Positions 1 through 59,833 of a stretch of DNA of 59,833 nt are shown piece after piece; within the stretch, counting starts at the first letter, position 1; each line of letters opens with the position of its first letter. The stretch spans positions 62,001 to 121,833 of the forward strand of contig KZ538131.1 of the NCBI GenBank assembly GCA_000934665.2, in the 5' to 3' direction. Both the position numbers and the translations under genes were made by a program. A model generated the notes under the pieces. That model had not been told where the DNA came from. It saw only the letters and a list, made by a program, of their open reading frames with translations, and did not search any database. The DNA comes from Catajapyx aquilonaris (lineage: Eukaryota).

Positions 1-1518
1 CATCATAATGAATTCAAACAAGTACAAGCTAAAATAGTGAACTAAGTGATTGGTTTTGCATGGACTACGTCAGTGTAAAAGAGACAAACGCAGAAGCTCG
101 CCCGAGAGCACATGGTGGTTCATGATTAAGACGTCTTTTACGGATGCCATAAAAGCTGGTGAGGCTTAGCTGCCCAGGTGAGAGAAGGATAAACCTCATT
201 TTCCAGCTGACGCGAGTTATCTACCGGCTGGGATAACACGTTACATTTCTCCACGATTATAGTTTTAAGCCTGTAGCTATTCATTTGGGAATAGAATTTG
301 ATTCGAGTAATACGCCATTCTTGTGATTAGGAATTAATGGAATGTGAGGCAGCTCACTGATGAATGGACGTGAATAAAACAGAATGCCAAGGAATGGCAA
401 GTTACTGGAGTTAGTGTAATAGGGCAAATGGGAAATTAATGGTTGAAATGAACAGGATGAATGTTGAAATTCAGGTGGATGGGATTGTTCTTTTTACGTG
501 GACCATCACAACTTTCAGTGGAACTTGTCCTAAATCATGTCAAATGTAAACTGAGTTTTGCCCTATGTATTTCCGGTAAATTCCGGAAATCCGCGTATGA
601 AACTCGCAATTTTTCAATCTTCCTATTCAAAATACCCACAGGATAACGCCAGTAACATTTTGACAATTTTTATATATTTTTTCCAGCAATATAAAATAAC
701 GTGCCAGTTTTAGAGTTGCACATTTTTGTACTAAAAGTGGTATTTAATAGAATAAACTGTTTTGCAGTACAGGCTGATACCTTCAAATGGCTTTTGATAT
801 TATTTTCATTAATTCATGTTTTAGTGAACAACTGGCGATCAAAAAAAAAACAGCCATCATCTGCTATTGTCATAATTATTAAAATAAAGGTGGCCTCTGT
901 TTCTTGGCATCTCCTGGGGCGATTTTAAATTGAAAAATTTGAAACCACGAATTTGATTGGGATTTTGCAATACCGGAATACTGTATAGATATGACAAAAA
1001 CGAGTTTCACTGTTTCATCCGACATTATTAGAAACAACTTCACTAAAAATTGGGGTGGTGGGTGAAAAACTATCTGGGAGAGGTCATTAGCTAATGGGAA
1101 ATGAATGGAAATGAATGAGGAATAAACACTGGCTAACATACTGTACAATTCAGAATGGATTTGATCACGAATGGAGACGAATGAGAAGTGAACGGTGAAT
1201 GGAACCAAATTGAATTGACACGAATTGAAGTGAATGGTGAATGACAGTGAAGCGAAAGGGAAGGAAATTGAATTGGATGCTGACAATGGATGTTGAATTG
1301 AATGGGCACAAGAATTGAAAGGAATATCATACATAAGGTTTTAATATATACTTACACCATTTTAAGATTTTGAAGAGTTTTGCAGTGAATGGTATCCATC
1401 TCTGCCTCCAAGCGGTCCACACTACCTATGTAATAATATTCCTAAATGGGATCATATGATATTGTACTGACAATTGTTACAATTTCCAAGTACGAGTTTT
1501 ATTCACCATGAACATTGT

Positions 1519-1608
1519 CTAATTGTTTCTCTCTCTCTCTCTTTCCAGGTAAGAGATGCTTTTATCTACGGTCTCAGTTCCGAGTACCAATGCCAGGCGA
1601 CGGTGAGT
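1519..1608 (+). other. Candidate recursive splice site (AG|GT at 1548/1549) with 54-nt cryptic RS-exon 1549-1602
   Basis: CTAAT branch point 1519-1523, tract tgtttctctctctctctctttcCAG directly followed by GTAAGA; downstream donor ACG|GTGAGT at 1602/1603. Confidence 0.6.
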
Positions 1609-4199
1609 TTCAGCTTACTTTCCTAAGAAAAAAAGCCTTTGCCAGCAGCCGCGGCAAAAGACAAAGGCAAGTCGTATTGGGTACCATGGCGTGACATGCA
1701 GCTACCAGGACTTGTCCGTCGGCTATAGGGTTGCGAATCTCCAAAACGGTGCATGCGTCTCCGACCCTTCCCCAGCGCGCAGATATACTGGAAATAAACT
1801 ACAAAATGGGTCAGCTTCTGAGAAGCCCCCGACTTAAAAGTCATGTCCCCTAAATAGGGTTTGGACCCGGATGTCCTAATTGTGTCCTTCCCCCAGACAG
1901 CATGTCGCTCTTAAAAATCGTCGCCAGAGACGTCGAGGAGATATAAATACAACGTGGGGCACTGGCGCCTGATGCTCCTCCGGTGGCGCCATCGTCTGGT
2001 GACGTCTTCCGGTCACTGACATGTTTTGGGGGGTCCCTGTCTGCAAAAGGCTGCCAGGACAGAACACAATGAGGAAACAGCGTAGGACGAGGCTCTGGTT
2101 GCGAGCATTAGCAGGGAGGGAAAAATACGTGCCCTCAAAACGTCAGGCTGAGGGATCATCTCTGGAGTTTACGCGGCGGCTTGCGAAATTTATCGAAAAG
2201 TTCGCCACATTTTGTTTTTCCTCAGTTGGGGTGAGGGTTGCTTGGCGATAGATGATGATGTGGATAAATCTAGAGAGTTAAGAACATGTCATAACGTGAG
2301 ACAGCGGGCGTATGTCATCTCAGCATGTGTATAGATGGCTATTCCTGTGGGTAGGGGATCATGTGATGTATGGGCGAAGGTGGTGAACAACCGAGGTAAT
2401 GGGAGTGAGTGACTCACTTGGCCGATTTTAAGTTGTTTATGCAGCCGAATGGATGACCGTTCCAAGAGATTTTTATCGAACAGAACAGCTCTTTGTCACA
2501 TCTCTTCCGTGTTTACTTTTCAAGGGAAGCAAAGAACGGGACGGGGGTGAAATGGAACTAATAAGTGGAAACTTCTACTTGAAGCAAACGCGCCGAGTCT
2601 CTTGCTCAGGTGTATAGGCATACCTGATTTTTCACTCACAAGTACGGAAATTCGGTTCCACTTGGCCATGATATGAAAACTACATAGAGCACTACTACTA
2701 GCCTACTTATACTATGATGTATAGCACCCTTTTGTGTATGCAGACTGATCGTGCCAGCGAAGATTACTTGGGATAGTGTTGTTGTTGGTGAATCACATAG
2801 GGCAAAAATAAATGTAAACAACAAGATCAAACGGTTAGGCCTATGTGAATAGATATCTTCAAAAATTATTATGGAACAAGGGCCACTAAACATGCCCTTT
2901 GATAAGCCTGCCAGCTGTATCACTAGTGTTCTTGCATGCATTTAATTCCTTTTGTGTATTTGCCGTACTTGTACGGTTGTGAATTAAAACAGTTGCCTAC
3001 TTTTTGTCACAGTAGAGCCAACGCTATAGCTACAATAACGTAAGCATTTCACAATATGCGTGCAATGTTCATTTCATAAGGACAGTATCAGCAGCAAGAG
3101 CTCTTAATGAACTAGGAATAGGGTACAAAACGGCCATTCAGCATCGTGTGCTGAGTTTTAGTGCAACTTAATTTTCGGATAGAGTTGAACTAAGAACTTG
3201 GAATGGCCTCAGTATGCCATATGGTATATAATGATGTCAAAATCGCACTTTAGATAATTGATCACTTTGCATCATGTAAATAGGTGACGTTTGTGTGTTA
3301 AAAGGAGACTTAGAAGTGCTAACGTGACTCCACGACACGATTTCAAACTGAGCATGGTGGCATATGCATATGTCAGAGAAATAAGGGAAAATGTTGTGAC
3401 ATGTATACTGGCTGGACTCTCCAGCCTTCCGCTGATCGCCTCAGTGTCTATAGCAGTAATACCTAATTACGGCTACATGTCCATAGAATGCAGTAGAGAA
3501 CTGAATGCAAAGCTTTATAGTAGTCATTCAGAGTGGTCAGTTCATCCCACGGAAGCGTCAAGTCTTATTTTAAGACTTAAAATACGCGATAGTACGTAAC
3601 TTTAGTTAGGAGGCATCAACATTGCATGGAACATGAATATGCATAGATAATATACAGGCTTGGTCCAGGTAAAGTGCTGCTGACCTTCTCTCACTCATTA
3701 CGGTATTTTGAAGCGCATTTTAATGATTGTTTCGTACAGTTTTAGGAATTTTGTGTGGCATTTGTAGGACAGTGCCGGGTGCTTCTATTGAATGGTATAT
3801 AGCGACGTGAAACCATCACAATGGGCACTTCTTTGCTTACTTCCCGGAAGGTGATCCGGAGACGTCACAATTCTGCAGGGCAGTGACTTAGACGCCTCTG
3901 CAGATAAGTGTATTGCAAAGTTAGGCTTTTAAATTTTGTTTGCGGTAGTTGCATTAAGTGTTCTAATGTCGGCAGCATGTGGTAGCTGTAGAAGACATCA
4001 GAAAGGTGAGACTGGAGAGGCTCTTTATAGGGGCTAACAGCCAGCAGCGTGATGTGGGAAAGCGGTTGACACCCTGCGCGACAATGTCAGTATATAGTGA
4101 GGGGTGGTGAAGATGAGCTGCAAAACATAGGGCCTGTCTATTTTTGCCTTGAGGGGATATAAGTGTGTCAGATCGGGCTTGATGAGCCTGGCTATAGAG

Positions 4200-4520
4200 A
4201 TAATGGCTGTACTTCACGAGACTGCTACCCCTATATATGCAGCTGTACTGTATAGTATAGACAGGTTCGATGTGGTCAAGCGATTTTGCCAGACTCATTA
4301 TCCATGTGTCAAGCTGTAGGCCGAAGAAGGTTTATTTAGATATCTGTGGATCCTGTCTTCCATGCAGTGATTGGTGCTTATGTTCATTAAAATGAGGAAA
4401 TGATATTATTTTTACAGGCACACATCGTGAACATTGCTGTTCCATAAATTCTGTGATGGTATGTTCTGAGAGCATATAGGCGTATGCTGCATCATTCGGA
4501 GCTCGTATGTGATTCCAGCT
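4200..4520 (+). pseudogene. Highly decayed PIF/Harbinger-like transposase remnant
   Basis: Frame-shifted fragments IDRFDVVK, AVIGAYVH and SINSVMVC..*AYAAS recall Harbinger HTH / GAIDGTH / SINV-VC motifs in the right order; recognised by eye only. Confidence 0.35.
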
Positions 4521-4832
4521 CACATCGTTCAAATCTACGGAAAAAAACGATACTTCTCATTTGTACGTGTCTTTCGAGCGATGATTACGTGGACTGAGTG
4601 CGTGAATTTTTTCTGTTCTCATTTATACGAGCTGGTGTGCCCATGCATCAAGCACTTCTCAAATGATACAGCTCCAGCTTGCAACATGGAGGCTTCACCC
4701 TTTTAAAGCATGCCCCGGCGCAGCCCCTACGATATACATGACGCTAGTCCGGAGTCGTTTAATGACCAGTACTAATCAAAATAGACTGAATGAAATAGTC
4801 ATGTTACGCCTTATGAACGCTGCTCCACATTA

Positions 4833-4955
4833 TGGCCGGTTTCACCAAGCCCGGTTTTCATAAAAACCCCGGTTCTTTCGGAAAATTCCTATTCTATTTG
4901 CGATGTCCGAAAGAACCGGGGGTTTTATGAAAACCGGGCTTGGTGAAACCGGCCA
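4833..4955. mobile_element. PIF/Harbinger (Tourist-like) palindromic MITE
   Basis: TGGCCGGTTTCACCAAGCCCGG...CCGGGCTTGGTGAAACCGGCCA foldback; TTA target duplication 4830-4832 and 4956-4958. Confidence 0.8.
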
Positions 4956-5247
4956 TTAGTGTCTTTACTGCTTTTTTACCAAAGCAAAAGTACCAGAAGG
5001 CTACTTCGTCACGTGCGTACTTGAATGAATTATGTGGGCGCGATAAGGCTGGAGTAATTTCGCACACTTGAAATATCAATTCTGCTGTCCTACAGGAAAA
5101 GATCCCAGGTGCACCTTTTGTGCGGTGTTTTATATCGGGGTGTCTGGCCCAATGACTGTGTTTCACAATCTGCAGTTGTGCCTTTTTTTTGACAAAACTG
5201 CAGAATTATGAGCCTTTCTAAGTTATTAACGACGGGAAACTCACTAA

Positions 5248-5372
5248 GGGCCGGTTTCACCGAGCTTGGTATATGATAAAACCAGGTTTCTTTAGGAAAA
5301 TCCATACAAATAGATAGGGATTTTGAGAAATACCCTGGTTTTATCATATACTGAGCTCGGTGAAACCGGCCC
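5248..5372. mobile_element. PIF/Harbinger palindromic MITE related to 4833-4955
   Basis: GGGCCGGTTTCACCGAGCT...AGCTCGGTGAAACCGGCCC; TAA target duplication 5245-5247 and 5373-5375. Confidence 0.8.
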
Positions 5373-6573
5373 TAAATCAGCGTGTATTAACCGAATGCTA
5401 TCGTTGGCACATGTATTTCTGGCGCATTGTCAAATACAGAGACAAAATGAAATGTAAGAGATGCACAAACTTGGGCACAATGTAGTGTCACTTGAGCGAC
5501 TGTAAAGTATAAGGCACACTTTTCGAAATCAGTGCTCGCAACAATGTTGCATTTTTATGGCTGTATCCCGATGAGGACTTGCTCTGGTGGCATTTTGTGT
5601 CTTTTTCGCGTTGTTTTATGTAGTCACCCTTATCCGTCGATATTTTAGTGGATTATGTGCCAGAAATACATACGGCAACACGGTCTTTGCAGTAACCTGA
5701 TCAGTATTGACACTTGTGACAACGTCATTTTGTACCCCTACTTTTGCGACTATTATTCTGAGCCAAGGAAATATCTTAATCTAACTTGACCATCTAATAC
5801 AGCTTGTTACAGCCTTGATTGTATTATGCACACAACTTCACTTGGAACAGTGCGCATTATTTAGGAGCATGGGGATTGGCTCTGTACCTCCTGGACTTTT
5901 GAGAGGTGATGAAACCAGTGTAAAGGAGGAACTAAGTTGATGTGAGCGGCGCCAATAACAACTGTTCAATGCTCTTGTACTTTCTTGACGTGTATGTTTC
6001 ATAAATCTCAAGAGGGAAAGGCAGGCTGTCCTCTCTCTCATTCGTGTACTTACAGTTAGAAGCAGTAAAATTTGCACCTCGAAGGACCCAAATATTTTGA
6101 ACGCTGCTTCTTCCATGAACCTCTATAGCGCAGGCTATATTGTACAGTGATCAAACCATCACTTGAAATTTTTGGGAGTTATTATCAGATGTAATCTGTA
6201 CCATTTTCTGAACGTGCAAGTGGTCAAACGTGTTTCTTATGCAAAGGACGTCAATATATATTATGGAGGGTATTATTGGCCGCTCATATATTTCGGGTAC
6301 GACTTCAAGCTAAGCCTCCCAGCTTGGAAGATATAAGAAAATTAATTTTGGCAACCGTGTATAACTACTGTGCGTGCCACTGGGCAACTGAGAACGTTTA
6401 ACTTTTAATATTATCGTCCAATTTTCGGTTCCTTCTATAGACTCGTTTTATTTCTTCCTTGCAGGTAGTGATGGTAATGCTGATACGTATTATCGTTTTG
6501 TCGTGCTTTTATTTCAAAGGAACGTTCAACCCATACCTGGCAAGTGGAAAATGTGTGTGTGTGTATATATATA

Positions 6574-7011
6574 CATGGTGAAGGGAAACTCGCGGGCAGT
6601 CGCCAGGTAAACTTATAGTACTAACTAATATAGGGATGTGCAATTAGTTTTGGGATCCGTTGCATAGGTAGGCCAATGCGTACAGAGTCCGTAAAGTGTA
6701 GAGGGTCGGATGGTGGAATATGAGGCAAAAACGACAAAGTGCATGGGTGTCGTACCCGGATTCTTCCTCTGACGGGATTTGATCCCTTTTTGCACATGGA
6801 CGATGTGTTAGGGGACCAAGGCAAGGGACCGGAGGCCCTCGAACTTACTTTTGCTTCGTAGAAGCTGGCGGAACGGACGTGACGTCACGAAACTTTGACG
6901 GCGCCGGACGCATTAACTACGCAACGGAGCCCAAAACTAATTGCAGCTATGTTAGCTTTACGAGTACTATCGGTCTACCTGGCGATTGTCCCCGAGTTTC
7001 CCTTCACCCTG
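6574..7011. mobile_element. Tc1/mariner-type MITE with ~50-bp TIRs
   Basis: CATGGTGAAGGGAAACTCG...CGAGTTTCCCTTCACCCTG inverted termini flanked by TA. Confidence 0.75.
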
Positions 7012-10000
7012 TATATACGGTATTATGCGGGACGTTAGCCATATGGTTTGTATAATCTTGTGGCTGTACAGTTTATGCAACTCACATTTCGACACCCACT
7101 TGAAACGGCACAACATTCGGCGTTCTCATTGTAAGGGCTATGGTCAATAGACTCAATACTGCTTATATACCTTGGCTGACACCTATGTCTGGAAATGAAT
7201 ATTACGTATTAGCCTCTCACGTGATAGCGCAGTGGATCACTTCTCGACACGACAGAAGAGTTGCCTTGATTATTAGCAGGTTTAACTGTTAGAGATGGTT
7301 ATTTGGACGAGCAGTAATTGTTTAACCAAAGACGTAAACACGGTTGCAGAAGTCCCATCTACTATGTCGAAAATAGAGGCTGTCCGAATACGACGGAGGT
7401 TGCTATTTTCAGAGTGCCGAGAGTTCCATTAACCTTAGAAACGGCCCACAGTGTAGGGGAATCCACCGCGAATAACCCAGAGTATGATGTCCGCTCCATG
7501 CATATATGCTTACCCAAAAAATCTAGTCAGTACCGGGTTGCGTCGCACTATTTTGGTACGCGGCCATTGTGCGATCTGTCTGGGCTCTCCCAAGTCGTTA
7601 CGAAAGCATGATACGTTTGTCGTTCGATCCGGGTCGCATTGATTCCCACGCCAATTGATGTCTTGGGCTGGCACGCCTAGATCATATTGCGGCATGATTC
7701 GTCATATACGGACCGTTTACGAACGGTGCCCTTGAAATGCAATTACATAAGTCATTGAGAGGTGAGAACCCCTTTCAGCTGACAGCATTCTGTGCTTCAA
7801 ACTTGGGAGAGTGGTTATGGATCCAGGGCAATAGGCTGACTCACTGGTGGCATTTGTTCCAAAAGAGTCTGGTGTGGGTAGAAGACAACTGAAAGTCATG
7901 AGCGACGGCCATGGTGGCGTTGCGCCGAACCTTCAAACCGGGGCAAAAAGCAGTTCAAATAGTGGAGTTTATCGTTACATTGAAGGGAAATTAGGATTTT
8001 CCAAGGACTCGTGAGAGAATGCGTGTACAGACAGAAGTGTAATTAGAGGAGGGTTACGCGGATATAAAGGTACTCTTCTGTTTTTCCTTGTTGGTTTTTG
8101 TCTGGTAGGACATGCACGCTATTTTGTTAAATAGTTGTGGTGCATTGGACTAAATATTATTTGGCGGGGAAATAGTAAATACGCGTTTTTTATTAGGTAA
8201 TGGATAGCTGTCGGGCGGAATATTTTAAAACATCACGCTATAATAGCGATCTTAACGATGGAGATGATTCCGACATGATTACATAGCCTCTTACGTGAAT
8301 ATTACAAGCCACATGAACATCATCTTATATCATCATTGGTACGGGTGGTGATTTTTAGTACTGACGTGAACCTATCAGGCATATGCTATACAGTGTTATT
8401 TATTATGAGGAAGTTGATCATGAATAGCATGTGGTAGAAAGAGAGAGAAGAGCTTGTAGAACCTTTAGAGTGGATTGGGATTTATATAATAAAACATGAA
8501 AGTATCCTGCCAACCCAGGTCATTCACGTGCGCCAATTAAGTAAAGGGCACATTTTACTTGAGGATCATGATGATTAAAACAATACTTTTGTGAGAAACT
8601 GGTATTGTCGAAGAACATATACGTGACCCCAGTAATTATGAACCAAACGTACTGGCCGAAAATGTTAACAATTTCTGCTCGAGGTAAAAAAATAAAATAA
8701 AATAATAAAAATATCCGGTCGGTGTCAAATCAGTGAAGCAAATGGGAGTGCTCTCTTATTGGACAGTGTGGTATGTAAAAAAAATGCTTTGACCGAAAAA
8801 CGAACGTAAATAATCGAGAACTTTTTTCTCCATAAATAAGTCCAGTGCGGCTTGTAATTTACTTCTAGGTAGCACCAAGAGCTAATGGTAGCACCTACCA
8901 ATAATAACGACCGAATTTCGCAAACACTTGACGTGCTGTGTTACACGGAAAGCATTATGAATGCACGGTGTATGCTCCCTATAGTCTCGTTACAGTGCGC
9001 ATGAATCGCCCCCAATAACTGATGAGGAATCGCCACTTCCAGAAGTCTGCCAATAATGACATGCCGCTAATGAATTTTATATTAGTTCTGTTGAATTCGT
9101 GTATTGCACAGGATACGACGAAGGGGATTCGTTACCTTACGGAAGACGCGAGTGAACGCGAGTCCACAGCGCTGGAAGTAACTTCGAATAAATGATGTGC
9201 TTCGTCTTCAAAGGTTAAAAAGGAGACGGGATATACGTAGCCACTTGTGCATCAGTCAATTATTGAAATGATCGAGCGTTAAATTGGCAGGATACGGGAT
9301 ATTTCTGTCAATAATTTAGATCTTCCTCTGGTGCGTCATATACGCTGTTAGAAATTCCCCATGCAAATTCGAGTTTTACATCATGGCAAACATGCGCATG
9401 TGATACGTTGAATCCTGGAAACATGGTCTTTCATTAACGTGCACGGGTTAAAAAAAAAACAAAAACAAACTGTCACGTGCATATGTGTGTATAGCTTTAA
9501 AAAACTGCATGGGGCCTTTGGGCTGACATTTTGTGGGGTCGCTCGATGTTGACGAGTGTTCTCTTGGTACTGTACCTATACTTCATGGTAGCGATAAATG
9601 TTTCAGCGTGTTCGATTCCTTGCGAGTGGATGTAGAGCATTGGCCCCTTCTTGAGCAATTTCCAAGGGCGGGTAGGTTCAAAATAGAGAAGCGTTATAGT
9701 TCGCCAGTTGCATCTTCAGTTAAACTGCGGTTCAAGGTTGGTTGTTTGACTCGTTGGCATTCCAACCTGTGGGAAGTGCTGGAGTAAACTGCGGTGGGAT
9801 TGGTCGCTTGCGGTTGATTTTGTCGCGATCGTGAAGTGTATACTTGCCACTCTCATTACATGCTAGTTTGAGTTATATTTATGAGTCGTGATCATTGGCA
9901 AATGAGCCCAGGTGAAAGAGAGAGACTGGGTCACATACGTCATTCACGGTGATGAAACGAGATGAACGCACGCGTTTCTAAGGCACCATTCAACAATGTG

Positions 10001-10689
10001 TGAGCGGGCACGTAATAGTGTGTCTTGGCGCCATTGATAATGTGCCAGTTTTTAACATTGTGCTTAGAGTTTGATTTGCAGTTATTTCGCATCTTGACAG
10101 GTGCAGTTACGATATATACTACATATAGGACCAGACGTGCTCGAGACGTGGTCACTATGATATAGGCACGACTCGGCCCACTTTCTACTATAGTGTATCT
10201 ATAGTGTCTGTAAACGAACCTACAGTATAATTTGGTAGGATTAGGCTATATCGATAGTAAACACAGAACAAGTGATTAATTATATGTGAATAACATGAAT
10301 CAAACTATTTGATCTGCATTTGCCATCGACTGGTCCTAAGAGCGCGTACGGATTTATAGTCAAACGTGGACATGGATTTAAAATGAAATACTATTTTAAC
10401 TTTCCAAGCATTGCGGGTAGAACTTGCGTTAGCATTTTTCTGGCAATGCCCTTATGCACTGGGTGTTCCAAGATGCCCAAGTATACAATCCAACAAGTTG
10501 CCAGAAAAAGCACAGGAGGGTAAACACTAGTACACCTTCATCACAAGGTTTGAAACTTCTGATGCGCGCATTTTCTATTTGCTGACTGGGAAAGCTGCGG
10601 CATGTCGTGCATTGGTTGCTGGGGATGGGCGTGCCCACTTGCATAAGAGGTCAATCTCGGCAATGTCAACTGGGCATACCAGAAAAAAG

Positions 10690-11330
10690 CATTATAAGAG
10701 CCAGATCCAGTAAACACCCCCCAGCAAAGTGGCTCCCCGAAAACAGGGAGCCCCAATCATGCTGATGTACTGTGCTCGTAAAGTTGCAATTTCACGGTTG
10801 GTGCCACTTCTCCCTTAGAGGCCGACTGACGGCCCTTTAGGACTTGCCAGGAAGGTGTTCTATAGAGGGAAGGTGACATTGCTACTTGGTTATGTCGGCG
10901 AACGTTATAGACACTTGGGAGAAAGCCTGGTGCCACTTGCAAATGGCAGCATAGCGTTCCAAAATCTGTCGTCACGGGCGCAACTACGTGCTTTTATGGG
11001 CTCTGGTTATAGCCACAGATCACATGAGGAAACCAGTACAATTCCATATCGGAGCGAACTATTCACAGCATGCATATGTCAAAGGAGTGGACGTGTGGAG
11101 TAAAAATATCGAGAGCAGGTCTGGAACCTGTAAATGTTTTTCTAGCAGTGTCCATTTTTGTCACGACTGCGTCAAAAGGAATTCTTGGGCAAATGGGATG
11201 TTGACACACCAGAAGGGTTGCCTTTTCCTGCCTTTTATGTTCTAAGAAAAGTCGGATGTTGAGAGGCGGTTCAGCTTCGTCTCATTTGCTGAGTACATGG
11301 ACCGAATTTAAAATCTGGCAGGGAACACGT
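10690..11330 (+). pseudogene. Possible decayed Ty1/copia pol remnant
   Basis: Disrupted fragments TPQQSG, DTWE/SLVPLANG, LGQMG..SCL and AEYMDRI in integrase-then-RT order resemble copia TPQQNG, TWELVPLP, LGF..DPCL and YVDDI; many stops and frameshifts. Confidence 0.3.
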
Positions 11331-14053
11331 GTGTGGCAAAATTTTCCGGGCAGAGTTAACGACTCCAGAAGAAAAAGCATGCTCAAACCTCCTTGTAAAC
11401 AGTGGTATTACGCCTCTGTAGATGCATAGCTTTCTCTTCTTCAAATGTTGCTGAGCAGCTGATGAGGGGTTCCCCCAGTTTGCTGGATAAAAAAGCAGCC
11501 AATTAATGGATCACGAAAGCAATAACGTCATGAAACCAGGGGGTATGGCGTAGTATGCAAATAATGGTGGCGAAGATTCAAAGCCAATCGATGTAATGTG
11601 CGTAAGCAATCGATTGGTCCTGCTCCCAATATTTAGGTCCGAAAAAAGACTTATTTCCCGGAATACTGATTGCGTTGGTGATGCCAAATGGCGGCAAAAA
11701 TGCCTCAAGGCTATATAGGAGGAGTGGCTGCTAATTCGCAAGATTTCGAAGCAAACTTGACATTGAGTGCAAATGAGCACAGGGGCGAATGTCAGCGACG
11801 CTGTTCTTGGGGGACCTCAGACATCGAGTGCGTCATTGCTATTGTGAGCCCCAGGTTATAGGCCACCTGCGTAACCATTATCATCACGTCTTCCGCCGAC
11901 GAAGAAGCCAGCTTTGTTGGATCGGCCTGAGTAGACCTTGGAGATCATTTATCGGGAAGAATTGGCTGTGCGGGAAAGGAAGCTTAGGATTGAACTCGGA
12001 TCCGGCAACATTTTTCTGTGATTTTTTATTTTTTATTTTTTTAGATCGTGGGAGAATGGTGTAGGGCTGTTGCTATGAGGGCTCTCGATGTGAGACAATC
12101 ACGTTTATCCGAGAATTTATCTCGAGTGTGTCGAGATGGAATAATCGAACAATAACCCTAACTGTACTGATATGATTTTGGGACGTAAAAGTTGAACAGT
12201 AATTTGCCATTTTAAAGGCGATAGTGCGCTGATTAACGTTTAAAATTTAATTTTCGGAACCAGTTACTCTACCGTTGGCGATCTGGTTATCATCATTGCG
12301 TCCATCCACCGTGCAAGAATCGTATTGACGAGAATTCTATTTCATGCTACATGCAACTGCCTCCCGTTTGGAACCGTTGGACCAAGGTGCATTCGTCTGA
12401 AGTGTAATTAGACTACTCATTTCAAGGACTTCACCCGCCTGGAAGCTGTATAGGGCTTCAAACGCGTATATAGTCGCCAGAATGCACCTAGCTCCGACTG
12501 ATCCCAAAAAGGAGTTGGTTGTTGCTATGTGCTACAGAACAGTCCACAAACACCCAGCAGAGGGGCAGGCGAAATGAACCTCTCCATCTCATGAGTACCG
12601 AACTGCATGACCGCTAAAAACAGGAAAATCCTAAATGCTGCTAAACACTCGCGATTTCAACTCCTAAGTAGGATGTTATAGAGCATTAAGAAATTTGTAG
12701 ATTTTCAAGTCACAGATAGCAATTCGCAATTAGTAAGAAGCTACTTGTATGTTCAAGAAGTGATGAAATCGGCTGCTTACAACGATAATGAATATAGCGC
12801 AAGATCTGTCTGTGCGGTAACCACACCGCACTGCAAACATTAATTCGCCGCATAGCTGCATGCACTTGATTAAGGCAGAAAGAATCGGGAGTGGATAGCG
12901 CGATAACTGCACCACTCGAGATGTGAACAGGCAGAAATGCGCGCGATAAAACTGAAAGGCACATAATCGGCGTACATCCCCAAATGAAAGGAATTTTGCT
13001 AACGAGTCAACCCACAGAGTTATCCCCCAGGATCTGCCAAAATGTCAGCCAGAAACTTGCGAGCCCGTGGACAGGAACTTAGCGCTAGCCATGTTTCTAC
13101 CCTCTCTCTGGTCCGTGAGCGATTCCAAGAAGAGAGGAGCCGACGTGGCTTCTATTCTACCGGCAACTCGTGCTGCGTAGTTGCAGCAAGTAGGCCGCCT
13201 GCTCAGGTTAACCTGTAATTACTTTGGCTAAGGCCGTAGGAAATTGTAGTTGGGTGAGGTTGAAGGGAAAGGCCCTTCCTTTTGGGCTGCCTACGAAATC
13301 TGCAACTGCACGATTGCATAAAGTCTGGGTATCGAATATCGATGATATGCGTATTTATGGGCAGGGTTCGGCCGAATAATTTATCTCGACAAGTCGCAAA
13401 GCAGGTTAGTTTATCCACGATTTATCCACGAGTGCGTTATATCTCAATCTTGCACGTATCAGACAGCAGACATACCAGCGGCTTGCTAGGAATGAGTAAT
13501 GCTGATAAAGTTCGGAACACCTGTCTAATGAAATGATGCAAATATTCATATGCAGCAGCAATCTGGGTAGTTATATGCGGCCCTCCTTGGTTACTGCACG
13601 GTGCGTGGCAGAAAAATTGCCATCAATGGACGCAGTTGGTATGCGTGTATAGACATGTTATTATGCATAAAATGCAATCAATGTGTACAGTTACATATTT
13701 AACAGTGATGCACCGAGATGTGTAATAAAAATAATGCATTTTAGTGCATGATGTAACGCATTTAGTTCCATGTAATGCAGACAAACATTAATGCACACCC
13801 CAAGGGTAGAGTCCTATAACTTTGTCACATCTGGCAAGGTGTTATTCGCTCGAAACTGCCCTAGGTAAGAAAACCAGTTATATTTTGCGTCAGTTGTCAA
13901 ACTGGAGAGGGCTATACAATAAGTGCATTTACTTCGGCTGTCATGTTGAAGTGTGATTTCACCTTTGCGGCTGACGGCCACGGTTTACGTCACTGAAAGG
14001 GCTCGAGGTTGTCTTGTAGCGTGTAAAATGTTGGTCGAATTAACTCCCTTTGA

Positions 14054-14056
<3 letters not shown>

Positions 14057-14114
<58 letters not shown>
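14057..14114. repeat. (GA)n microsatellite
   Basis: Uninterrupted GA dinucleotide run. Confidence 0.95.
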
Positions 14115-14120
<6 letters not shown>

Positions 14121-16309
14121 GGTAATGATGTCATGTTCCGGAGGGGGAATCCATAGGAGAAGTCATGCACTGGACACAATCCAAACACGTGCTTTGGCCG
14201 CAGTGTTGTTTAGGCAAGGAGCTTAATTACCTTCCATTAAAAGTTAAGCTTGGAATATTTTTGGGCACTAAAATTTCCCATTCCGTTACGTAAGCACAGA
14301 AGAGCCATCCTATATAAGCAGCCTGCAGTGTAAATCCGGGCAGGTAATCCTGGTTATAGGGTTTGAGACGCGCCGCATGTCGGAATCAAAATGTAGGACG
14401 TGTCATTGCCCCCGCCGTTTGCTCTGTCCAAAATACGCACTGCGTGCAGTATATATGCCAGATCACTATGGGATGCGCCTTAGGTCCACAGGACTGATCG
14501 ATATGTTTATGGCCAATAAGTCAGACAATGTTTATGGCGACTGATGACCGGGCATATTGAATGTAAATAAATATTGGGGGGGAAGGGGTCATGAGCTCGA
14601 AGGAGCGCTGATTCGATAACTTCCATGGGATGCATGTATATATGTGTGTGATTGTAAACTTCCGAGCGACCCAGTTGCGAAACGGGTCACGGCCACGGAG
14701 TACTGATAAACAAGTGCTGTACCGTCACTTGTTTCCTATTTGCGGTGTCTGCAAGCGATGACTTTCGCTGGTGGCAGCTCAAGAGAAACGGGACGTGCGC
14801 GTATAAAATTGATCGTTTCCAGCAGTGTCCTTCAGCCGGGTCACCACCGAGCTCTTGTTTGTTCAACCTGGTACCGGGTGAAGGGCAAAAGACGTACGCA
14901 AAATTGTAACGGTGAGGACGCAAAGCTGGAATTAAAAAAGGGGGTCAAGTTGCTCCCCTGACCTGCTCTAGGGCAAAGTCGAAGGAGCGGTATGGATTTT
15001 AAAAAGAAGTTGCGTATTGTCTCATACCTTGACCCGCTGTGGTATAGGTTGAGAATTGACGGACGCTTTATTTATAGTGCTGAGTTGCTGCAGTTTACAT
15101 CCTGTGCAAGTGCACATGCTTGCGGTTGTAAGCATTTAACATGCGTCGTAATTCGGGATGGTGTGAAGCAGGCTACGTTGCTGCCAAACGGCACCTTTCG
15201 AACGTGACTAGAGAAGGGCGAGTTGTGACCCGTGTCAGTAGTAGCCCTTGGATTCGATTCGGTCGGGCACTGAAAAGGCGAAGGAAAACTATAAACCCTG
15301 GCTCATATGCGCAGCGCCCACATTTCTATAAAGTTTCTAATATAAACCGTAGCTATGAACACGTGGAGATGGGGTAATTAATTAATCGTAAGTGTTTCTT
15401 TGGGGCATTAACGTTGCAGAATTTTGCAGTTGCGTCGTTTTTTTCTTCTTCTTGAACACGGTAGGAGACACGACAGCGTTTTCCTAGCTTGTATGTAACA
15501 AACACGACAAGGTCAGGACCACGGGGAACTCAAAGCTAGCCTGGAAGGTCCAAAGCTGGAGAGAAACAACAAAGAATAGAGTGGCCTTGGAAATGGTAGC
15601 CCGTACAAAGTTATTCAGAGGAAAGCGTGAAAGTGAAAATGCGTAGGACGGAATTCTGTGGAGTTGATGCATGAGACAGCGTGCGAAGCTGGAGAAAGTT
15701 ATTGTAAAGGGGTGAAAGCAGGTGTTTTTTGGGGAGGCTGCTGGAGTCAGGTGGTCGAAGTAGGACTGACTGATAAAATGCACGGCGTCGAACAGGTAGA
15801 GCTGATGACCTTCGAAAAGGGATTTGCTGGGCCCGATAGCCGCTGCCTATCAGATCAGTTTTCTAGAGAGATCAAGGGCAATGTGAAGTCACGAGATTTT
15901 TGCTGCACAGCTAGCTTGATTCGGTATGTCTCCTAGTCGTCTGCTGGCACGGTGCGTTGTTGACATGCGGTTAGTAATAATCATTTTCGCATATCGCTTT
16001 CTGCTGACGTGTCGTTGCGTTTAATTTGTTGGGTGCGTGTAGCTTCTGATTCTCGCACGTTAATTGGAGCGCTTTCTTTCTGGGAACTTTTCTGACATGA
16101 GATACGATATGTTTACACCCGTAAACTTCGAATCCCCCATCCCGCGAGACAGGTTTCTGCATTGCTTCCCTGCCAGACTGCCCTGAAGAAGGAGGGCAAG
16201 AATGCTGTCGTTCCCCCGCCACCCACCCACCACCCCTCTAATTCCCNCCCTGTTTTTGTTTCCCCTTTCTGTGCATACCCCCTGAAACAAGTGAGTAGTG
16301 GCAAACCTG

Positions 16310-16555
16310 AGGTTGCGATTGGCGAGCGCTGACCTAACCGTGACGTCACGCCGTACGCCCCACCTCTTCCACTCGCCTGGGCCAGCAGCTGTGTGTATGT
16401 GAGCGAGGGTGAGAGGGAAAGAGAGAGGGTGGGAGAGGGAGAGAGAGAGAGTGTGTGTGTGTGTGTGTGTAGGCGATGAATCAAGATAGCTAGGAGGTTT
16501 GGGTTAGGCAGCGTTTAGTCGTTGGGCAGCGTTGGAACAGTGCAGTCGACTCTCG
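16310..16555 (+). promoter_or_regulatory. Putative promoter of the distal alternative first exon of the TSC22/bunched-like gene
   Basis: Inverted CCAAT (GATTGG ~16317), CRE palindrome TGACGTCA 16341-16348, GAGA/GT repeats 16400-16470, directly upstream of a GC-rich exon ending in a canonical donor. Confidence 0.55.
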
Positions 16556-16633
16556 ATGTTCATCGCCATGTACATTCTGATCCCGTGGCTAGTACTGGTC
16601 GTGTACCTCTTCTTTGTGTTCCTGGACGTGTGA
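16556..16633 (+). CDS. Upstream ORF encoding a hydrophobic 25-aa peptide MFIAMYILIPWLVLVVYLFFVFLDV
   Basis: ATG 16556 with in-frame GCCATG 16568, TGA 16631-16633; G/C-rich third positions; lies in the predicted leader of the distal isoform. Translation not demonstrated. Confidence 0.4.
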   Translation: MFIAMYILIPWLVLVVYLFFVFLDV

Positions 16634-16698
16634 GGGAGAGCATGTCCCGTTCACGTGAATAGGCCAGCCAGCCAACCCAGACCTGGGCCAGTATTGAT

Positions 16699-16744
16699 CA
16701 GCAGCAGCGGCGGAGCAGCAGCAGCAGCAGCAGAGCAGCAGCAG
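16699..16744 (+). repeat. Imperfect (CAG)n tract in predicted 5' leader
   Basis: cagcagcagcggcggagcagcagcagc...; TAA at 16745-16747 is in the main frame, so it is not an N-terminal polyQ. Confidence 0.8.
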
Positions 16745-16873
16745 TAAGGGCCCGGGAATTGCAGACTTGTGGGTCAGGCAGGCTCAGCGACGGTGGCGAC
16801 CCAGGCCGTGCTCCGAGCGCCGGATGGCCTCCCGACGTTGAGGGGGCCAGTGGTGCTGGATAGTTGGGAGCGG

Positions 16874-17097
16874 ATGAGCTCGGGTTTGACGGACATCTTC
16901 GAGATGACCTCACCCCCCGACGGAGGTGGACAGAACCAAGGGACGGTGGTGGCGACGGCCGGAATGATCGGGGTCAGTGTCAACGTGGTACCACCGGCCT
17001 CGCCCCCCAACACGGTGCCCACGCTGAAGCACAAGCTGGACCTCAGCGACAATGCCACTTTGCTGGCGGTCTACTGCTTCATCAAGAATTTTATTGG
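16874..17097 (+). CDS. bun: TSC22/bunched-like protein, distal alternative first coding exon (MSSGLTDIFEMTSPP...YCFIKNFIG)
   Basis: GC-rich coding-like ORF ending ATT GG|GTGAGT (phase 2); joins exon 35300 as GG+C = Gly in frame with ASGTSTVAIDNKIEQAM. Confidence 0.75.
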
Positions 17098-20000
17098 GTG
17101 AGTCGAGCACGGGAAGAGGTTACGCAATGCGGTATGCCGACGGATGGTGACAGGTGAAACTTGAGGATGCCCAGACTAGACCGGATGGCGGTTTGATATT
17201 AATAGATGGGCTCATAGCGGGAGTATACCTCATACTTCTTACAGGTGGGGAGGGATTAGCAGGAAGCTTTGGACAAATCTGATAGCGTATTGGTGACCTT
17301 GCAAAAGTCTGGTCCACATGCTGGAGCAGATGTTTTGCCTGAAGCATTTGTTTTGCAAACCTGGCCCTGGTTGTCATGTGACAGGTAGGCCTACTAAGGC
17401 CTGCTTAAATTTGCAACCCTTTTTTTGTCGAGCCCGGGTGCATATAAAAGTGGGTGTGTTTGCTGATAAATTTATTGAGCCGTCAGTCCAGGTGTCAGCA
17501 GGCAGTTCTTCGGCCCTTATGAATGATACACGTGTAGCTGCTGTTCATAAGACGCATATCTGGAGTAATATAACAGTTTGCTGACATACGGGTCGGATCG
17601 CTCTGGGAGCAGCGAAAGTCATGTAGTGATAGGCGAGCGACAAATAGCGCCGGCATTATGCAGTGAATCGGAGCGCATTCAAGCTTGTTCTTTCCATTCA
17701 TAAAACGCGGCCAACATGGCCGTGGCCCGAGTCAAGGTGTGTTCACAAAGCTGGCGAGAAACCGAAGCTTTCGAGCGAATTTGTGACATTTTTAGCGTGA
17801 GTGTGAATGGGGTGCAAGCTTCTCGCTACTCGCGAGTTTGTGAACAGAGGAGGTGGTCAATACTGACAGAGTATGCGAATAATGTTTGCACCGTAGTGAT
17901 GGCGTAGTGGGTCTGGCAGGATCCTGCAGAATGTGCACGATGGTCTGCTGTGCAATATCCTTCTCCGGGATATCCTATATGTTGGGCTGCATAATTCCGG
18001 GTTGACCTTGAGGGTCGCATCTCAATTATGTAGCAGTCGGAGACGTTTTTGTTTCCTGACAACTAGTTTTTTCCCACGGTCGTTTTCAGTCATTCAGGGA
18101 GATAAAATATTGTCAGTGGTGTTGAAATTTGACGGGCTCTGCTCAAACGGCATTGGTAGTTTTCATTGACCAGAGGGGGTGATAGCAGCAATATGACGAA
18201 AATGTCGTTTTACCTTGACTGAATTTCTGGCAATGCCATGAAAGTTGTGAATGACGTGATGAGGAGTGTTATCTATCTATCGCAATGCGTGGGCGTCGGA
18301 AAGATAGGACACGAAAGTATCGATGAACTATTTTCAAACGCTCTTTTAGGCACATTTTTAACAACATGAAGCTCGATGGTGTTGTCCACACGACTGTATC
18401 AGTATAGGTTCACAGAGCCACTTGAGAAGCTCATATTATGTAAATGTGAGCTTATCAAGTGAAAAGTGTGAGCAGACCATAACCCTGTTGGGCATCCGGA
18501 TTGGAAATGCACGATGTACCCATTTCGGTCGAACTGATCATGACTAGTCTGCGAGCGGTTCAGGTACAGTTACTTCCATAAACGTGCCCCTGCACACACG
18601 AGGTATTTCGTCAGTCTTGGGGAGGACGTCACTGACTCTTTTCGGTGAAAACATGGACAGACCCCTGTCTTGGGATTGTTTATACCCGGAGGGTTCTAGG
18701 CAAGCATCGATTTTCCTACCGGTTCTTTCCGGTCGAGACCTTTTTCCTCATGAATAGGTAACCATAAGTCTGAGCGCCATTCTCAGGTACTGTGGGGATT
18801 CACGTTCACTGCACATCTGACGTCACCACTCGGACGACTTGTTGCACTTTATTTTTATTGATGCAGCAGCCAGTACCACGAGGTGGACTGGTGGTTAAAA
18901 ATCGTAGGCAGCCAAGAAGGTCGCGGGTTCGATCCTTGGAGAGTGTTCGAATTTACCTCGGGGGCAACAATTGTTGTATGAAGGATCCTGCTCATGGTAA
19001 TAAAGGACTCCGTTTTAGCCCCCATGTACCTATCTCAAAGCAGTGCTAATTTTGACCAGAGGTGACATCACGGCTCCTTTGTGTTGTTTGTACAGGTTCG
19101 CTCATAGTCCTGGCATGTTGAATTTGGAACGGATATGTCACTTATTATACCCCCCCCNCCCCCCCCCCCCGGGTTATATCTATTTTTTCCCCCCCTTCGC
19201 TCCGGTACGTACGTCCTTGCCCTCTTCGGTCGGAAATAGCTGGCGCTTTGAGGAAGGATTCCCCGCTCTTGGAAAATGTCAAACAATGTGGAGGGGTAAT
19301 TGGATCAAGGACGAAAAAAAAAAGAAGGCCCGAGTGACGTGCATGCATCAGGTGGAAGCCGTAATGTAATTGCGGTGTAAAAAAGAAGCACTTCTCCTCC
19401 ATCAGCGATGCCGGTTGTCCTTGACATTGAATGGTTCGGCGCAGCGTTTGAAAACATGCAGTTCCCGCGTGAGATCGCACAACCTATTGGTCGAAGTTGA
19501 CAGACCTCAGAAAGTGGCGAAACGGTGTTGCAGTGTTAGGGAAAATAAATTTGTATCTATAGGGGTAGCGGAGGGGGAAAAAAGTGGCGTTTAGGGACGC
19601 TTCAAGGTTATTAGTACGCAAGTCAAGCTTAATGGTCGGACGTACTTATGCAACGCGACTAGCTTGTTTGCGTTACGTGGCCAGCACTGGTGGAGATAAA
19701 GTGCTGGGGTTCAAGTCCAGTACATGGGTGTCGTATTCAAAATATGTTGGTAAGTTCTTTGGTCAGGGGGGTTGTGGAATGTTCGGAATGAAAAATATTA
19801 TTGATAATATCAGGTTGAATTGGGGTGTATTATTTCAAGCCTGGGGCTCACTTCTATACTATAGGCGTTAAGGGTTGATGAACCCTCCAGCACAATACAA
19901 GGATCAGAATTCGGTATGTTATTATCAGTAACATATTTGCTACCGCTGGATGTAGGCCATGCAGGAGACAATGAGCAAGTTGGAATGCTGGAATTTTTCT

Positions 20001-23000
20001 GGTGTGACGTTTGATAAGAAATACGACTCGCGTCTTGTGGTAAAAACAACTTGTGGACTTTTGAAAATGTGGGTTCGGTGTATTGGGGGCGTGAGGCACA
20101 TGGGACATTTGGTTTTCCGAGCGGATATCACTTGTATAGCATTCAATATTGTACCGGCTGTATTACCCGAAATTCCATCGCGTTCTTGGACGCAGATATT
20201 GGCCGTAGAAACATCAGAGATAGGCGTTGTTGTTCGTGATTGGCGATGTATATGGCGTCAATGAACATGCCCCATGGGGTTAAGAGTTATCTCGCATGTG
20301 AGAGCCAACTCGCGTGTACCGCGATTATTTTCCAGACGGGCTCATCCAACGATGGCATCCACTCCGCACGGAGGTGCTCCAGTGACAAGGAAGAGTTGGT
20401 AAATCGTGACGTCAACAGGTGCAGTTTTCTCGCCACTTCCGAGAGAGGTCAGAGAGGGGGAAAAAAACAAAAAACTTGAGCTGTGGAACCGAATGGGCCC
20501 AAATTAATTCTACGGGAAGTCCCCGAAGAGCGTGGCCATGTATAAGGTACGGCTGATAAGGAATGGTGTTGGATGATAGCGGCATGACGTGTGATCTCAT
20601 GTTGACATATAAAACTCGTGCCGCGATAAAAGGCGACTCCCGTGTTGGAGCACGTGGCGGTGAAATACTCGGTTTCACGTAGCATGTACGGCTCATGCGG
20701 AACAGCAGTTTCACATTTCTGTTTGTTTTCATTTTTTGGGGGGTAAGAAACTGGAGTGCGCCACACCTCTTTTGCATGCGAGGGGGTGACGTATTGCCGG
20801 CAGATGCTGCTTTTCTTCCTGTTCCGTATGAGCTCGTGCTTTCGAATTTTTGCTGGGGTGTTAGCAAGCACTATCACCATGATTTTGGAGTTGTTTTAGT
20901 GATGACCTAGTTACCAGGGAGCTGCCAGCACCGCCCTTTTGGTATTGATTTTTGGGGAGGATAAAACGAAAACAGTTTTTTTTTGTGCTGCCGATTTCCA
21001 CGCAGCAGATTTTGGTCACGTGATACCGCGGCACCTTGACTGCAATTGGATTAATTAGCGTCGTTCTTCCACACCCTATGCGAAATTCATATTTGACCCC
21101 AAAATGTCCCGGGCAGGTTATAGAGGGTAGGAGGTGGGGGAATACCAGGCGTGGCTGAAAATGACGTGCCAAGTGGCAATTATCTACGAGCTTCTTCCCC
21201 GCGACCCACTTTTTTATATACGAAAAATGTGAAAGGGGCTATTATTGCGATCTGGAGTCTATTATAAGTCCATTCCGCCGCCGCGCACCTGTCAACGCAG
21301 CAAAGGTATCCAAGTAGGACACAATGCTCCAGTATTAAATTTTGGTGCGAGAGAGCAGAAATGCGGGCGAATCACAGTTCAAGGTTTTCTATTTCTGTGG
21401 GGGGTATATAGGCTTTTTTTTATATATAAAAAAAAGAGTTGGAAAAGAGGCACGTGAGAATGGTGGCCAGATAAGGCGAAGGAAGACGGTATTGTTAGGC
21501 TCGCGAACTGGTTCACCCTCGTGTAGATGAAGGCGATGCGTTTTCGGAAGATATTTTAAAGCTGGGGCACAATGATCCAGATGTTGCAAATTCTGGCAAA
21601 TTTGCAAGGTCGTGGCCCAATAATAATTTTTCGGCGGGCCGAGGAACCTTGGTTTTTAGCAACAATGCGGCCGAGGAGATGCCGGGCTGGAGCCGTAAAG
21701 TGTTTGGTCACATACCACATCACTTTGTTTCCCGCCAGAGCAATTGGGGGTGCTCGTTTATAGGACCGGTTGTATCAACCGGGCCTACAAAATCAGCAGC
21801 ACGTTTTATCGTAAAATGAGGGATCCAGTGATATGCAAAGAATGCGTGAAATATGGCGACTTCTATTGTGCTGATTTTAAGTGCAGTGTTAAAATTTGTA
21901 GCGCAGGGCAGGGAATTTTTTTTCAGACCCCCATGTCACCTGGTAACCCAGTCTGTGCCAGCGGAAGCAACTTTAGCGGGGGGGGGGGGGGGGGNNNNNN
22001 NNNNNNNNNNNNNNNNNNNNNNNNNNNNNNNNNNNNNNNNNNNNNNNNNNNNNNNNNNNNNNNNNNNNNNNNNNNNNNNNNNNNNNNNNNNNNNNNNNNN
22101 NNNNNNNNNNNNNNNNNNNNNNNNNNNNNNNNNNNNNNNNNNNNNNNNNNNNNNNNNNNNNNNNNNNNNNNNNNNNNNNNNNNNNNNNNNNNNNNNNNNN
22201 NNNNNNNNNNNNNNNNNNNNNNNNNNNNNNNNNNNNNNNNNNNNNNNNNNNNNNNNNNNNNNNNNNNNNNNNNNNNNNNNNNNNNNNNNNNNNNNNNNNN
22301 NNNNNNNNNNCCCCCCTTTCTGGCCTTGGTGCTAATTCAAGGCCGGAAGGAGCCCCCGTCTCTTTGGCCCTCTTCCACGCCGCTTTTGGGAGCCGCCATC
22401 TTTACCTACGTGACCTCTACATGGAATGCAGCCGTATTGCACATTCCGGCCCGCAGAAGGGCAGCCCGGACTCTCTCCGGGTGATTGTTGACATGGGCCA
22501 CGTGTGTCCTGTGCCACCAGGGGTTAGGGCCGTAACCATAAATTTGGAGGGCTAAGGGATTCTTGGCTGGGATAAACTGCCCTGTTGACGTCGCTGGTTG
22601 GCCCATAGGAAGAGAGAGAGAGGGGGGGGGAGGGGGGGGGGAAAAAAAAGAGACATTGGCTAAGCACCCAAGGAGCCTCCGTGTTATACACCACATGTAA
22701 TGTGGAGGATCTGTCATCTAGTAGCTACCCACACATGCGGCGCTTCGGAGGGCTCCAGTGCGCTTGGAGGTGTTATTGGGAGAACATGTTGGATTTTTGG
22801 TTAGTGAGGACGGCCGTATAGCGAAATGGTACACAAAGTCGGGGTCATGGAGGAGAGCAAGAAGCGTCTCAACTGTAGGCTCTACCGGGTGATGAGGTAA
22901 TGCATGTGCAGGTTTTGCTCCGTTGCATGGGTTTGCAGCTGAACATACTGGGCGCCAATGTCATATTGAATAGCTAATAGCGGTGGGCTTCCGAGCTTCA

Positions 23001-26000
23001 TTTTGAGTGGACTGCTTCGAATCGACTCGTGCTTTCTGACATGTGGACAAGCCTTGTCCCCCCATACTTCCAATCAATTATAACGTGCAATGAATAATTC
23101 CAGGGTCCTTTCCTCCGGGTCGTTTTCCTGTAAAAGTCGATGTCCCTAACGTCTTTCGCAACGATCCATCCGTCATCTCGCATGCCGACATCGGCCATAA
23201 TAAGGTTGTAAAAGGAACACTTTGGTGGGGTCACACACCCGGGCCATTCCAGGAGCCACAAGGTCGTTATCTCCCATATTTATTTGTGGTTCGGAGGACC
23301 TTTTTGACGTCATTCACGCCTTCCCTCAAGGTGCGGCCGAACAACACCGTTTTGTCGCCGTTTAAATTGTAACCGAGGCCGCTGGCTGACTCGTATGTCC
23401 GATGATGCAGCATGTGACGTATGGCGCGACATTGGGCTTTTGGGTAAAACCGAACTGAAGGCTGGCATTATTTGTGTCTGACCAGTGCAACTGCTGATCG
23501 GGTGACAAGGACAAGGTCGGATTTGGCAGGATAGTGAAAGCGTCCAATGATAACTGATGGTGTGGTAAAGCCCGGTTTCCACTGGAGCTAAGTAGCTGTT
23601 TACTTGTTTTCCGCTGGTAACATATTCAAGGTGTTGCTGCTGAATTGTCTATGTAAGAGCAGTATCTCTGAACTGGAATACACAGTGGCTGCAGCCACGT
23701 TCAGTAATGGGTCGGTTATTCGTCCTACTGCTACAGGTAGCAAAGGTTACTTGTCAAAAACTAATGACCATGGTAACCCTCTAGAAGGCTGATATAGGAG
23801 AATTGTGCACTGTACAGCCAGGAGTACTCTGGTAGCAATGACTTAGTAGAAGGACGAAAAATCGACCCAATGAAGCTTACAATTAAAGCTAGTGACGTCA
23901 GTAACCAAGTTCCTTCAGCAGGGGAGCTACAGTTCGTGAAATTCTGGCAATAAGGAACTTATTAGCAGCAAATATTAGGTGGAATAGGGCTTGACCACTC
24001 GCGCATTCAGGTATACACTGTAATCACGAGAGGTTGCAATGCTTACCTATATGGAAAGTGATTATGCGTAATTACGAGTTATCGTAATCAGGTGTAAACT
24101 TGAAGAGGAGCAGCTGATCTTAGTGGTTGAAGGTTGGACGCGAGACTTTGAATCTTACGAGTTCAAGGGTTGGACCCCCCGTTGCAGTGGTAAACAAGGA
24201 TGCTTCCATTCAACCTCACATATAGGCAGTGAATATATTCGTTAATAGATACAAGTAACAGCTTACTTAACAGCAGCTTTGTGCCAACATTTCGCCAGCT
24301 ACGACCGACAGTGCCTGTATTATGAAACTGACTATATGGTTGGTGGCTATCACCTACCTTTGAGTCAGCTGGTTTTGGGCCCACTATGAACCTGCATGCA
24401 TTTCTGGGTCCCCTTATCCACGTGAATCCCATCTTCATTTCAGGCCCACTTACTCATATGGGGGTGTTCTGGAACACCCTGTTATGTACAGTAAAGTACA
24501 GCCTTCAACCATAGTTTTGATCGAATGAAATGGAATGCTTTTCTGGAGCTGGCGATCACATTTTCGGCCGTTATCTCCTGCGTATTGCATTTAACGAGAA
24601 TTGATGAGAGGAAAAGGGGTGACGTCTGGGGGAAAGGGAGGCGCAGTTTTGGTCCAATTCATCTAGTGTCCCGTAATATTGGCTGGAGCAGTATGACGTA
24701 AGTTGGGACGTCACGTGCTCGGGATTTACTCTCCGGGTCTTCTTTAATGGATCGATACGTTTACGCATGCACAGTGCAATACCAGCAGTTCAAGTAGGGG
24801 AAAGGGGCAAAAGAAAAAAAAAGATAAGTCATTTGAAGATCACAGGGGCGATCTACCTTTTTTTTTTTTTAAAAAAAGCCCTGATTTGCATAATGCAAGG
24901 CGGGTGTTTGAAAAGCTATTTGAGCATCCCGGATTGATTCATTAGCACAAAGAGTATATGGGTCAGGGTTACGGGGTGTGGGTATACACACATGGCGGAT
25001 TGCAATTATGTGCTGTGGGGGTGCGCGTGAATGAATGTGTACCGGTGTGATGTCAGCGGGGTGATATAGGTTAGGCGGCCCTCAAGAGATATGAGAAAGC
25101 ACCTGATTTTGTGTTCAGGTGTTGAGAGTTGGAAGGCATCACGCGCGTAATGACGTTATTTGGGCGAGAAATATGTGTATGTTTTTCGTCGTGGGGACGG
25201 TTTAAAATTGGATGGTTTTTTTGGGTGGGGATCTGAGCACATACGTCGGATGTCGTACATTTTTTTTTTCGAGTATAGGTTCGCGCCGGATGTGATTACT
25301 GCGGAATTGGCGTCAGGCCACCGTGCTTATTTTTAAAGGGCGGTTATGGTAATTAATTGGTTCGACTCGGTCTGATTGGGCTGGCACCTGCGCCAGTGGG
25401 TGAATCGCACCACATTTTTTTTGTATTGTATAGCTTCAGGATTTATGTTTGCGACTGTTTCCTCTCAAGTAAATGCGACAAGCATGTTAGGCACTAAGTA
25501 ATGGATGGGGATAATTACGGTAGCTTGGTTAGAATTATGTGACTACCTGGGGGAAATCCTAATTGTCTCGTTAAAATTATTATTAGTAGCCGAAGTTACT
25601 TGATTCAAACCCCCCAAAACTGAGTATTTTTGCCTGGAGAAAAAATACGACATTTTGCTTGGGGGGAGTTGTACCTCATAGTGTGGCGTACCAGAGTGAT
25701 GTTCGTAAATAGCTAAATGAAATGCACGCGAATATTCTTCATAATATAATTATAGAAGATCAACACTTCTTAGCATGTCAGTATCGTACGCTGGAGCAAT
25801 TAGGAGGCATTCGCGTCGTCGCTTAGGCCAATTTTGTAATTTTTACTGAGAAACAGCATGTATTGTGTATTTTGTTAGAAAAGAGGGTATGGTGTCAGCC
25901 TGTACTATGCTATCAGCCTCTATAGCACTCGCAATACCTGGAAACCACCTGCACCCCATGTCCTATACGTGGGCCAGAGCCTTGTCACCAAGTACACCTA

Positions 26001-27417
26001 CCCAGGACTAAGTGGTCGTAGGCTGTCGTTGAACTCTGGCACGAAGGCATCTATAAAAAGCAAAAGGTCATGCTAATAATTAATCCCATAAAGAACAATA
26101 GGCCAATGAGTGTCGCAGTCATCAATAAAAGTCGTGCACTCGACATAATGACGCGCGACTTCCGACCCCGTGGTCACCTTCATCACTTGTGAGAGGAAAT
26201 GATATTGCTGAGGCACATCGGATAGGCAAAGATGATAGGAGCTAAGAGAAAGGAGCCTGCTGGGGGTGCTTTTCTGTGCCTCCACACTTTGCCCCCTTCC
26301 TGGCCCTCCCTTCCACCCCGGGCTCCCCAACCTCCTTAGTAATGGCACGCATGCGCAGGGACTAACCTTTTATGATCAAGTCTGCCAGAGACGCGTCAGT
26401 GTTCCGTGGGCACCAACCTTTGTGCTGCCGAAATCTTCGAAAAAGCAAAACGGGGGACGGTATGGGTCCTTGATAGGGACCCGGAGCCCCTCCTGGCGTG
26501 TGCTGGGTCAGCCAAAGAGGGGTAGGTCAAGGGTCACGGTGCATGATTGCGAGAGAGGCATGCTATAATTTTCTGACATACGCACCTGCTAGAAGTATAG
26601 TTTGGTAGGTTATGAGGGTTGGTATGTACTGTATGTAAGCGCGGACATTTTGTCATATTTATATTTATTTATATATTAGGAGGAGTCGTGCACAAAATGT
26701 CCGAGTAGTAGGCGTCCAGGCAAGAACGGGACCTGGGCAACATGCCAGGGAATGTAGGTCCTGCCAGGGAAATTATTGATTCTCCTAGCCAAGCCGGCCC
26801 TAAGTCGGTCTGCCACTAAACCGGATAGTTCTGGTAGCTTTGCGGAACATTGTCCCCCCCCCCCNCCCTACTACCCCCGCACTAGTCGTTTAGAGTTGGC
26901 TGTCAGTGTTATGGTTATTGCCGTGTGACATAACAGTTGGCGGCGTGAAGGGAACGGAATATTTGTGTATGTTACACCTGTTCGTGGGTAACTGTTTTGT
27001 TGGTTCATATTAATCTTACGGGTTGTCTACCTCGCGGTAGAGTTCAAATGGCACATTGAAACATGGGACAATTGTTGTGATTAGGAACTGGTCCGTGTTG
27101 ACATATTGGTGTAGCTTGCCTATAGCTAGTCGTGTCGATCAGCATTGTTTTCGTACTTCCGTTTGGTGCGATAGAAATACTCGGAAAGTTATGCGTCGGC
27201 ATCGGAATACCGCAAATGATATGTTTCTCCTGTTATGATGTATTCGAGCTTGAAATAGCACTGACGTCACACGACTTAATTGTTAGCTACAGCGTTCATG
27301 TCGTTGAGTCATTGTTGCTCATTGTCATGTCAATATTCTGATACTTGTGTATTACACTTGTCCGTTTTATATACTGAAGGTGTATGTGTATGTATGTATA
27401 TGTAATCCTGCACGTTT

Positions 27418-27510
27418 TTAACGCCAAGTCTCTCTCTTTGTAGGTAAGTGTCGAAACATGATTGACAACAATGCCTGGCCATGGGTTGCTAACCAGAAGG
27501 TCACGTGAGT
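27418..27510 (+). other. Candidate recursive splice site (AG|GT at 27443/27444) with 61-nt cryptic RS-exon 27444-27504
   Basis: TTAAC branch-like 27418-27422, tctctctctttgTAG followed by the perfect donor GTAAGT; downstream donor CAC|GTGAGT at 27504/27505. Confidence 0.6.
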
Positions 27511-30500
27511 GTGTGAGAATGCATGTGGATTGAGTGTACGCTGCTGTCTCGAGTAAGCCAAAGTAGTAGACCATAATTATCAGCAAAGCGAGAAAAAAAA
27601 ACCCCCCGTTGCATCACTCTTGTATTGGTAACAAGAAGGTTAAAAATCGCAATGAGCCTCTTCTACGTCACGCAGGTCGTACCACCCGCGACCGACCAAT
27701 TGTAGAGAACCTTTCAGGGGTCAGCGTCACCGGGTAATCAATTCTTTCTGTGAAAGGCGGGCTCTGTAGTGCTTGGGACGGCCGCAAGGAAAATACATAC
27801 CGGATCGGTTTGGTGCAGGTTCATTACACCGAAACTAACAGGTCCGATACTGTAAAAGGGCGAACCGCGGGCGACCAAACTAATGCAAAGCTCCGATTTG
27901 GCCAATTGGCGACAGGTGAGCGTGGGCGATACTAATTCTCGGAGGCGCTTCGCCAGTTAGTGGCTAGGTGGCAGGAGCGGGCCAAAACACCCTGCTGCGA
28001 TTCTGCCGTAGGGTGGCGCCTAGCGGCAGCGGCTGGAACTTGGTGGTTTCAGGCTCGCGAATGGTGGCGCCAACCAGCGACCGCCTGCGGAATTACTAGT
28101 GGCTCAAGGACGGACCATTTTAATTTGAACAATAAATTGAGCTTAAATATTTAAATGGCAGGATGAATTCAATTTGAATGCAGTTGACGACGTCAAGACG
28201 TCATTTCCTATCCGTCCAGACTAGATGCTGATTGAGTACGGTGCTCTGCCATGCCAGAAGGACATTGTATCCTGACATGTTTGCAACCTTGTCGCCTGCT
28301 CTGCTCCACAGGTCGTGTGTGAATAGGCGTGCGTGTTGAATATGTATTGCGGATGGGTTGCACACACCCCCGATTTGGTAGTATTATGGGCGGCTTCAGT
28401 GGAGGAGCGTGTGCGTCGTACGTCAGTATGTCACCGTGTAAATTGAAGCCTTATTAAAGGAACTTGGAAGCGAGCCATGGAGGTTCAAGGCTGACGGATT
28501 CGAGTTTCACGACCGGAGGACCGTGCGGAGAGAGGGAGATCTTGTGTTGTTGTTTATTGCTGTCATAGTTTTTTCTCCCCCACTCGATGGAATATCAGCA
28601 AATTCCTAACTGGCGGGGGGTGATGTAATCGCAAAGTGACCTTGGTCCACTTGCAAATGAGGAGTGAAGGTGAATTGGGTTGACCAGTTGCTCACCACGG
28701 ACGTAGTATCATTTGTGGAAAACTGATGGATCGGTTTAAATTTCGAACGTAAACCAGGTCACGGTGCGCATTAATGACGAGTATACGGGCCTATACCGCG
28801 ATGATGCCAGACGCAGAGCACTTTGAGGAGATTGCGAATCACGTGAGACTCCGATTATCTTCCGGCGCAAGTTATGTTCCTTTTCATGCTTAGCTATTCT
28901 CAAGCTTAGACTCATGGCCATATTTGGAGACATTTATGAGATTAGCCTCGTACAAAGAACAGATACGTAACAATTTTATCCGATTGCGGGGCGGACATTG
29001 CCGGGGTGCAGAGAAACGCAGTTGGTCAAAAGAATGGAATTTTTCTGCCTGACATCGCTGCTGATTCTCCAGAATCGTTGCAAAAGTCGCCTACAAGAAT
29101 CAAGTGAAATACAGAGCAGGGTTGCAGATAGTATGTGGTCAAATATAAGAGCGTAGGAAGGGTTAATTTGTTTGCGTTTCTGAATGGAAAATTTGCAAAA
29201 CAACTTAGGGTGCTCATTTTACATACACATAAGCCAGCCTGAAGATGTGGAGCGAGAGATAAAGGAAATAGAACGCGCCGGAAACTATTATTTGGGAAAT
29301 GTGGGGATCATTATTTCGTAATGCTCGAATCATATAATTTTACACGCTTTAGGCGTACTGTATGACGTTCTTTTCTGCATGTATTTAAAAATCGATACCT
29401 ACAGCATGCACTTGTTTAATAATGCAACTCGCGAGAGAGAAGACGGGCCAAGCTTAACAGGTGGCCGTCTACCCCCCACCCCGCCATGTGTTACTATGAG
29501 AGATGTGGTGGGTGACAAGCTACAAATATTATAGCATATATGCTGCATGTCATAGCAATCGGGACAATTATTCCGTGAACAATTTAAAATAATTTGCATA
29601 TAGATGTTATCCGTGTGATAGTTTTGAGGGCCCAGAATTTCCCCCAGTTAGATGTATCACGCCGACAACCTTGCCCTACTTAAAAGAATTACATGGCAAG
29701 AGATGAAGAAAGTGTAGAACATTGTGCGTAACACAATTGACGCGATTAAATATCTCTCGCACGATTTTTGAGGAATCCAGAGCTTATTACGCGAGCATGC
29801 TGCAAGTGGAAAAAGAAGGAAAAGTCGAATTATTTCGCATTTAAAAAAACGATTGGTCAGTGAAGGTACCGATCGTTTGGGGTGCAGCATATATATAGGC
29901 TACGTCTTCATGGGTACATGGAGTAAGATTGATAAAAAAAAAATCAATTAGTTAGACAAGCTTAAAATTAGGTCCAATCCATATATATCATGTGCCCTTT
30001 TTAAGCCGAATTGCCCGATAATAATGGCGTCCACAACTTTTGATTAAAACATAATGGACAACGAAGATCAGGTCCTTATAATCCAACAAGTCATATCGTC
30101 CACTTGTCAACCGTCCCCTGGGCCGGTAGAGGATGAGTCCATTTGTGAATTACGTTATGGGTTATGCGATTCGTGTCTGGAGTCACGTACAGTATAGACA
30201 TGCTGTATATAGTCACGCTTTCCCGGCTGGTAAATGTGTCTGGGTATTGTCTGTTTTTTCCGGCTCGAGTACAGCACCTTGCATTATTTCATGACAGACA
30301 TGGCCGTAAGCCTATTCAGTTTGTAATATCTCTGTTAGCAATATGATATCCCACTAGACAAGTTCTGAAACTGTAGACTGACCAGTGGGCGGCGGTCTTA
30401 TCATGAATTTAAAAAAAGATTTATTTGACCTTGACTGGACAATGACAATGTGCTTCTGTGGAGGGGCCAATGAAGTTATCTTTTGCCTTCCTCAAAGTGC

Positions 30501-33339
30501 ATCGCGGTCGAAAGAGTTCGAGAGCCATTGTGCACTGTCAGACCAATATTCACGAGTTAAAAACGAACCCAATCTTGAAGGACTTACACACGTGTGCCCG
30601 TTAATGTTGGGAGAAACCGGGCCCAAACTATGTAAATCACAGCATATTTGGAGTGAAATGAAAATGAAAGTGGCATCAATTACAAGCAAAGATTATCTTC
30701 GGATGTATATTGACTGCACATGACGCAAATTAAATCTTCCTGCAAAAAATAAATAAATAATCGTACATTTCGTAGCATATTTTTTGATTTACTGATGACT
30801 GAAAGCGTGACATTGAATTCTATTCCTGATCAGGTAAATATGTCGTGCAACAAATAGAGGACGTTTTTTGAATAAATTGTTCTTCCCAAAGTGCGTCACC
30901 GAAACTGCGGATTCTATCGGGCTCGTACCTGGGACGTGTGGTACTAAGGGCATACGTGCCTATTACGGAGGAAAACAACAACTTACAAACATGAGATTCT
31001 CGTTCCAGACGCCTGACTTGTATATAGGATTGGCAGATGGCGACCCCACATTATGGAAATCATCTTTCCTTCTAAGAAAAATGACGCCATTGAATCCACA
31101 ACATTTCTGATACGCACCCGAAAACAGAATTAGAAAATCCATCTTGTTTTTGACAGTTGGCACGGTTGGGCAAAGTACAGCACGTTAGTAGCACACATGT
31201 CATAAAAAGGTGCGAAACGGCCTGAGAAGTGCTGAACTGGCATGAAGGGGTCAGTGAATCTGTAACCTGCAGATCAGTATGCTGAATACGATGCCAGTGG
31301 CTTAGAAATATATCAGTCGAAGCTTCCATTTTTCAATTTGGGTTCACATTGCCGTGACGCCAAACCGATTATCCGGTGTAGTGTTGGGGGGGAAAACGGC
31401 TTCGTACTCTCCGCATTTTTGTCAGCGCTGTACCAAGTCTCTTGTCTTTTACATATCTTTTGTTGGGGGTGCTGGTATCCACCATCAGCATTGACGTGCA
31501 TTCGTGCTCATTTAGTCGCACTTGGGTGCCGGCCAGACATTGACACCTGCGTATCGGCGAATCCTTAGCACGAGATTACCTTGTCGAGATGTACACACGC
31601 CGTGTGAAATAAGTCTTCGTATCTGCGGCGCCTGACATCCTAGGAATTTATAGCGGCTCGGAGTTAACTCATAGTTATAATAATAATAAAAATGCGCGAT
31701 TGTTGATAGAGCGTAATGGCACCGCCTGATGACGTAGCGGCCGCGATGTTTCCTTCAACAACTCCCAAGATGGCCATGGTTCTGCCTCGGCCCCAGAGAT
31801 CTTCCGGGTGACACAAGGTCGCACCCAGGGACTTTTCCGGTCGAGAAGGTTCTTTTTGTTTTAACAGCGCACGCGTGAACCCGACTTAATGAGCGACCAC
31901 CTGTAACATTGGCGGGGGGCTTGATTGCACGTAATGTAGTCATCAAGACGCGGAAATTATAATAATGACGTTAACAGTATTAGTGCGCTTTAGGTGAGAC
32001 TGCTTTCAGACGTGATTTGCATTGAATGGGCAATGTGCGTGATAATGGCGGATTATATATAATTTTTTTAAAAAACCGCATCGTGTATGTGAACTCATTA
32101 GATGGAGGTGTTACATTAATCCGCGACAAGGGAGATGACACGGTTGACCTCAGCGAGGCCAATTGCTGTATCAGCCCCAACGGTTATGATCTGGCTCAGT
32201 TTCCAGACATTGCAATCAGCGGACTCTGAACCAGTATTGTTTAGTAAAAGCGGGTTTTAAAATTTTAATCGGGGCAAAAGTGACACACTGACTCACTTTT
32301 TTTTTTTGAACGTTGGTCTTGAGTAAACTGGGCGGATTGGTGAATCACCGTATCGGTGACCTTGGTTATTCATTTTTAATGATGGATTTTTGCGACACTG
32401 AAGATGTGGCATTGAAATCCCAGAGATGAAAGCCGGCGGTATTTGATGAAGTCGTTACGTTTCCTGTTTGCTCATTAGCACACAAAGGGGTGACATGCAT
32501 GATGGGGCAGGATTGCGGAGGGATTCGGTTCGAAAATGGAGCCCAATTAGCAACGTTGTTTGGGAGATTGGATGATTTTTTTTTTAAAAAAACTAATTAG
32601 CAGGAGGCTTTTGAAATGGGGTGAAGGCGGAGAAACTAATAACGTACAGAGAGGGCCTCCTCGTATTTTTAGTGCTCGGCCCTTGAGACAAATGTGGATG
32701 AGCTCGGAGACACTTCTTGGGAGCCGAAGAGGTGCTTTGAAGGGGGTACCTGTCGCGAACTTTCGGAGATGTGCTGTTGACTACCTTGTTTGTGTAGGGT
32801 GAACAACAATGATTTCACAACAAGTGTGTGCCTGATGTCGTTGCGAAAGCTGGTTTGGAAATATTCTAGGTTATATACTGTATTTATTTTTTTCACTCTG
32901 CGGTTGAATGTATTTACGGCATTGATTTCCGTTTGATAACGTGCTCGATATACTTCTGGGACACACGTGCTTGGTCGCTCTTCCTTCAAGCATTCCGGAA
33001 AAGTTTCCACTTTCTGAGCCCCCCTCTTGCCTGTCACTGAAAAGAAATGCAACAATGCCAATGATCTCTCTTCTAAGTAAACGAGGTTCACGTTTCCCCT
33101 TTAGCAGCCAGTTCTTTAACCCTGAAGAACCCCTCCCCCCTACTGTAAATTGCCAAGTTTTGTAGCCTGCATTCCGCCATTGGAGTTGACGAGTGAGCGT
33201 AGTGACCTCGGCAGGTTGGAAATGATTCCAAGAGTTGAGGGGGTGGGAGGGGAAAAAGAGACCCAAGGACTGGCAGTTCGCGTAGGTACTTGTAACGTGT
33301 ACGGTGTACGGCGTGTAGTGCTGTGTGCAACGCGCGCAG

Positions 33340-33460
33340 AATGGGTCACGTGGGGTTGTGACGTCAGGGAGGAGCGCAGATAGGATGGGGGAGGGCCATG
33401 TGGTCTCAGTGCAGTCGGTGGCAGCAGGTAGAATCGGAGTCAGTCACTTCCGTTACGTGT
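33340..33460 (+). promoter_or_regulatory. Putative promoter of the proximal alternative first exon
   Basis: E-box GTCACGTG ~33345, CRE TGACGTCA 33359-33366, Inr-like TCAGTC ~33440, CpG-rich. Confidence 0.55.
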
Positions 33461-33664
33461 GAGGACAGTGTTTGGAGTGACCGGTGGCCTCCAGTCGGCA
33501 ACATTGGCTTGAGGCGCATAGACCGTCTTGGGAGATGAATGTCCGTGCAGTTACAAGGCTAGTCACGTGGTGCTCCTAGAGGAGCGCCTTCGCCGGTGAA
33601 GACGGCGTCCTTACCAGTTGTGATTCCGGCCGGTACCGTCGTGGGCTATCAGGGCGGCCAGACT

Positions 33665-33942
33665 ATGTTAGTGATGGTTATGCCGATGCCGATGCCCATG
33701 CCCATGCTGATCCCGATGCCAATGGTGACTCTGCCGGCAGCGGTACCGGCAGCGGTACCAGTTCCCGCCCCCGCTCCAGTGATTAGGCAGAATAGTGCTC
33801 CCAGTGGTTGTCCAGCTAGGCCTGGACCCATTCCGATCATCACGGTCAGCGATCATCAGGACCGTGGTACCGACATGGTGCAGATGTACCGCCAGTATTA
33901 CCGTCCACCGCCCAGGCTGCGCTTACAGAGGGTTCAGTCCTA
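33665..33942 (+). CDS. bun: TSC22/bunched-like protein, proximal alternative first coding exon (Met/Pro-rich N-terminus)
   Basis: ORF MLVMVMPMPMP...RLRLQRVQS ends TCC TA|GTAAGT (phase 2); TA+C = Tyr in frame with shared exon 35300. The frame is open upstream to GTG 33596. Confidence 0.7.
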
Positions 33943-34992
33943 GTAAGTAGCGGATCCAGCTGTCAGAAGTCGGTGCCAGTTTTAATCCTGGAAGTGATAT
34001 AGTGAAGGGCATCAATCGCCGATAGCCTCAATATAGGAAATAGCAGTTTTTTTTCATGGAAAAACAGCGCCAAACTGATAGGGTGTTATACAATACGACA
34101 TCGGTGTGCCAAAATCTTTCGCGGAATTTTTCACTCGTTTCGGGGTTGATCCGGGGGGGTGAATATCTGGGCGGGTGAGTGGGTTATCTCCCGGCTGATA
34201 GTCAAAAAAGTTGACGGGTCGTGGCACTTTTGCGATAAACGGGCAGTGCACATCGGGTATTGTGTTGTGGAAGGATTGGCCCGACGCAGCAAGCCTTGAA
34301 CCCCAGTTAATTTTATCGCCTCGTGTTACTTGGAGGATGGCGGGAAGAGTCGGGTTCTGCGAGTGTCATACTGCTCGGGTTGACAGATAATGGAGTCAAC
34401 CTGAGACGGCAATTTCTCAGCGTGGGAATTTTGCCCTAGAATCGTTTGGGCGATCAGGATCGGGCCGGATAATTTGCGAGACAAGCTCCCCCTCCTCCTT
34501 CCATTGAGCAGATATGAAAACAGGAGACGTGCATTTGCGTAAGCGGGGCATAATGGGGCGAAAAAGTGCACATTCCGTTGCCTAATCGTGGATGACGGCC
34601 CAGGATATTCGATTCATTAGCAGGGTGACGCACGGAGCCTCTTAACTGGACGAGCACAAGTAGGAGGAGGGGGTACGTCGTCACATGTCGCCTGTCGCAT
34701 CCCCATCCTCCGTTCTCGGTACATGGTGAACGAGAGGACAATACAAACTAGGGAGGTTACGGGTCCTAAGTCTGCGGTGAGGACATGACCAGCGTCACTT
34801 CCTGCAATCTGTTCTGGATGAGGGGTTTTTAGGCGGGTAAATAGCGCACCTGACGTACACGTGGTGGGAATAGGTTTTCCACATTTGCGTCGGGGGAGTT
34901 TAAAGGGATGAGCCGGGGCATGAACTGGAAACGTGATATGCTGTAATTATCTCGCAATTAAGCTGGGCTAACGAGCCGGTTGTAAAAAAAAA

Positions 34993-35023
<31 letters not shown>

Positions 35024-35299
35024 TGCGAGGAACGTCAGCGGCAGGACCGAAATCGGCGGGTCGGGTGAACCAGGAAAAGCGATCAGTCGCGGCATCGGCG
35101 GATTGGGAAACCTGGTGACCTTGCCGGGAGGCACCTTGGATGCAAATGATCTTCCTGAACCTACTACCACCCACCGCACCTGGCTTACCCCCGACAAGCG
35201 GCTGGATATTGAATGTGCTTATGATGTGAATAAGGCTGGTTGGCTACACTGTCAATAAACAGTATCTGAATTGTCATTTTTTTCTCTCTCTCTTTTCAG

Positions 35300-35351
35300 C
35301 GCTTCCGGCACCAGCACCGTGGCGATAGACAACAAGATAGAGCAAGCAATG
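35300..35351 (+). CDS. bun: TSC22/bunched-like protein, shared exon (ASGTSTVAIDNKIEQAM)
   Basis: Acceptor tttctctctctcttttcAG, donor ATG|GTAAGT; the peptide is the hallmark VAIDNKIEQAM start of the TSC box. Confidence 0.95.
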
Positions 35352-37043
35352 GTAAGTTTCTGGGTTTGGCAAGGTCGTAGTTTGGCTCGTAGGCGGCGCT
35401 GCCATCTGTCGGCGGCAGTGTTTGACTCGGGCTGGCGGCAGATTCGAAGCTGGGACCAACCTTGAGTCGGTTTTTTAAAAATATTAAAGCTGCGATGTGT
35501 GATCCGGATTAGCAGGCGGGGGCAATCAGGGGTTAAGTGGATGCGATGTCGCATGACCGGCCGGGTTTGCGACGTAATGGCAGACGAATTGGATTTGCAT
35601 AAATGCGGCAGGTGGCTGGCGGGGGGTATTATGTTTAGACTTGGGTCGAAGGGCCTGGGTGACCTGGACTTTGAGGGTTTGGTGGCGGGTCATTTCGACG
35701 CGGGGGCTTTGCAGGCCCGGGGATTGGTGATGTAACTAATGTCAGGAAGCGGGTGAGGGGGCCTGTGTGTGGGGGGGAGGGAGGAGGACGTGTAGCAATC
35801 GTTCAAGGGCAAGGTTGCAGTTGATATTGTGAATATGAGCAATTTCCGCGGAGGTTTTTTTGCTGGGCATTTCTTTTAAAAAGTCGGGAGGGGTATTAAT
35901 AGTGTGGACTAGTGACCTAGATCGTGTCCCAGGAGAAGTGGATGGTTAAAGCGCATGCGGGTAGGCGAGAGAGGAAAGGGAATGTAAAGGGGGGGTTTAA
36001 AAAGGGGGTGGTTGATAGGGTTTGTGTAGAGCGGAGGTAGGCATAAGTGCAGGGAGTACCCGTGAGAATAGGAGGGTGGGGGTGCTGAGTGCATGTCCCC
36101 AGCAGGGGTGTACGGCTGCAGGCGGGATGTTGAGGCAACGGTCTGGAGAAGAAGAAGAAAGGCCAAGGGCCAGGAGGTTTTCGTATTCGGCCCTTTACGA
36201 GGTGCGGAGGAGAGGTCAGAGGGATGTGTGCTACGTCTTGATTCCGGATGAGCAAGTAAGGGTTGGCTCTGGGGCCAAATTGTTGTCGAGGGTCGGAACT
36301 CCTGGCATAGTTGATATTACGGTTGCGCTGAACATTGTTGCTATGTGCAGAGTGCAGCACGTCAAGTGCCAAGTTTTTGTACTTGTACAGGAAGCCACAG
36401 TGGGGACAGATAAAAGGAATGAGGTTGGACACACACAGGTTGTTATCTTACACAGTACGTCCAGTGTGTTACATGGTTCTAAGGGAATAAGTTTTTAAAA
36501 ATTTGAAGCACGGTGCCAACTGCTTGGTTTTTTGCCTTCCCAATCAAAAATGCGACAACAATGTCGATTGATAGTGATGGGAAATGTGATATGCCAAAGG
36601 GAGGGAAGAGCAACTTGCTTCCAACTGGGGATTTTAATAAGTGTGAACTTAACTCCTTAATAGCAGAATCGCCCTGTAATTTCATCAAAAATATTGTGAT
36701 TTTTTTACTGAACAAGTTTTGGTAATATGCAACATATTAGAAAATCCTGCATCAGTCCATAATGAACCCTATAATAGGCAAGTTTCACTGTATTATTTAT
36801 GGGAAAGGATGATTGACAGCAGCTCCTAGTCACATGGTGGAAGTGAATTCCACAGGTAGCTGGATAGTCCAGAAGCAAGAACTGCTGTTGGTAACTGTTG
36901 CCTTTAGTTGTGCATACCTACGCAGGAATATGAAAACAGGGATGCAAGGGAAGAAAACTGCGTGAAATGTGGCATTTTGCCTGCAGTTGTGCCTGGTAAT
37001 AAAATTATGGTACATGGTAACATGTAATTTTATCTTTCACCAG

Positions 37044-37256
37044 GATCTGGTGAAGAGTCATCTGATGTTTGCAGTCCGTGAAGAGGTGGAGGTCCTGAAA
37101 GAAAAGATATCTGAGCTAATGGACAGGATCAACCAACTTGAGTACGAGAATGGCATCTTGAAGGCAAATGCCACTCAAGAAACTCTGGCCCAGCTGACCC
37201 AGCCCCCACCCAAGAACCAGCAGCCTCCAGGTGGACCGCCATCGTCCGTGTCCTAA
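37044..37256 (+). CDS. bun: TSC22/bunched-like protein, terminal exon (TSC box + leucine zipper)
   Basis: Acceptor atctttcac[43 protein letters not shown] is the canonical TSC22 domain; stop TAA ends at 37256. Confidence 0.96.
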
Positions 37257-38041
37257 CAGGCTTGTTAAACAAGCACAACCCTTGAAAAATCAAGGTAGAC
37301 ATCTTGTATTTATAATGACGTGTGAGAGACTTAAGGGGAGCACAACAGTAAGCAGAGAGAACTCAAGCACGTGAAAGAAGAAGTGTGTTATTTAACTGTA
37401 ACAACTCATATTGAGGCTACAAGAGTGCAAAAGAGTTTTGTTTGCCATGTGGCACAGAAGTTGTGATGAATATTGACAATTTGTATAGGCCGAAGGTTTG
37501 ATGACCGAAAGAAGTGATGCCGCATAAAAGTGAGAGCCAAGCAGAAGTCAGAAAAGGGAGTTTTTTTTTTGTTTGAACTATATGCAGATTTGTTTTTTGA
37601 GGAATGAGAGAGGGCAATTTCCATAAGGTACTGATGTACAGATTTGAATATTTTGTAGCGTCTCTCCACAAGACTGTGACAGAATTGCACATAGTTTCGT
37701 ATTGGATTTCAACTGGAAGAAGTATGGCTCATTTTCAGTCCTCCCTTCATCCCCACCCTGTTTTTGATGCTCAATTGTATAGGCTAAGAAACCAACATAC
37801 CGGACATTGGAAGGCCTGTCTTTCAAAACTGGTGCTTGGTTTGATTTCCCCCCATCCCTTGCTCCCATTTGTTTGCCTTAAGGGTGTGCCTACTCTTCCT
37901 GTGTACCATTTAGGTTTTTGTTTTTTTTTTGTTTTTGAAGCAAGTAAAAGAAGTCTCTGTGTCCAGTCTAGTTCCTGTTGACATGTTCTGAGCCAATTAA
38001 AAAATGAGAAAAGAATTACGATTTTCAAACAACCCCACATT

Positions 38042-38047
38042 TTTATT
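38042..38047 (-). terminator. COG3 polyadenylation signal AATAAA
   Basis: TTTATT on + strand, 15 nt beyond the COG3 stop codon. Confidence 0.55.
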
Positions 38048-38062
38048 AGGTCTTACAACAAA

Positions 38063-38318
38063 TCAGGCTTTTTCATCAATGCTACACTCGCTCCGGCTAA
38101 CAATGGAGGAGACGAGTACGCTGACCTGCTCCTGGGTTGGGCAGGCGACAATGGTCTGCTCCTCAGGCGTGTAGTGCTGCTTCACAAGCGCCTGCAGCTG
38201 GACAAAGGCAGTAAGGATTCCATTCTTGACAGGACGGAAAAGGACAAATTCTGTTTCCCGGTTGGCCAGGTACAGTTGCATGCTGCGACGCAATGGGGGC
38301 AACCCAGACTTGAGGCAC
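38063..38318 (-). CDS. COG3: Conserved oligomeric Golgi complex subunit 3, exon 7 (last)
   Basis: Acceptor AG 38320-38319; SMQLYLANRETEFVLFRPVKN matches the COG3 C-terminus; TGA at 38065-38063. Confidence 0.9.
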
Positions 38319-38504
38319 CTAATGTGGAATAAAACATCTGATTAGCCTTTTACACAAGTCATAAAAACAACTGATGGCAGCAGCAGTATTATTATTGATA
38401 GGTCTGACTTGTATGCGGAACAGATTTTTTTTTAATCTTCCAAGATTAGTATTCCCCTCACGTTGTCATTAGAGAGAACTACACTTCCTCGACACGGTTT
38501 AGGC

Positions 38505-38955
38505 CAGTAGTTCTTAACCTTTTCGGCCCTCCGCACCCCTTTGAAAACAGTTGATCCTTGTCACACCCTCTATAGCAGGGGCGATAGATTACGTTCAAAG
38601 TTAGAGGTACACCTTGCTCACAGCCAGTGCCAAAATCGCGTATTTAGTTAAAATAATAGTTAATTTAAATGAAATATCCTTCAATGAAAGAGTAGAACAA
38701 GTTGGAATAGGCAAATTTCTTGGGTTGAAGGTCACACAAGTGAATGCAACTGACTGGGAGATTTGAATAGTGTGTCGGGGTGTGTATGTGACAAAATTGG
38801 TAGCACTTTTTTTCATGGAAGTGGAATTACAGAGTAACATTGGGCTGTACGAAATTATGACATTTTTTGTGTAGTCTACTATTATGGTACATTTGGGAGC
38901 CACCTCGCACCCCCAACCCCCTGGGGGTGCGGGCACCGCAGGTTAAGAACCGCTG
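38505..38955. mobile_element. hAT (Charlie/MER5-like) MITE
   Basis: TIRs CAGTAGTTCTTAACCT / AGGTTAAGAACCGCTG; the 8-bp flanks are only partly matched. Confidence 0.65.
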
Positions 38956-40023
38956 GCTTTAGAGACCGTCCGTCCGCCTCCAAAAGCTGTCTGACTGGCT
39001 TGAAAATACGTGCTAATATATATGAATATATAATGCTGCGTCGCTATATATTTATATAATATTGCTTTTTCTTTTAACTTGCCGGTTGCCGCCCTAGGCC
39101 ACGGCCTCGTGTGACCTCACGGCTAATCCGCCACTGGCTGTAATACTAACTAACGTTGAAACTAAGAGTTGAAAAATTGACTGGACAGTGTGTACAGCAG
39201 GGTTGCTTCCCATTTGATTACGTGATGTGACCGCCTGCTCCCGCTAGCCGAACATGTGCATGTGCATAAATTTTTTTAAGGTTTGGCAGTTATTCCTGCC
39301 AACTGGCATTTTTGCCTGTCCCATAGGTTTTTCACAATGGCTTAGGCTCATTTTTTATTGACTGCACCTTATACATGAGGATGTACTCCAGTTAACATTT
39401 GCAGTAGAGCCAAGCCATCATCAGTTTTCAAATCAGTTGATTGGAGCATTGCAACACTTAATGCTGCAAACTTTTCACCCAACCTGGTAATGACAGTGAG
39501 TGGACTAACAGACAGGAGAAACTGTCATACAAATGAAGGGTGTTGTGGAAAAAGGTGATACTCATTTTTGACCTGAACACCTAGCAGCAATGTAAAAGAC
39601 ATGACAAACAGTATGGTATACTCCAAGTTCACGTATCATGCACGAGACAGCCACACGGACTAGATCAAAACCCACATTCCCCATGATTTGTTACGAGAAT
39701 GCAAACTTAAATTCGCTCTCCTGAAAAATTACACTTTTGTGGGTGTTATCACCTTTGTCCACCACACCCCTCAAATGAAACTCACAAGTAAGTCTAAATT
39801 TGATGGTAGCAAGCCAGGATTTGTCTTCACTACTATGTAAGCAAGTGCAAGGTCAAATATTTCCTTTGGATGATCTCAAAACTGGTTTTTTGTACCTACA
39901 AGTTAGTGGGGGGGATTTCTCCTGTATGCTCATGACATATAACCAGGGTGGTGCCTTAAAGTTTAAAATAGCACATCTGTGCTACATCCTCCTAATTCCT
40001 GGCATACTCCTCATTTTACTGAC

Positions 40024-40493
40024 CTGAGTGAGTCAGAAACCGTGGTGGCAACCTGTTGTGCTGTAGCAAAAGGCTGTTCGCTGAGCTTCACACCATCTTT
40101 TCTTTCCTCCTCTTTTGGCTCCCTCTCCACTCCGAGATTTAGCACCACCTGGCATTTCGAGAGGAACCCTGGGAGTGGCCCTAGGAGTCCCTTAGAGGCC
40201 CGGTCAACGAAAGATTCACAGCTCTGCTTGAGGTGCCGATCTACCTCCTTCTTTGAATCCCTGCAGTATTCCACCACTTGAGGGGTGCCCTCCAGAAGAA
40301 ACTCCAGCAAAGAATTGTTGCCACTCAAGGAGAAGAGACGACCTCGCTTTTGCACTAGGCCAGCGGCTGCTGAGCGGACTCGAGAGAAATCCAACGAGGT
40401 CTCCCGAACGGAGAAGTCCACATGGAAGGGGGCAATCTGTTCACGAACTATCAATAGGTGTTTGATCAGGAACAGGTGCCCATCCAGTGGGGT
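40024..40493 (-). CDS. COG3: COG3 exon 6
   Basis: tttCAG|ACC ... CTC AG|GTCAGT; DGHLFLIKHLLIVREQIAPF and NNSLLEFLLEGTP are COG3 motifs. Confidence 0.93.
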
Positions 40494-40738
40494 CTGAAAG
40501 AGGAAGCACAGTTGCACAGCTTGAGTAAAGATGAAATTGAAAACGAGTGTGCCACGTGTTGGTCAAAATATAGTGAAACTTTTATTAAAGTAAACTGCCA
40601 GTTTCAGGAGGAGGAAATTTTATTAAATGGCTTGGCAACACCAAATGTTCATGTTAGTTATTGGAAGAGCATTTCAGGAATAAATAAAAAATTACCATGT
40701 GTCATTTACAGACTCAAAATGCACAGACTAGATAAGTG

Positions 40739-41026
40739 ATTTCCCCCACCGAGGGGGATTAGCCATGGTCGGCGCTCGAGTCACTTCCCAATGTAGTAGC
40801 GCCTTACCTGGCGGGGAAATTCTGAACCATTAGGGTCGACTCCAATTGGCTGGAGTTATGCCTGGAGTCTTAAAGGCCTCCTGTGGAGAGCCATGTTGTG
40901 GCCCAAGGACACCAGCCAATTGGAGTCGACCCTAATGGTTCAGAATTTCCCCGCTAGGTAAGGCGCTACTACATTGGCAAGTGACTCTAGCGCCAACCGT
41001 GGCCAACCCCCATTGGTGGGGGAAAT
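40739..41026. mobile_element. Near-perfect foldback element (MITE-like) in COG3 intron 5
   Basis: ~115-bp arms (TTTCCCCCACC...CCAATTGGCTGG / CCAGCCAATTGG...GGTGGGGGAAA) around a short loop. Confidence 0.75.
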
Positions 41027-41780
41027 GAACTAAGCTCACGCGAAAAGAGGGAGAGTGACTGGGGGCTGGTCATAGTAGCCTACAGTTCATGTTACATAAT
41101 ATGGTAACTGAGGGCAACTGCCCAAAAGGATAAGTTGTTATCCCAGTATTAATTCTAGAACTTAAATCATTACTGATACTTCAAAACACTCGACCTGATA
41201 ATTTTAAAATTTGCATTTAATGCCATTACCTCAAGAACGCACCCAGTTAGCCTGTCCAATATCAAATTGCATGATTGCTGACAGATTGCACCAACCAAAA
41301 TTACAGATTAGATAGCTCCTAATGTATCGTTAGGAGCCCTAACCTGTGATAACGATCTGTTTGGAACTATCAAGTCGGTAATTTCGTTGGTGCAATCGGG
41401 CTTCAGTCAATAAAAATGGATCAGCCAAATGAATTTCTCTTGTCATGTTAAGGTGGAAGGCACAGTAACCCAGGTGATTTACAGCCTCATTCTGCCTGAA
41501 GGTGGAGCCCACTGCACTGCCTTATCTGAATGCCACCTACTCCAGAAAACTCATCATGATAATTGAGTGATAAGAAGCTCAGAAAGACACCAAGTTGTCA
41601 GGCCTTGCATATGATCACTTACAAGGTCCTTCGTCTCAAATGGTGTGTGACAACTCAGCATCTTGCAAAGAAGCTTCACATTGCCTCATGCTATTGTGGT
41701 GGATTGTCTGGCGCACCCCCCCCCCCCCNCCCCCCCCCCCCAAACTCCCTACTCCCTATCTAGCCATATGGGGAAAGCCA

Positions 41781-42079
41781 TGCGCTTAGCTAGTCCCCAA
41801 TCCCTGGATGTGGAGCACTGTACTGTACCAGATCGCATTCGGGCGGCCGACTTTCAACCGTTCTGAACCTACCTAAACTGTCAACTCTCATTCGGCCCCT
41901 GTTTGCAGATCCATCAGCCACCCTAATGCGATTTGGAATGGTCCAAATCGTATTTGGGTGGCTGGTGTGGTAGATCTGCTGAATGGGAGTTGACAGTTTA
42001 GGTAGTTTCAGAAGTCGTCTGCCCGAATGCGATTTGGTACAGTGCTCCACATCTGGGGATAGGGGACTCGCTAAGTGCA
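41781..42079. mobile_element. Foldback element (MITE-like) in COG3 intron 5
   Basis: Arms TGCGCTTAGC..GATGTGGAGCACTGTAC..TCGCATTCGGGC / GCCCGAATGCGA..GTACAGTGCTCCACATC..GCTAAGTGCA. Confidence 0.75.
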
Positions 42080-42943
42080 CACGAAAAGAGAGGGAGTTGC
42101 AGGGGGCTGGTCTGGAGTGAGTGGCATCAGGTTTTGGGTTAGGTTAGGTCTGCCTTAAGCCAGAAGCAGGGTTGTAACCAGATCTCTTCTGCAGAGCAGA
42201 AAAGTTTGGTTGACATCGGAGCAACTACATCATCAGTGGGAAGCAAAACATTGGACTCCTCCTCCCCAAAGCAGACATGGGTCTGCTCTGCAGCAAAGCA
42301 TGCAGTATGATAAGACGTGATGATCTTAACATACAGCCACATACCCAAGAGAACTTGAGGATATAATTTTTACATGTAGAATTGAGCTTCCATTGTTTGT
42401 TTGGTCAAAAGAAGTGGCTGTGTGTTCTTATAATACTCAGTCTGGTCACTTCGCCTCTTATCGCATTCAGGGGGTTGACGGGGTGGTAATGCGGTAGGTG
42501 GCCACAGCAGAGCTTTCCGCCATGCCTTTAATAGCATTTAATAGAAGACAAGGTAGATTTCCACTGTGTCTTCTGTTAAATGCATCTTTGCCAGCTAGGT
42601 TTGCAGCAAGTGCTGCAGTAGCCACTCCACTCTGATGTCAATCAGATCCATGAAATATGAGACATAATTGAAATTTTAACAATTTGGTTCCTGGACTTAT
42701 TCACAATTATGAATGTGTATGATTCACTGTGGTCCACTCATGCACTGTCACGCGTGAGACCCTTGTCCTACCACGTGTATTTTATAGAAAGTATAAGTCA
42801 AGTAACCTGGAATGTGGTGTCTACATCTAATAATTTCGCTTGTAAGGAAACTATTGTCCATTCACACGTTGTGGGGTAGGGTTCTATCTATCCCTTCCAA
42901 CACAGGTTACAATTACAATGAAAAGTTAAGAGTTCAGCCTAAC

Positions 42944-43274
42944 CTTCCTCTTTGAGATGGCCTGAGAGGCATCAGCTACACTCTGAACACAGGCAGTGAG
43001 TGCCTCTTGAGCCAGCCCCTGGCAGATGCTCCGATCCAAGCACCGGTACAGCTTTGAGAGGCACACCAAAGTGCGTCTAACAGGAGGATACCACATCCCA
43101 TGAAGGTCAGCAGGAGAAGTTGGAGTGGCTACCTCTGCAACCCCTCCAGTGATCTGTGCCACCTCATCAGATGTAGATGAGGCAGCTGAGGATGAACCCT
43201 GCTGTTGCAAAGACTCGGCTATGCTCTCCATCATCTCCAACTTCTCTGGGTATGCCAAGTCGCCTGGAGCAGGC
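42944..43274 (-). CDS. COG3: COG3 exon 5
   Basis: ctctcCAG|G CCT ... AAG|GTTAGG; PAPGDLAYPEKLEMM and DLHGMWYPPVRRTLVCLSKLYRC are diagnostic COG3 sequences. Confidence 0.95.
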
Positions 43275-43649
43275 CTGGAGAGGGACAAAAAAGTTAAATT
43301 GCTTATTTTTATGATGCATCTTTGGACTTGTAGAGGTTATCAAAAATATGAGCTGATAATATTCTGGTGAATGGAATCACCCTGTATTGAAATGAATATC
43401 CAAACTTACAACATTGCATATCACACATTTTGGCCCATTGTGCAAGAGGTCAATGGTTGAAGCCATGTAACTTAACATTATAACCTAATATTTTTGAAAA
43501 CCTCCTCAAGCAGGTCCAAAGTTACTGTTTAAAAGAAAGCATTTAGTGTGAAAACAAATCTAACCACTAGGCTCTACAACTGGAATACACAGCCTTCAAA
43601 AAAAGACAAATATCCTTAACATATCTGACTGTAATGCTTCCTCTGAAAG

Positions 43650-43972
43650 TTTTTTTTTTTTGTAAGTACCCCGTGCTAGGGCCGTACGGCCCTCTTAGTG
43701 GGGTGGGAATACCACCATATTTAGAACCATGTGTATAATTATACAATTATTTAGTTGGTCCACGATTAGGGTAAGTAGGAGGGGATGTGCAAAGTGCAAG
43801 TGCAATGTCGTTGCTTGGCCATTTTGTGAACTCCCCCGGGTGGATTAGTCTAGTGGAAATTTCCACCCGAGACGAAGCCAGAGATGGCCCAACTCTGCAC
43901 GAGATGAAGGGGGGGACCCCGGGACCTTACATCCGTGGGCGTGTGCGTTACCGCAGCACCACTTCGCCTCCC
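43650..43972 (-). mobile_element. tRNA-derived SINE (head of the 59335 family, different poly(A) tail)
   Basis: 43776-43972 aligns by eye to the reverse complement of 59335-59550; 43650-43720 reads ...CTAAGAGGGCC...GGGGTACTTAC(A)n. Confidence 0.65.
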
Positions 43973-44045
43973 TTCCCTCTGAAACATTTTAGGTGCATGG
44001 AACTCTTTATTCGCTTGATCCAAAGGAGGCATCTTATCAGCTTAC

Positions 44046-44657
44046 CTGTATCTCAGAATGTCAGTCTGAATGTATATGTGTGTCCGGTATACTAGTCTCT
44101 CCTGCACATCCTGCAGCAGCTGGGATGCCACCCTCTCAAAAGCCTCTAACGGACCCGAAGCAACTCCTGTTGTCTCCAGTCGCAGTATGGCACACAACTC
44201 GGCCAATGTCTCCAAATGATCCACATGTATGATGGAAGGTCGAAGTGCATCATACAACTGGAGGCACAAGGTCTCCAGGAAGGAGGTGAGTGGTGGGGAA
44301 GCAACTGAGAAAAACTGAAGATACAGCTGGTGCTCATCTTCACAGAGCCGGACTAAAAATGCACACCCACTGCGGACCAGGGTACAGTGGTCACGCCGGT
44401 GTGTACTAGCCAGGTCACCAACAGTTAGAGCAACACTGGCAGAGAGGAGCTCTTCCCGCAGGTTTACATAAAAATTGTGGCATTCAGAGAGGAGAGAGTC
44501 ATATTCAGGGATGCCACGGCGGCGTTCCATTTGTGTCATTAACACCTTCATTTTTGGGGCACACTGGCGAAACCGGCCATAGTAGAGTGAAAAAGACGCA
44601 TCGGCTGGCTCACTCTCTGTATGCTGCGAGGCAGTGCGAAGAGTGTTTATCACATAC
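44046..44657 (-). CDS. COG3: COG3 exon 4
   Basis: ccttgCAG|G TAT ... TAC AG|GTAAG; DHCTLVRSGCAFLV, HLETLAELCAIL and DVQERLVYRTHIYIQTDI. Confidence 0.95.
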
Positions 44658-44831
44658 CTGCAAGGAAATGTTCAGATTAGTGTGGCATTTTACAGAAGCT
44701 ACCAGCTAGGATTTAATTTTTTTTAGATGGTAATTCAGGAGCAAGAGGTATGGAGAGTTATATCCTCCTGCCAACCTCAGATCCAAGCTTCCTTCACACA
44801 TCACATTATAATTTATTCGTATTATACTTAC

Positions 44832-45184
44832 TGTCTGACCATAGCTAATGCTCGGTTGAGGCATGACTTGAGTCGTGCTAAATATGCTGGCGCTTCTTTG
44901 TATTTAGGATTGGCAGCCATGTGTGCAATGCAAGCATCGATCTTATCAAGCATCGGAGCAAAAGATTCACTGGTGACAGACATGACTGGGGAATTTAGCT
45001 GCTGCGTGAGGCGATCCAGTTCAGTAAAGTAGGAAAGCTGGAATTCAACCGCTTCTGCTGTCGAGTTCAGCCTGGCCTGGTCCTCCAGAAGATGTTCACA
45101 GGCTTCATGCAAGGAGTTGGTCTTGTTGGACACAAAGCGATACTGCTCACCAAGTTTGGAGAGTTCGGCCAGGGAAGTCTCCAC
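44832..45184 (-). CDS. COG3: COG3 exon 3 (Sec34-like N-terminal domain)
   Basis: ataCAG|GTG ... AGA CA|GTAAGT; QYRFVSNKTNSLHEACEHLL and CLNRALAM. Confidence 0.93.
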
Positions 45185-45957
45185 CTGTATAGAGAGAACA
45201 ACGTGCTTTGAGATATATTCATTTCAATCTGAGTGATGCTTCACAGAACAGAAACTGGTTCCTATAATTGAAGTGTTAAGAAGTATGTTGAGCACACTAA
45301 CTCCGAAGGACATGGTGAGGTCCTTATGGGAAAAGTTGAGCCAGATGGATTTGGCTGAAAGTTGCTCAGTTGATAGACCTGGACCTTAGGGTCAGTTGTT
45401 CTGAAGGCCGAAGAAAATCTACTGTGCCGTGTGGCCACTAGAGGCACTCAAACACATTCATAGTGTTTTCCACAATCAGGTAAGTATAGCTGTTCTTGTT
45501 TGTAAAATATCTTGTCCGTATCTTCAGCGTACGCGTAAGCGGAAAACTAGGCGATGGCGGGTATGGCTGGTCCTGCGTGGTGGAGTTCTCATCGCCTAGA
45601 TTCTAGGTGGCTGGGGCTCACGGGGTTAAGGGTTGCAACACGGTGCAAAAAGTATCGGACAATAATTATCAAGCTCAGTAAATGTCAGTTATAGTATACA
45701 AAATGTCACTCAAAAAATCCACGGTCACCTACCAATGCTGTAACAATTGAAAAAAAAAAAAAAAATGATTTCAATCGATGATTTCTTGTGTCAAGAATAC
45801 ACTCCGGGTCTAGGGTCTAGACACATCTGCACTAAATTTAATGCTGCTAGTGAAAGGACCTATGGCTTCATAAAAATTCACACAGCTTCCTGATGTTATC
45901 ATCCATGCAAATCCTAGAATTAATACAGTGCCCTAGTTATAATATTGACTCAATATG

Positions 45958-46447
45958 CAAGGTGTTCTTACTAGTATGTTGTTCAGTCAGCAGTGTATTC
46001 CCTGGCCCAAAATAAGGCAAAAATACAAGGGTGAGAAATGTCAAGGGAGCAATCATAAATGACATAGACAAGATTTGGGTTCTTCTAAGACAAACACCAC
46101 CACTCACCCAACAGTTGTTTTGTATAGGGAAGGCGGTAAACTGATTGTCTCCTGTTCATGCAGGGGTGGCCTAAGTGGTAGGAGATGATCCCACAAGCAG
46201 GGATTCATATCGGAATCATATCCTGCCACTTAGGAAAGAACTGCATGAGCAGAAATATAACTGTTTGCCACCTTCCCTACAAAAAAAAGCTGCTGGGTTA
46301 GTGTCAGTCAGGAGAACCCAAATGTTCAATTGCTTTCAGCATCATTAACAGTTGTTCCCTCGACATTTCTCACCACTTCACTTTTGACTTATTTCGGGCC
46401 TAGAAATATGCTGCCACATAGACAACATACCAGTAAAAAACACCCTG
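45958..46447. mobile_element. Degenerate full-length palindromic Tc1/mariner-type MITE
   Basis: CAAGGTGTTCTTACTAGTATGTTG ... CAACATACCAGTAAAAAACACCCTG-TA; symmetry continues to a centre near 46212. Confidence 0.7.
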
Positions 46448-47504
46448 TATGCTATGGAACTGATTTAGTGGAGTGAAAATGAAATTGGAACCATACACAT
46501 TTACCATGCATTGCATGCCAGTGGTACAAGAAACTGTGACATCTGGTCAGACACTGGTCAGTGACACTGGGGAGGAGAGAGGTTAGGATAGCTAATTGCC
46601 TCATTTGAGGCTGTGTTTGGCCTGAAATGTTGTTGGTACTTGAAGCACAGTCAGAAGAATGGGATAGCTAGGTTCCATGCTCAGGATATCTTGTATAGTC
46701 GACACACTGTAAGGATAGCGATGAAAAGGCTAGTGCAGCATCATCCTCCCACCCTCCAGCTAAAAAAAATAATAAAAAATTGGAAGACTGTACAGTTGGG
46801 GAAAGGCAATGTCACATAAGTACCTGTAATGGTTGCCAACAAATGAAATGAGACAAAAACAAATGACACCCCCCCCCCCCNCCCCCCCCCTACGAATTTT
46901 GAGGGCCTTGTGTTATGAAACGGACGGATATTTTGGTTCCGGTGTTTTGCCTACAAAATAAAAAAGTAGGTAAAAACATAGAAATCCATTCTATGGTGAT
47001 AAGTTAGTATAAGAGCAGTGTACAAAATGCATTTTACAAAACAAAGGACCAAAAATTGCACCTGAAATAAGAGTGGTAAGAGATACATATAAGTAGGCCT
47101 ATTGTAAGGACATATCAAGTGGGATTGGCAAGAGTGGTAGTAGCTCCGTAGTTAGTCTGTCAGCCTCGTAGTCAAAATAAGTGGGTCTGACTCACTTCCA
47201 GAGCTATCAAGTCTCAAGAAAGTAAAAATTCTTCAGCGAGTTGTGAGCTAGGCTGGGCGGAGAAGCGTGGAGGGGGGAATTGGTAATAAGGGCAGCACCA
47301 CAGTTTTTTTTTTTAGTTGTTTTTTTTTTTTTGCCAGATTTCATTGATTTATCATGTAATTTGCTCACATTCTGAATCAAATATGGTTTTAGGTGCAAAT
47401 TTATGTGGATCGATATATTACACCATGCATGCTCAGTTTGTGCAGATTTTCTTGGTTGTTTCATGCATGTCGGGTCTGACCATAGTCTAAAGTTATGCCC
47501 ATAC

Positions 47505-47759
47505 CTGGTTTAAAAGTGTGAGACACTCATCACTGTGCGCATTGAGCCTGTTGACATATGCCTGGTGATGCACATCCTCCTCTTTAGCCATCTCGACCTC
47601 CACCTCCGAATACCACGACAGAAACTGCTGTGCCGACTCAATTCGTGTCTCTCCAAGGAGCAGCTTCTCAAAGCAGGTAGGCTTTTCTCGATCGCTTTCT
47701 TCCTTCGCCGCTTCCTGCACCGCAACGTTATGACTAAAGTCGGCATCCCCTGGCAGCAA
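47505..47759 (-). CDS. COG3: COG3 exon 2
   Basis: ttaCAG|TTG ... AAC CAG|GTATGG; RIESAQQFLSWY matches the COG3 N-terminal region. Confidence 0.9.
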
Positions 47760-47870
47760 CTGTAATGTAAATCCCCCTGTAAAACCTGTCACGCTTTGCG
47801 CTCTGCAACACTAATCCACTGGCACTTTACTGTACTGCCTGCCTATTGTGTACCACAGTATGCTAGTTAC

Positions 47871-48098
47871 ATTATGAGGAAGCGGTGCTCGTTGCGCAGC
47901 CTGTGCAATCTCCAGGGCAGCATCCCTCTGTTGAAAAGAGAGTGGGGCCAACCTCTCCCATTCTGACAAGCGCTGCTGCACTGTCACCTTCCTAACCCTC
48001 TCCGCTTCTGCAGCTGCCGCCGCCGCCTCCTGAAGTTGTTGAACAGTGCTAGTGGCCGTGCTTGTGGACACCGGCACTGTCGCTGCCACGTCCGACAT
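47871..48098 (-). CDS. COG3: COG3 exon 1 (MSDVAATVP...LSEWERLAPLS...PLPHN)
   Basis: ATG at 48098, donor AAT|GTAACT; phase 0 fits exon 2. The seven exons total 2505 nt = 834 aa + stop. Confidence 0.85.
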
Positions 48099-48207
48099 CC
48101 TCTCCCTAGTCTGACCGACACCTACATTCGAGACGATACTAACGATACAAGTACCAGTATCACTGTCGCTGTCGCCCTCTATCTTTCCTAGTAGCAAAGT
48201 TTTCTAA
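48099..48207. promoter_or_regulatory. Putative compact bidirectional promoter
   Basis: 109 nt between divergent ATGs; CpG-retaining; DRE-like TATCGTTA / TATCGTCT on the - strand; AAATGGCG at the + strand start. Confidence 0.45.
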
Positions 48208-48374
48208 ATGGCGACAGAAGTGTCGATCCGCCCCACGATCCGCCCAGAAGAGAAGAGTATGGGAAAAGTAGAATCGTCTTCAGCAGAGCTGGCGGAAGAG
48301 AAGAGCATAGGGGAACGCGCGGTTGCTGAAGAGCAGTCTGACCAGAACCACGAGGAGCAAGATGATCGTGGCGG
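48208..48374 (+). CDS. Probable first coding exon of an unidentified divergent gene (acidic N-terminus)
   Basis: ATGGCG start, Glu-rich coding-like ORF MATEVSIRP...EEQDDRG, donor GG|GTTAGT at 48374/48375; no downstream exon confidently found. Confidence 0.45.
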
Positions 48375-48930
48375 GTTAGTTCAATTCTGAGGACTGCAAT
48401 TCGGGTTGGAAGACTGTGTTAGAGTCGGAGAGTAAGCAGAAATCTTCAGCCATTGTTGCCTGGGCATGGTATTGTTGACATTAAGGTTATGGGAAGTGAT
48501 AGATAGGTGATAGACACGGGTGAAAGAGGGGACTACTATCCAAATGCCTGGCTGTTAGGGCCTTAGTGTCTGAATGGAATGTTGATTCAGGCTGAACATT
48601 TGGTGTGTAAATGTTTGGTTATTAATGTATTGTATACCTGGTATACAGTTGAGCCAGCAACCTGGTAATGCATTAGGTACATTGTGCTGAAGAATAATGC
48701 TGGTTATTAGTCTTGGTGAGCACAGCAGCTCTAAATGAGAGGTTGGATGATGGGGTCTTATTAAAATAAAAAATAATCAACATCCAGAGAAGTGATCAGT
48801 CAAATTCAGCTTGTTCAAAAATAATAAAAAAATACCTGCTGAATTCTGAATGGTATCCTAATAGTGTGCCAAATGAAAGTGTACCGGGCAAATGTATCTG
48901 GCATGGGTCGTGCTAAAGTGAGGGTGTAGG

Positions 48931-49124
48931 CAGTGGCGGATCTAGACGTCGTTGTTGGGGGGGGGGGGNNNNNNNNNNNNNNNNNNNNNNNNNNNNNNNN
49001 NNNNNNNNNNNNNNNNNNNNNNNNNNNNNNNNNNNNNNNNNNNNNNNNNNNNNNNNNNNNNNNNNNNNNNNNNNNNNNNNNNNNNNNNNNCCCCCCCCCC
49101 CCCCCCCCCATGGATCCGCCACTG
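48931..49124. mobile_element. hAT-type MITE spanning an assembly gap
   Basis: TIRs CAGTGGCGGATC / GATCCGCCACTG; 8-bp TSD GGTGTAGG / GGTTTAGG (7 of 8 match). Confidence 0.75.
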
Positions 49125-49521
49125 GGTTTAGGTATCCCAAGTACTTTTATGAGGTATCTTCTGCACTGCAAAAAAGGTTGGGTGACATTGGACCAAAAGC
49201 GGAGTAATTGAAAAACAAGCATTGGATTACCCAGAAAATAACTTGGTCTGCCCAGTCACTCCTTCTTCCTTAGCAAACTTTAAAATCTTATTTTTACATG
49301 TAAATTTGAGCTTTTGAAGTTCTCATGTGCAACAGAATATATCTCGGATGCACGGGAAAAAGGGCATAAGTAAAAAAAATATTAATCCTTTTTTTGACTT
49401 ACGTTCTTTTCCCCCCGAATCTCTTGGATGTGATAGGGCATACTACCTCTATGACAGTTATGCCTCAAAGGTTTGGTAGGGGTCCCTTTTGGAATAGCCA
49501 GTGACGGGCACTAAATACTTG

Positions 49522-49654
49522 AATGTAATTAAATCCTAAATACTAACTACTGCATAAAAATGTAATTAAATACTAAATACTAACTACTGCATAAAAATGT
49601 AATTAAATACTAAATACTAACTACTGCATAAAAATGTAATTAAATACTAAATAC
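49522..49654. repeat. Tandem repeat, ~37-bp unit, ~3.5 copies
   Basis: AATGTAATTAAATACTAAATACTAACTACTGCATAAA repeated. Confidence 0.9.
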
Positions 49655-49822
49655 ATCAAAAGTATTTACATACTTAAGTAAATACATTTCAAGTCCATTT
49701 TATGTTAATGTGCAACTAATTTCTTACAATCATTCTTTGGATAAAAATAAGAGAACATAACAGATTTCTACTTTATATTCATTCTATAATTAGCTATATG
49801 TTATTATGACTTCAACTTCAGG

Positions 49823-50116
49823 GGGGAGGCATGGTGGTCTGGTGGTTACGCCACTGGCCAGCCAAGCGGGAGGCAGGGGTTCAAATCCCGTCCCCGTCAC
49901 CTCTGCTTGGCCGGGTCTTTTTCCGCTTTTCACCCGACAGGCCGGAGGAGAATTGCACTCCCTTCTCTGCTTGGGGCCAGGAGAAAAGGTCTGGTGTATT
50001 TCAGAAAGTCAGAAATAACTAGCGCACAGCGCCCTCCCTTGGGAACCTCCCCTCCCCCCTGCCTAAGAGGGCCTCGGGTCCCATCATGGGGTATTTAAAA
50101 CAAAAAAACAAAAAAA
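49823..50116 (+). mobile_element. tRNA(Gly)-like SINE with A-rich tail
   Basis: A-box TGGTCTGGTGG, B-box GGTTCAAATCC, A-rich tail, 14-bp TSD ACTTCAACTTCAGG (49809-49822 and 50117-50130). Confidence 0.85.
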
Positions 50117-50597
50117 ACTTCAACTTCAGGAAAAGGTTAAGTCAATAATAATAAATGAATGACAAATGAAAATCAAAAGTTAGTCTTTCCGGTTAAATTT
50201 TTTTTATTGCTGGGCAATAATACCATGTGCGTATCATGCTGCAAGCTGCCTAGGAGAAAAAGCTGCTAATTACCTGTTTTTCTTTCATTAGGTTTCAGAA
50301 TTAAGAATTATGCAAATATAAATTAAAGGAGTATTAGGGAAAGTATTTACGATATGTATTTAAATACTTCTGTATTTAAATACTCAGAAATGTATTGAAA
50401 TACAGCAGGGTAAGGGGCCAAAATTTCGACACCCTTACGTTGTTTTCCTCTTGTTAGAAAATGGCAGAATGCAGCAATGTAAGGAAAGTGAATGTGAATA
50501 CTATGAACATTTACCTACTACGTCCCGCAATGAAAATTTATATACAGGGTGTAACAAGACCCCATGCAGAAATTTTAATTTTAATTATATATATATA

Positions 50598-51035
50598 CAG
50601 GTTGTATCAGAACTCTACCGTAAGCTATGTGCCAATGGCATAAGGGGCACCAGAGCATCATTATATGTAGAGGGGTCATCATGTCTAGGCAGCCTCATTA
50701 CGGAGATAATTGCCTTCAAACACGTAGTACAAAGTATCCTGGGAGGTATGGAAACCTTCATCCCCGACATCGCATCACTCGTGAAAATAGCAGCTTTTCC
50801 ATTTAGCTACTAGCATGTCGCATGTGTACTGCATGTCGCATGTGATCTGTGACAATTTGTGACAATCTGTGACAATCTGTGACAATCACTCTTAGGCCCA
50901 ATTGCTAAATCGCAAATGATCAATTATCTCAGTAATGAGGCTGCCCAGACATAATGACTCCTCTACATTAATTGATCCCCTGGTGCCCATTAAGCCATTG
51001 GCATATGGCTTATGGTAGAGTTTTGATACACCCTG
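50598..51035. mobile_element. Tc1/mariner-type MITE with long TIRs, adjacent to a truncated TIR (50545-50580) of the 54085 family
   Basis: CAGGTTGTATCAGAACTCTACC... / ...GGTAGAGTTTTGATACACCCTG, ~115-bp arms, TA flanks. Confidence 0.75.
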
Positions 51036-51189
51036 TATATATGGGTGATTTTCCCAAAACTTACCATTTTCAAAGCAAGAATTAATGAATTTCAAAACTT
51101 GTTTTAAAAATCTGGAAAAATTCTCACTTACTCTATATGAGGTCACAAATCAGGGAAAAATATGGAGAACTAATTCTGATATTCTTTTG

Positions 51190-51790
51190 CCAGGAGAGTG
51201 AATATTTCCAGGAGTTCGGGAGCCAGAAGAATTACATATGCATGCAATAGGATTAATATCACGGTCCAGAACAAACGTCGTCTATGGAGATTTCGGTGGG
51301 TTCAAGAAGACCCTTCATTCCATGGAATCACAGTTATTTCAAAACATTTAAGCTATTATGTGACATAGAAAAATGAGCCAGGAGTGTGAACTTTTAATTT
51401 CCGGGAGAAAAATGACCTTTGGATGCATTAGGATTAATATCACGGTCAAGAACGAACGTTGACTCTGGACATTTCTGTGGGTTCAAGAAGACCCTTCATG
51501 CCATGGAATCAGAGTTATTTCAAAACATTTAAACTATTTTGTGACATAGAAAAATGAGCCAGGAGTGTGAACTTTTTATATCCGGGAGTTTGGGAGCCAG
51601 AAGAATTGACCTTTGGATGCATTAGGATCGATTAGGATTAATATCACGGTCCAGAACAAACGTTGACTCTGGAAATTTCTGTGGGTTCAAGAAGACCCTT
51701 CATGCTATGGAATCATAGTTATTTCAAAACATTTAAGCTATTTTATGACATAGAAAAATGAGCCAGGAGTGTGAACTTTTTATTTCCGGC
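51190..51790. repeat. Tandem repeat, ~180-200-bp unit, 3 copies
   Basis: GGATTAATATCACGGTC..GGGTTCAAGAAGACCCTTCAT..GACATAGAAAAATGAGCCAGGAGTGTGAACTTTT recurs at ~51250, ~51431 and ~51634. Confidence 0.9.
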
Positions 51791-52592
51791 AACATTTTCC
51801 CCACCGATGTATAAGCCCTTTTATCCCACCAGCATAGAATGAGAGTTCCCCCCTCCTCAGCCACGCCAGGACAGCTTCTTGCACTGTCTCATTCGTCTCG
51901 ATGACAAATGCTCTTTTAAAGGTCCAAAAAGGTGGAAATCGCTGGGGGCAAGGTCGGGGCTGTATGGCAGGTGAGGAATAGTGGTCCAACGGAGTGTGCG
52001 AATTTTGTCCATGGTAATATGGGCTGTGTGGGGGCGGGCATTGTCGTACAGTAGAAAAATGCCTTGCAGACACCTTGGAGACGTGAAGGTGTTCATGCAG
52101 AATAGTCTCAACACTGCCACAACTGATTCCTGTCATCTGCACAAGCCCACGAACAGTTAACGCGACGGTTACTGAGGACTAAACCCTCCACATGCTTGAT
52201 GTTCGCTGGTGTCACCACACTCGGCGCCGACCCACCATGTCCCGGATCATCGAGCACATTTTTGCGGCCACCTTTGTATCGTGCAGCCCACTCGTACACC
52301 ACCGATCTGCTCAGGGTATCCTCCCCATACTGTCTCCTTAGTCTGGTGACAATGTCCGATGTTTTGATGCCTTCCGCTACCAGAAACTTAATGATAACGC
52401 GCTGTCCCACTACTGCGCTGACACCATCCGACTCCATATTTTTTTTCTCTCTCACATGACGGTTTACGGAGACTGGCCCTTGACTGAACATACAAGACAG
52501 TTGAAGGAAGGTGTGGTATAAGTTTGACACCTGTGTCACTTGTGTACGATTTGTTAAAAAATAAAGTCCGGGAATGACTTGAACACCCCTCG
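51790..52592 (-). mobile_element. Internally deleted, frameshifted mariner transposon
   Basis: TA-CGAGGGGTGTTCAAG terminus at 52592; N-terminal HTH (QRVIIKFLVAEG..YGEDTLSRSVVYEW), then DNARPH, PYSPDLAPSDFHLFGPLK and RWGKC. Confidence 0.9.
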
Positions 52593-53143
52593 TATAAAAA
52601 ATATATATATATAGATTTTTAAAAATGTGGAACAACTACTAATTTTTTACGGTGTTGCAAACTTACTTGGCCAAGAGCAGGCTGTTGCATGGGACCGGAA
52701 ATAAATTAGGACCTGCTTGATTTTAGTGCCTATTTAAGAGCCAATTTTAACTGTTTTCAGGACCTAAATGCCTACCTATTTGAGGGTTTTTTAGAACCTA
52801 TAAATTCGTTTCATCATATTATTAAATGCAATGGTTTTAGGATGCAAAAATAAACCAAGTACAGTACATTTTCTCACTCCACATCACTGTCGTCATCAGT
52901 GGCGGAGCCAGCCTCAGATATCAAGGGGTGCGGATAAGGGGCTCGAACATTAGCAAGAGATGCTTCGATTTGGGGCGGGGAAAAGGCCCGCCGCGGGCGA
53001 AATTTTTTTGGAGTTCAAGGTCACACGAGTTTAGGTGAATATGGGAAATTTGAATAGGTGTGTATTTGATGAAATTGGTAGCACTTTTTCAAAAAAAAAA
53101 ATTAGGAATTAGTATTTTCTAATGCTATTTCAAACATTTTGGG

Positions 53144-53869
53144 GGGTCCACCAGATGCAACATCCCATGTGGAGAAACAGGCATCGGATTTATGAAGCTT
53201 GTTAGAACGATCTCGGCATATAAGTCCTGCTCAAAGGTATATAGGTCAGGATTTCTTCACTTCGTTCCTGTTCCTAATGGCGCACCTTTGTTGGAATAAT
53301 AATAATGGACACAATAATAAATAACAAAAAATTAAACAACCCCGGGTACTTTTATGGGCGTCTCTTTATTGCATTTCGGACAACAAATACGAATCTCCTG
53401 GTGTCGGAAACATTATTTTGCATACGTGATTCGTGCCAGATATGTCACAAATAGCGCCAGCATAATATTGCTTACACTGAAGACAAAAAAAAGTAACCCT
53501 ATCATGCTGGCGCTTGTCTTCAGCACGAATCACGTATGCAAATGTTTCCGACACCAGGAGATTCGTATTGTTGGCAGAAATGCAAAGAGACGCCCATAAA
53601 AGTACCCGGGGTTGTTGAATTTTTTGTTATTTATTATTGTGTCCATTATTATTATTATTCCAGCAAAGGTGCGCGTGCACCATTATAGGAACAGGAACGA
53701 AGTACCGTGATTTGTCAAGTGTCACTTCTCGGTGAAGAAATGCTGACCTATATACATTTGAGCAGGACTCTAGCCTACCCCGTGATCGTTCTAACAAGCT
53801 TCATAAATCGCAGATGCAACAACCCATCTCAGTTGTACACTGAGATGGGTTGTTGCATCTGGTGGACCC
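53144..53869. mobile_element. Long foldback element nested in the hAT element
   Basis: GGGTCCACCAGATGCAAC / GTTGCATCTGGTGGACCC ends with ~330-bp arms; internal mini-palindrome 53811-53861. Confidence 0.8.
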
Positions 53870-54084
53870 GTCCCAACCATCCCTGGAAGAGAGAGCGGTA
53901 CCGGAGCGGTGCCTGCAACTCAAAGCCAAAGTTTGCTTGAAACACGGCCTTTTCGAGTCCCTCCCCCCCTCCCCCGCGCTGCTTGGGTTCTGCAATTGAT
54001 GGATGGCAGTTTGCTAGCTGTTGAGTCAGATTCGCCCATGCCTGGTTAGTGGTTACCAGCTCACCATGTGATATGTTCCCTGTA

Positions 54085-54632
54085 TAGGGTGTAACAAGAC
54101 CCCATGCATAAATTTTAAAGGTGGGTAGGGGACCCCAAAACAAACATTTTTGACCAATGAACCCACCCTCTAAAAAAATCATGAAATTCACTTAAATCGA
54201 TAACTGGTTAGTGCCTGTAGTAACAGTTATGTGGTTGTTGCTACTCTACAGTAGCGTTGTCATGGTAGTGTTGACAATTAAGTACAGTACTGTAAAAGGT
54301 CGTCACCACCACAAATCAATGAACGCTGACATGAAACCCACCACCACCTTTATTGGACCTAACCTGCAATCAAAGAAGCTGCTCAAAGTGTCCTCCAGCC
54401 ACTTATACACACAGCCTACTACTAGTACTGTACTAAATTGTCAACACTACCATGACAACGCTCCTGTAGAGTAACAGCAACCACATAACTGTTACTAACA
54501 GACACTAACCGCAGTAATCGATTTAAGTGAATTTGTGATTTTTTTAGAGGGTGGGTTCATTGGTCAAAAATGTTTGTTTTGGGGTCCCCTACCCACCTTT
54601 AAAATTTATGCATGGGGTCTTGTTACACCCTG
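54085..54632. mobile_element. Tc1/mariner-type foldback MITE nested in the hAT element
   Basis: TA-(T/C)AGGGTGTAACAAGACCCCATGC ... GCATGGGGTCTTGTTACACCCTG-TA; ~200-bp arms. Confidence 0.85.
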
Positions 54633-54795
54633 TATACCCTGTAGTGTACTGTATATACATACTGCATTAAAGTGCCGGCCGGAAAATGCGTACTGAACAT
54701 TTTTGTTTTTTTAATGCTCTTTTATTTGACACGTTTTTAGGTGTGCGAAAGGGGGTGCGGAGGTTATTCAAAGCACCCTCCTGGCTCCGCCACTG

Positions 54796-54960
54796 GTCGT
54801 CATCAGAAACATGTTCCACTTCAACTTCTTTGAGCAGAGCCAGGACCTCCTTACTTAAAGCACCACCCTTTTTTGGTGAGAGTGGCCTCAATGAGGAAAT
54901 TACTGGATCCAAGGATGTAAGAAAAATATGCAACAAATCCTCTGGTAATTGCCTACTAAT
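54796..54960 (-). pseudogene. Transposase C-terminal fragment, Transib-like, split by the hAT insertion (continues at 52888-52874)
   Basis: ISRQLPEDLLHIFLTSLDPVISSLR..LSKEVLALL; removing the hAT and one TSD restores VSDDDSDVE*. Confidence 0.4.
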
Positions 54961-55666
54961 AAACTATTGGAATCTATTGGATAACGCATGGTCCAGCAGC
55001 TTTGCATTGCTCGGGTTTTATAATCATTCCCAACTAAAATGACACAAGTCACATGCAAAACAAACGGGCACCATCTATCATATTGGGTGTGGAATGGGTG
55101 ATCCAGAGTATCTAAACTCGGCCCGTCTTTACTATCACCTTCAACTTACCAATACAAAACTGTTCGTTATCTGCTTCGTTATCCTGATTACTTTGCATAT
55201 GATTATATTGGCAAAAATGTTGCTTCACTTTTCTACCAGGGCAGGGGTAAGCATTTGTCAATGGAACTCTTAGGGTGACATCGTCATTTATTGTGGCGTG
55301 GTACTCGATCATTTTTTGCTAAACTTATCTAGACCGTATCCCGCCGTTTCAATCCTGAAAACATCCGATTTGCTGCTACTTGCCAATATCTGAATTAAAT
55401 AATAGCCCCAACCATATATGCATGATAAGTAGCTAACATTTGACATACACATCATCCCTACAGTGCAATTACATGTTTTCCTATTTTCGTACCGCTTTCT
55501 GGTCTTTCGAAATTTTCCCAAAAATTGCCAAGCCGCATTACGCTATGTTTCATGTGAATAGGTTAAGTTGGCGAAATTAAGCCACTCACATCGTATTTCA
55601 TGCCTGATGTGGTAGTGCATTCTAGCGCCATGTGTTACCCATGTCACACAACAATATCCGTATGCT

Positions 55667-56032
55667 GGGGAGGTGTAGATGGCCAAGATGGTAACATCTT
55701 GGCTTGCTGAGTGAAAGGCCCCAGGTTCGATCCCCGCCTGGGGAGTTCCATTTCACCTGCATGAGGAGGGTCTCTGACCTGCACCTTGGAGGTGTCTGGC
55801 AACCTAACCTCCTGGGGAACAGCACATGACCCATTTACAGACCCTGCACTTGCACCCCATGTTCCCTCCTCAAAAATCCCTATCCTTACCCAGGTCCCTG
55901 TCTCATTGCACCGGTGAGCGAAGAAAAATAGTACACGGTTACTAGAAAACTGATGGTGGTGTGCCACCCTCCTAAAATGGCTCTGCCTTATCACAGGGTA
56001 ACTATAAAAAAACACACACACACACAAAAAAA
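55667..56032 (+). mobile_element. tRNA-derived SINE
   Basis: A-box-like TGGCCAAGATGG, B-box GGTTCGATCCC, A/CA-rich tail. Confidence 0.7.
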
Positions 56033-56115
56033 ATATGTATGCCAATGCAAATATTGCACTGGTCGTCGTGACGATCATAAAGGTATGTGACAACGATTGT
56101 GACGCCAGTGATCCT

Positions 56116-56290
56116 GGGCCCTTGCAGACAGGCCAAGCTTAGCCGCGGCTGGTCGAGGCCGCGACGGTTCACACCTGGCAAGCCACGGCCAGGCCACGGC
56201 TTACAAGGTTGGCCAAGTTGGCCAACTTCCTGGAAGTTGGCCAGGGCTGCGGCCAGCCGTGGCTAAGCTTGGCCCGTCTGGAAGGGCCCC
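56116..56290. mobile_element. GC-rich palindromic MITE (Harbinger-like termini)
   Basis: GGGCCCTTGCAGACAGGCCAAGCTTAGCC / GGCTAAGCTTGGCCCGTCTGGAAGGGCCC. Confidence 0.65.
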
Positions 56291-56586
56291 CTGCTGCATC
56301 AGTACTCTTGCTTACATGACATCTTTACAAGTGAGACATTTTCACCTCTCCGCTGTTTGACGTGCGATAATGTGTGGCATTAAGTGGCGGCTGACAAAAC
56401 CTGGTGTTACTTATTCTTCAATGAAATGTGACAGTGGAGCTGATACATGTTGGTTGCACAGTATCGGTCCCATTAATGCCAAATGATCAGCCTCTAGAGA
56501 TGGTGATGGTGTTGTGACACTTTCCTGCCACTTGGAATGAAGGCAGAGGTGTGATTTTGTGATGATCAATAATTATAAAGATTATG

Positions 56587-57629
56587 CAGGGTGTCCACAA
56601 TGAACCTCCCTAATTTCAAAGAGCGGTAAAAACTAGAAATCCAGGGGTATTTAAGGTTTTTGTTGTTTAAACAGTCTGGAATCTCAACAAGTTTCATTCT
56701 GAATTTTTGGAATGGTCTATGTCAGTGGTCCCCAACCCCCGGGCCGCGGACCGGTACCGGTCCGTTGATCAAATGGTACCGGGCCGCCCAATTATTTCCA
56801 TTTCATGATTTTCCGACATCCTATTTGTGTGAAGCGGGGTTTTCTGCAGTGACAGCAACCAAAACAAAACAACGGAATAAACTAGACATAAGCAACACAC
56901 TTCGGGTGTCATTGTCTCCTATTACCCCTAGACGGAACCGTCTCGTTGCAAAGAAACAAGCTCAGGGTTCTCATTGATTTTGCGTTCTAGTGAGGTGACA
57001 TGTTCAATGTCTTTATATTCATTTTTTGGTGTAACTGTATTTTATTTTGAAGCCATGTTTAAGTACAATAAAATGGAAATGATTAAATCTAAACAATCTA
57101 TAACCCCCCCCCCNCCCCCCCCCCCCCCCAACGGGCCGAGGTGAAATTATCGGACGTTGACCGGTCCGGGGCGATAAAAAGGTTGGGGACCACTGGTCTA
57201 TGTGATGCGGTGGTGCTCCTGTGGGGGATGCTGTTGGAAGATGCAAACATAGTATCTACAGAGGGAAAAACACAAGTTGTGTGGTCGTTAGCCGAGGGTA
57301 AGTCGATCACTGAAGTGCTGGACATGCTTCAAATTTTGACTTTCCACAACTCTAAGACAGAGAGTATGCAACTACAGTGGTCAGCCCGTAATAATGATGT
57401 GTCCTCCATTACCCTTGACATGACAGGGAGAACCTCGGAGGAGGGAGATTATTATTGGCTTAAAATAGTGATTGCTACTAAAGGAGCGCATGTGGAAGGC
57501 TACTGATATTTTTTTCTTACATGAACTTGATGAGTGTACCTTCGCATGTGTACAATTTCGACACCATCTTCCAGTAACTTGCGTAATGGTAGCAAGTTGA
57601 AACTAGGGAGGTTCATTGTGGACACCCTG
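56587..57629 (+). mobile_element. Non-autonomous Tc1/mariner-superfamily element containing a nested hAT
   Basis: TIRs CAGGGTGTCCACAATGAACCTCCCTA / TAGGGAGGTTCATTGTGGACACCCTG-TA; remnant IVIATKGAHVE resembles the transposase C-terminal GGHFE motif. Confidence 0.8.
56723..57195 (+). mobile_element. hAT-Charlie non-autonomous element (Charlie3/MER1-like)
   Basis: TIRs CAGTGGTCCCCAACC / GGTTGGGGACCACTG, perfect TSD GTCTATGT (56715-56722 and 57196-57203); retains the Charlie transposase C-terminus FPTSYLCEAGFS...LRVSLSPITPR...KQAQGSH*. Confidence 0.92.
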
Positions 57630-57864
57630 TATTTGTTCAGCACGGACATAACTGCAACGATCATTGAGCAATAATCTCGTCAATTCAAGGCTACATGCCC
57701 CGACCTCGCTTTCAGCTCTCAAGCGGGCATTAATCAGGTCTGGTCTTGAGGAGACGAGGGTTGTCCGCACCCACTAGACCACCCCCTGCGTGTGTTGGGG
57801 GAAGCCCTCGACAGTCAGGATGAAAATTTCCATGTAGAGTCGTACCATTCTTTATGAGCGGGAC

Positions 57865-58031
57865 TGTACCCTGCAGAGCCTCACATTTTTCCCAGCAATG
57901 CACGACCTGTCAGATGCCATCATGGTAGAAGTAGACACTTTGTGCTCTAAAAAAGTTTTCAACCTCTGTAATCACCTCCTCATCACTTCCGAAATGCCTT
58001 CCATACAGCAGCTGCTTCAAGTGGCGAAAGA

Positions 58032-58078
<47 letters not shown>

Positions 58079-59092
58079 CCGGGTAGTGCTAGACCTCAAT
58101 CGAGGTGTGGAGCACGGACCTTTATTATACTTGTAGTACAATCCAGGACAATGCTGGAACCTTGAACAAATTGCCCTGGTCCCAGGGCAGGATGACAGGA
58201 GGGGATGTGCAAGGTGCTGTGCAATGTCTTTGCTGTGGTCATTTTGTGAACTCCCCTGGGTGGTGTGTCTTAATGGAGATACCACCCGAAATGAAGCCAG
58301 AAATGGCCAAGAACTCTGCACGAGATGAAGGGGGAAACCCCAGGCTGGGATTGAACCCGGGACCTTAACATCCGGGTGCACATATGTTACCGCAGCGCCA
58401 CTCCGCCTCCCAAGTGGCGAAAGAGTAAAAAGTGGCTAGGGGAAAGCTCCGAGGAATGCGGCGAATGGGGCAGAAAATTGTACACAAGTTGGCCAGCAAG
58501 TACCACAATTTCATGGGCAGAATGAATGGGTGTGTTGTCATGCAGGAGGCGCATACCATGCATCACCATCCCTCCTCTCTTCCGCTTGATCTGGTCATGC
58601 ATCTTTCGCAGGAGGTCTTGCTAAAACTGCCTGGTGATAGTCTCACCTTTTCGTGCCTATTCAGTTATGATAACTCGGGAGGAATTGCAAAATACTGAGC
58701 ATAACCTTCCCAGGTGATGGCTGTGTCCAGGCCTTCTTCGACTGTGGGAAGTTCGAGTGTTTCCACTGCTTTCTTTGTGATTTAGTCTCTGGGTCATAGT
58801 GGTACATGTACACCCAACATTGGTCCATGGTGATGAGACAGTTGAAAAAATCGCTCTTGTTGGTGTGGCTGATCGCTAACATTTCCTTAATCGTACAGAG
58901 GTTGAAAACTTTTTTAGAGCACAAAGTGTCAACTTCTACAATGATGGTGTCCAACAGGTCGTGCATCGCTGGAAAAAATGTGTGGCTCTGCAGGGTTCAT
59001 ATGTAGAAAAGGACTAATACAAGAGTGCAATTTGAACTTTATCTCTCTATTCCTTCAACCCAAAGGTTACAAACTTATGAACGTCCCTTGTA
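57865..59092 (-). mobile_element. Rearranged mariner remnant interrupted by a SINE
   Basis: ITMDQCWVY..YDPETKSQ..WK, GKVML, LLHDNTPIH, HSPHSSELSPSHFLLF; the 3' segment appears in both orientations (57865-57970 and 58895-59000); mariner-like end AACTTATGAACGTCCCTTG-TA near 59090. Confidence 0.8.
58036..58410 (-). mobile_element. tRNA-derived SINE with (TTA)n tail
   Basis: Reverse copy of 59335-59729; 18-bp TSD CAAGTGGCGAAAGAGTAA (58018-58035 and 58411-58428). Confidence 0.9.
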
Positions 59093-59334
59093 TATTACCA
59101 TATTACCTCATGTAAAGCGGCATGCCGGTGTAGTCGAGGTCGACCAGTTTTTAGAAATTCACGATCTGGTGGCTATACTGGCATGCCGGTCTAAGCGAGG
59201 TATGCCAGTATAAGGCGAGGTTTTCTTAAGCGCAGAATTATCACGATCTCTGTGAACATTATTATTACTCAAATGAATGCATTACATGTTCTATGGTGCA
59301 GATACAGCCCAGGAGACTTCTATTTCGTGATTCA

Positions 59335-59659
59335 GGGGAGGCGGAGTGGTGCTACGGTAACGTATGCGCGCACGGATGTTAAAGTCCCGGGTTCGATCCC
59401 AACCCGAGGAAACCCCCTTCATCTCGTGCAGAGTTCAGGGTCACCTCTGGCTTCGTCTCGGGTGGTATTTCCAACAGACTAAACCACCCGGGGAGTTCAC
59501 TAAAAATGGCCACGTTAAGACATTGCACTGCACCTTGCACATCCCCTCCTGTCATCCTGCCCGTGGGCCCAGGCGCTACGTAAAAAGGCTCAAATGTACT
59601 TGATATAATAAATAAAGGTCCGTGCTGCATACCTCAGATGAAGTCAAGAACTACCCCGG

Positions 59660-59729
<70 letters not shown>
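59335..59729 (+). mobile_element. tRNA-derived SINE with (TTA)n tail
   Basis: A-box-like TGGTGCTACGG, B-box GGTTCGATCCC, long (TTA)n tail; related copies at 58036-58410 and 43776-43972. Confidence 0.88.
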
Positions 59730-59730
<1 letters not shown>

Positions 59731-59833
59731 ATTTTTTTTGGGGCCGAACGTTCGAACTGGAAGGACGCAAGTAGGGGTGCTCGCTGGCAAGATGCCAACC
59801 TGGTGCCAAATAACACCGTCGCTGAGGGGATGA

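Follow-up and report, generated by a model that had tools for sequence, protein, structure and literature searches.

A window of 59,833 nucleotides from Catajapyx aquilonaris was analyzed. Over its first 38 kb it holds a gene of the TSC22/bunched family on the + strand. The last exon (37044..37256) carries the TSC22 box, the leucine zipper and the stop codon; it matched Pfam PF01166 with an E value of 5.8e-28 (97 bits against a cut-off of 30) and has 569 homologues in the protein collection. Upstream of it lies a shared 52-nt exon (35300..35351, +), which consists of 1 nt followed by ASGTSTVAIDNKIEQAM and is the target of all phase-2 donors. Because this exon begins with a single base, it needs two codon bases from the exon spliced to it. 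Exon A (16874..17097, +) provides them with 74 codons plus GG and exon B (33665..33942, +) with 92 codons plus TA, both ending in phase 2 at the donors GTGAGT and GTAAGT, respectively. Exon C (36127..36255, +; 43 codons) ends in phase 0 and is spliced straight to the last exon, whereby the AIDNK exon is skipped. Thus, the window holds three alternative first coding exons and not two, as a preliminary description of this DNA had it. Exon A had no homologue at E ≤ 0.001 among 128 candidates and belongs to no Pfam family. Exon C proved to be homologous to the N-termini of cockroach and katydid isoforms, and an orthopteran TSC22D3-like isoform shared 13 of 25 N-terminal residues with it. The TSC22 exons resembled those of polyneopteran insects most. 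Between 1 and 35 kb, the + strand contains no large open reading frame suited to a long-isoform exon; such an exon, if the species has one, therefore lies beyond the window.

The full palindrome of the cAMP response element (CRE), TGACGTCA, is present in eight copies in the window, as compared with 0.67 expected, and all of them are located inside the TSC22 locus (6880-33366). Copies precede exon A (at 16341), exon B (at 33359) and a splice-like unit at 27444 that is described below (at 27262). This distribution suggests CREB/ATF-type control of several promoters of the locus.

The remainder of the window was also inspected. Exons of COG3, which encodes subunit 3 of the conserved oligomeric Golgi complex, occupy 40011-48203 on the - strand (COG3_C, E 3.3e-53). 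The protein was 52-58% identical to that of animals of many phyla, and 58% was the highest value in the collection, which consequently contains no close relative. Mariner-like open reading frames at 51.8-52.6 kb appeared transposase-like and were discarded as candidates, as they matched no Pfam family at E ≤ 0.001. Close inverted repeats of a small foldback or MITE-like kind (118 nt at 92%, 99 nt at 99% and 73 nt at 99% identity) and a 181-nt tandem repeat in three copies occur near such frames, the intervals being 40739-41026, 54083-54634, 53295-53656 and 51225-51790. Runs of N at 21995-22310 and 48969-49090 are flanked by G or C homopolymers, and the apparent inverted repeats at these two places are an artefact of the Ns.

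The feature under study is an exon-like unit of 54 nt at 1549..1602 on the + strand, 33.7 kb upstream of the shared exon. Its acceptor region (1508..1548) contains CTAAT at 1519-1523, a tract made up of pyrimidines only and CAG at 1546-1548. CTAAT is the branch-point consensus of flies. Its second A is located at -27 from the junction 1548/1549, and the + strand is AG-free from there up to the acceptor. All 20 nucleotides of the tract are pyrimidines (19 of 20 in a 20-nt frame shifted by one base), and TT is found at -6/-5, the sequence being TTTCCAG. GTAAGA, the candidate regenerated (ratchet) 5' splice site, follows immediately 3' of the acceptor AG (1549..1554), and a downstream donor, read from the sequence as GTGAGT (1603..1608), closes the unit, which is a candidate RS-exon. 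The preliminary description had put forward a ratchet-type layout made up of CTAAT, a pyrimidine tract, CAG/GTAAGA (the slash marks the junction) and GTGAGT 54 nt further on. Each of these elements is present on the + strand at the positions given above, and the layout agrees with that of Drosophila sites in the TT at -5/-6, the pyrimidine tract, the branch-point motif between -36 and -21 and the donor about 50 nt downstream.

The strengths of the two donors were judged by consensus match, the last three bases of the regenerated donor being those that a predicted exon beyond the window would contribute. GTAAGA at 1549 matched the consensus at five of six positions, with A instead of T at +6, whereas G/GTGAGT at 1603 matched at all six and in addition carries G at -1. 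The 1603 donor is therefore at least as good as the regenerated one, which makes inclusion of the unit a live option.

Translation of the three frames revealed what inclusion would mean. When entered in phase 2, the unit reads xxG TAA, and the other two frames are open. Both points had been made before, and they were borne out by the frame translation and by the single codon-completing base with which the shared exon starts. As TAA is the first codon, the unit cannot extend an upstream frame; it could only poison the message or start translation anew. The earlier proposal of a poison exon was thus correct with respect to the immediate stop, but a reading as poison only overlooks an ATG at 1556. 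The frame runs G TAA, GAG, ATG, and from this ATG it stays open for 15 codons and two further bases, CG (1556..1602), so as to end in the phase needed by the shared exon at 35300. The unit does not conform to expressed RS-exons of the Ubx m1/m2 type: 54 nt is a multiple of three, but the G TAA interrupts translated continuity.

Several further motifs surround the unit. Degenerate, satellite-like tracts rich in GAATG/GAATT lie just upstream on the + strand (300-480 and 1080-1320); GGAATG, a TEAD-type motif, was not enriched in the window (35 copies, 38 expected). At 172-183 (+), at a distance of 1.37 kb on the upstream side, the sequence CAG/GTGAGA resembles a donor, and TCAGT near 69-73 resembles an initiator. 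Were an exon to end at 177, the 1549 unit would be an ordinary second exon. About 400 nt downstream of the unit, an TATAAATA box (at approximately 1942) and a 7/8 CRE (at approximately 2000) are found together in 1930-2010 (+), and they may mark a further promoter of the locus.

The motif at 1549 is more than chance. In the window, the pattern of nine pyrimidines, any nucleotide, CAG and GTRAGT was matched twice with at most one mismatch, as compared with 0.12 expected matches, and none of 100 shuffles yielded two or more. First-order Markov sequences (n = 2000) contained on average 0.136 fly-type sites per window, defined by at least 14 pyrimidines in 20, TT at -6/-5 and AG/GTRAG. When GTRAGT was demanded 30-100 nt downstream, the mean dropped to 0.0035; 0.35% of the sequences contained at least one such site and none of the 2000 contained two or more. 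An independent count gave the same picture: 2 of the 40 acceptor-like sites on the + strand of the window were followed by GTRAG (0.13 expected), and 0 of 42 on the - strand. The sense strand carries both ratchet-like sites (1549 and 27444), which are followed by GTRAGT at +54 and +61, respectively. A set of 80 TSC22 loci of other invertebrates, taken from metagenomes, served only as a background of real DNA, since none is closely related; it contained no ratchet-like site in 357 kb (714 kb for both strands). Such sites are therefore not a general trait of the family, as far as these mostly short loci show. An accidental origin, with a (CT)n microsatellite lying next to CAGGTAAG by coincidence, could draw on the CT/GA microsatellites that the window contains at 14.06, 16.44 and 22.6 kb. 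It is opposed by the pattern, the Markov sequences, the acceptor-site counts and the 80-locus background alike, as well as by the suitable spacing of CTAAT and by GTGAGT at +54. Moreover, (CT)5 on the + strand occurs only at the 1548 acceptor and at the real acceptor (35284). We consider this explanation highly improbable. A weaker AG/GTAAGA is found at 13865 (+), approximately midway between 1549 and 27444; it has 13 pyrimidines in 20, and neither TT nor a nearby donor accompanies it.

Other origins were considered as well. A derivation of the two units from a repeat or transposon was rejected because none of the repeat families of the window covers 1400-1700 or 27300-27600. The same applies to a non-coding RNA: Rfam yielded no family for the 1549 stretch, and its sole match elsewhere, to SNORD15 at 3425-3555, scored far below the threshold. 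None of 107 open reading frames on both strands of 1-16 kb exceeded the Pfam cut-off, the sub-threshold matches being of low complexity and stemming from a GA repeat. The - strand open reading frames that adjoin the 1549 unit belong to no Pfam family.

The second ratchet-like unit occupies 27429..27510 (+). It consists of the acceptor TCTCTCTCTTTGTAG, GTAAGT at 27444 and a 61-nt body with an ATG at 27458, and it is followed by a GTGAGT donor at 27505. The junction reads TAG/GTAAGT, and the donor lies at +61. This unit is located inside the 18.2-kb intron that separates exon A from the shared exon, and it would split the intron into 10.3 and 7.9 kb, values within the range of segment sizes given for flies in the portions of the literature covered here. 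Like the ATG at 1556, that at 27458 opens 15 codons plus 2 nt and ends in phase 2. In the consensus comparison, GTAAGT preceded by the final GG of exon A was better than C/GTGAGT, a donor balance that corresponds to the fly pattern of a fully skipped unit. Judged by donor strength, 27444 is a better candidate than 1549 for a classic, fully skipped ratchet point.

Comparison with the shared exon showed where the acceptor of the 1549 unit has its closest counterpart. The exact 15-mer TCTCTCTCTTTNNAG is found on the + strand of the window only at 1534, at 27429 and at 35285, the real acceptor of the shared exon, although only 0.04 occurrences were expected. When 80 other acceptor-like sites were scored against the 50 nt before 35300, the 50 nt that precede 1549 came by far the closest, with a score of 22; the next site reached 12, and the background of scores against the real acceptor had a mean of 4.9 and a standard deviation of 3.1. 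In blastn, 1508-1548 and 35255-35299 were reciprocal best non-self matches (77.8% over 45 columns, E 0.001), and the alignment ended exactly at both AGs. Since no other acceptor-like site in the window resembles the real one as much as that at 1548, a donor suited to 35300 can be expected to accept 1549 too. For the body of the 1549 unit, likeness to the shared exon was not significant (1820 of 5000 shuffles reached the score). Weak likeness was seen between the 27444 body and the shared exon (50 of 5000) and between the two bodies (87 of 5000). The flank upstream of 27444 did not significantly resemble that of the shared exon, nor did the downstream flanks resemble each other; farther upstream than the 15-mer, 27444 had no likeness to the real acceptor. 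End-to-end alignment of the 1549 unit with the shared exon by MAFFT called for a gain of 8 nt, which holds GTAAG, and a loss of 6 nt. What the DNA itself shows for the 1549 unit is how it is built, that it is not random and that it resembles the real acceptor. In our reading, the 1548 acceptor either arose by divergence from a copy of the real one or was moulded by the same constraints.

The same alignments suit an unused relic. It could be a copy of the 52-nt shared exon, acceptor and donor included, that has since decayed, or otherwise a splice-like sequence, and it would lie in DNA that receives no transcription from upstream or be ignored by the spliceosome. The reciprocal best match, its outlying position among acceptor-like sites and the gain and loss in the MAFFT alignment would be expected of such a duplicate; the donor flanks of the 1549 unit and the shared exon are alike as well, and the part of the window to the left of 1549 yielded neither a promoter nor an exon. 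Nevertheless, a neutral relic whose body has diverged past recognition is unlikely to have retained a perfect pyrimidine tract, a branch-point motif, an AG and two donors of consensus grade. A second unit of like build at 27444 and a strand skew that extends to the left edge of the window (see below) also speak against a relic, and we regard it as somewhat unlikely.

The ATG at 1556 raises another alternative. The 1549 unit might be an ordinary alternative 5' coding exon that is kept in a subset of mRNAs without any recursion, supplying the start codon and a 16-residue N-terminus, in which case GTAAGA would be incidental. In a variant of this idea, a first exon would run through the unit from a start site just upstream. 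The predicted short isoform would comprise about 103 residues (15 + 1 + 17 + 70). The ATG comes after an in-frame TAA, a purine occupies -3, and the 15 codons plus 2 nt that it opens end, like exons A and B, in the phase that suits the shared exon; the 1603 donor has the full consensus. The 27444 unit likewise has an in-phase ATG. Within 18 codons, such an ATG was found at 8 of the 47 GTRAGT motifs of the window, and at only 6 of 45 once the two units are set aside. Given this background, the pair of in-phase ATGs is suggestive (p roughly 0.02-0.03) but not decisive, and a single in-frame ATG would arise by chance in about 13-17% of cases. Among the best 120 of the 569 homologues, 19 proteins, from other invertebrates, have a Met-led N-terminal stretch of 7-31 residues before the AIDNK motif. 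On the other hand, by eye no N-terminus among these best 120 resembled the peptides from ATG 1556 or ATG 27458, and no matching short protein was among them, the top identity being 94% over 74% of the last exon. An exon that opens with GTAAG after a perfect acceptor should furthermore be rare unless selected. A start exon without recursion is therefore judged to be unlikely.

Any use of the unit would require transcription across it, and strand composition gives one indirect hint of this. The + strand of 1-16 kb has more G than C (skew +0.113; 16 of 16 1-kb windows positive), and so does the known intron at 17.1-35.3 kb (+0.131; 18 of 18), the two not being distinguishable (p 0.26). For the rest of the window, the skew was +0.018 with 14 of 21 windows positive (Mann-Whitney p 2.5e-4 against 1-16 kb). 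Masking of simple repeats did not alter this result. A G-over-C skew of about +0.12 is thus uniform over the TSC22 span (1-38000) and ends with the gene, as seen by comparison with 38500-59833. COG3, which is encoded on the other strand, had no mirror-image skew (+0.021); the skew is therefore no general mark of transcription here, and the argument built on it is weak. With this restriction, the skew fits one transcription unit that enters from an upstream promoter left of the window. Such a promoter had already been postulated, and it is compatible with a skew that equals that of the known intron and reaches base 1. We infer that the 1549 unit resides in a long 5' intron whose upstream exon lies outside the window.

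Taken together, these results are compatible with a functional recursive-type unit at 1549 that is skipped via its own regenerated donor and that is poisonous or start-supplying when kept, a reading to which we give slightly less than an even chance. In transcripts from a promoter left of the window, the upstream exon would be spliced to 1549 as soon as the acceptor had been made. This step would rebuild a donor composed of the exon end and GTAAGA, and the rebuilt donor would then remove the remaining intron, with either the 27444 unit or, in a single step, the shared exon at 35300 as its target. In the mRNA, the 54 nt would normally leave no trace. If the 1603 donor won, the unit would be kept: behind a coding upstream exon it would present an immediate TAA, and behind a non-coding leader it would offer ATG 1556 for a short isoform. 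Transcription across 1549, use of the acceptor and the outcome of the donor competition are inferred from the DNA. The 1549 unit is accordingly offered as a well-founded prediction and not as a discovery.

A more elaborate scenario would unite the acceptor likeness, the donors and the start codons. The units at 1549 and 27444 could be old copies of the 52-nt exon of the gene together with its acceptor, rendered harmless once a donor had arisen at the first base, and now acting as promoter-dependent switches. After a coding exon they would be removed by recursion, with failure poisoning the message; after a non-coding leader they would be kept, each giving a start codon and a 16-residue N-terminus. 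We regard this scenario as distinctly improbable. If true, an exon copy that gains a donor at its first base would be a route for the birth of RS-exons. The acceptor look-alike leads to a testable idea on the origin of recursive sites, and the in-frame start codons to another, namely that one unit might serve both intron removal and isoform choice.

Ratchet points within introns of Drosophila are said to have been described by Burnette in 2005. The Duff 2015 preprint, in the passages covered, characterizes ratchet points by a fusion of 3' and 5' splice sites, TT at -5/-6 in 196 of 197 cases, a pyrimidine tract of above-average strength and branch points at -36 to -21, and places them in introns of 11-133 kb. 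Sections of Joseph and Lai (2021) state that every ratchet point is followed by a cryptic exon of about 50 nt with a donor of its own, that donor competition largely decides between skipping and inclusion and that fully skipped cryptic exons of flies mostly have the stronger ratchet donor; the same sections count over 500 cryptic RS-exons in flies, mostly out of frame, as against fewer than 50 that are expressed. Like the Drosophila sites, 1549 has a fused YAG/GTRAG, TT at -5/-6, a very strong pyrimidine tract, a branch motif near -27 and a donor about 50 nt downstream, and it would likewise reside in a long 5' intron of a developmental regulator. Differences concern the host, which is no drosophilid, the ratchet donor GTAAGA, which is not clearly stronger than the donor of the cryptic exon, and the frame: cryptic exons of flies are generally out of frame in the passages cited, whereas the 1549 unit, with 54 nt, is frame-preserving and contains an in-frame ATG.

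Expressed RS-exons (Ubx m1/m2 in flies and annotated vertebrate cases) are, according to summaries of Hatton 1998, Sibley 2015 and Blazquez 2018, short (51-54 nt) and donor-led, with an outcome set by competition between two donors and with inclusion that can bring a premature stop; all of this would be paralleled at 1549. The 1549 unit differs from them in that its inclusion cannot prolong the upstream frame. The portions of the literature on expressed RS-exons that were covered mention no start-codon role for an RS-exon. The short-isoform 5' exons of TSC22/bunched genes resemble the situation found here in two ways: a single shared exon is reached from a number of promoters and first exons, and the encoded N-termini are very short. 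In contrast to the 1549 unit, they are not reported to be donor-led, and their peptides have no sequence likeness to that of the unit.

For invertebrates beyond Drosophila, our literature search found one case, a site in the 230-kb intron of locust NPF1 that was predicted by motif according to parts of PMC8892266. That site and 1549 are both motif-predicted in a non-drosophilid arthropod; the locust site has indirect evidence from U2AF65 RNA immunoprecipitation, as described in the same parts, whereas 1549 is a prediction from sequence. Excerpts of a 2026 review name recursive splicing only for Drosophila, mouse and human.

The closest parallel is provided by the fly member of the same gene family, bun, for which recursive splicing is documented. 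Portions of the Pai 2018 supplement list it (FBgn0259176) in five rows of the site table, four of the sites being located in an intron of 59 kb and the fifth in one of 18.9 kb; the two that were examined are of high confidence and also contained in Duff 2015. In the same portions, GTAAGA is the ratchet donor in 2 of the 47 accepted fly site rows examined. If the prediction for 1549 is true, recursive splicing of bunched reaches beyond flies, and the presence of two matching sites in a bunched-type gene of an invertebrate so distant from flies would point to an old or repeatedly evolved way of handling a long 5' intron.

What the first reader, a model, noticed from the sequence alone, without database searches (positions are those of the whole stretch)
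16556..16633. Hydrophobic 25-aa uORF: candidate membrane micropeptide co-encoded with a TSC22 isoform
Seen: ATG TTC ATC GCC ATG TAC ATT CTG ... GAC GTG TGA = MFIAMYILIPWLVLVVYLFFVFLDV. It has 23 consecutive uncharged, mostly aliphatic/aromatic residues, two in-frame ATGs (the second in GCCATG context) and mostly G/C third positions like the real exons. It is below the length cut-off of the ORF track. Inference: a single-pass membrane micropeptide or a ribosome-stalling regulatory uORF on a bicistronic mRNA. I know of no description of it.
Basis: partly seen in the sequence, partly recalled or inferred. Interest (0 to 1): 0.7.

Follow-up and report, generated by a model that had tools for sequence, protein, structure and literature searches.

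The report
Conserved hydrophobic uORF in TSC22 leader
A tiny, extremely oily 21-25 amino-acid reading frame sits on the spliced mRNA just ahead of the short form of the growth regulator TSC22/bunched, and the same peptide is found ahead of the same gene in butterflies and moths, so it is probably a real, previously unlisted micro-gene rather than a chance frame.

Summary
Window 16556-16633 (+) reads MFIAMYILIPWLVLVVYLFFVFLDV*. It is the most hydrophobic of 407 short ATG-ORFs in the window and has a coding-like three-base periodicity that only microsatellites share.

A spliced transcript contig from the same organism covers 16527-17096 and joins GT..AG to the TSC22 exon at 35300. The frame therefore lies on the mature mRNA of the short TSC22/bunched isoform, 240-270 nt upstream of the main AUG.

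A lepidopteran-type read-through protein (P0009), found through exon-1 homology alone, begins MYLFCPWFFLVIYLAFLMLDV. That is 12 of 21 identical and ungapped to the window peptide from its second Met through its last residue (BLASTP E 2e-8; 0 of 100,000 shuffles).

Three more lepidopteran-type records read the same DNA in another frame. Their differences fall mostly on the uORF's third codon positions, and the flanks do not align.

Four distinct metagenome relatives and one other insect record show no homologue.

Verdict: a conserved-peptide uORF, most likely encoding a single-helix hydrophobic micropeptide that also dampens TSC22 translation. Translation, membrane insertion and trans versus cis action are not shown. 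My paper searches found no description of it.

The parts
16556..16633 (+). uORF, long form: 25 codons plus TGA, starting at the first ATG, which has a weak context (T at -3)
   Evidence: It is covered by the spliced transcript contig 16527-17096.
16568..16633 (+). Conserved core of the uORF: 21 codons plus TGA from the second ATG (G at -3). Peptide MYILIPWLVLVVYLFFVFLDV.
   Evidence: 12 of 21 identical and ungapped to residues 1-21 of P0009, BLASTP E 2e-8. 0 of 100,000 shuffles reach the score. tblastn of P0009 on the whole window starts its HSP at 16568.
16527..17097 (+). First exon of the short-isoform mRNA as far as the transcript contig shows. The true 5' end is at or upstream of 16527.
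   Evidence: record 25: 600-nt contig, depth 33.6, 0 other letters, joined to 35299-35328. The joint is GT..AG with the cut at 17097/35300.
16642..16662 (+). Second upstream mini-ORF, 6 codons (MSRSRE), with A at -3
16824..16841 (+). Third upstream mini-ORF, 5 codons (MASRR)
16874..17097 (+). Coding part of exon 1 of the short TSC22/bunched isoform. The first in-frame ATG is 16874. The Met conserved in relatives is 16904. The donor GT is at 17098.
35300..35351 (+). Exon 2 (..ASGTSTVAIDNKIEQAM), the shared acceptor for alternative first exons
37044..37256 (+). Last coding exon: TSC box and leucine zipper, then the stop
   Evidence: (PF01166, E 6e-28)

Best explanation
This is a conserved-peptide upstream ORF on the mRNA of the short TSC22/bunched isoform.

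Proposed mechanism. Scanning ribosomes first meet AUG 16556 (poor context) and then AUG 16568 (better context, and the start that is conserved). They translate a 25- or 21-residue peptide that is hydrophobic almost throughout and ends LDV-stop. Selection acts on the peptide itself: replacements between distant lineages stay hydrophobic, and differences among Lepidoptera sit mainly on third codon positions.

Most likely product. The peptide is released and forms one membrane-spanning helix, i.e. a trans-acting micropeptide. It would have to insert after release, because a chain this short ends inside the ribosomal tunnel. Translating it, together with two further mini-uORFs, also lowers and conditions initiation at the main AUG 240-270 nt downstream.

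Shown here: the frame exists, is on the spliced mRNA, is compositionally exceptional, and is conserved at the peptide level.

Inferred: translation, membrane insertion, a trans function, and the effect on the main ORF.
For: On the mRNA. A spliced contig covers 16527-17096 and joins to exon 2.

Coding-like signal. The frame ranks 1 of 407 for hydrophobicity. It has T at codon position 2 in 19 of 25 codons and G/C at position 3 in 21 of 25. 12 of 200,000 shuffles match its GRAVY. It is the only non-microsatellite 75-nt window of 119,516 with that periodicity.

Peptide-level conservation.
- P0009 was retrieved only through the exon-1 profile. Its main-ORF part resembles Pieris, Leptosia and Bombyx.
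- It begins with a 21-mer that is 12 of 21 identical, 15 of 21 positive and ungapped from Met to the final DV, with E 2e-8 under composition-based statistics. 0 of 100,000 composition-preserving shuffles reach the score.
- By contrast, the window's exon-1 protein aligns with the named insect isoforms only over its C-terminal 28-51 residues.

The same DNA in three further records.
- P0008 (Leptosia nina), P0004 and P0006 read it in the +2 frame.
- Codon by codon they are compatible with the P0009 peptide at 21 of 21, 21 of 21 and 16 of 17 positions. Slid registers reach at most 11.
- The codon after DV can be a stop in all three.

Substitution pattern. Of 8 variable codons in that block, 6 change unambiguously at the base that is the uORF's third position, 1 is ambiguous, and 1 falls elsewhere by free parsimony. 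Sequences flanking the block are not alignable in the same frame.

Length. 23 consecutive uncharged residues are long enough to span a bilayer.
Against: Missing data. There is no ribosome-footprint or peptide evidence. Contigs cannot place the cap site. No DNA of the lepidopteran records could be fetched, so second codon positions in three of the four records are inferred, and the third-position bias rests on 8 changes.

Patchy conservation.
- Seven metagenome loci (four distinct sequences, 43% identity in exon 1) have an unalignable leader and no homologue within 3 kb.
- They carry instead an unrelated 15-codon uORF whose 4 differences are all non-synonymous. Its similarity to the window peptide or to P0009 is at chance level.
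- P0016 shows no compatible frame in about 87 upstream codons.

Other points.
- In P0009 the stop is replaced by W and the frame runs into the main ORF, so the 'separate small peptide' state is not universal, unless that is a contig error.
- The peptide has no polar flank or basic residue of the kind that usually orients membrane micropeptides.
- Conserved residues do not cluster on one helical face (342 of 100,000 random sets do as well).
- The peptide matches no Pfam family, and there are no hits among 1.84 billion representatives.
- Both uORF AUGs lack the A at -3 that I recall as preferred in insects.
Confidence: 0.55

Rival explanations
1. Cis-only regulatory uORF. The peptide matters only while it is in the ribosome or at termination: it slows or arrests the ribosome, or simply consumes scanning ribosomes. 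That sets how many reach the TSC22 AUG. The released peptide is degraded and has no function of its own.
For: Three uORFs precede a main AUG with a poor context (C at -3 at 16874, G at -3 at 16904). This is the layout of translationally controlled regulators. The C-terminal LDV next to the stop is identical in the window and in P0009. From general knowledge, conserved-peptide uORFs upstream of regulatory genes usually act this way. The Hayden and Bosco 2008 abstract (PMC2276209) presents such uORFs in Drosophila.
Against: Conservation runs over the whole 21-mer, not only its C-terminus, and has the form expected of a lipid-exposed helix (I/L/V/F exchanges with fixed P, W, Y, D). P0009 lacks the stop, which does not fit arrest at termination. 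The only proline context is a single IPW or CPW, with no run of prolines. The leader has no unusual RNA structure (z 0.69).
Confidence: 0.25
2. A conserved nucleic-acid element, such as a promoter-proximal or 5'UTR element, that happens to be open in one frame. The peptide is incidental.
For: The block lies within about 30-110 nt of the observed 5' end of the transcript contig. Promoter-proximal DNA elements can lie there. In three of four lepidopteran-type records, automatic annotation read the block in another frame.
Against: - The window and P0009 keep the start and the frame, and replace 9 residues only with other hydrophobic ones (7 of the 9 are I, L, V, F or M; the other two are C and A).
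- Among the lepidopteran-type records the visible changes concentrate on one codon phase (6-8 of 8).
- The strong T-at-position-2, G/C-at-position-3 periodicity is a property of coding sequence.
- There is no Rfam match and no special fold.
Confidence: 0.08
3. Remnant or alternative N-terminus. The hydrophobic segment is, or once was, an in-frame N-terminal membrane anchor of a longer TSC22 isoform. It is still fused in some species and cut off by stop codons in this one.
For: The uORF and the main ORF share a reading frame in the window, with two in-frame stops between them at 16631 and 16745. In P0009 the frame is open from the hydrophobic Met into the main ORF. tblastn joins the two in one HSP, 16568-17098.
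Against: In P0008, P0004 and P0006 the uORF frame is not the main-ORF frame, and a stop after DV is compatible. The roughly 100 codons between the uORF and the main ORF are not conserved. A shared frame is expected one time in three by chance. P0009 is a single contig and could carry an error.
Confidence: 0.05
4. Chance ORF in a transcribed leader, with no selected function. The similarity to P0009 would be coincidence between two hydrophobic stretches.
For: Short ORFs are everywhere. The frame was picked out because it looked unusual. Some relatives lack it.
Against: The BLASTP E-value is 2e-8 with composition correction, and 0 of 100,000 shuffles match, whether scored against whole P0009 or its first 21 residues alone. 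The match lies upstream of the orthologous exon. Three more records agree in register.
Confidence: 0.04

Closest known systems
Conserved-peptide uORFs (CPuORFs), e.g. the Drosophila set of Hayden and Bosco 2008 (PMC2276209: abstract, term look-up in main text and 3 supplementary files) and the animal set of Takahashi et al. 2020 (PMC7530721: abstract and term look-up in main text only)
   Same: An AUG-initiated ORF in the 5' leader of a regulatory gene whose amino-acid sequence, not just its presence, is kept between distant species.
   Different: The peptide is almost purely hydrophobic and of transmembrane length. 'bun', 'bunched', 'TSC22' and 'CG5461' do not occur in the main texts or in the three readable supplements. 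The Takahashi supplement could not be read, so listing there cannot be excluded.
uORF-encoded transmembrane microproteins on bicistronic mRNAs: the SLC35A4 upstream microprotein (PMC12183330) and STREMI (PMC13303939). I saw only the search listing and the start of each abstract.
   Same: A conserved small protein translated from the leader of an mRNA that also encodes a canonical protein. A dual role (peptide plus control of the main ORF) is proposed for STREMI.
   Different: By my recollection those products are several times longer and have soluble parts. This one is 21-25 residues with no polar flank except a C-terminal Asp. No sequence relation was tested.
Single-helix membrane micropeptides of the sarcolamban/phospholamban/sarcolipin kind (recalled; no sequences fetched)
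   Same: Very small peptides consisting essentially of one transmembrane helix, conserved across insects.
   Different: By recollection they are encoded on their own short transcripts and have a polar cytosolic N-terminus. The 41-residue frame that holds the peptide (window 16508-16630) matches no Pfam family at E up to 1, so membership is not supported.
Multi-uORF leaders of stress-regulated factors such as ATF4 (PMC3479206, abstract and gene tables seen)
   Same: Several short uORFs before a regulator's main AUG. TSC22D3 appears in that paper's tables of transcripts raised on polysomes after eRF3a depletion.
   Different: By general knowledge the ATF4-type uORFs work independently of their peptide sequence. 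Here the peptide sequence is conserved.
De novo membrane peptides from thymine-rich sequence (Vakirlis et al. 2020, PMC7005711; listing and start of abstract seen)
   Same: T-rich codons give transmembrane-like small ORFs. That could explain how such a frame first arose.
   Different: This frame is shared by lineages whose exon-1 proteins are only about 49% identical, so it is old. It also sits in a G-rich leader with 21% T.

Membership tests
TSC22/bunched gene, short isoform (host transcript) | TSC box plus leucine zipper (Pfam PF01166) | tested here: met
   E 6e-28, 97.2 bits against a cut-off of 30, for window 37038-37253
TSC22/bunched gene, short isoform (host transcript) | First coding exon homologous to the N-terminus of named short isoforms and spliced to the shared exons | tested here: met
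   18 hits, among them 'TSC22 domain family protein 3' (Anabrus simplex, Frankliniella occidentalis) and 'protein bunched, class 1/class 3/D/E isoforms-like' (Bombyx mandarina, Pieris napi, Thrips palmi).: splice 17097 to 35300.
Upstream ORF (uORF) | AUG-to-stop frame upstream of the main CDS, on the same strand, inside the mature mRNA | tested here: met
   (frame). (a spliced contig begins at 16527, 29 nt before the first AUG).
Upstream ORF (uORF) | Occupied by translating ribosomes | not testable with these tools
   No ribosome-profiling data could be reached. Only one assembled transcript set (X5) held the locus.
Conserved-peptide uORF | Homologous peptide upstream of the orthologous main ORF in a distant taxon | tested here: met
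   12 of 21 identical, E 2e-8, 0 of 100,000 shuffles.: three more records in register. Not met in four distinct metagenome relatives or in P0016.
Conserved-peptide uORF | Substitutions biased to synonymous sites (selection on the peptide) | tested here: inconclusive
   6 of 8 variable codons change unambiguously at the uORF third position, 1 is ambiguous, 1 is against by free parsimony. This is read indirectly from other-frame translations because no DNA was available.
Conserved-peptide uORF | Peptide-dependent effect on main-ORF translation | not testable with these tools
   Needs reporter assays.
Single-pass membrane micropeptide | Uninterrupted hydrophobic stretch long enough to cross a bilayer (about 19 residues or more) | tested here: met
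   23 uncharged residues, GRAVY 2.47
Single-pass membrane micropeptide | Found in a membrane | not testable with these tools
   Needs tagging, fractionation or mass spectrometry.
Known micropeptide families in Pfam (phospholamban, sarcolipin and others) | Profile match | tested here: not met
   0 families at E up to 1 for the 41-residue frame.: 0 hits at E up to 0.001 among 1.84 billion representatives.
Nascent-peptide arrest uORF | Conserved C-terminal residues and a conserved stop position | tested here: inconclusive
   LDV is conserved. A stop is compatible in three records, but it is replaced by W in P0009.

The most novel reading that the evidence does not exclude
An ancient 21-residue transmembrane micropeptide, predating the split between this arthropod lineage and Lepidoptera, is a second hidden product of the TSC22/bunched locus. 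It is made from the same mRNA as the short (GILZ-like) isoform and acts in trans at a membrane, so that its output and TSC22 output are coupled. In some species it is fused in frame to the isoform as a membrane anchor. It would be among the shortest conserved animal membrane peptides, and it sits in a locus widely studied for growth control and glucocorticoid signalling.
Probability: 0.3. Interest if true: 0.85.

Novelty: new member of a known kind. Interest (0 to 1): 0.66.

Why it matters
TSC22/bunched proteins are studied as growth regulators in insects and, as GILZ/TSC22D3, as mediators of glucocorticoid action (general knowledge).

A conserved peptide co-encoded in the leader of the short isoform would mean two things:
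- Alleles, transgenes and knock-downs that touch that leader may change two products at once.
- Output of the short isoform is probably under translational control.

At 21 residues it would also push down the size at which conserved animal coding sequences should be sought. It shows that such frames can be recovered from mis-annotated read-through proteins in public databases.

The claim is directly testable with ribosome profiling, start-codon edits and a tagged peptide.

Tried and rejected
- Whole-genome search of the source: no genome is held.
- Earlier findings of this scan, by place, words and sequence: nothing.
- Runs X1, X3 and X4 matched only simple repeats (22605-22653 and the CAG run 16699-16735). 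They say nothing about the locus.
- Word-index protein search with exon 1 alone, longer proteins only: none at E up to 0.001.
The 41-residue stop-to-stop frame found no candidate. HMMER against 1.84 billion representatives gave 0 hits. Very short proteins are probably absent from these libraries, so this is weak evidence.
- Bacterial/archaeal genome contigs and viral contigs with the exon-1 alignment: pattern matches but no relative.
- Window leader against the metagenome relatives: the MAFFT alignment is meaningless upstream of the coding part. blastn and tblastn give only chance-level hits. A motif scan finds nothing relevant.
- The 15-codon uORF of those relatives (MFVIPITFVYSGGRV and three variants) as an eroded homologue: scores are at chance level against both the window peptide and P0009. 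Rejected as evidence, but not excluded.
- Variation among the four relatives: the uORF region (4-5 variable columns per 50) is no better conserved than its immediate surroundings.
- Helical-face clustering of conserved residues: not significant.
- Special RNA structure in the leader: z 0.69. Rfam: only a 18.3-bit chance match, E 0.81.
- P0016 upstream region in all three registers: background level (11 of 21 compatible; shuffles average 11.3).
- Literature: TSC22+uORF gave 11 papers (9 listed, 2 inspected). bunched+upstream ORF+Drosophila gave 1 irrelevant paper. bunched+smORF gave 0. GILZ+upstream ORF gave 4. One of these reports increased ribosome footprints on a structured part of the human TSC22D3 5'UTR under ER stress (PMC6185107, passage seen). 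None describes this peptide.

Full report
**What is there.** Window 16556-16633 on the + strand reads ATG..TGA and translates to MFIAMYILIPWLVLVVYLFFVFLDV. The first 23 residues are uncharged. A second in-frame ATG lies at 16568 in the context atcgccATGt, while the first is in ctctcgATGt.

**Is it more than chance?**
- Among 407 ATG-initiated ORFs of 20-40 residues on both strands of the window, this one has the highest mean hydropathy: 2.47, against a mean of -0.07, sd 0.66, and a runner-up of 1.90.
- Composition alone does not explain this. T occupies codon position 2 in 19 of 25 codons, position 1 in 7, and position 3 in 2. G/C occupies position 3 in 21 of 25. The surrounding leader has 21% T.
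- 12 of 200,000 mononucleotide shuffles of the ORF body reach the observed hydropathy. That is about 0.02 after allowing for 407 ORFs.
- Of 119,516 75-nt windows on both strands, 24 have at least 19 T in one phase and at most 9 in the other two. Twenty-three lie in two trinucleotide microsatellites, and the last starts exactly at 16556.
- G/C at third positions (0.84) resembles the adjacent coding exon (0.80) more than other exons of the window (0.52-0.62). The leader outside the uORF is itself 66% G+C, so this point is weak.

**The host gene.**
- The last coding exon (37038-37253) matches Pfam TSC22 at E 6e-28.
- Exon 2 (35300-35351) encodes ..ASGTSTVAIDNKIEQAM.
- The ORF 16874-17097 ends at a GT donor.
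- A profile built from it and its metagenome relatives finds 18 insect proteins. They include 'TSC22 domain family protein 3' of Anabrus simplex and Frankliniella occidentalis, and 'protein bunched, class 1/class 3/D/E isoforms-like' of Bombyx mandarina, Pieris napi and Thrips palmi. Those with a TSC22 domain are 133-158 residues long. This is therefore the first coding exon of the short isoform.
- By alignment score the window's exon 1 (scores 76-101) and exon 3 (205-232 for the six named species and P0007; 128-161 for three unnamed records) are about equally distant from the named orthopteran, lepidopteran, hemipteran and thysanopteran proteins. The window also carries ..LSDNATLLAVY.. where the aligned insects have ..LND.TLFAVY...
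- I could not name the source organism. It looks like an arthropod outside those orders.

**Is the frame on the mRNA?**
- Only one run set (X5) held the locus.
- Its contigs are spliced, so they derive from RNA. One 600-nt contig (depth 33.6, no differing letters) covers 16527-17096 and continues at 35299-35328 across an 18,202-nt GT..AG intron. Another joins 33650-33942 to 35300, which is an alternative upstream exon.
- The whole uORF, with at least 29 nt before its first AUG, is therefore part of the mature short-isoform mRNA.
- Contigs cannot show the cap site. Whether the 5-codon ATG at 16476 is also transcribed is unknown.
- Downstream of the uORF the leader holds two more mini-ORFs (16642-16662 and 16824-16841) before the main ATGs at 16874 (C at -3) and 16904 (G at -3).
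- The leader has no unusual predicted structure (z 0.69) and no Rfam match.

**Relatives, negative part.**
- A metagenome scan with exon 1 found seven loci, which are four distinct sequences, at 43% identity over residues 8-74.
- Their coding exon starts at the Met equivalent to 16904.
- Their leaders cannot be aligned with the window's, and no frame like the uORF occurs within the up to 3 kb (1.4 kb in L001) held upstream, or in the 0.2-3 kb held downstream.
- They carry a different 15-codon uORF 26 nt before the main ATG. Its four differences among the four sequences are all non-synonymous. That region is no better conserved than its immediate surroundings. Its similarity to the window peptide or to P0009 is at chance level.
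- A further unnamed insect record, P0016, shows no compatible frame in about 87 upstream codons.

**Relatives, positive part.**
- One hit of the exon-1 profile search is P0009, a 176-residue gene call on a 2,602-nt contig. It reads through the leader and stops in the intron after ..NFIG.
- Its main-ORF part is lepidopteran in type. It closely resembles those of Pieris napi (P0005), Leptosia nina (P0008) and Bombyx mandarina (P0003) when read side by side; I did not compute identities.
- It begins MYLFCPWFFLVIYLAFLMLDV. From the window's second Met to its last residue this is an ungapped match: 12 of 21 identical and 15 of 21 positive, BLASTP E 2e-8 with composition-based statistics.
- 0 of 100,000 shuffles of the window peptide reach the score, even against the hydrophobic 21-mer alone.
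- All nine replacements keep a hydrophobic or small residue. P6, W7, Y2, Y13 and the terminal LDV are fixed.
- tblastn of P0009 on the whole window gives one HSP, 16568-17098. Only its two ends, the uORF and the end of exon 1, are similar.

**The same DNA in three further records.**
- Three other hits read the homologous DNA in the +2 frame: P0008 (an 'unnamed protein product' of Leptosia nina), P0004 and P0006. The segment is ..HVPILPVV[LF]SRD[IL][SP][SW][FV][PS][HY]AGRV..
- Codon by codon, their possible back-translations are compatible with the P0009 peptide at 21 of 21, 21 of 21 and 16 of 17 positions. Registers slid by 1-8 codons reach at most 11.
- The codon after DV can be a stop in all three, and cannot be W in P0008 or P0006.
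- Within this 22-codon block, 8 codons vary. Six change unambiguously at the base that is the uORF's third position. One is ambiguous. One falls on the uORF's first position by free parsimony, or on its third and second positions if P0009's Ala is taken into account.
- The 30 residues before and 50 after the block are not alignable in the same frame.
- This is the synonymous-biased, island-like conservation expected of a coding frame.

**Reading.**
- The frame is a conserved-peptide uORF. The conserved unit is the 21-mer starting at 16568.
- The four extra N-terminal residues from 16556 are not part of P0009, which starts at the Met equivalent to 16568. Whether other records carry them was not formally tested; the tblastn row for P0004 hints that they may.
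- I consider it most likely (0.55) that the peptide is made and forms a single membrane helix acting in trans, while its translation also reduces initiation at the TSC22 AUG.
- The pattern of conservation, with free I/L/V/F exchange and fixed P, W, Y and D, is what lipid-embedded helices show. P0009's missing stop argues against a mechanism tied to termination.
- A purely cis-acting regulatory role is the main rival (0.25).
- A nucleic-acid element (0.08), a remnant or alternative in-frame N-terminus (0.05) and chance (0.04) are less likely, for the reasons given under the rivals.
- Against any strong claim: no translation data, patchy phylogenetic distribution, no polar flanks, no helical-face clustering of conserved residues, and no match to any known family.

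**Novelty.** One survey supplement could not be read. The kind of thing is known, as conserved-peptide uORFs and uORF-encoded membrane microproteins. This member, at this locus and this size, appears to be new.

Noticed in passing
window 16874 and 16904: The main ORF has two in-frame ATGs ten codons apart. The metagenome relatives begin at the Met equivalent to 16904 (G at -3), and there is no upstream in-frame ATG in them. The conserved start of the short isoform is therefore probably 16904, not 16874 (C at -3).
   Followed up: partly
window 16556-17097; P0009: The uORF and the main ORF are in the same reading frame in the window, separated by stops at 16631 and 16745. They are also in the same frame in P0009, where no stop intervenes, which predicts a 176-residue membrane-anchored form if the contig is right.
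   Followed up: partly
window 16341-16348, 16403-16479, 16699-16745: A perfect TGACGTCA palindrome (CRE-like, by recollection) lies about 185 nt upstream of the transcript contig's end. It is followed by (GA)n/(GT)n microsatellites. A (CAG)n run sits inside the leader between the uORF and the main ATG.
   Followed up: no
window 33650-33942 and 35276-35300: A second spliced contig joins 33650-33942 to exon 2, which is a long-isoform exon. Three further contigs end with unmatched sequence just before 35300, suggesting more alternative first exons outside the laid stretch.
   Followed up: no
L001 1370-1417; L002-L007 2936-2983: The metagenome relatives carry a 15-codon uORF (MFVIPITFVYSGGRV and three variants) 26 nt before the main ATG. 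Start and stop are kept, but all 4 differences are non-synonymous, so the peptide sequence looks unconstrained.
   Followed up: yes
P0004, P0008, P0009, about 13-35 residues after the uORF block: A short patch, ..[RS][DH]DRY[SF].., recurs in the lepidopteran-type leaders but in a different frame relative to the uORF in P0009 than in P0004 and P0008. It may be a second conserved leader element. No counterpart was seen in the window.
   Followed up: no
P0008, P0010, P0012 (named NCBI/UniRef records): These 'unnamed protein products' of Leptosia nina and Leptidea sinapis lack the TSC22 domain. They look like gene models that read the leader in a wrong frame or run into intron 1, so they are probably mis-annotations.
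   Followed up: partly
window 40011-48203, minus strand: A multi-exon gene lies on the opposite strand downstream of the TSC22 gene, with long open exon frames such as 44042-44671 and 47811-48203. It was not identified here.
   Followed up: no
window about 21990-22310 and 48960-49100: Runs of N (assembly gaps) are flanked by G- or C-rich simple sequence. The purine-rich repeat at 22605-22653 attracts thousands of unrelated contigs from other runs.
   Followed up: no
PMC6185107 (passage seen): In human cells under ER stress, ribosome footprints increase on a structured part of the TSC22D3 (GILZ) 5'UTR. This hints that leader translation of the vertebrate counterpart is also regulated. No link to this peptide was tested.
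   Followed up: no

Follow-up and report, generated by a model that had tools for sequence, protein, structure and literature searches.

A candidate Drosophila-type recursive splice site within a long (18.2-kb) intron of a TSC22/bunched orthologue

The window examined here, by which we mean the whole analysed stretch of 59,833 nt, carries on its + strand a TSC22/bunched-like gene (Pfam PF01166 TSC22, E 5.8e-28, 97.3 bits against a cut-off of 30). Convergent with this gene on the - strand are several exons of COG3, the conserved oligomeric Golgi complex subunit 3, at 40014-48203, one of which (44045-44671) matches COG3_C PF20671 with 181 bits and has its protein relatives in the COG3/COG6 families. 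The TSC22-like gene runs from alternative 5' exons into a common 52-nt exon at 35300-35351 (+), which encodes (G/Y)ASGTSTVAIDNKIEQAM and is delimited by the sequence together with contig joints. The last exon follows, its coding part at 37044-37256 (+) holding the TSC-box and leucine zipper of PF01166 and closing with the stop TAA at 37254-37256. The 5' exon that we call exon 1 lies at 16527-17097 (+); a contig of run X1 covers 16527-17096, and the upstream limit of the exon is the end of that contig only. Its coding sequence, MSSGLTDIF...FIKNFIG, ends in phase 2 (..ATT GG) and is followed by its own donor, GTGAGT, at 17098. The exon-1 peptide found no relatives among 103 candidates.

X1 is the sole public run containing exon 1; its kind is not on record, and it consists of contigs that behave like transcripts. 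The intron at 17098-35299 (+), 18,202 nt long and holding the candidate site described below, can be taken as real because a transcript-like contig joins 17097 straight to 35300 (joint 17096/17097 to 35299/35300, GT..AG ends, depth 33.6). This is also the dominant assembled form among the X1 contigs, with exon 1 spliced directly to exon 2 at 35300 and the cryptic exon that we call the RS-exon skipped. Five X1 contig records were placed on 16300-35700; none covers 27444-27504, and they are uninformative on the use of the site itself. Two short matches of contig record 2, of 18 and 19 nt (29469-29487 and 35276-35293), were regarded as spurious.

Exon 1 is one of three different upstream exons that X1 contigs join to 35300, which bears out the alternative promoters, or 5' exons, supposed in the original prediction for this locus. 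Another is an alternative first exon at 33650-33942 (+), inside the 18.2-kb intron and 3' of the candidate recursive site, which is joined from 33942 to 35300 with 1,357 nt skipped and GT..AG ends; it too is in phase 2, and its donor is GTAAGT. The open reading frame of this exon encodes a Met-Pro repeat (MVMPMPMPMPMLIPMPM) and an Ala/Val/Pro-rich peptide, with no Pfam match. In the third case a contig (record 4) joins 35298-35328 to an AT-rich upstream exon ending ..GAAG, for which a 24-nt probe, with one mismatch allowed, had no match in the window; this exon is either outside the window or in an N run. It is therefore probable that the TSC22-like gene begins 5' of the window, in which case positions 1-16500 would be intron for the third isoform.

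Within the 18.2-kb intron, the + strand at 27418-27510 reads tttTTAACgccaag-TCTCTCTCTTT-GTAG|GTAAGTgtcg...ggtCAC|GTGAGTg. A branch-point-like TTAAC at 27418-27422 (+) places its A (27421) 22 nt 5' of the AG, where it could serve in lariat formation. It is followed by a putative recursive 3' splice site at 27429-27443 (+), composed of an 11-nt pyrimidine run (27429-27439) and then GTAG, with TT at -5/-6 (27438-27439) and the AG at 27442-27443. The acceptor at 27443 reads Y-tract-TTTGTAG|GTAAGT, of which TAG|GTAAGT spans 27441-27449, and the GTAAGT at 27444-27449 (+) would be the regenerated 5' splice site, or ratchet-point donor. Directly after the AG begins a cryptic RS-exon of 61 nt (27444-27504, +), which is out of frame and would present a stop as the second codon after exon 1. 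It is bounded by the RS-exon donor CAC|GTGAGT at 27505-27510 (+), with its GT at 27505, which is weaker than the ratchet-point donor by the U1 proxy described below. With 10,346 nt of the 18,202-nt intron before it and 7,856 nt after it, the site lies at 0.57 of intron length; single recursive sites in flies tend toward the intron midpoint.

A second candidate recursive site with the layout seen at 27444 is found at 1519-1608 (+). Here CTAAT (1519-1523) precedes a 21-nt pyrimidine (CT) run at 1526-1546, again with TT at -5/-6, and the core consists of AG at 1547-1548 followed by GTAAGA at 1549-1554. The RS-exon is 54 nt long (1549-1602) and ends at a donor ACG|GTGAGT, whose GTGAGT occupies 1603-1608. 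For this site to be intronic, a distal exon would have to lie 5' of the window. The two candidates are both in sense orientation within one gene, and they align solely over TCTCTCTCTTT..AGGTAAG; no repeat family was found for either within the window, where their matches were to microsatellites only. A further tract at 6465 (+), TTGCAG|GTAGTG, was considered and not counted: it has a tract and the TT, but a poor donor half and no downstream donor, and it could be the acceptor of an unannotated exon or a chance occurrence. The original prediction had rested on the TTAAC, the tract with its perfect GTAAGT donor and the CAC|GTGAGT 61 nt 3', as well as on a site of like architecture at 1548 on the sense strand, and the letters agree with it in every one of these respects. 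Its division of intron 17098-35299 into about 10.3 and 7.9 kb is likewise confirmed by the contig joint, and its reading of inclusion as GG+G and then TAA is correct, exon 1 in phase 2 (...ATT GG) giving GGG TAA.

How unusual such an arrangement is can be judged from the accessory features that the fly literature attaches to these sites, namely TT at -5/-6, a prominent pyrimidine tract and an RS-exon of ~50 nt with a downstream donor. We combined them into a composite, defined as TT at -5/-6, a Y-run of >=10 and GTRAGT at +30 to +100, of which the numerical thresholds were fixed after the sites had been seen; the 27444 finding had itself been singled out by eye in a large scan. The window's two strands together contain 16 AG|GTRAG sites (12 on +, 4 on -); two of them, 1549 and 27444, carry the composite, and each of the remaining 14 lacks all three features. 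When the search is widened to all 478 AG|GT sites (261 on +, 217 on -), the same two are again the only ones with the composite (2/478). At arbitrary positions of the + strand, the TT occurs at 8.3%, the Y-run at 3.7% and the downstream donor at 2.7%, and all three are found together at 14 of 59,673 positions on + but at 1 of 59,673 on - (15/119,346). This gives an expectation of 0.002 composite sites against the 2 observed (Poisson P about 2e-6), and the estimate is conservative because the microsatellites of the window were kept in the base rates.

The pyrimidine tract by itself is cheap in this sequence, because each strand of the window has CT/AG microsatellites. Stretches of (AG)n/(CT)n type lie, for instance, at 14057-14118 and at 16403-16479, the latter just 5' of exon 1, where it interrupted the contig alignment; on the sense strand, CT-rich tracts coincide with the real acceptor at 35299 as well as with both recursive candidates. 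When the sense strand (1-37300) was shuffled 1000 times with its dinucleotides preserved, one TT plus Y-run site arose in 3 shuffles, the full composite arose in none (0/1000), and none likewise held two such sites. An outside background was taken from 80 metagenome TSC22 loci, 35 of them with the AIDNKIEQAM exon, in many cases as cDNA-like joins; these come from distant animals and reach at most ~5.2 kb upstream of the common exon (<7.9 kb), and they serve as background only. Across 356,878 bp of these TSC22 loci of other animals, TT with a Y-run of even >=8 was found at 0 of 40 AG|GTRAG sites on both strands. An Rfam search over the window returned 0 matches. Overall, it is not plausible that one gene has two composite sites in its sense strand by accident.

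Ratchet points of the Drosophila type are characteristic of the longest introns in a genome, which they cut into segments of kilobases, and show strong conservation of their acceptor|donor core. The layout at 27444 is that of the fly ratchet point, a tandem acceptor|donor accompanied by a short cryptic RS-exon of ~50 nt, of which more than 500 intronic examples are reported (PMC8605326; Joseph & Lai 2021). According to that account, the fly RS-exon is recognised via its downstream donor and is then always skipped, as the regenerated donor out-competes it, and fly RS-exons show little conservation and as a rule do not keep the frame (PMC8605326). The likeness extends to the juxtaposed acceptor and donor, the downstream donor and the out-of-frame RS-exon at 27444, and the RS-exon lengths of 61 and 54 nt here compare with those of Ubx-RP (53 nt) and chinmo (56 nt) among the cryptic RS-exons described for Ubx, kuz, Bx and chinmo (PMC8605326). 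TT at -5/-6 is given for 196 of 197 fly ratchet points, and fly recursive segments are given as 2,596-63,580 nt (Duff preprint), a range that includes the 10,346 and 7,856 nt at this locus. The fly mechanism was established by mutagenesis and RT-PCR (PMC8605326), whereas at 27444 it is suggested by sequence layout and a pairing proxy. On balance we consider it likely that the gene, a TSC22/bunched orthologue, has at 27443|27444 in its 18.2-kb intron a zero-nucleotide recursive splice site, in other words an intronic ratchet point of the Drosophila type.

If the site works as in flies, its strong acceptor, made up of the branch-like TTAAC, the CT-rich tract and TTTGTAG, would be recognised by exon definition together with the GTGAGT 61 nt 3'. 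Exon 1 would then be spliced to 27444 and the first 10.3 kb would leave as a lariat, the junction rebuilding a donor ..TGG|GTAAGT. This rebuilt donor would out-compete CAC|GTGAGT, and the 61-nt RS-exon would depart with the remaining 7.9 kb as the junction is re-spliced to 35300, leaving no trace of the recursive step in the mRNA. The 1549 site may have a like role for transcripts that start upstream of the window. The exon definition, the first-step lariat and the re-splicing at 27444 are steps that we infer from the fly model, and actual use of the site is predicted in the same way. Stepwise removal of the intron, as the original prediction had it, is a putative mechanism favoured by the anatomy of the site, the confirmed intron and the precedent of fly bunched.

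Donor competition was approached through the pairing (duplex) of each donor with the 5' end of U1, a crude proxy rather than a trained model. The rebuilt donor TTGG|GTAAGTGT, formed by exon 1 and 27444, scores -12.2 kcal/mol by this proxy, the RS-exon donor at 27505, TCAC|GTGAGTGT, scores -7.7 kcal/mol and exon 1's own donor -10.4. Because the rebuilt donor is the stronger (-12.2 vs -7.7), the fly model, in which a stronger ratchet-point donor predicts skipping (PMC8605326), leads us to predict constitutive skipping of the 27444 RS-exon, insofar as the crude U1 proxy is a guide. The X1 contig in which exon 2 directly follows exon 1 agrees with this. The third isoform, with its exon end ..GAAG, would rebuild an even better donor, AAG|GTAAGT. 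At 1549, GTAAGA scores -4.3 by itself and -11.3 in a CCAG context, and the RS-exon donor there scores -9.4; the margin is smaller, is not clearly in favour of the ratchet point, and depends on an upstream exon outside the window.

The identity of the host gene provides a further line of argument. In Drosophila, five high-confidence recursive sites, documented by junction reads, are listed for bunched (bun, FBgn0259176, an identifier given as bunched in two tables of PMC11272079), all of them in two long introns that lie next to each other (Pai et al. 2018, PMC6110457, S1/S5 tables). Four of these lie in a 59.1-kb intron, which they cut into segments of 16,098, 13,505, 11,001, 10,810 and 7,694 nt, and the fifth divides the adjacent 18.9-kb intron into 8,697 and 10,194 nt (PMC6110457). 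The tables give 93, 85, 46 and 4 junction reads across labelling times for the site in the 18.9-kb intron, and they flag this site, as they do some bun sites generally, as present also in Duff et al. 2015 (PMC6110457). Both genes belong to the TSC22/dip/bun family and both have long introns upstream of the common TSC-box exons. Since fly bun is recursively spliced upstream of its TSC-box exons, the prior for the 27444 site is raised.

The fly bun segments of 7.7-16.1 kb listed in these tables are of the same order as the 7.9 and 10.3 kb here. The bun sites there read ..CTTCTCTTTGCAG|GTAAGC and ..TTTTCCTTTGCAG|GTGAGT beside ..TCTCTCTTTGTAG|GTAAGT at this locus, a likeness of motif that means little alone because any two ratchet points resemble each other. 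More specific is the exon between the two fly bun introns, which by coordinate arithmetic on the listed positions is 51 or 52 nt long, depending on convention, and compares with the 52-nt common exon here. Since the adjoining exons thus match in size (51/52 vs 52 nt), the long intron of the window may correspond to the 59.1-kb bun intron of the fly. For the homologous TSC22 exon of other animals, 5 of 19 loci show a length of 52 nt, and many of the rest apparently one of 46 nt. The ..AIDNKIEQAM exon keeps its donor position across distant animals, with the 52-nt form in L006, L016, L056, L066 and L072 and apparently 46 nt among L032-L070, where the AG lies 6 nt further in.

There are also differences between the two loci. 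The fly sites are listed with junction-read, read-pair and saw-tooth support, whereas the site here is known from sequence. The host is, moreover, distant from the fly: the 209-aa COG3 exon shows only 52-58% identity to its best matches among 560 database relatives (amphioxus, katydid, spiders, sea spider, fishes and molluscs), and Drosophila is absent among the COG3 matches listed, the best 120 of the 560.

It has to be asked whether the same layout could have another cause. The segment 27444-27504, and likewise 1549-1602, might be an expressed RS-exon or poison cassette, included according to tissue or promoter isoform, so that inclusion brings in a stop and NMD lowers the output of the gene, in line with the vertebrate RS-exon model; we regard this as unlikely. 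The acceptor and downstream donor do define a plausible exon at 27444-27504, yet this 61-nt segment is skipped in the assembled X1 transcript, and no inclusion isoform was found among the X1 contigs that join across the 27444 site. Expressed RS-exons are on record in flies, where they number fewer than 50 (PMC8605326), but the rebuilt donor at 27444 is clearly stronger than its competitor, a relation that is reported to predict full skipping in flies (PMC8605326). Inclusion after a phase-2 exon would lead immediately to TAA, and the TSC22-like gene has at least three alternative 5' exons. The stop is, however, no sign of design, as it comes of itself wherever GTAAGT is read in phase 2: once any phase-2 exon has been joined as G|GTAAGT, the next codon is TAA, and phase 2 is found in all the 5' exons read here (exon 1 and 33650-33942). 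In vertebrates, as Sibley et al. are said to have described in 2015, RS-exons are coupled to quality control. The present locus resembles those RS-exons in the premature stop on inclusion and in a host gene with alternative 5' exons, and differs from them in a motif and tract that are fly-like and in an RS-exon that is skipped in the assembled transcript. The original prediction had gone on to propose that NMD-coupled RS-exons act as quality control between the promoters, and this part of it is left unsupported, given that the TAA is automatic, that the RS-exon is skipped in the contig and that the donor proxy predicts skipping. Such a reading is somewhat more plausible at 1549 than at 27444, and at 1549 the RS-exon donor is about equal to the ratchet-point donor by the U1 proxy.

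It is quite improbable, in our judgement, that at 27444 a CT microsatellite happens by chance to abut AGGTAAGT, with no function, in an intron removed in one step. CT/AG microsatellites on both strands and a motif picked by eye out of a large scan would make such a coincidence easier, but where 0.002 composite sites are expected in the window there are two, both on the sense strand of one gene, and the composite appeared in 0/1000 shuffles. The downstream donor also stands at the right distance in both sites, against a base rate of 2.7% per position, and the fly orthologue of the gene is recursively spliced. Alternatively, the GTAAGT at 27444 could be the donor of an unannotated alternative first exon ending at 27443, and so mark another internal promoter like that of 33650-33942. 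Several 5' exons of this gene all splice to 35300, and the donor at 27444 is perfect; even so, we hold this to be highly improbable. The phase-2 frame 5' of 27443 runs into TAA at 27403-27405 with no ATG between, a first exon would leave unexplained both the pyrimidine tract and AG ahead of the donor and the second donor 61 nt 3', and the upstream exon of the third isoform is not in the window.

Taken as a ratchet point, then, 27444 is a good candidate for a known mechanism and not a new mechanism. To our knowledge, genome-wide catalogues of zero-nucleotide recursive splicing exist essentially for Drosophila alone, with a handful of vertebrate genes in addition. The only case of an invertebrate recursive site outside Drosophila found in our literature search, which was not exhaustive, is NPF1 of the migratory locust. 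There, a motif-predicted recursive site in a 230-kb intron is reported with U2AF65 RIP support (PMC8892266). The locust site as reported is like ours in lying outside Drosophila and the vertebrates, in having been called from the fly motif and in its upstream branch point; it is unlike ours in that it belongs to another gene and was backed by U2AF65 RIP (PMC8892266), whereas the present site is backed by statistics and the precedent of an orthologue. What the present locus offers, on sequence evidence that is strong, is two fly-style ratchet-point candidates in the orthologue of a recursively spliced fly gene, in a clearly non-drosophilid animal. It bears on the questions of how widespread zero-nucleotide recursive splicing is in other animals and how old its sites are.

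One possible answer is that recursion in bunched/TSC22 is ancestral, with ratchet points upstream of the 52-nt common exon kept since the common ancestor of Drosophila and the host. We think this rather unlikely for now, although the last segment is of similar length in the two (7.9 kb here vs 7.7 kb in fly bun). The same non-exhaustive literature search turned up no ratchet point reported to be conserved outside the drosophilids. If true, ancestral recursion would represent the deepest conservation known for a zero-nucleotide recursive site, and would argue that the sites are needed for the multi-promoter architecture of the gene. Should the sites be confirmed in RNA, the locus would allow us to ask whether recursive sites are inherited together with a long-intron, multi-promoter architecture or are re-invented, and whether the fly rule of donor competition and RS-exon skipping holds elsewhere.

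The remainder of the window holds several minor features. Runs of N occur at 21995-22310 (316) and 48969-49090 (122), with six single Ns scattered in addition; in the + strand translation a G run precedes and a C run follows each of the N runs, which looks like an assembly or masking artefact. On the - strand, open frames at 51783-52635 and ~58664-58996 look by eye like degraded remnants of mariner/Tc1-type transposases, and the only match of these transposase-like frames was to HTH_32, weak at E 0.007 and short of the Pfam cut-off. An inverted repeat close to the 3' end of COG3, at 40739-41026, has 118-nt arms that are 92% complementary around a 52-nt spacer, and is MITE- or hairpin-like in form; each of its arms contains AG|GTAAGG.
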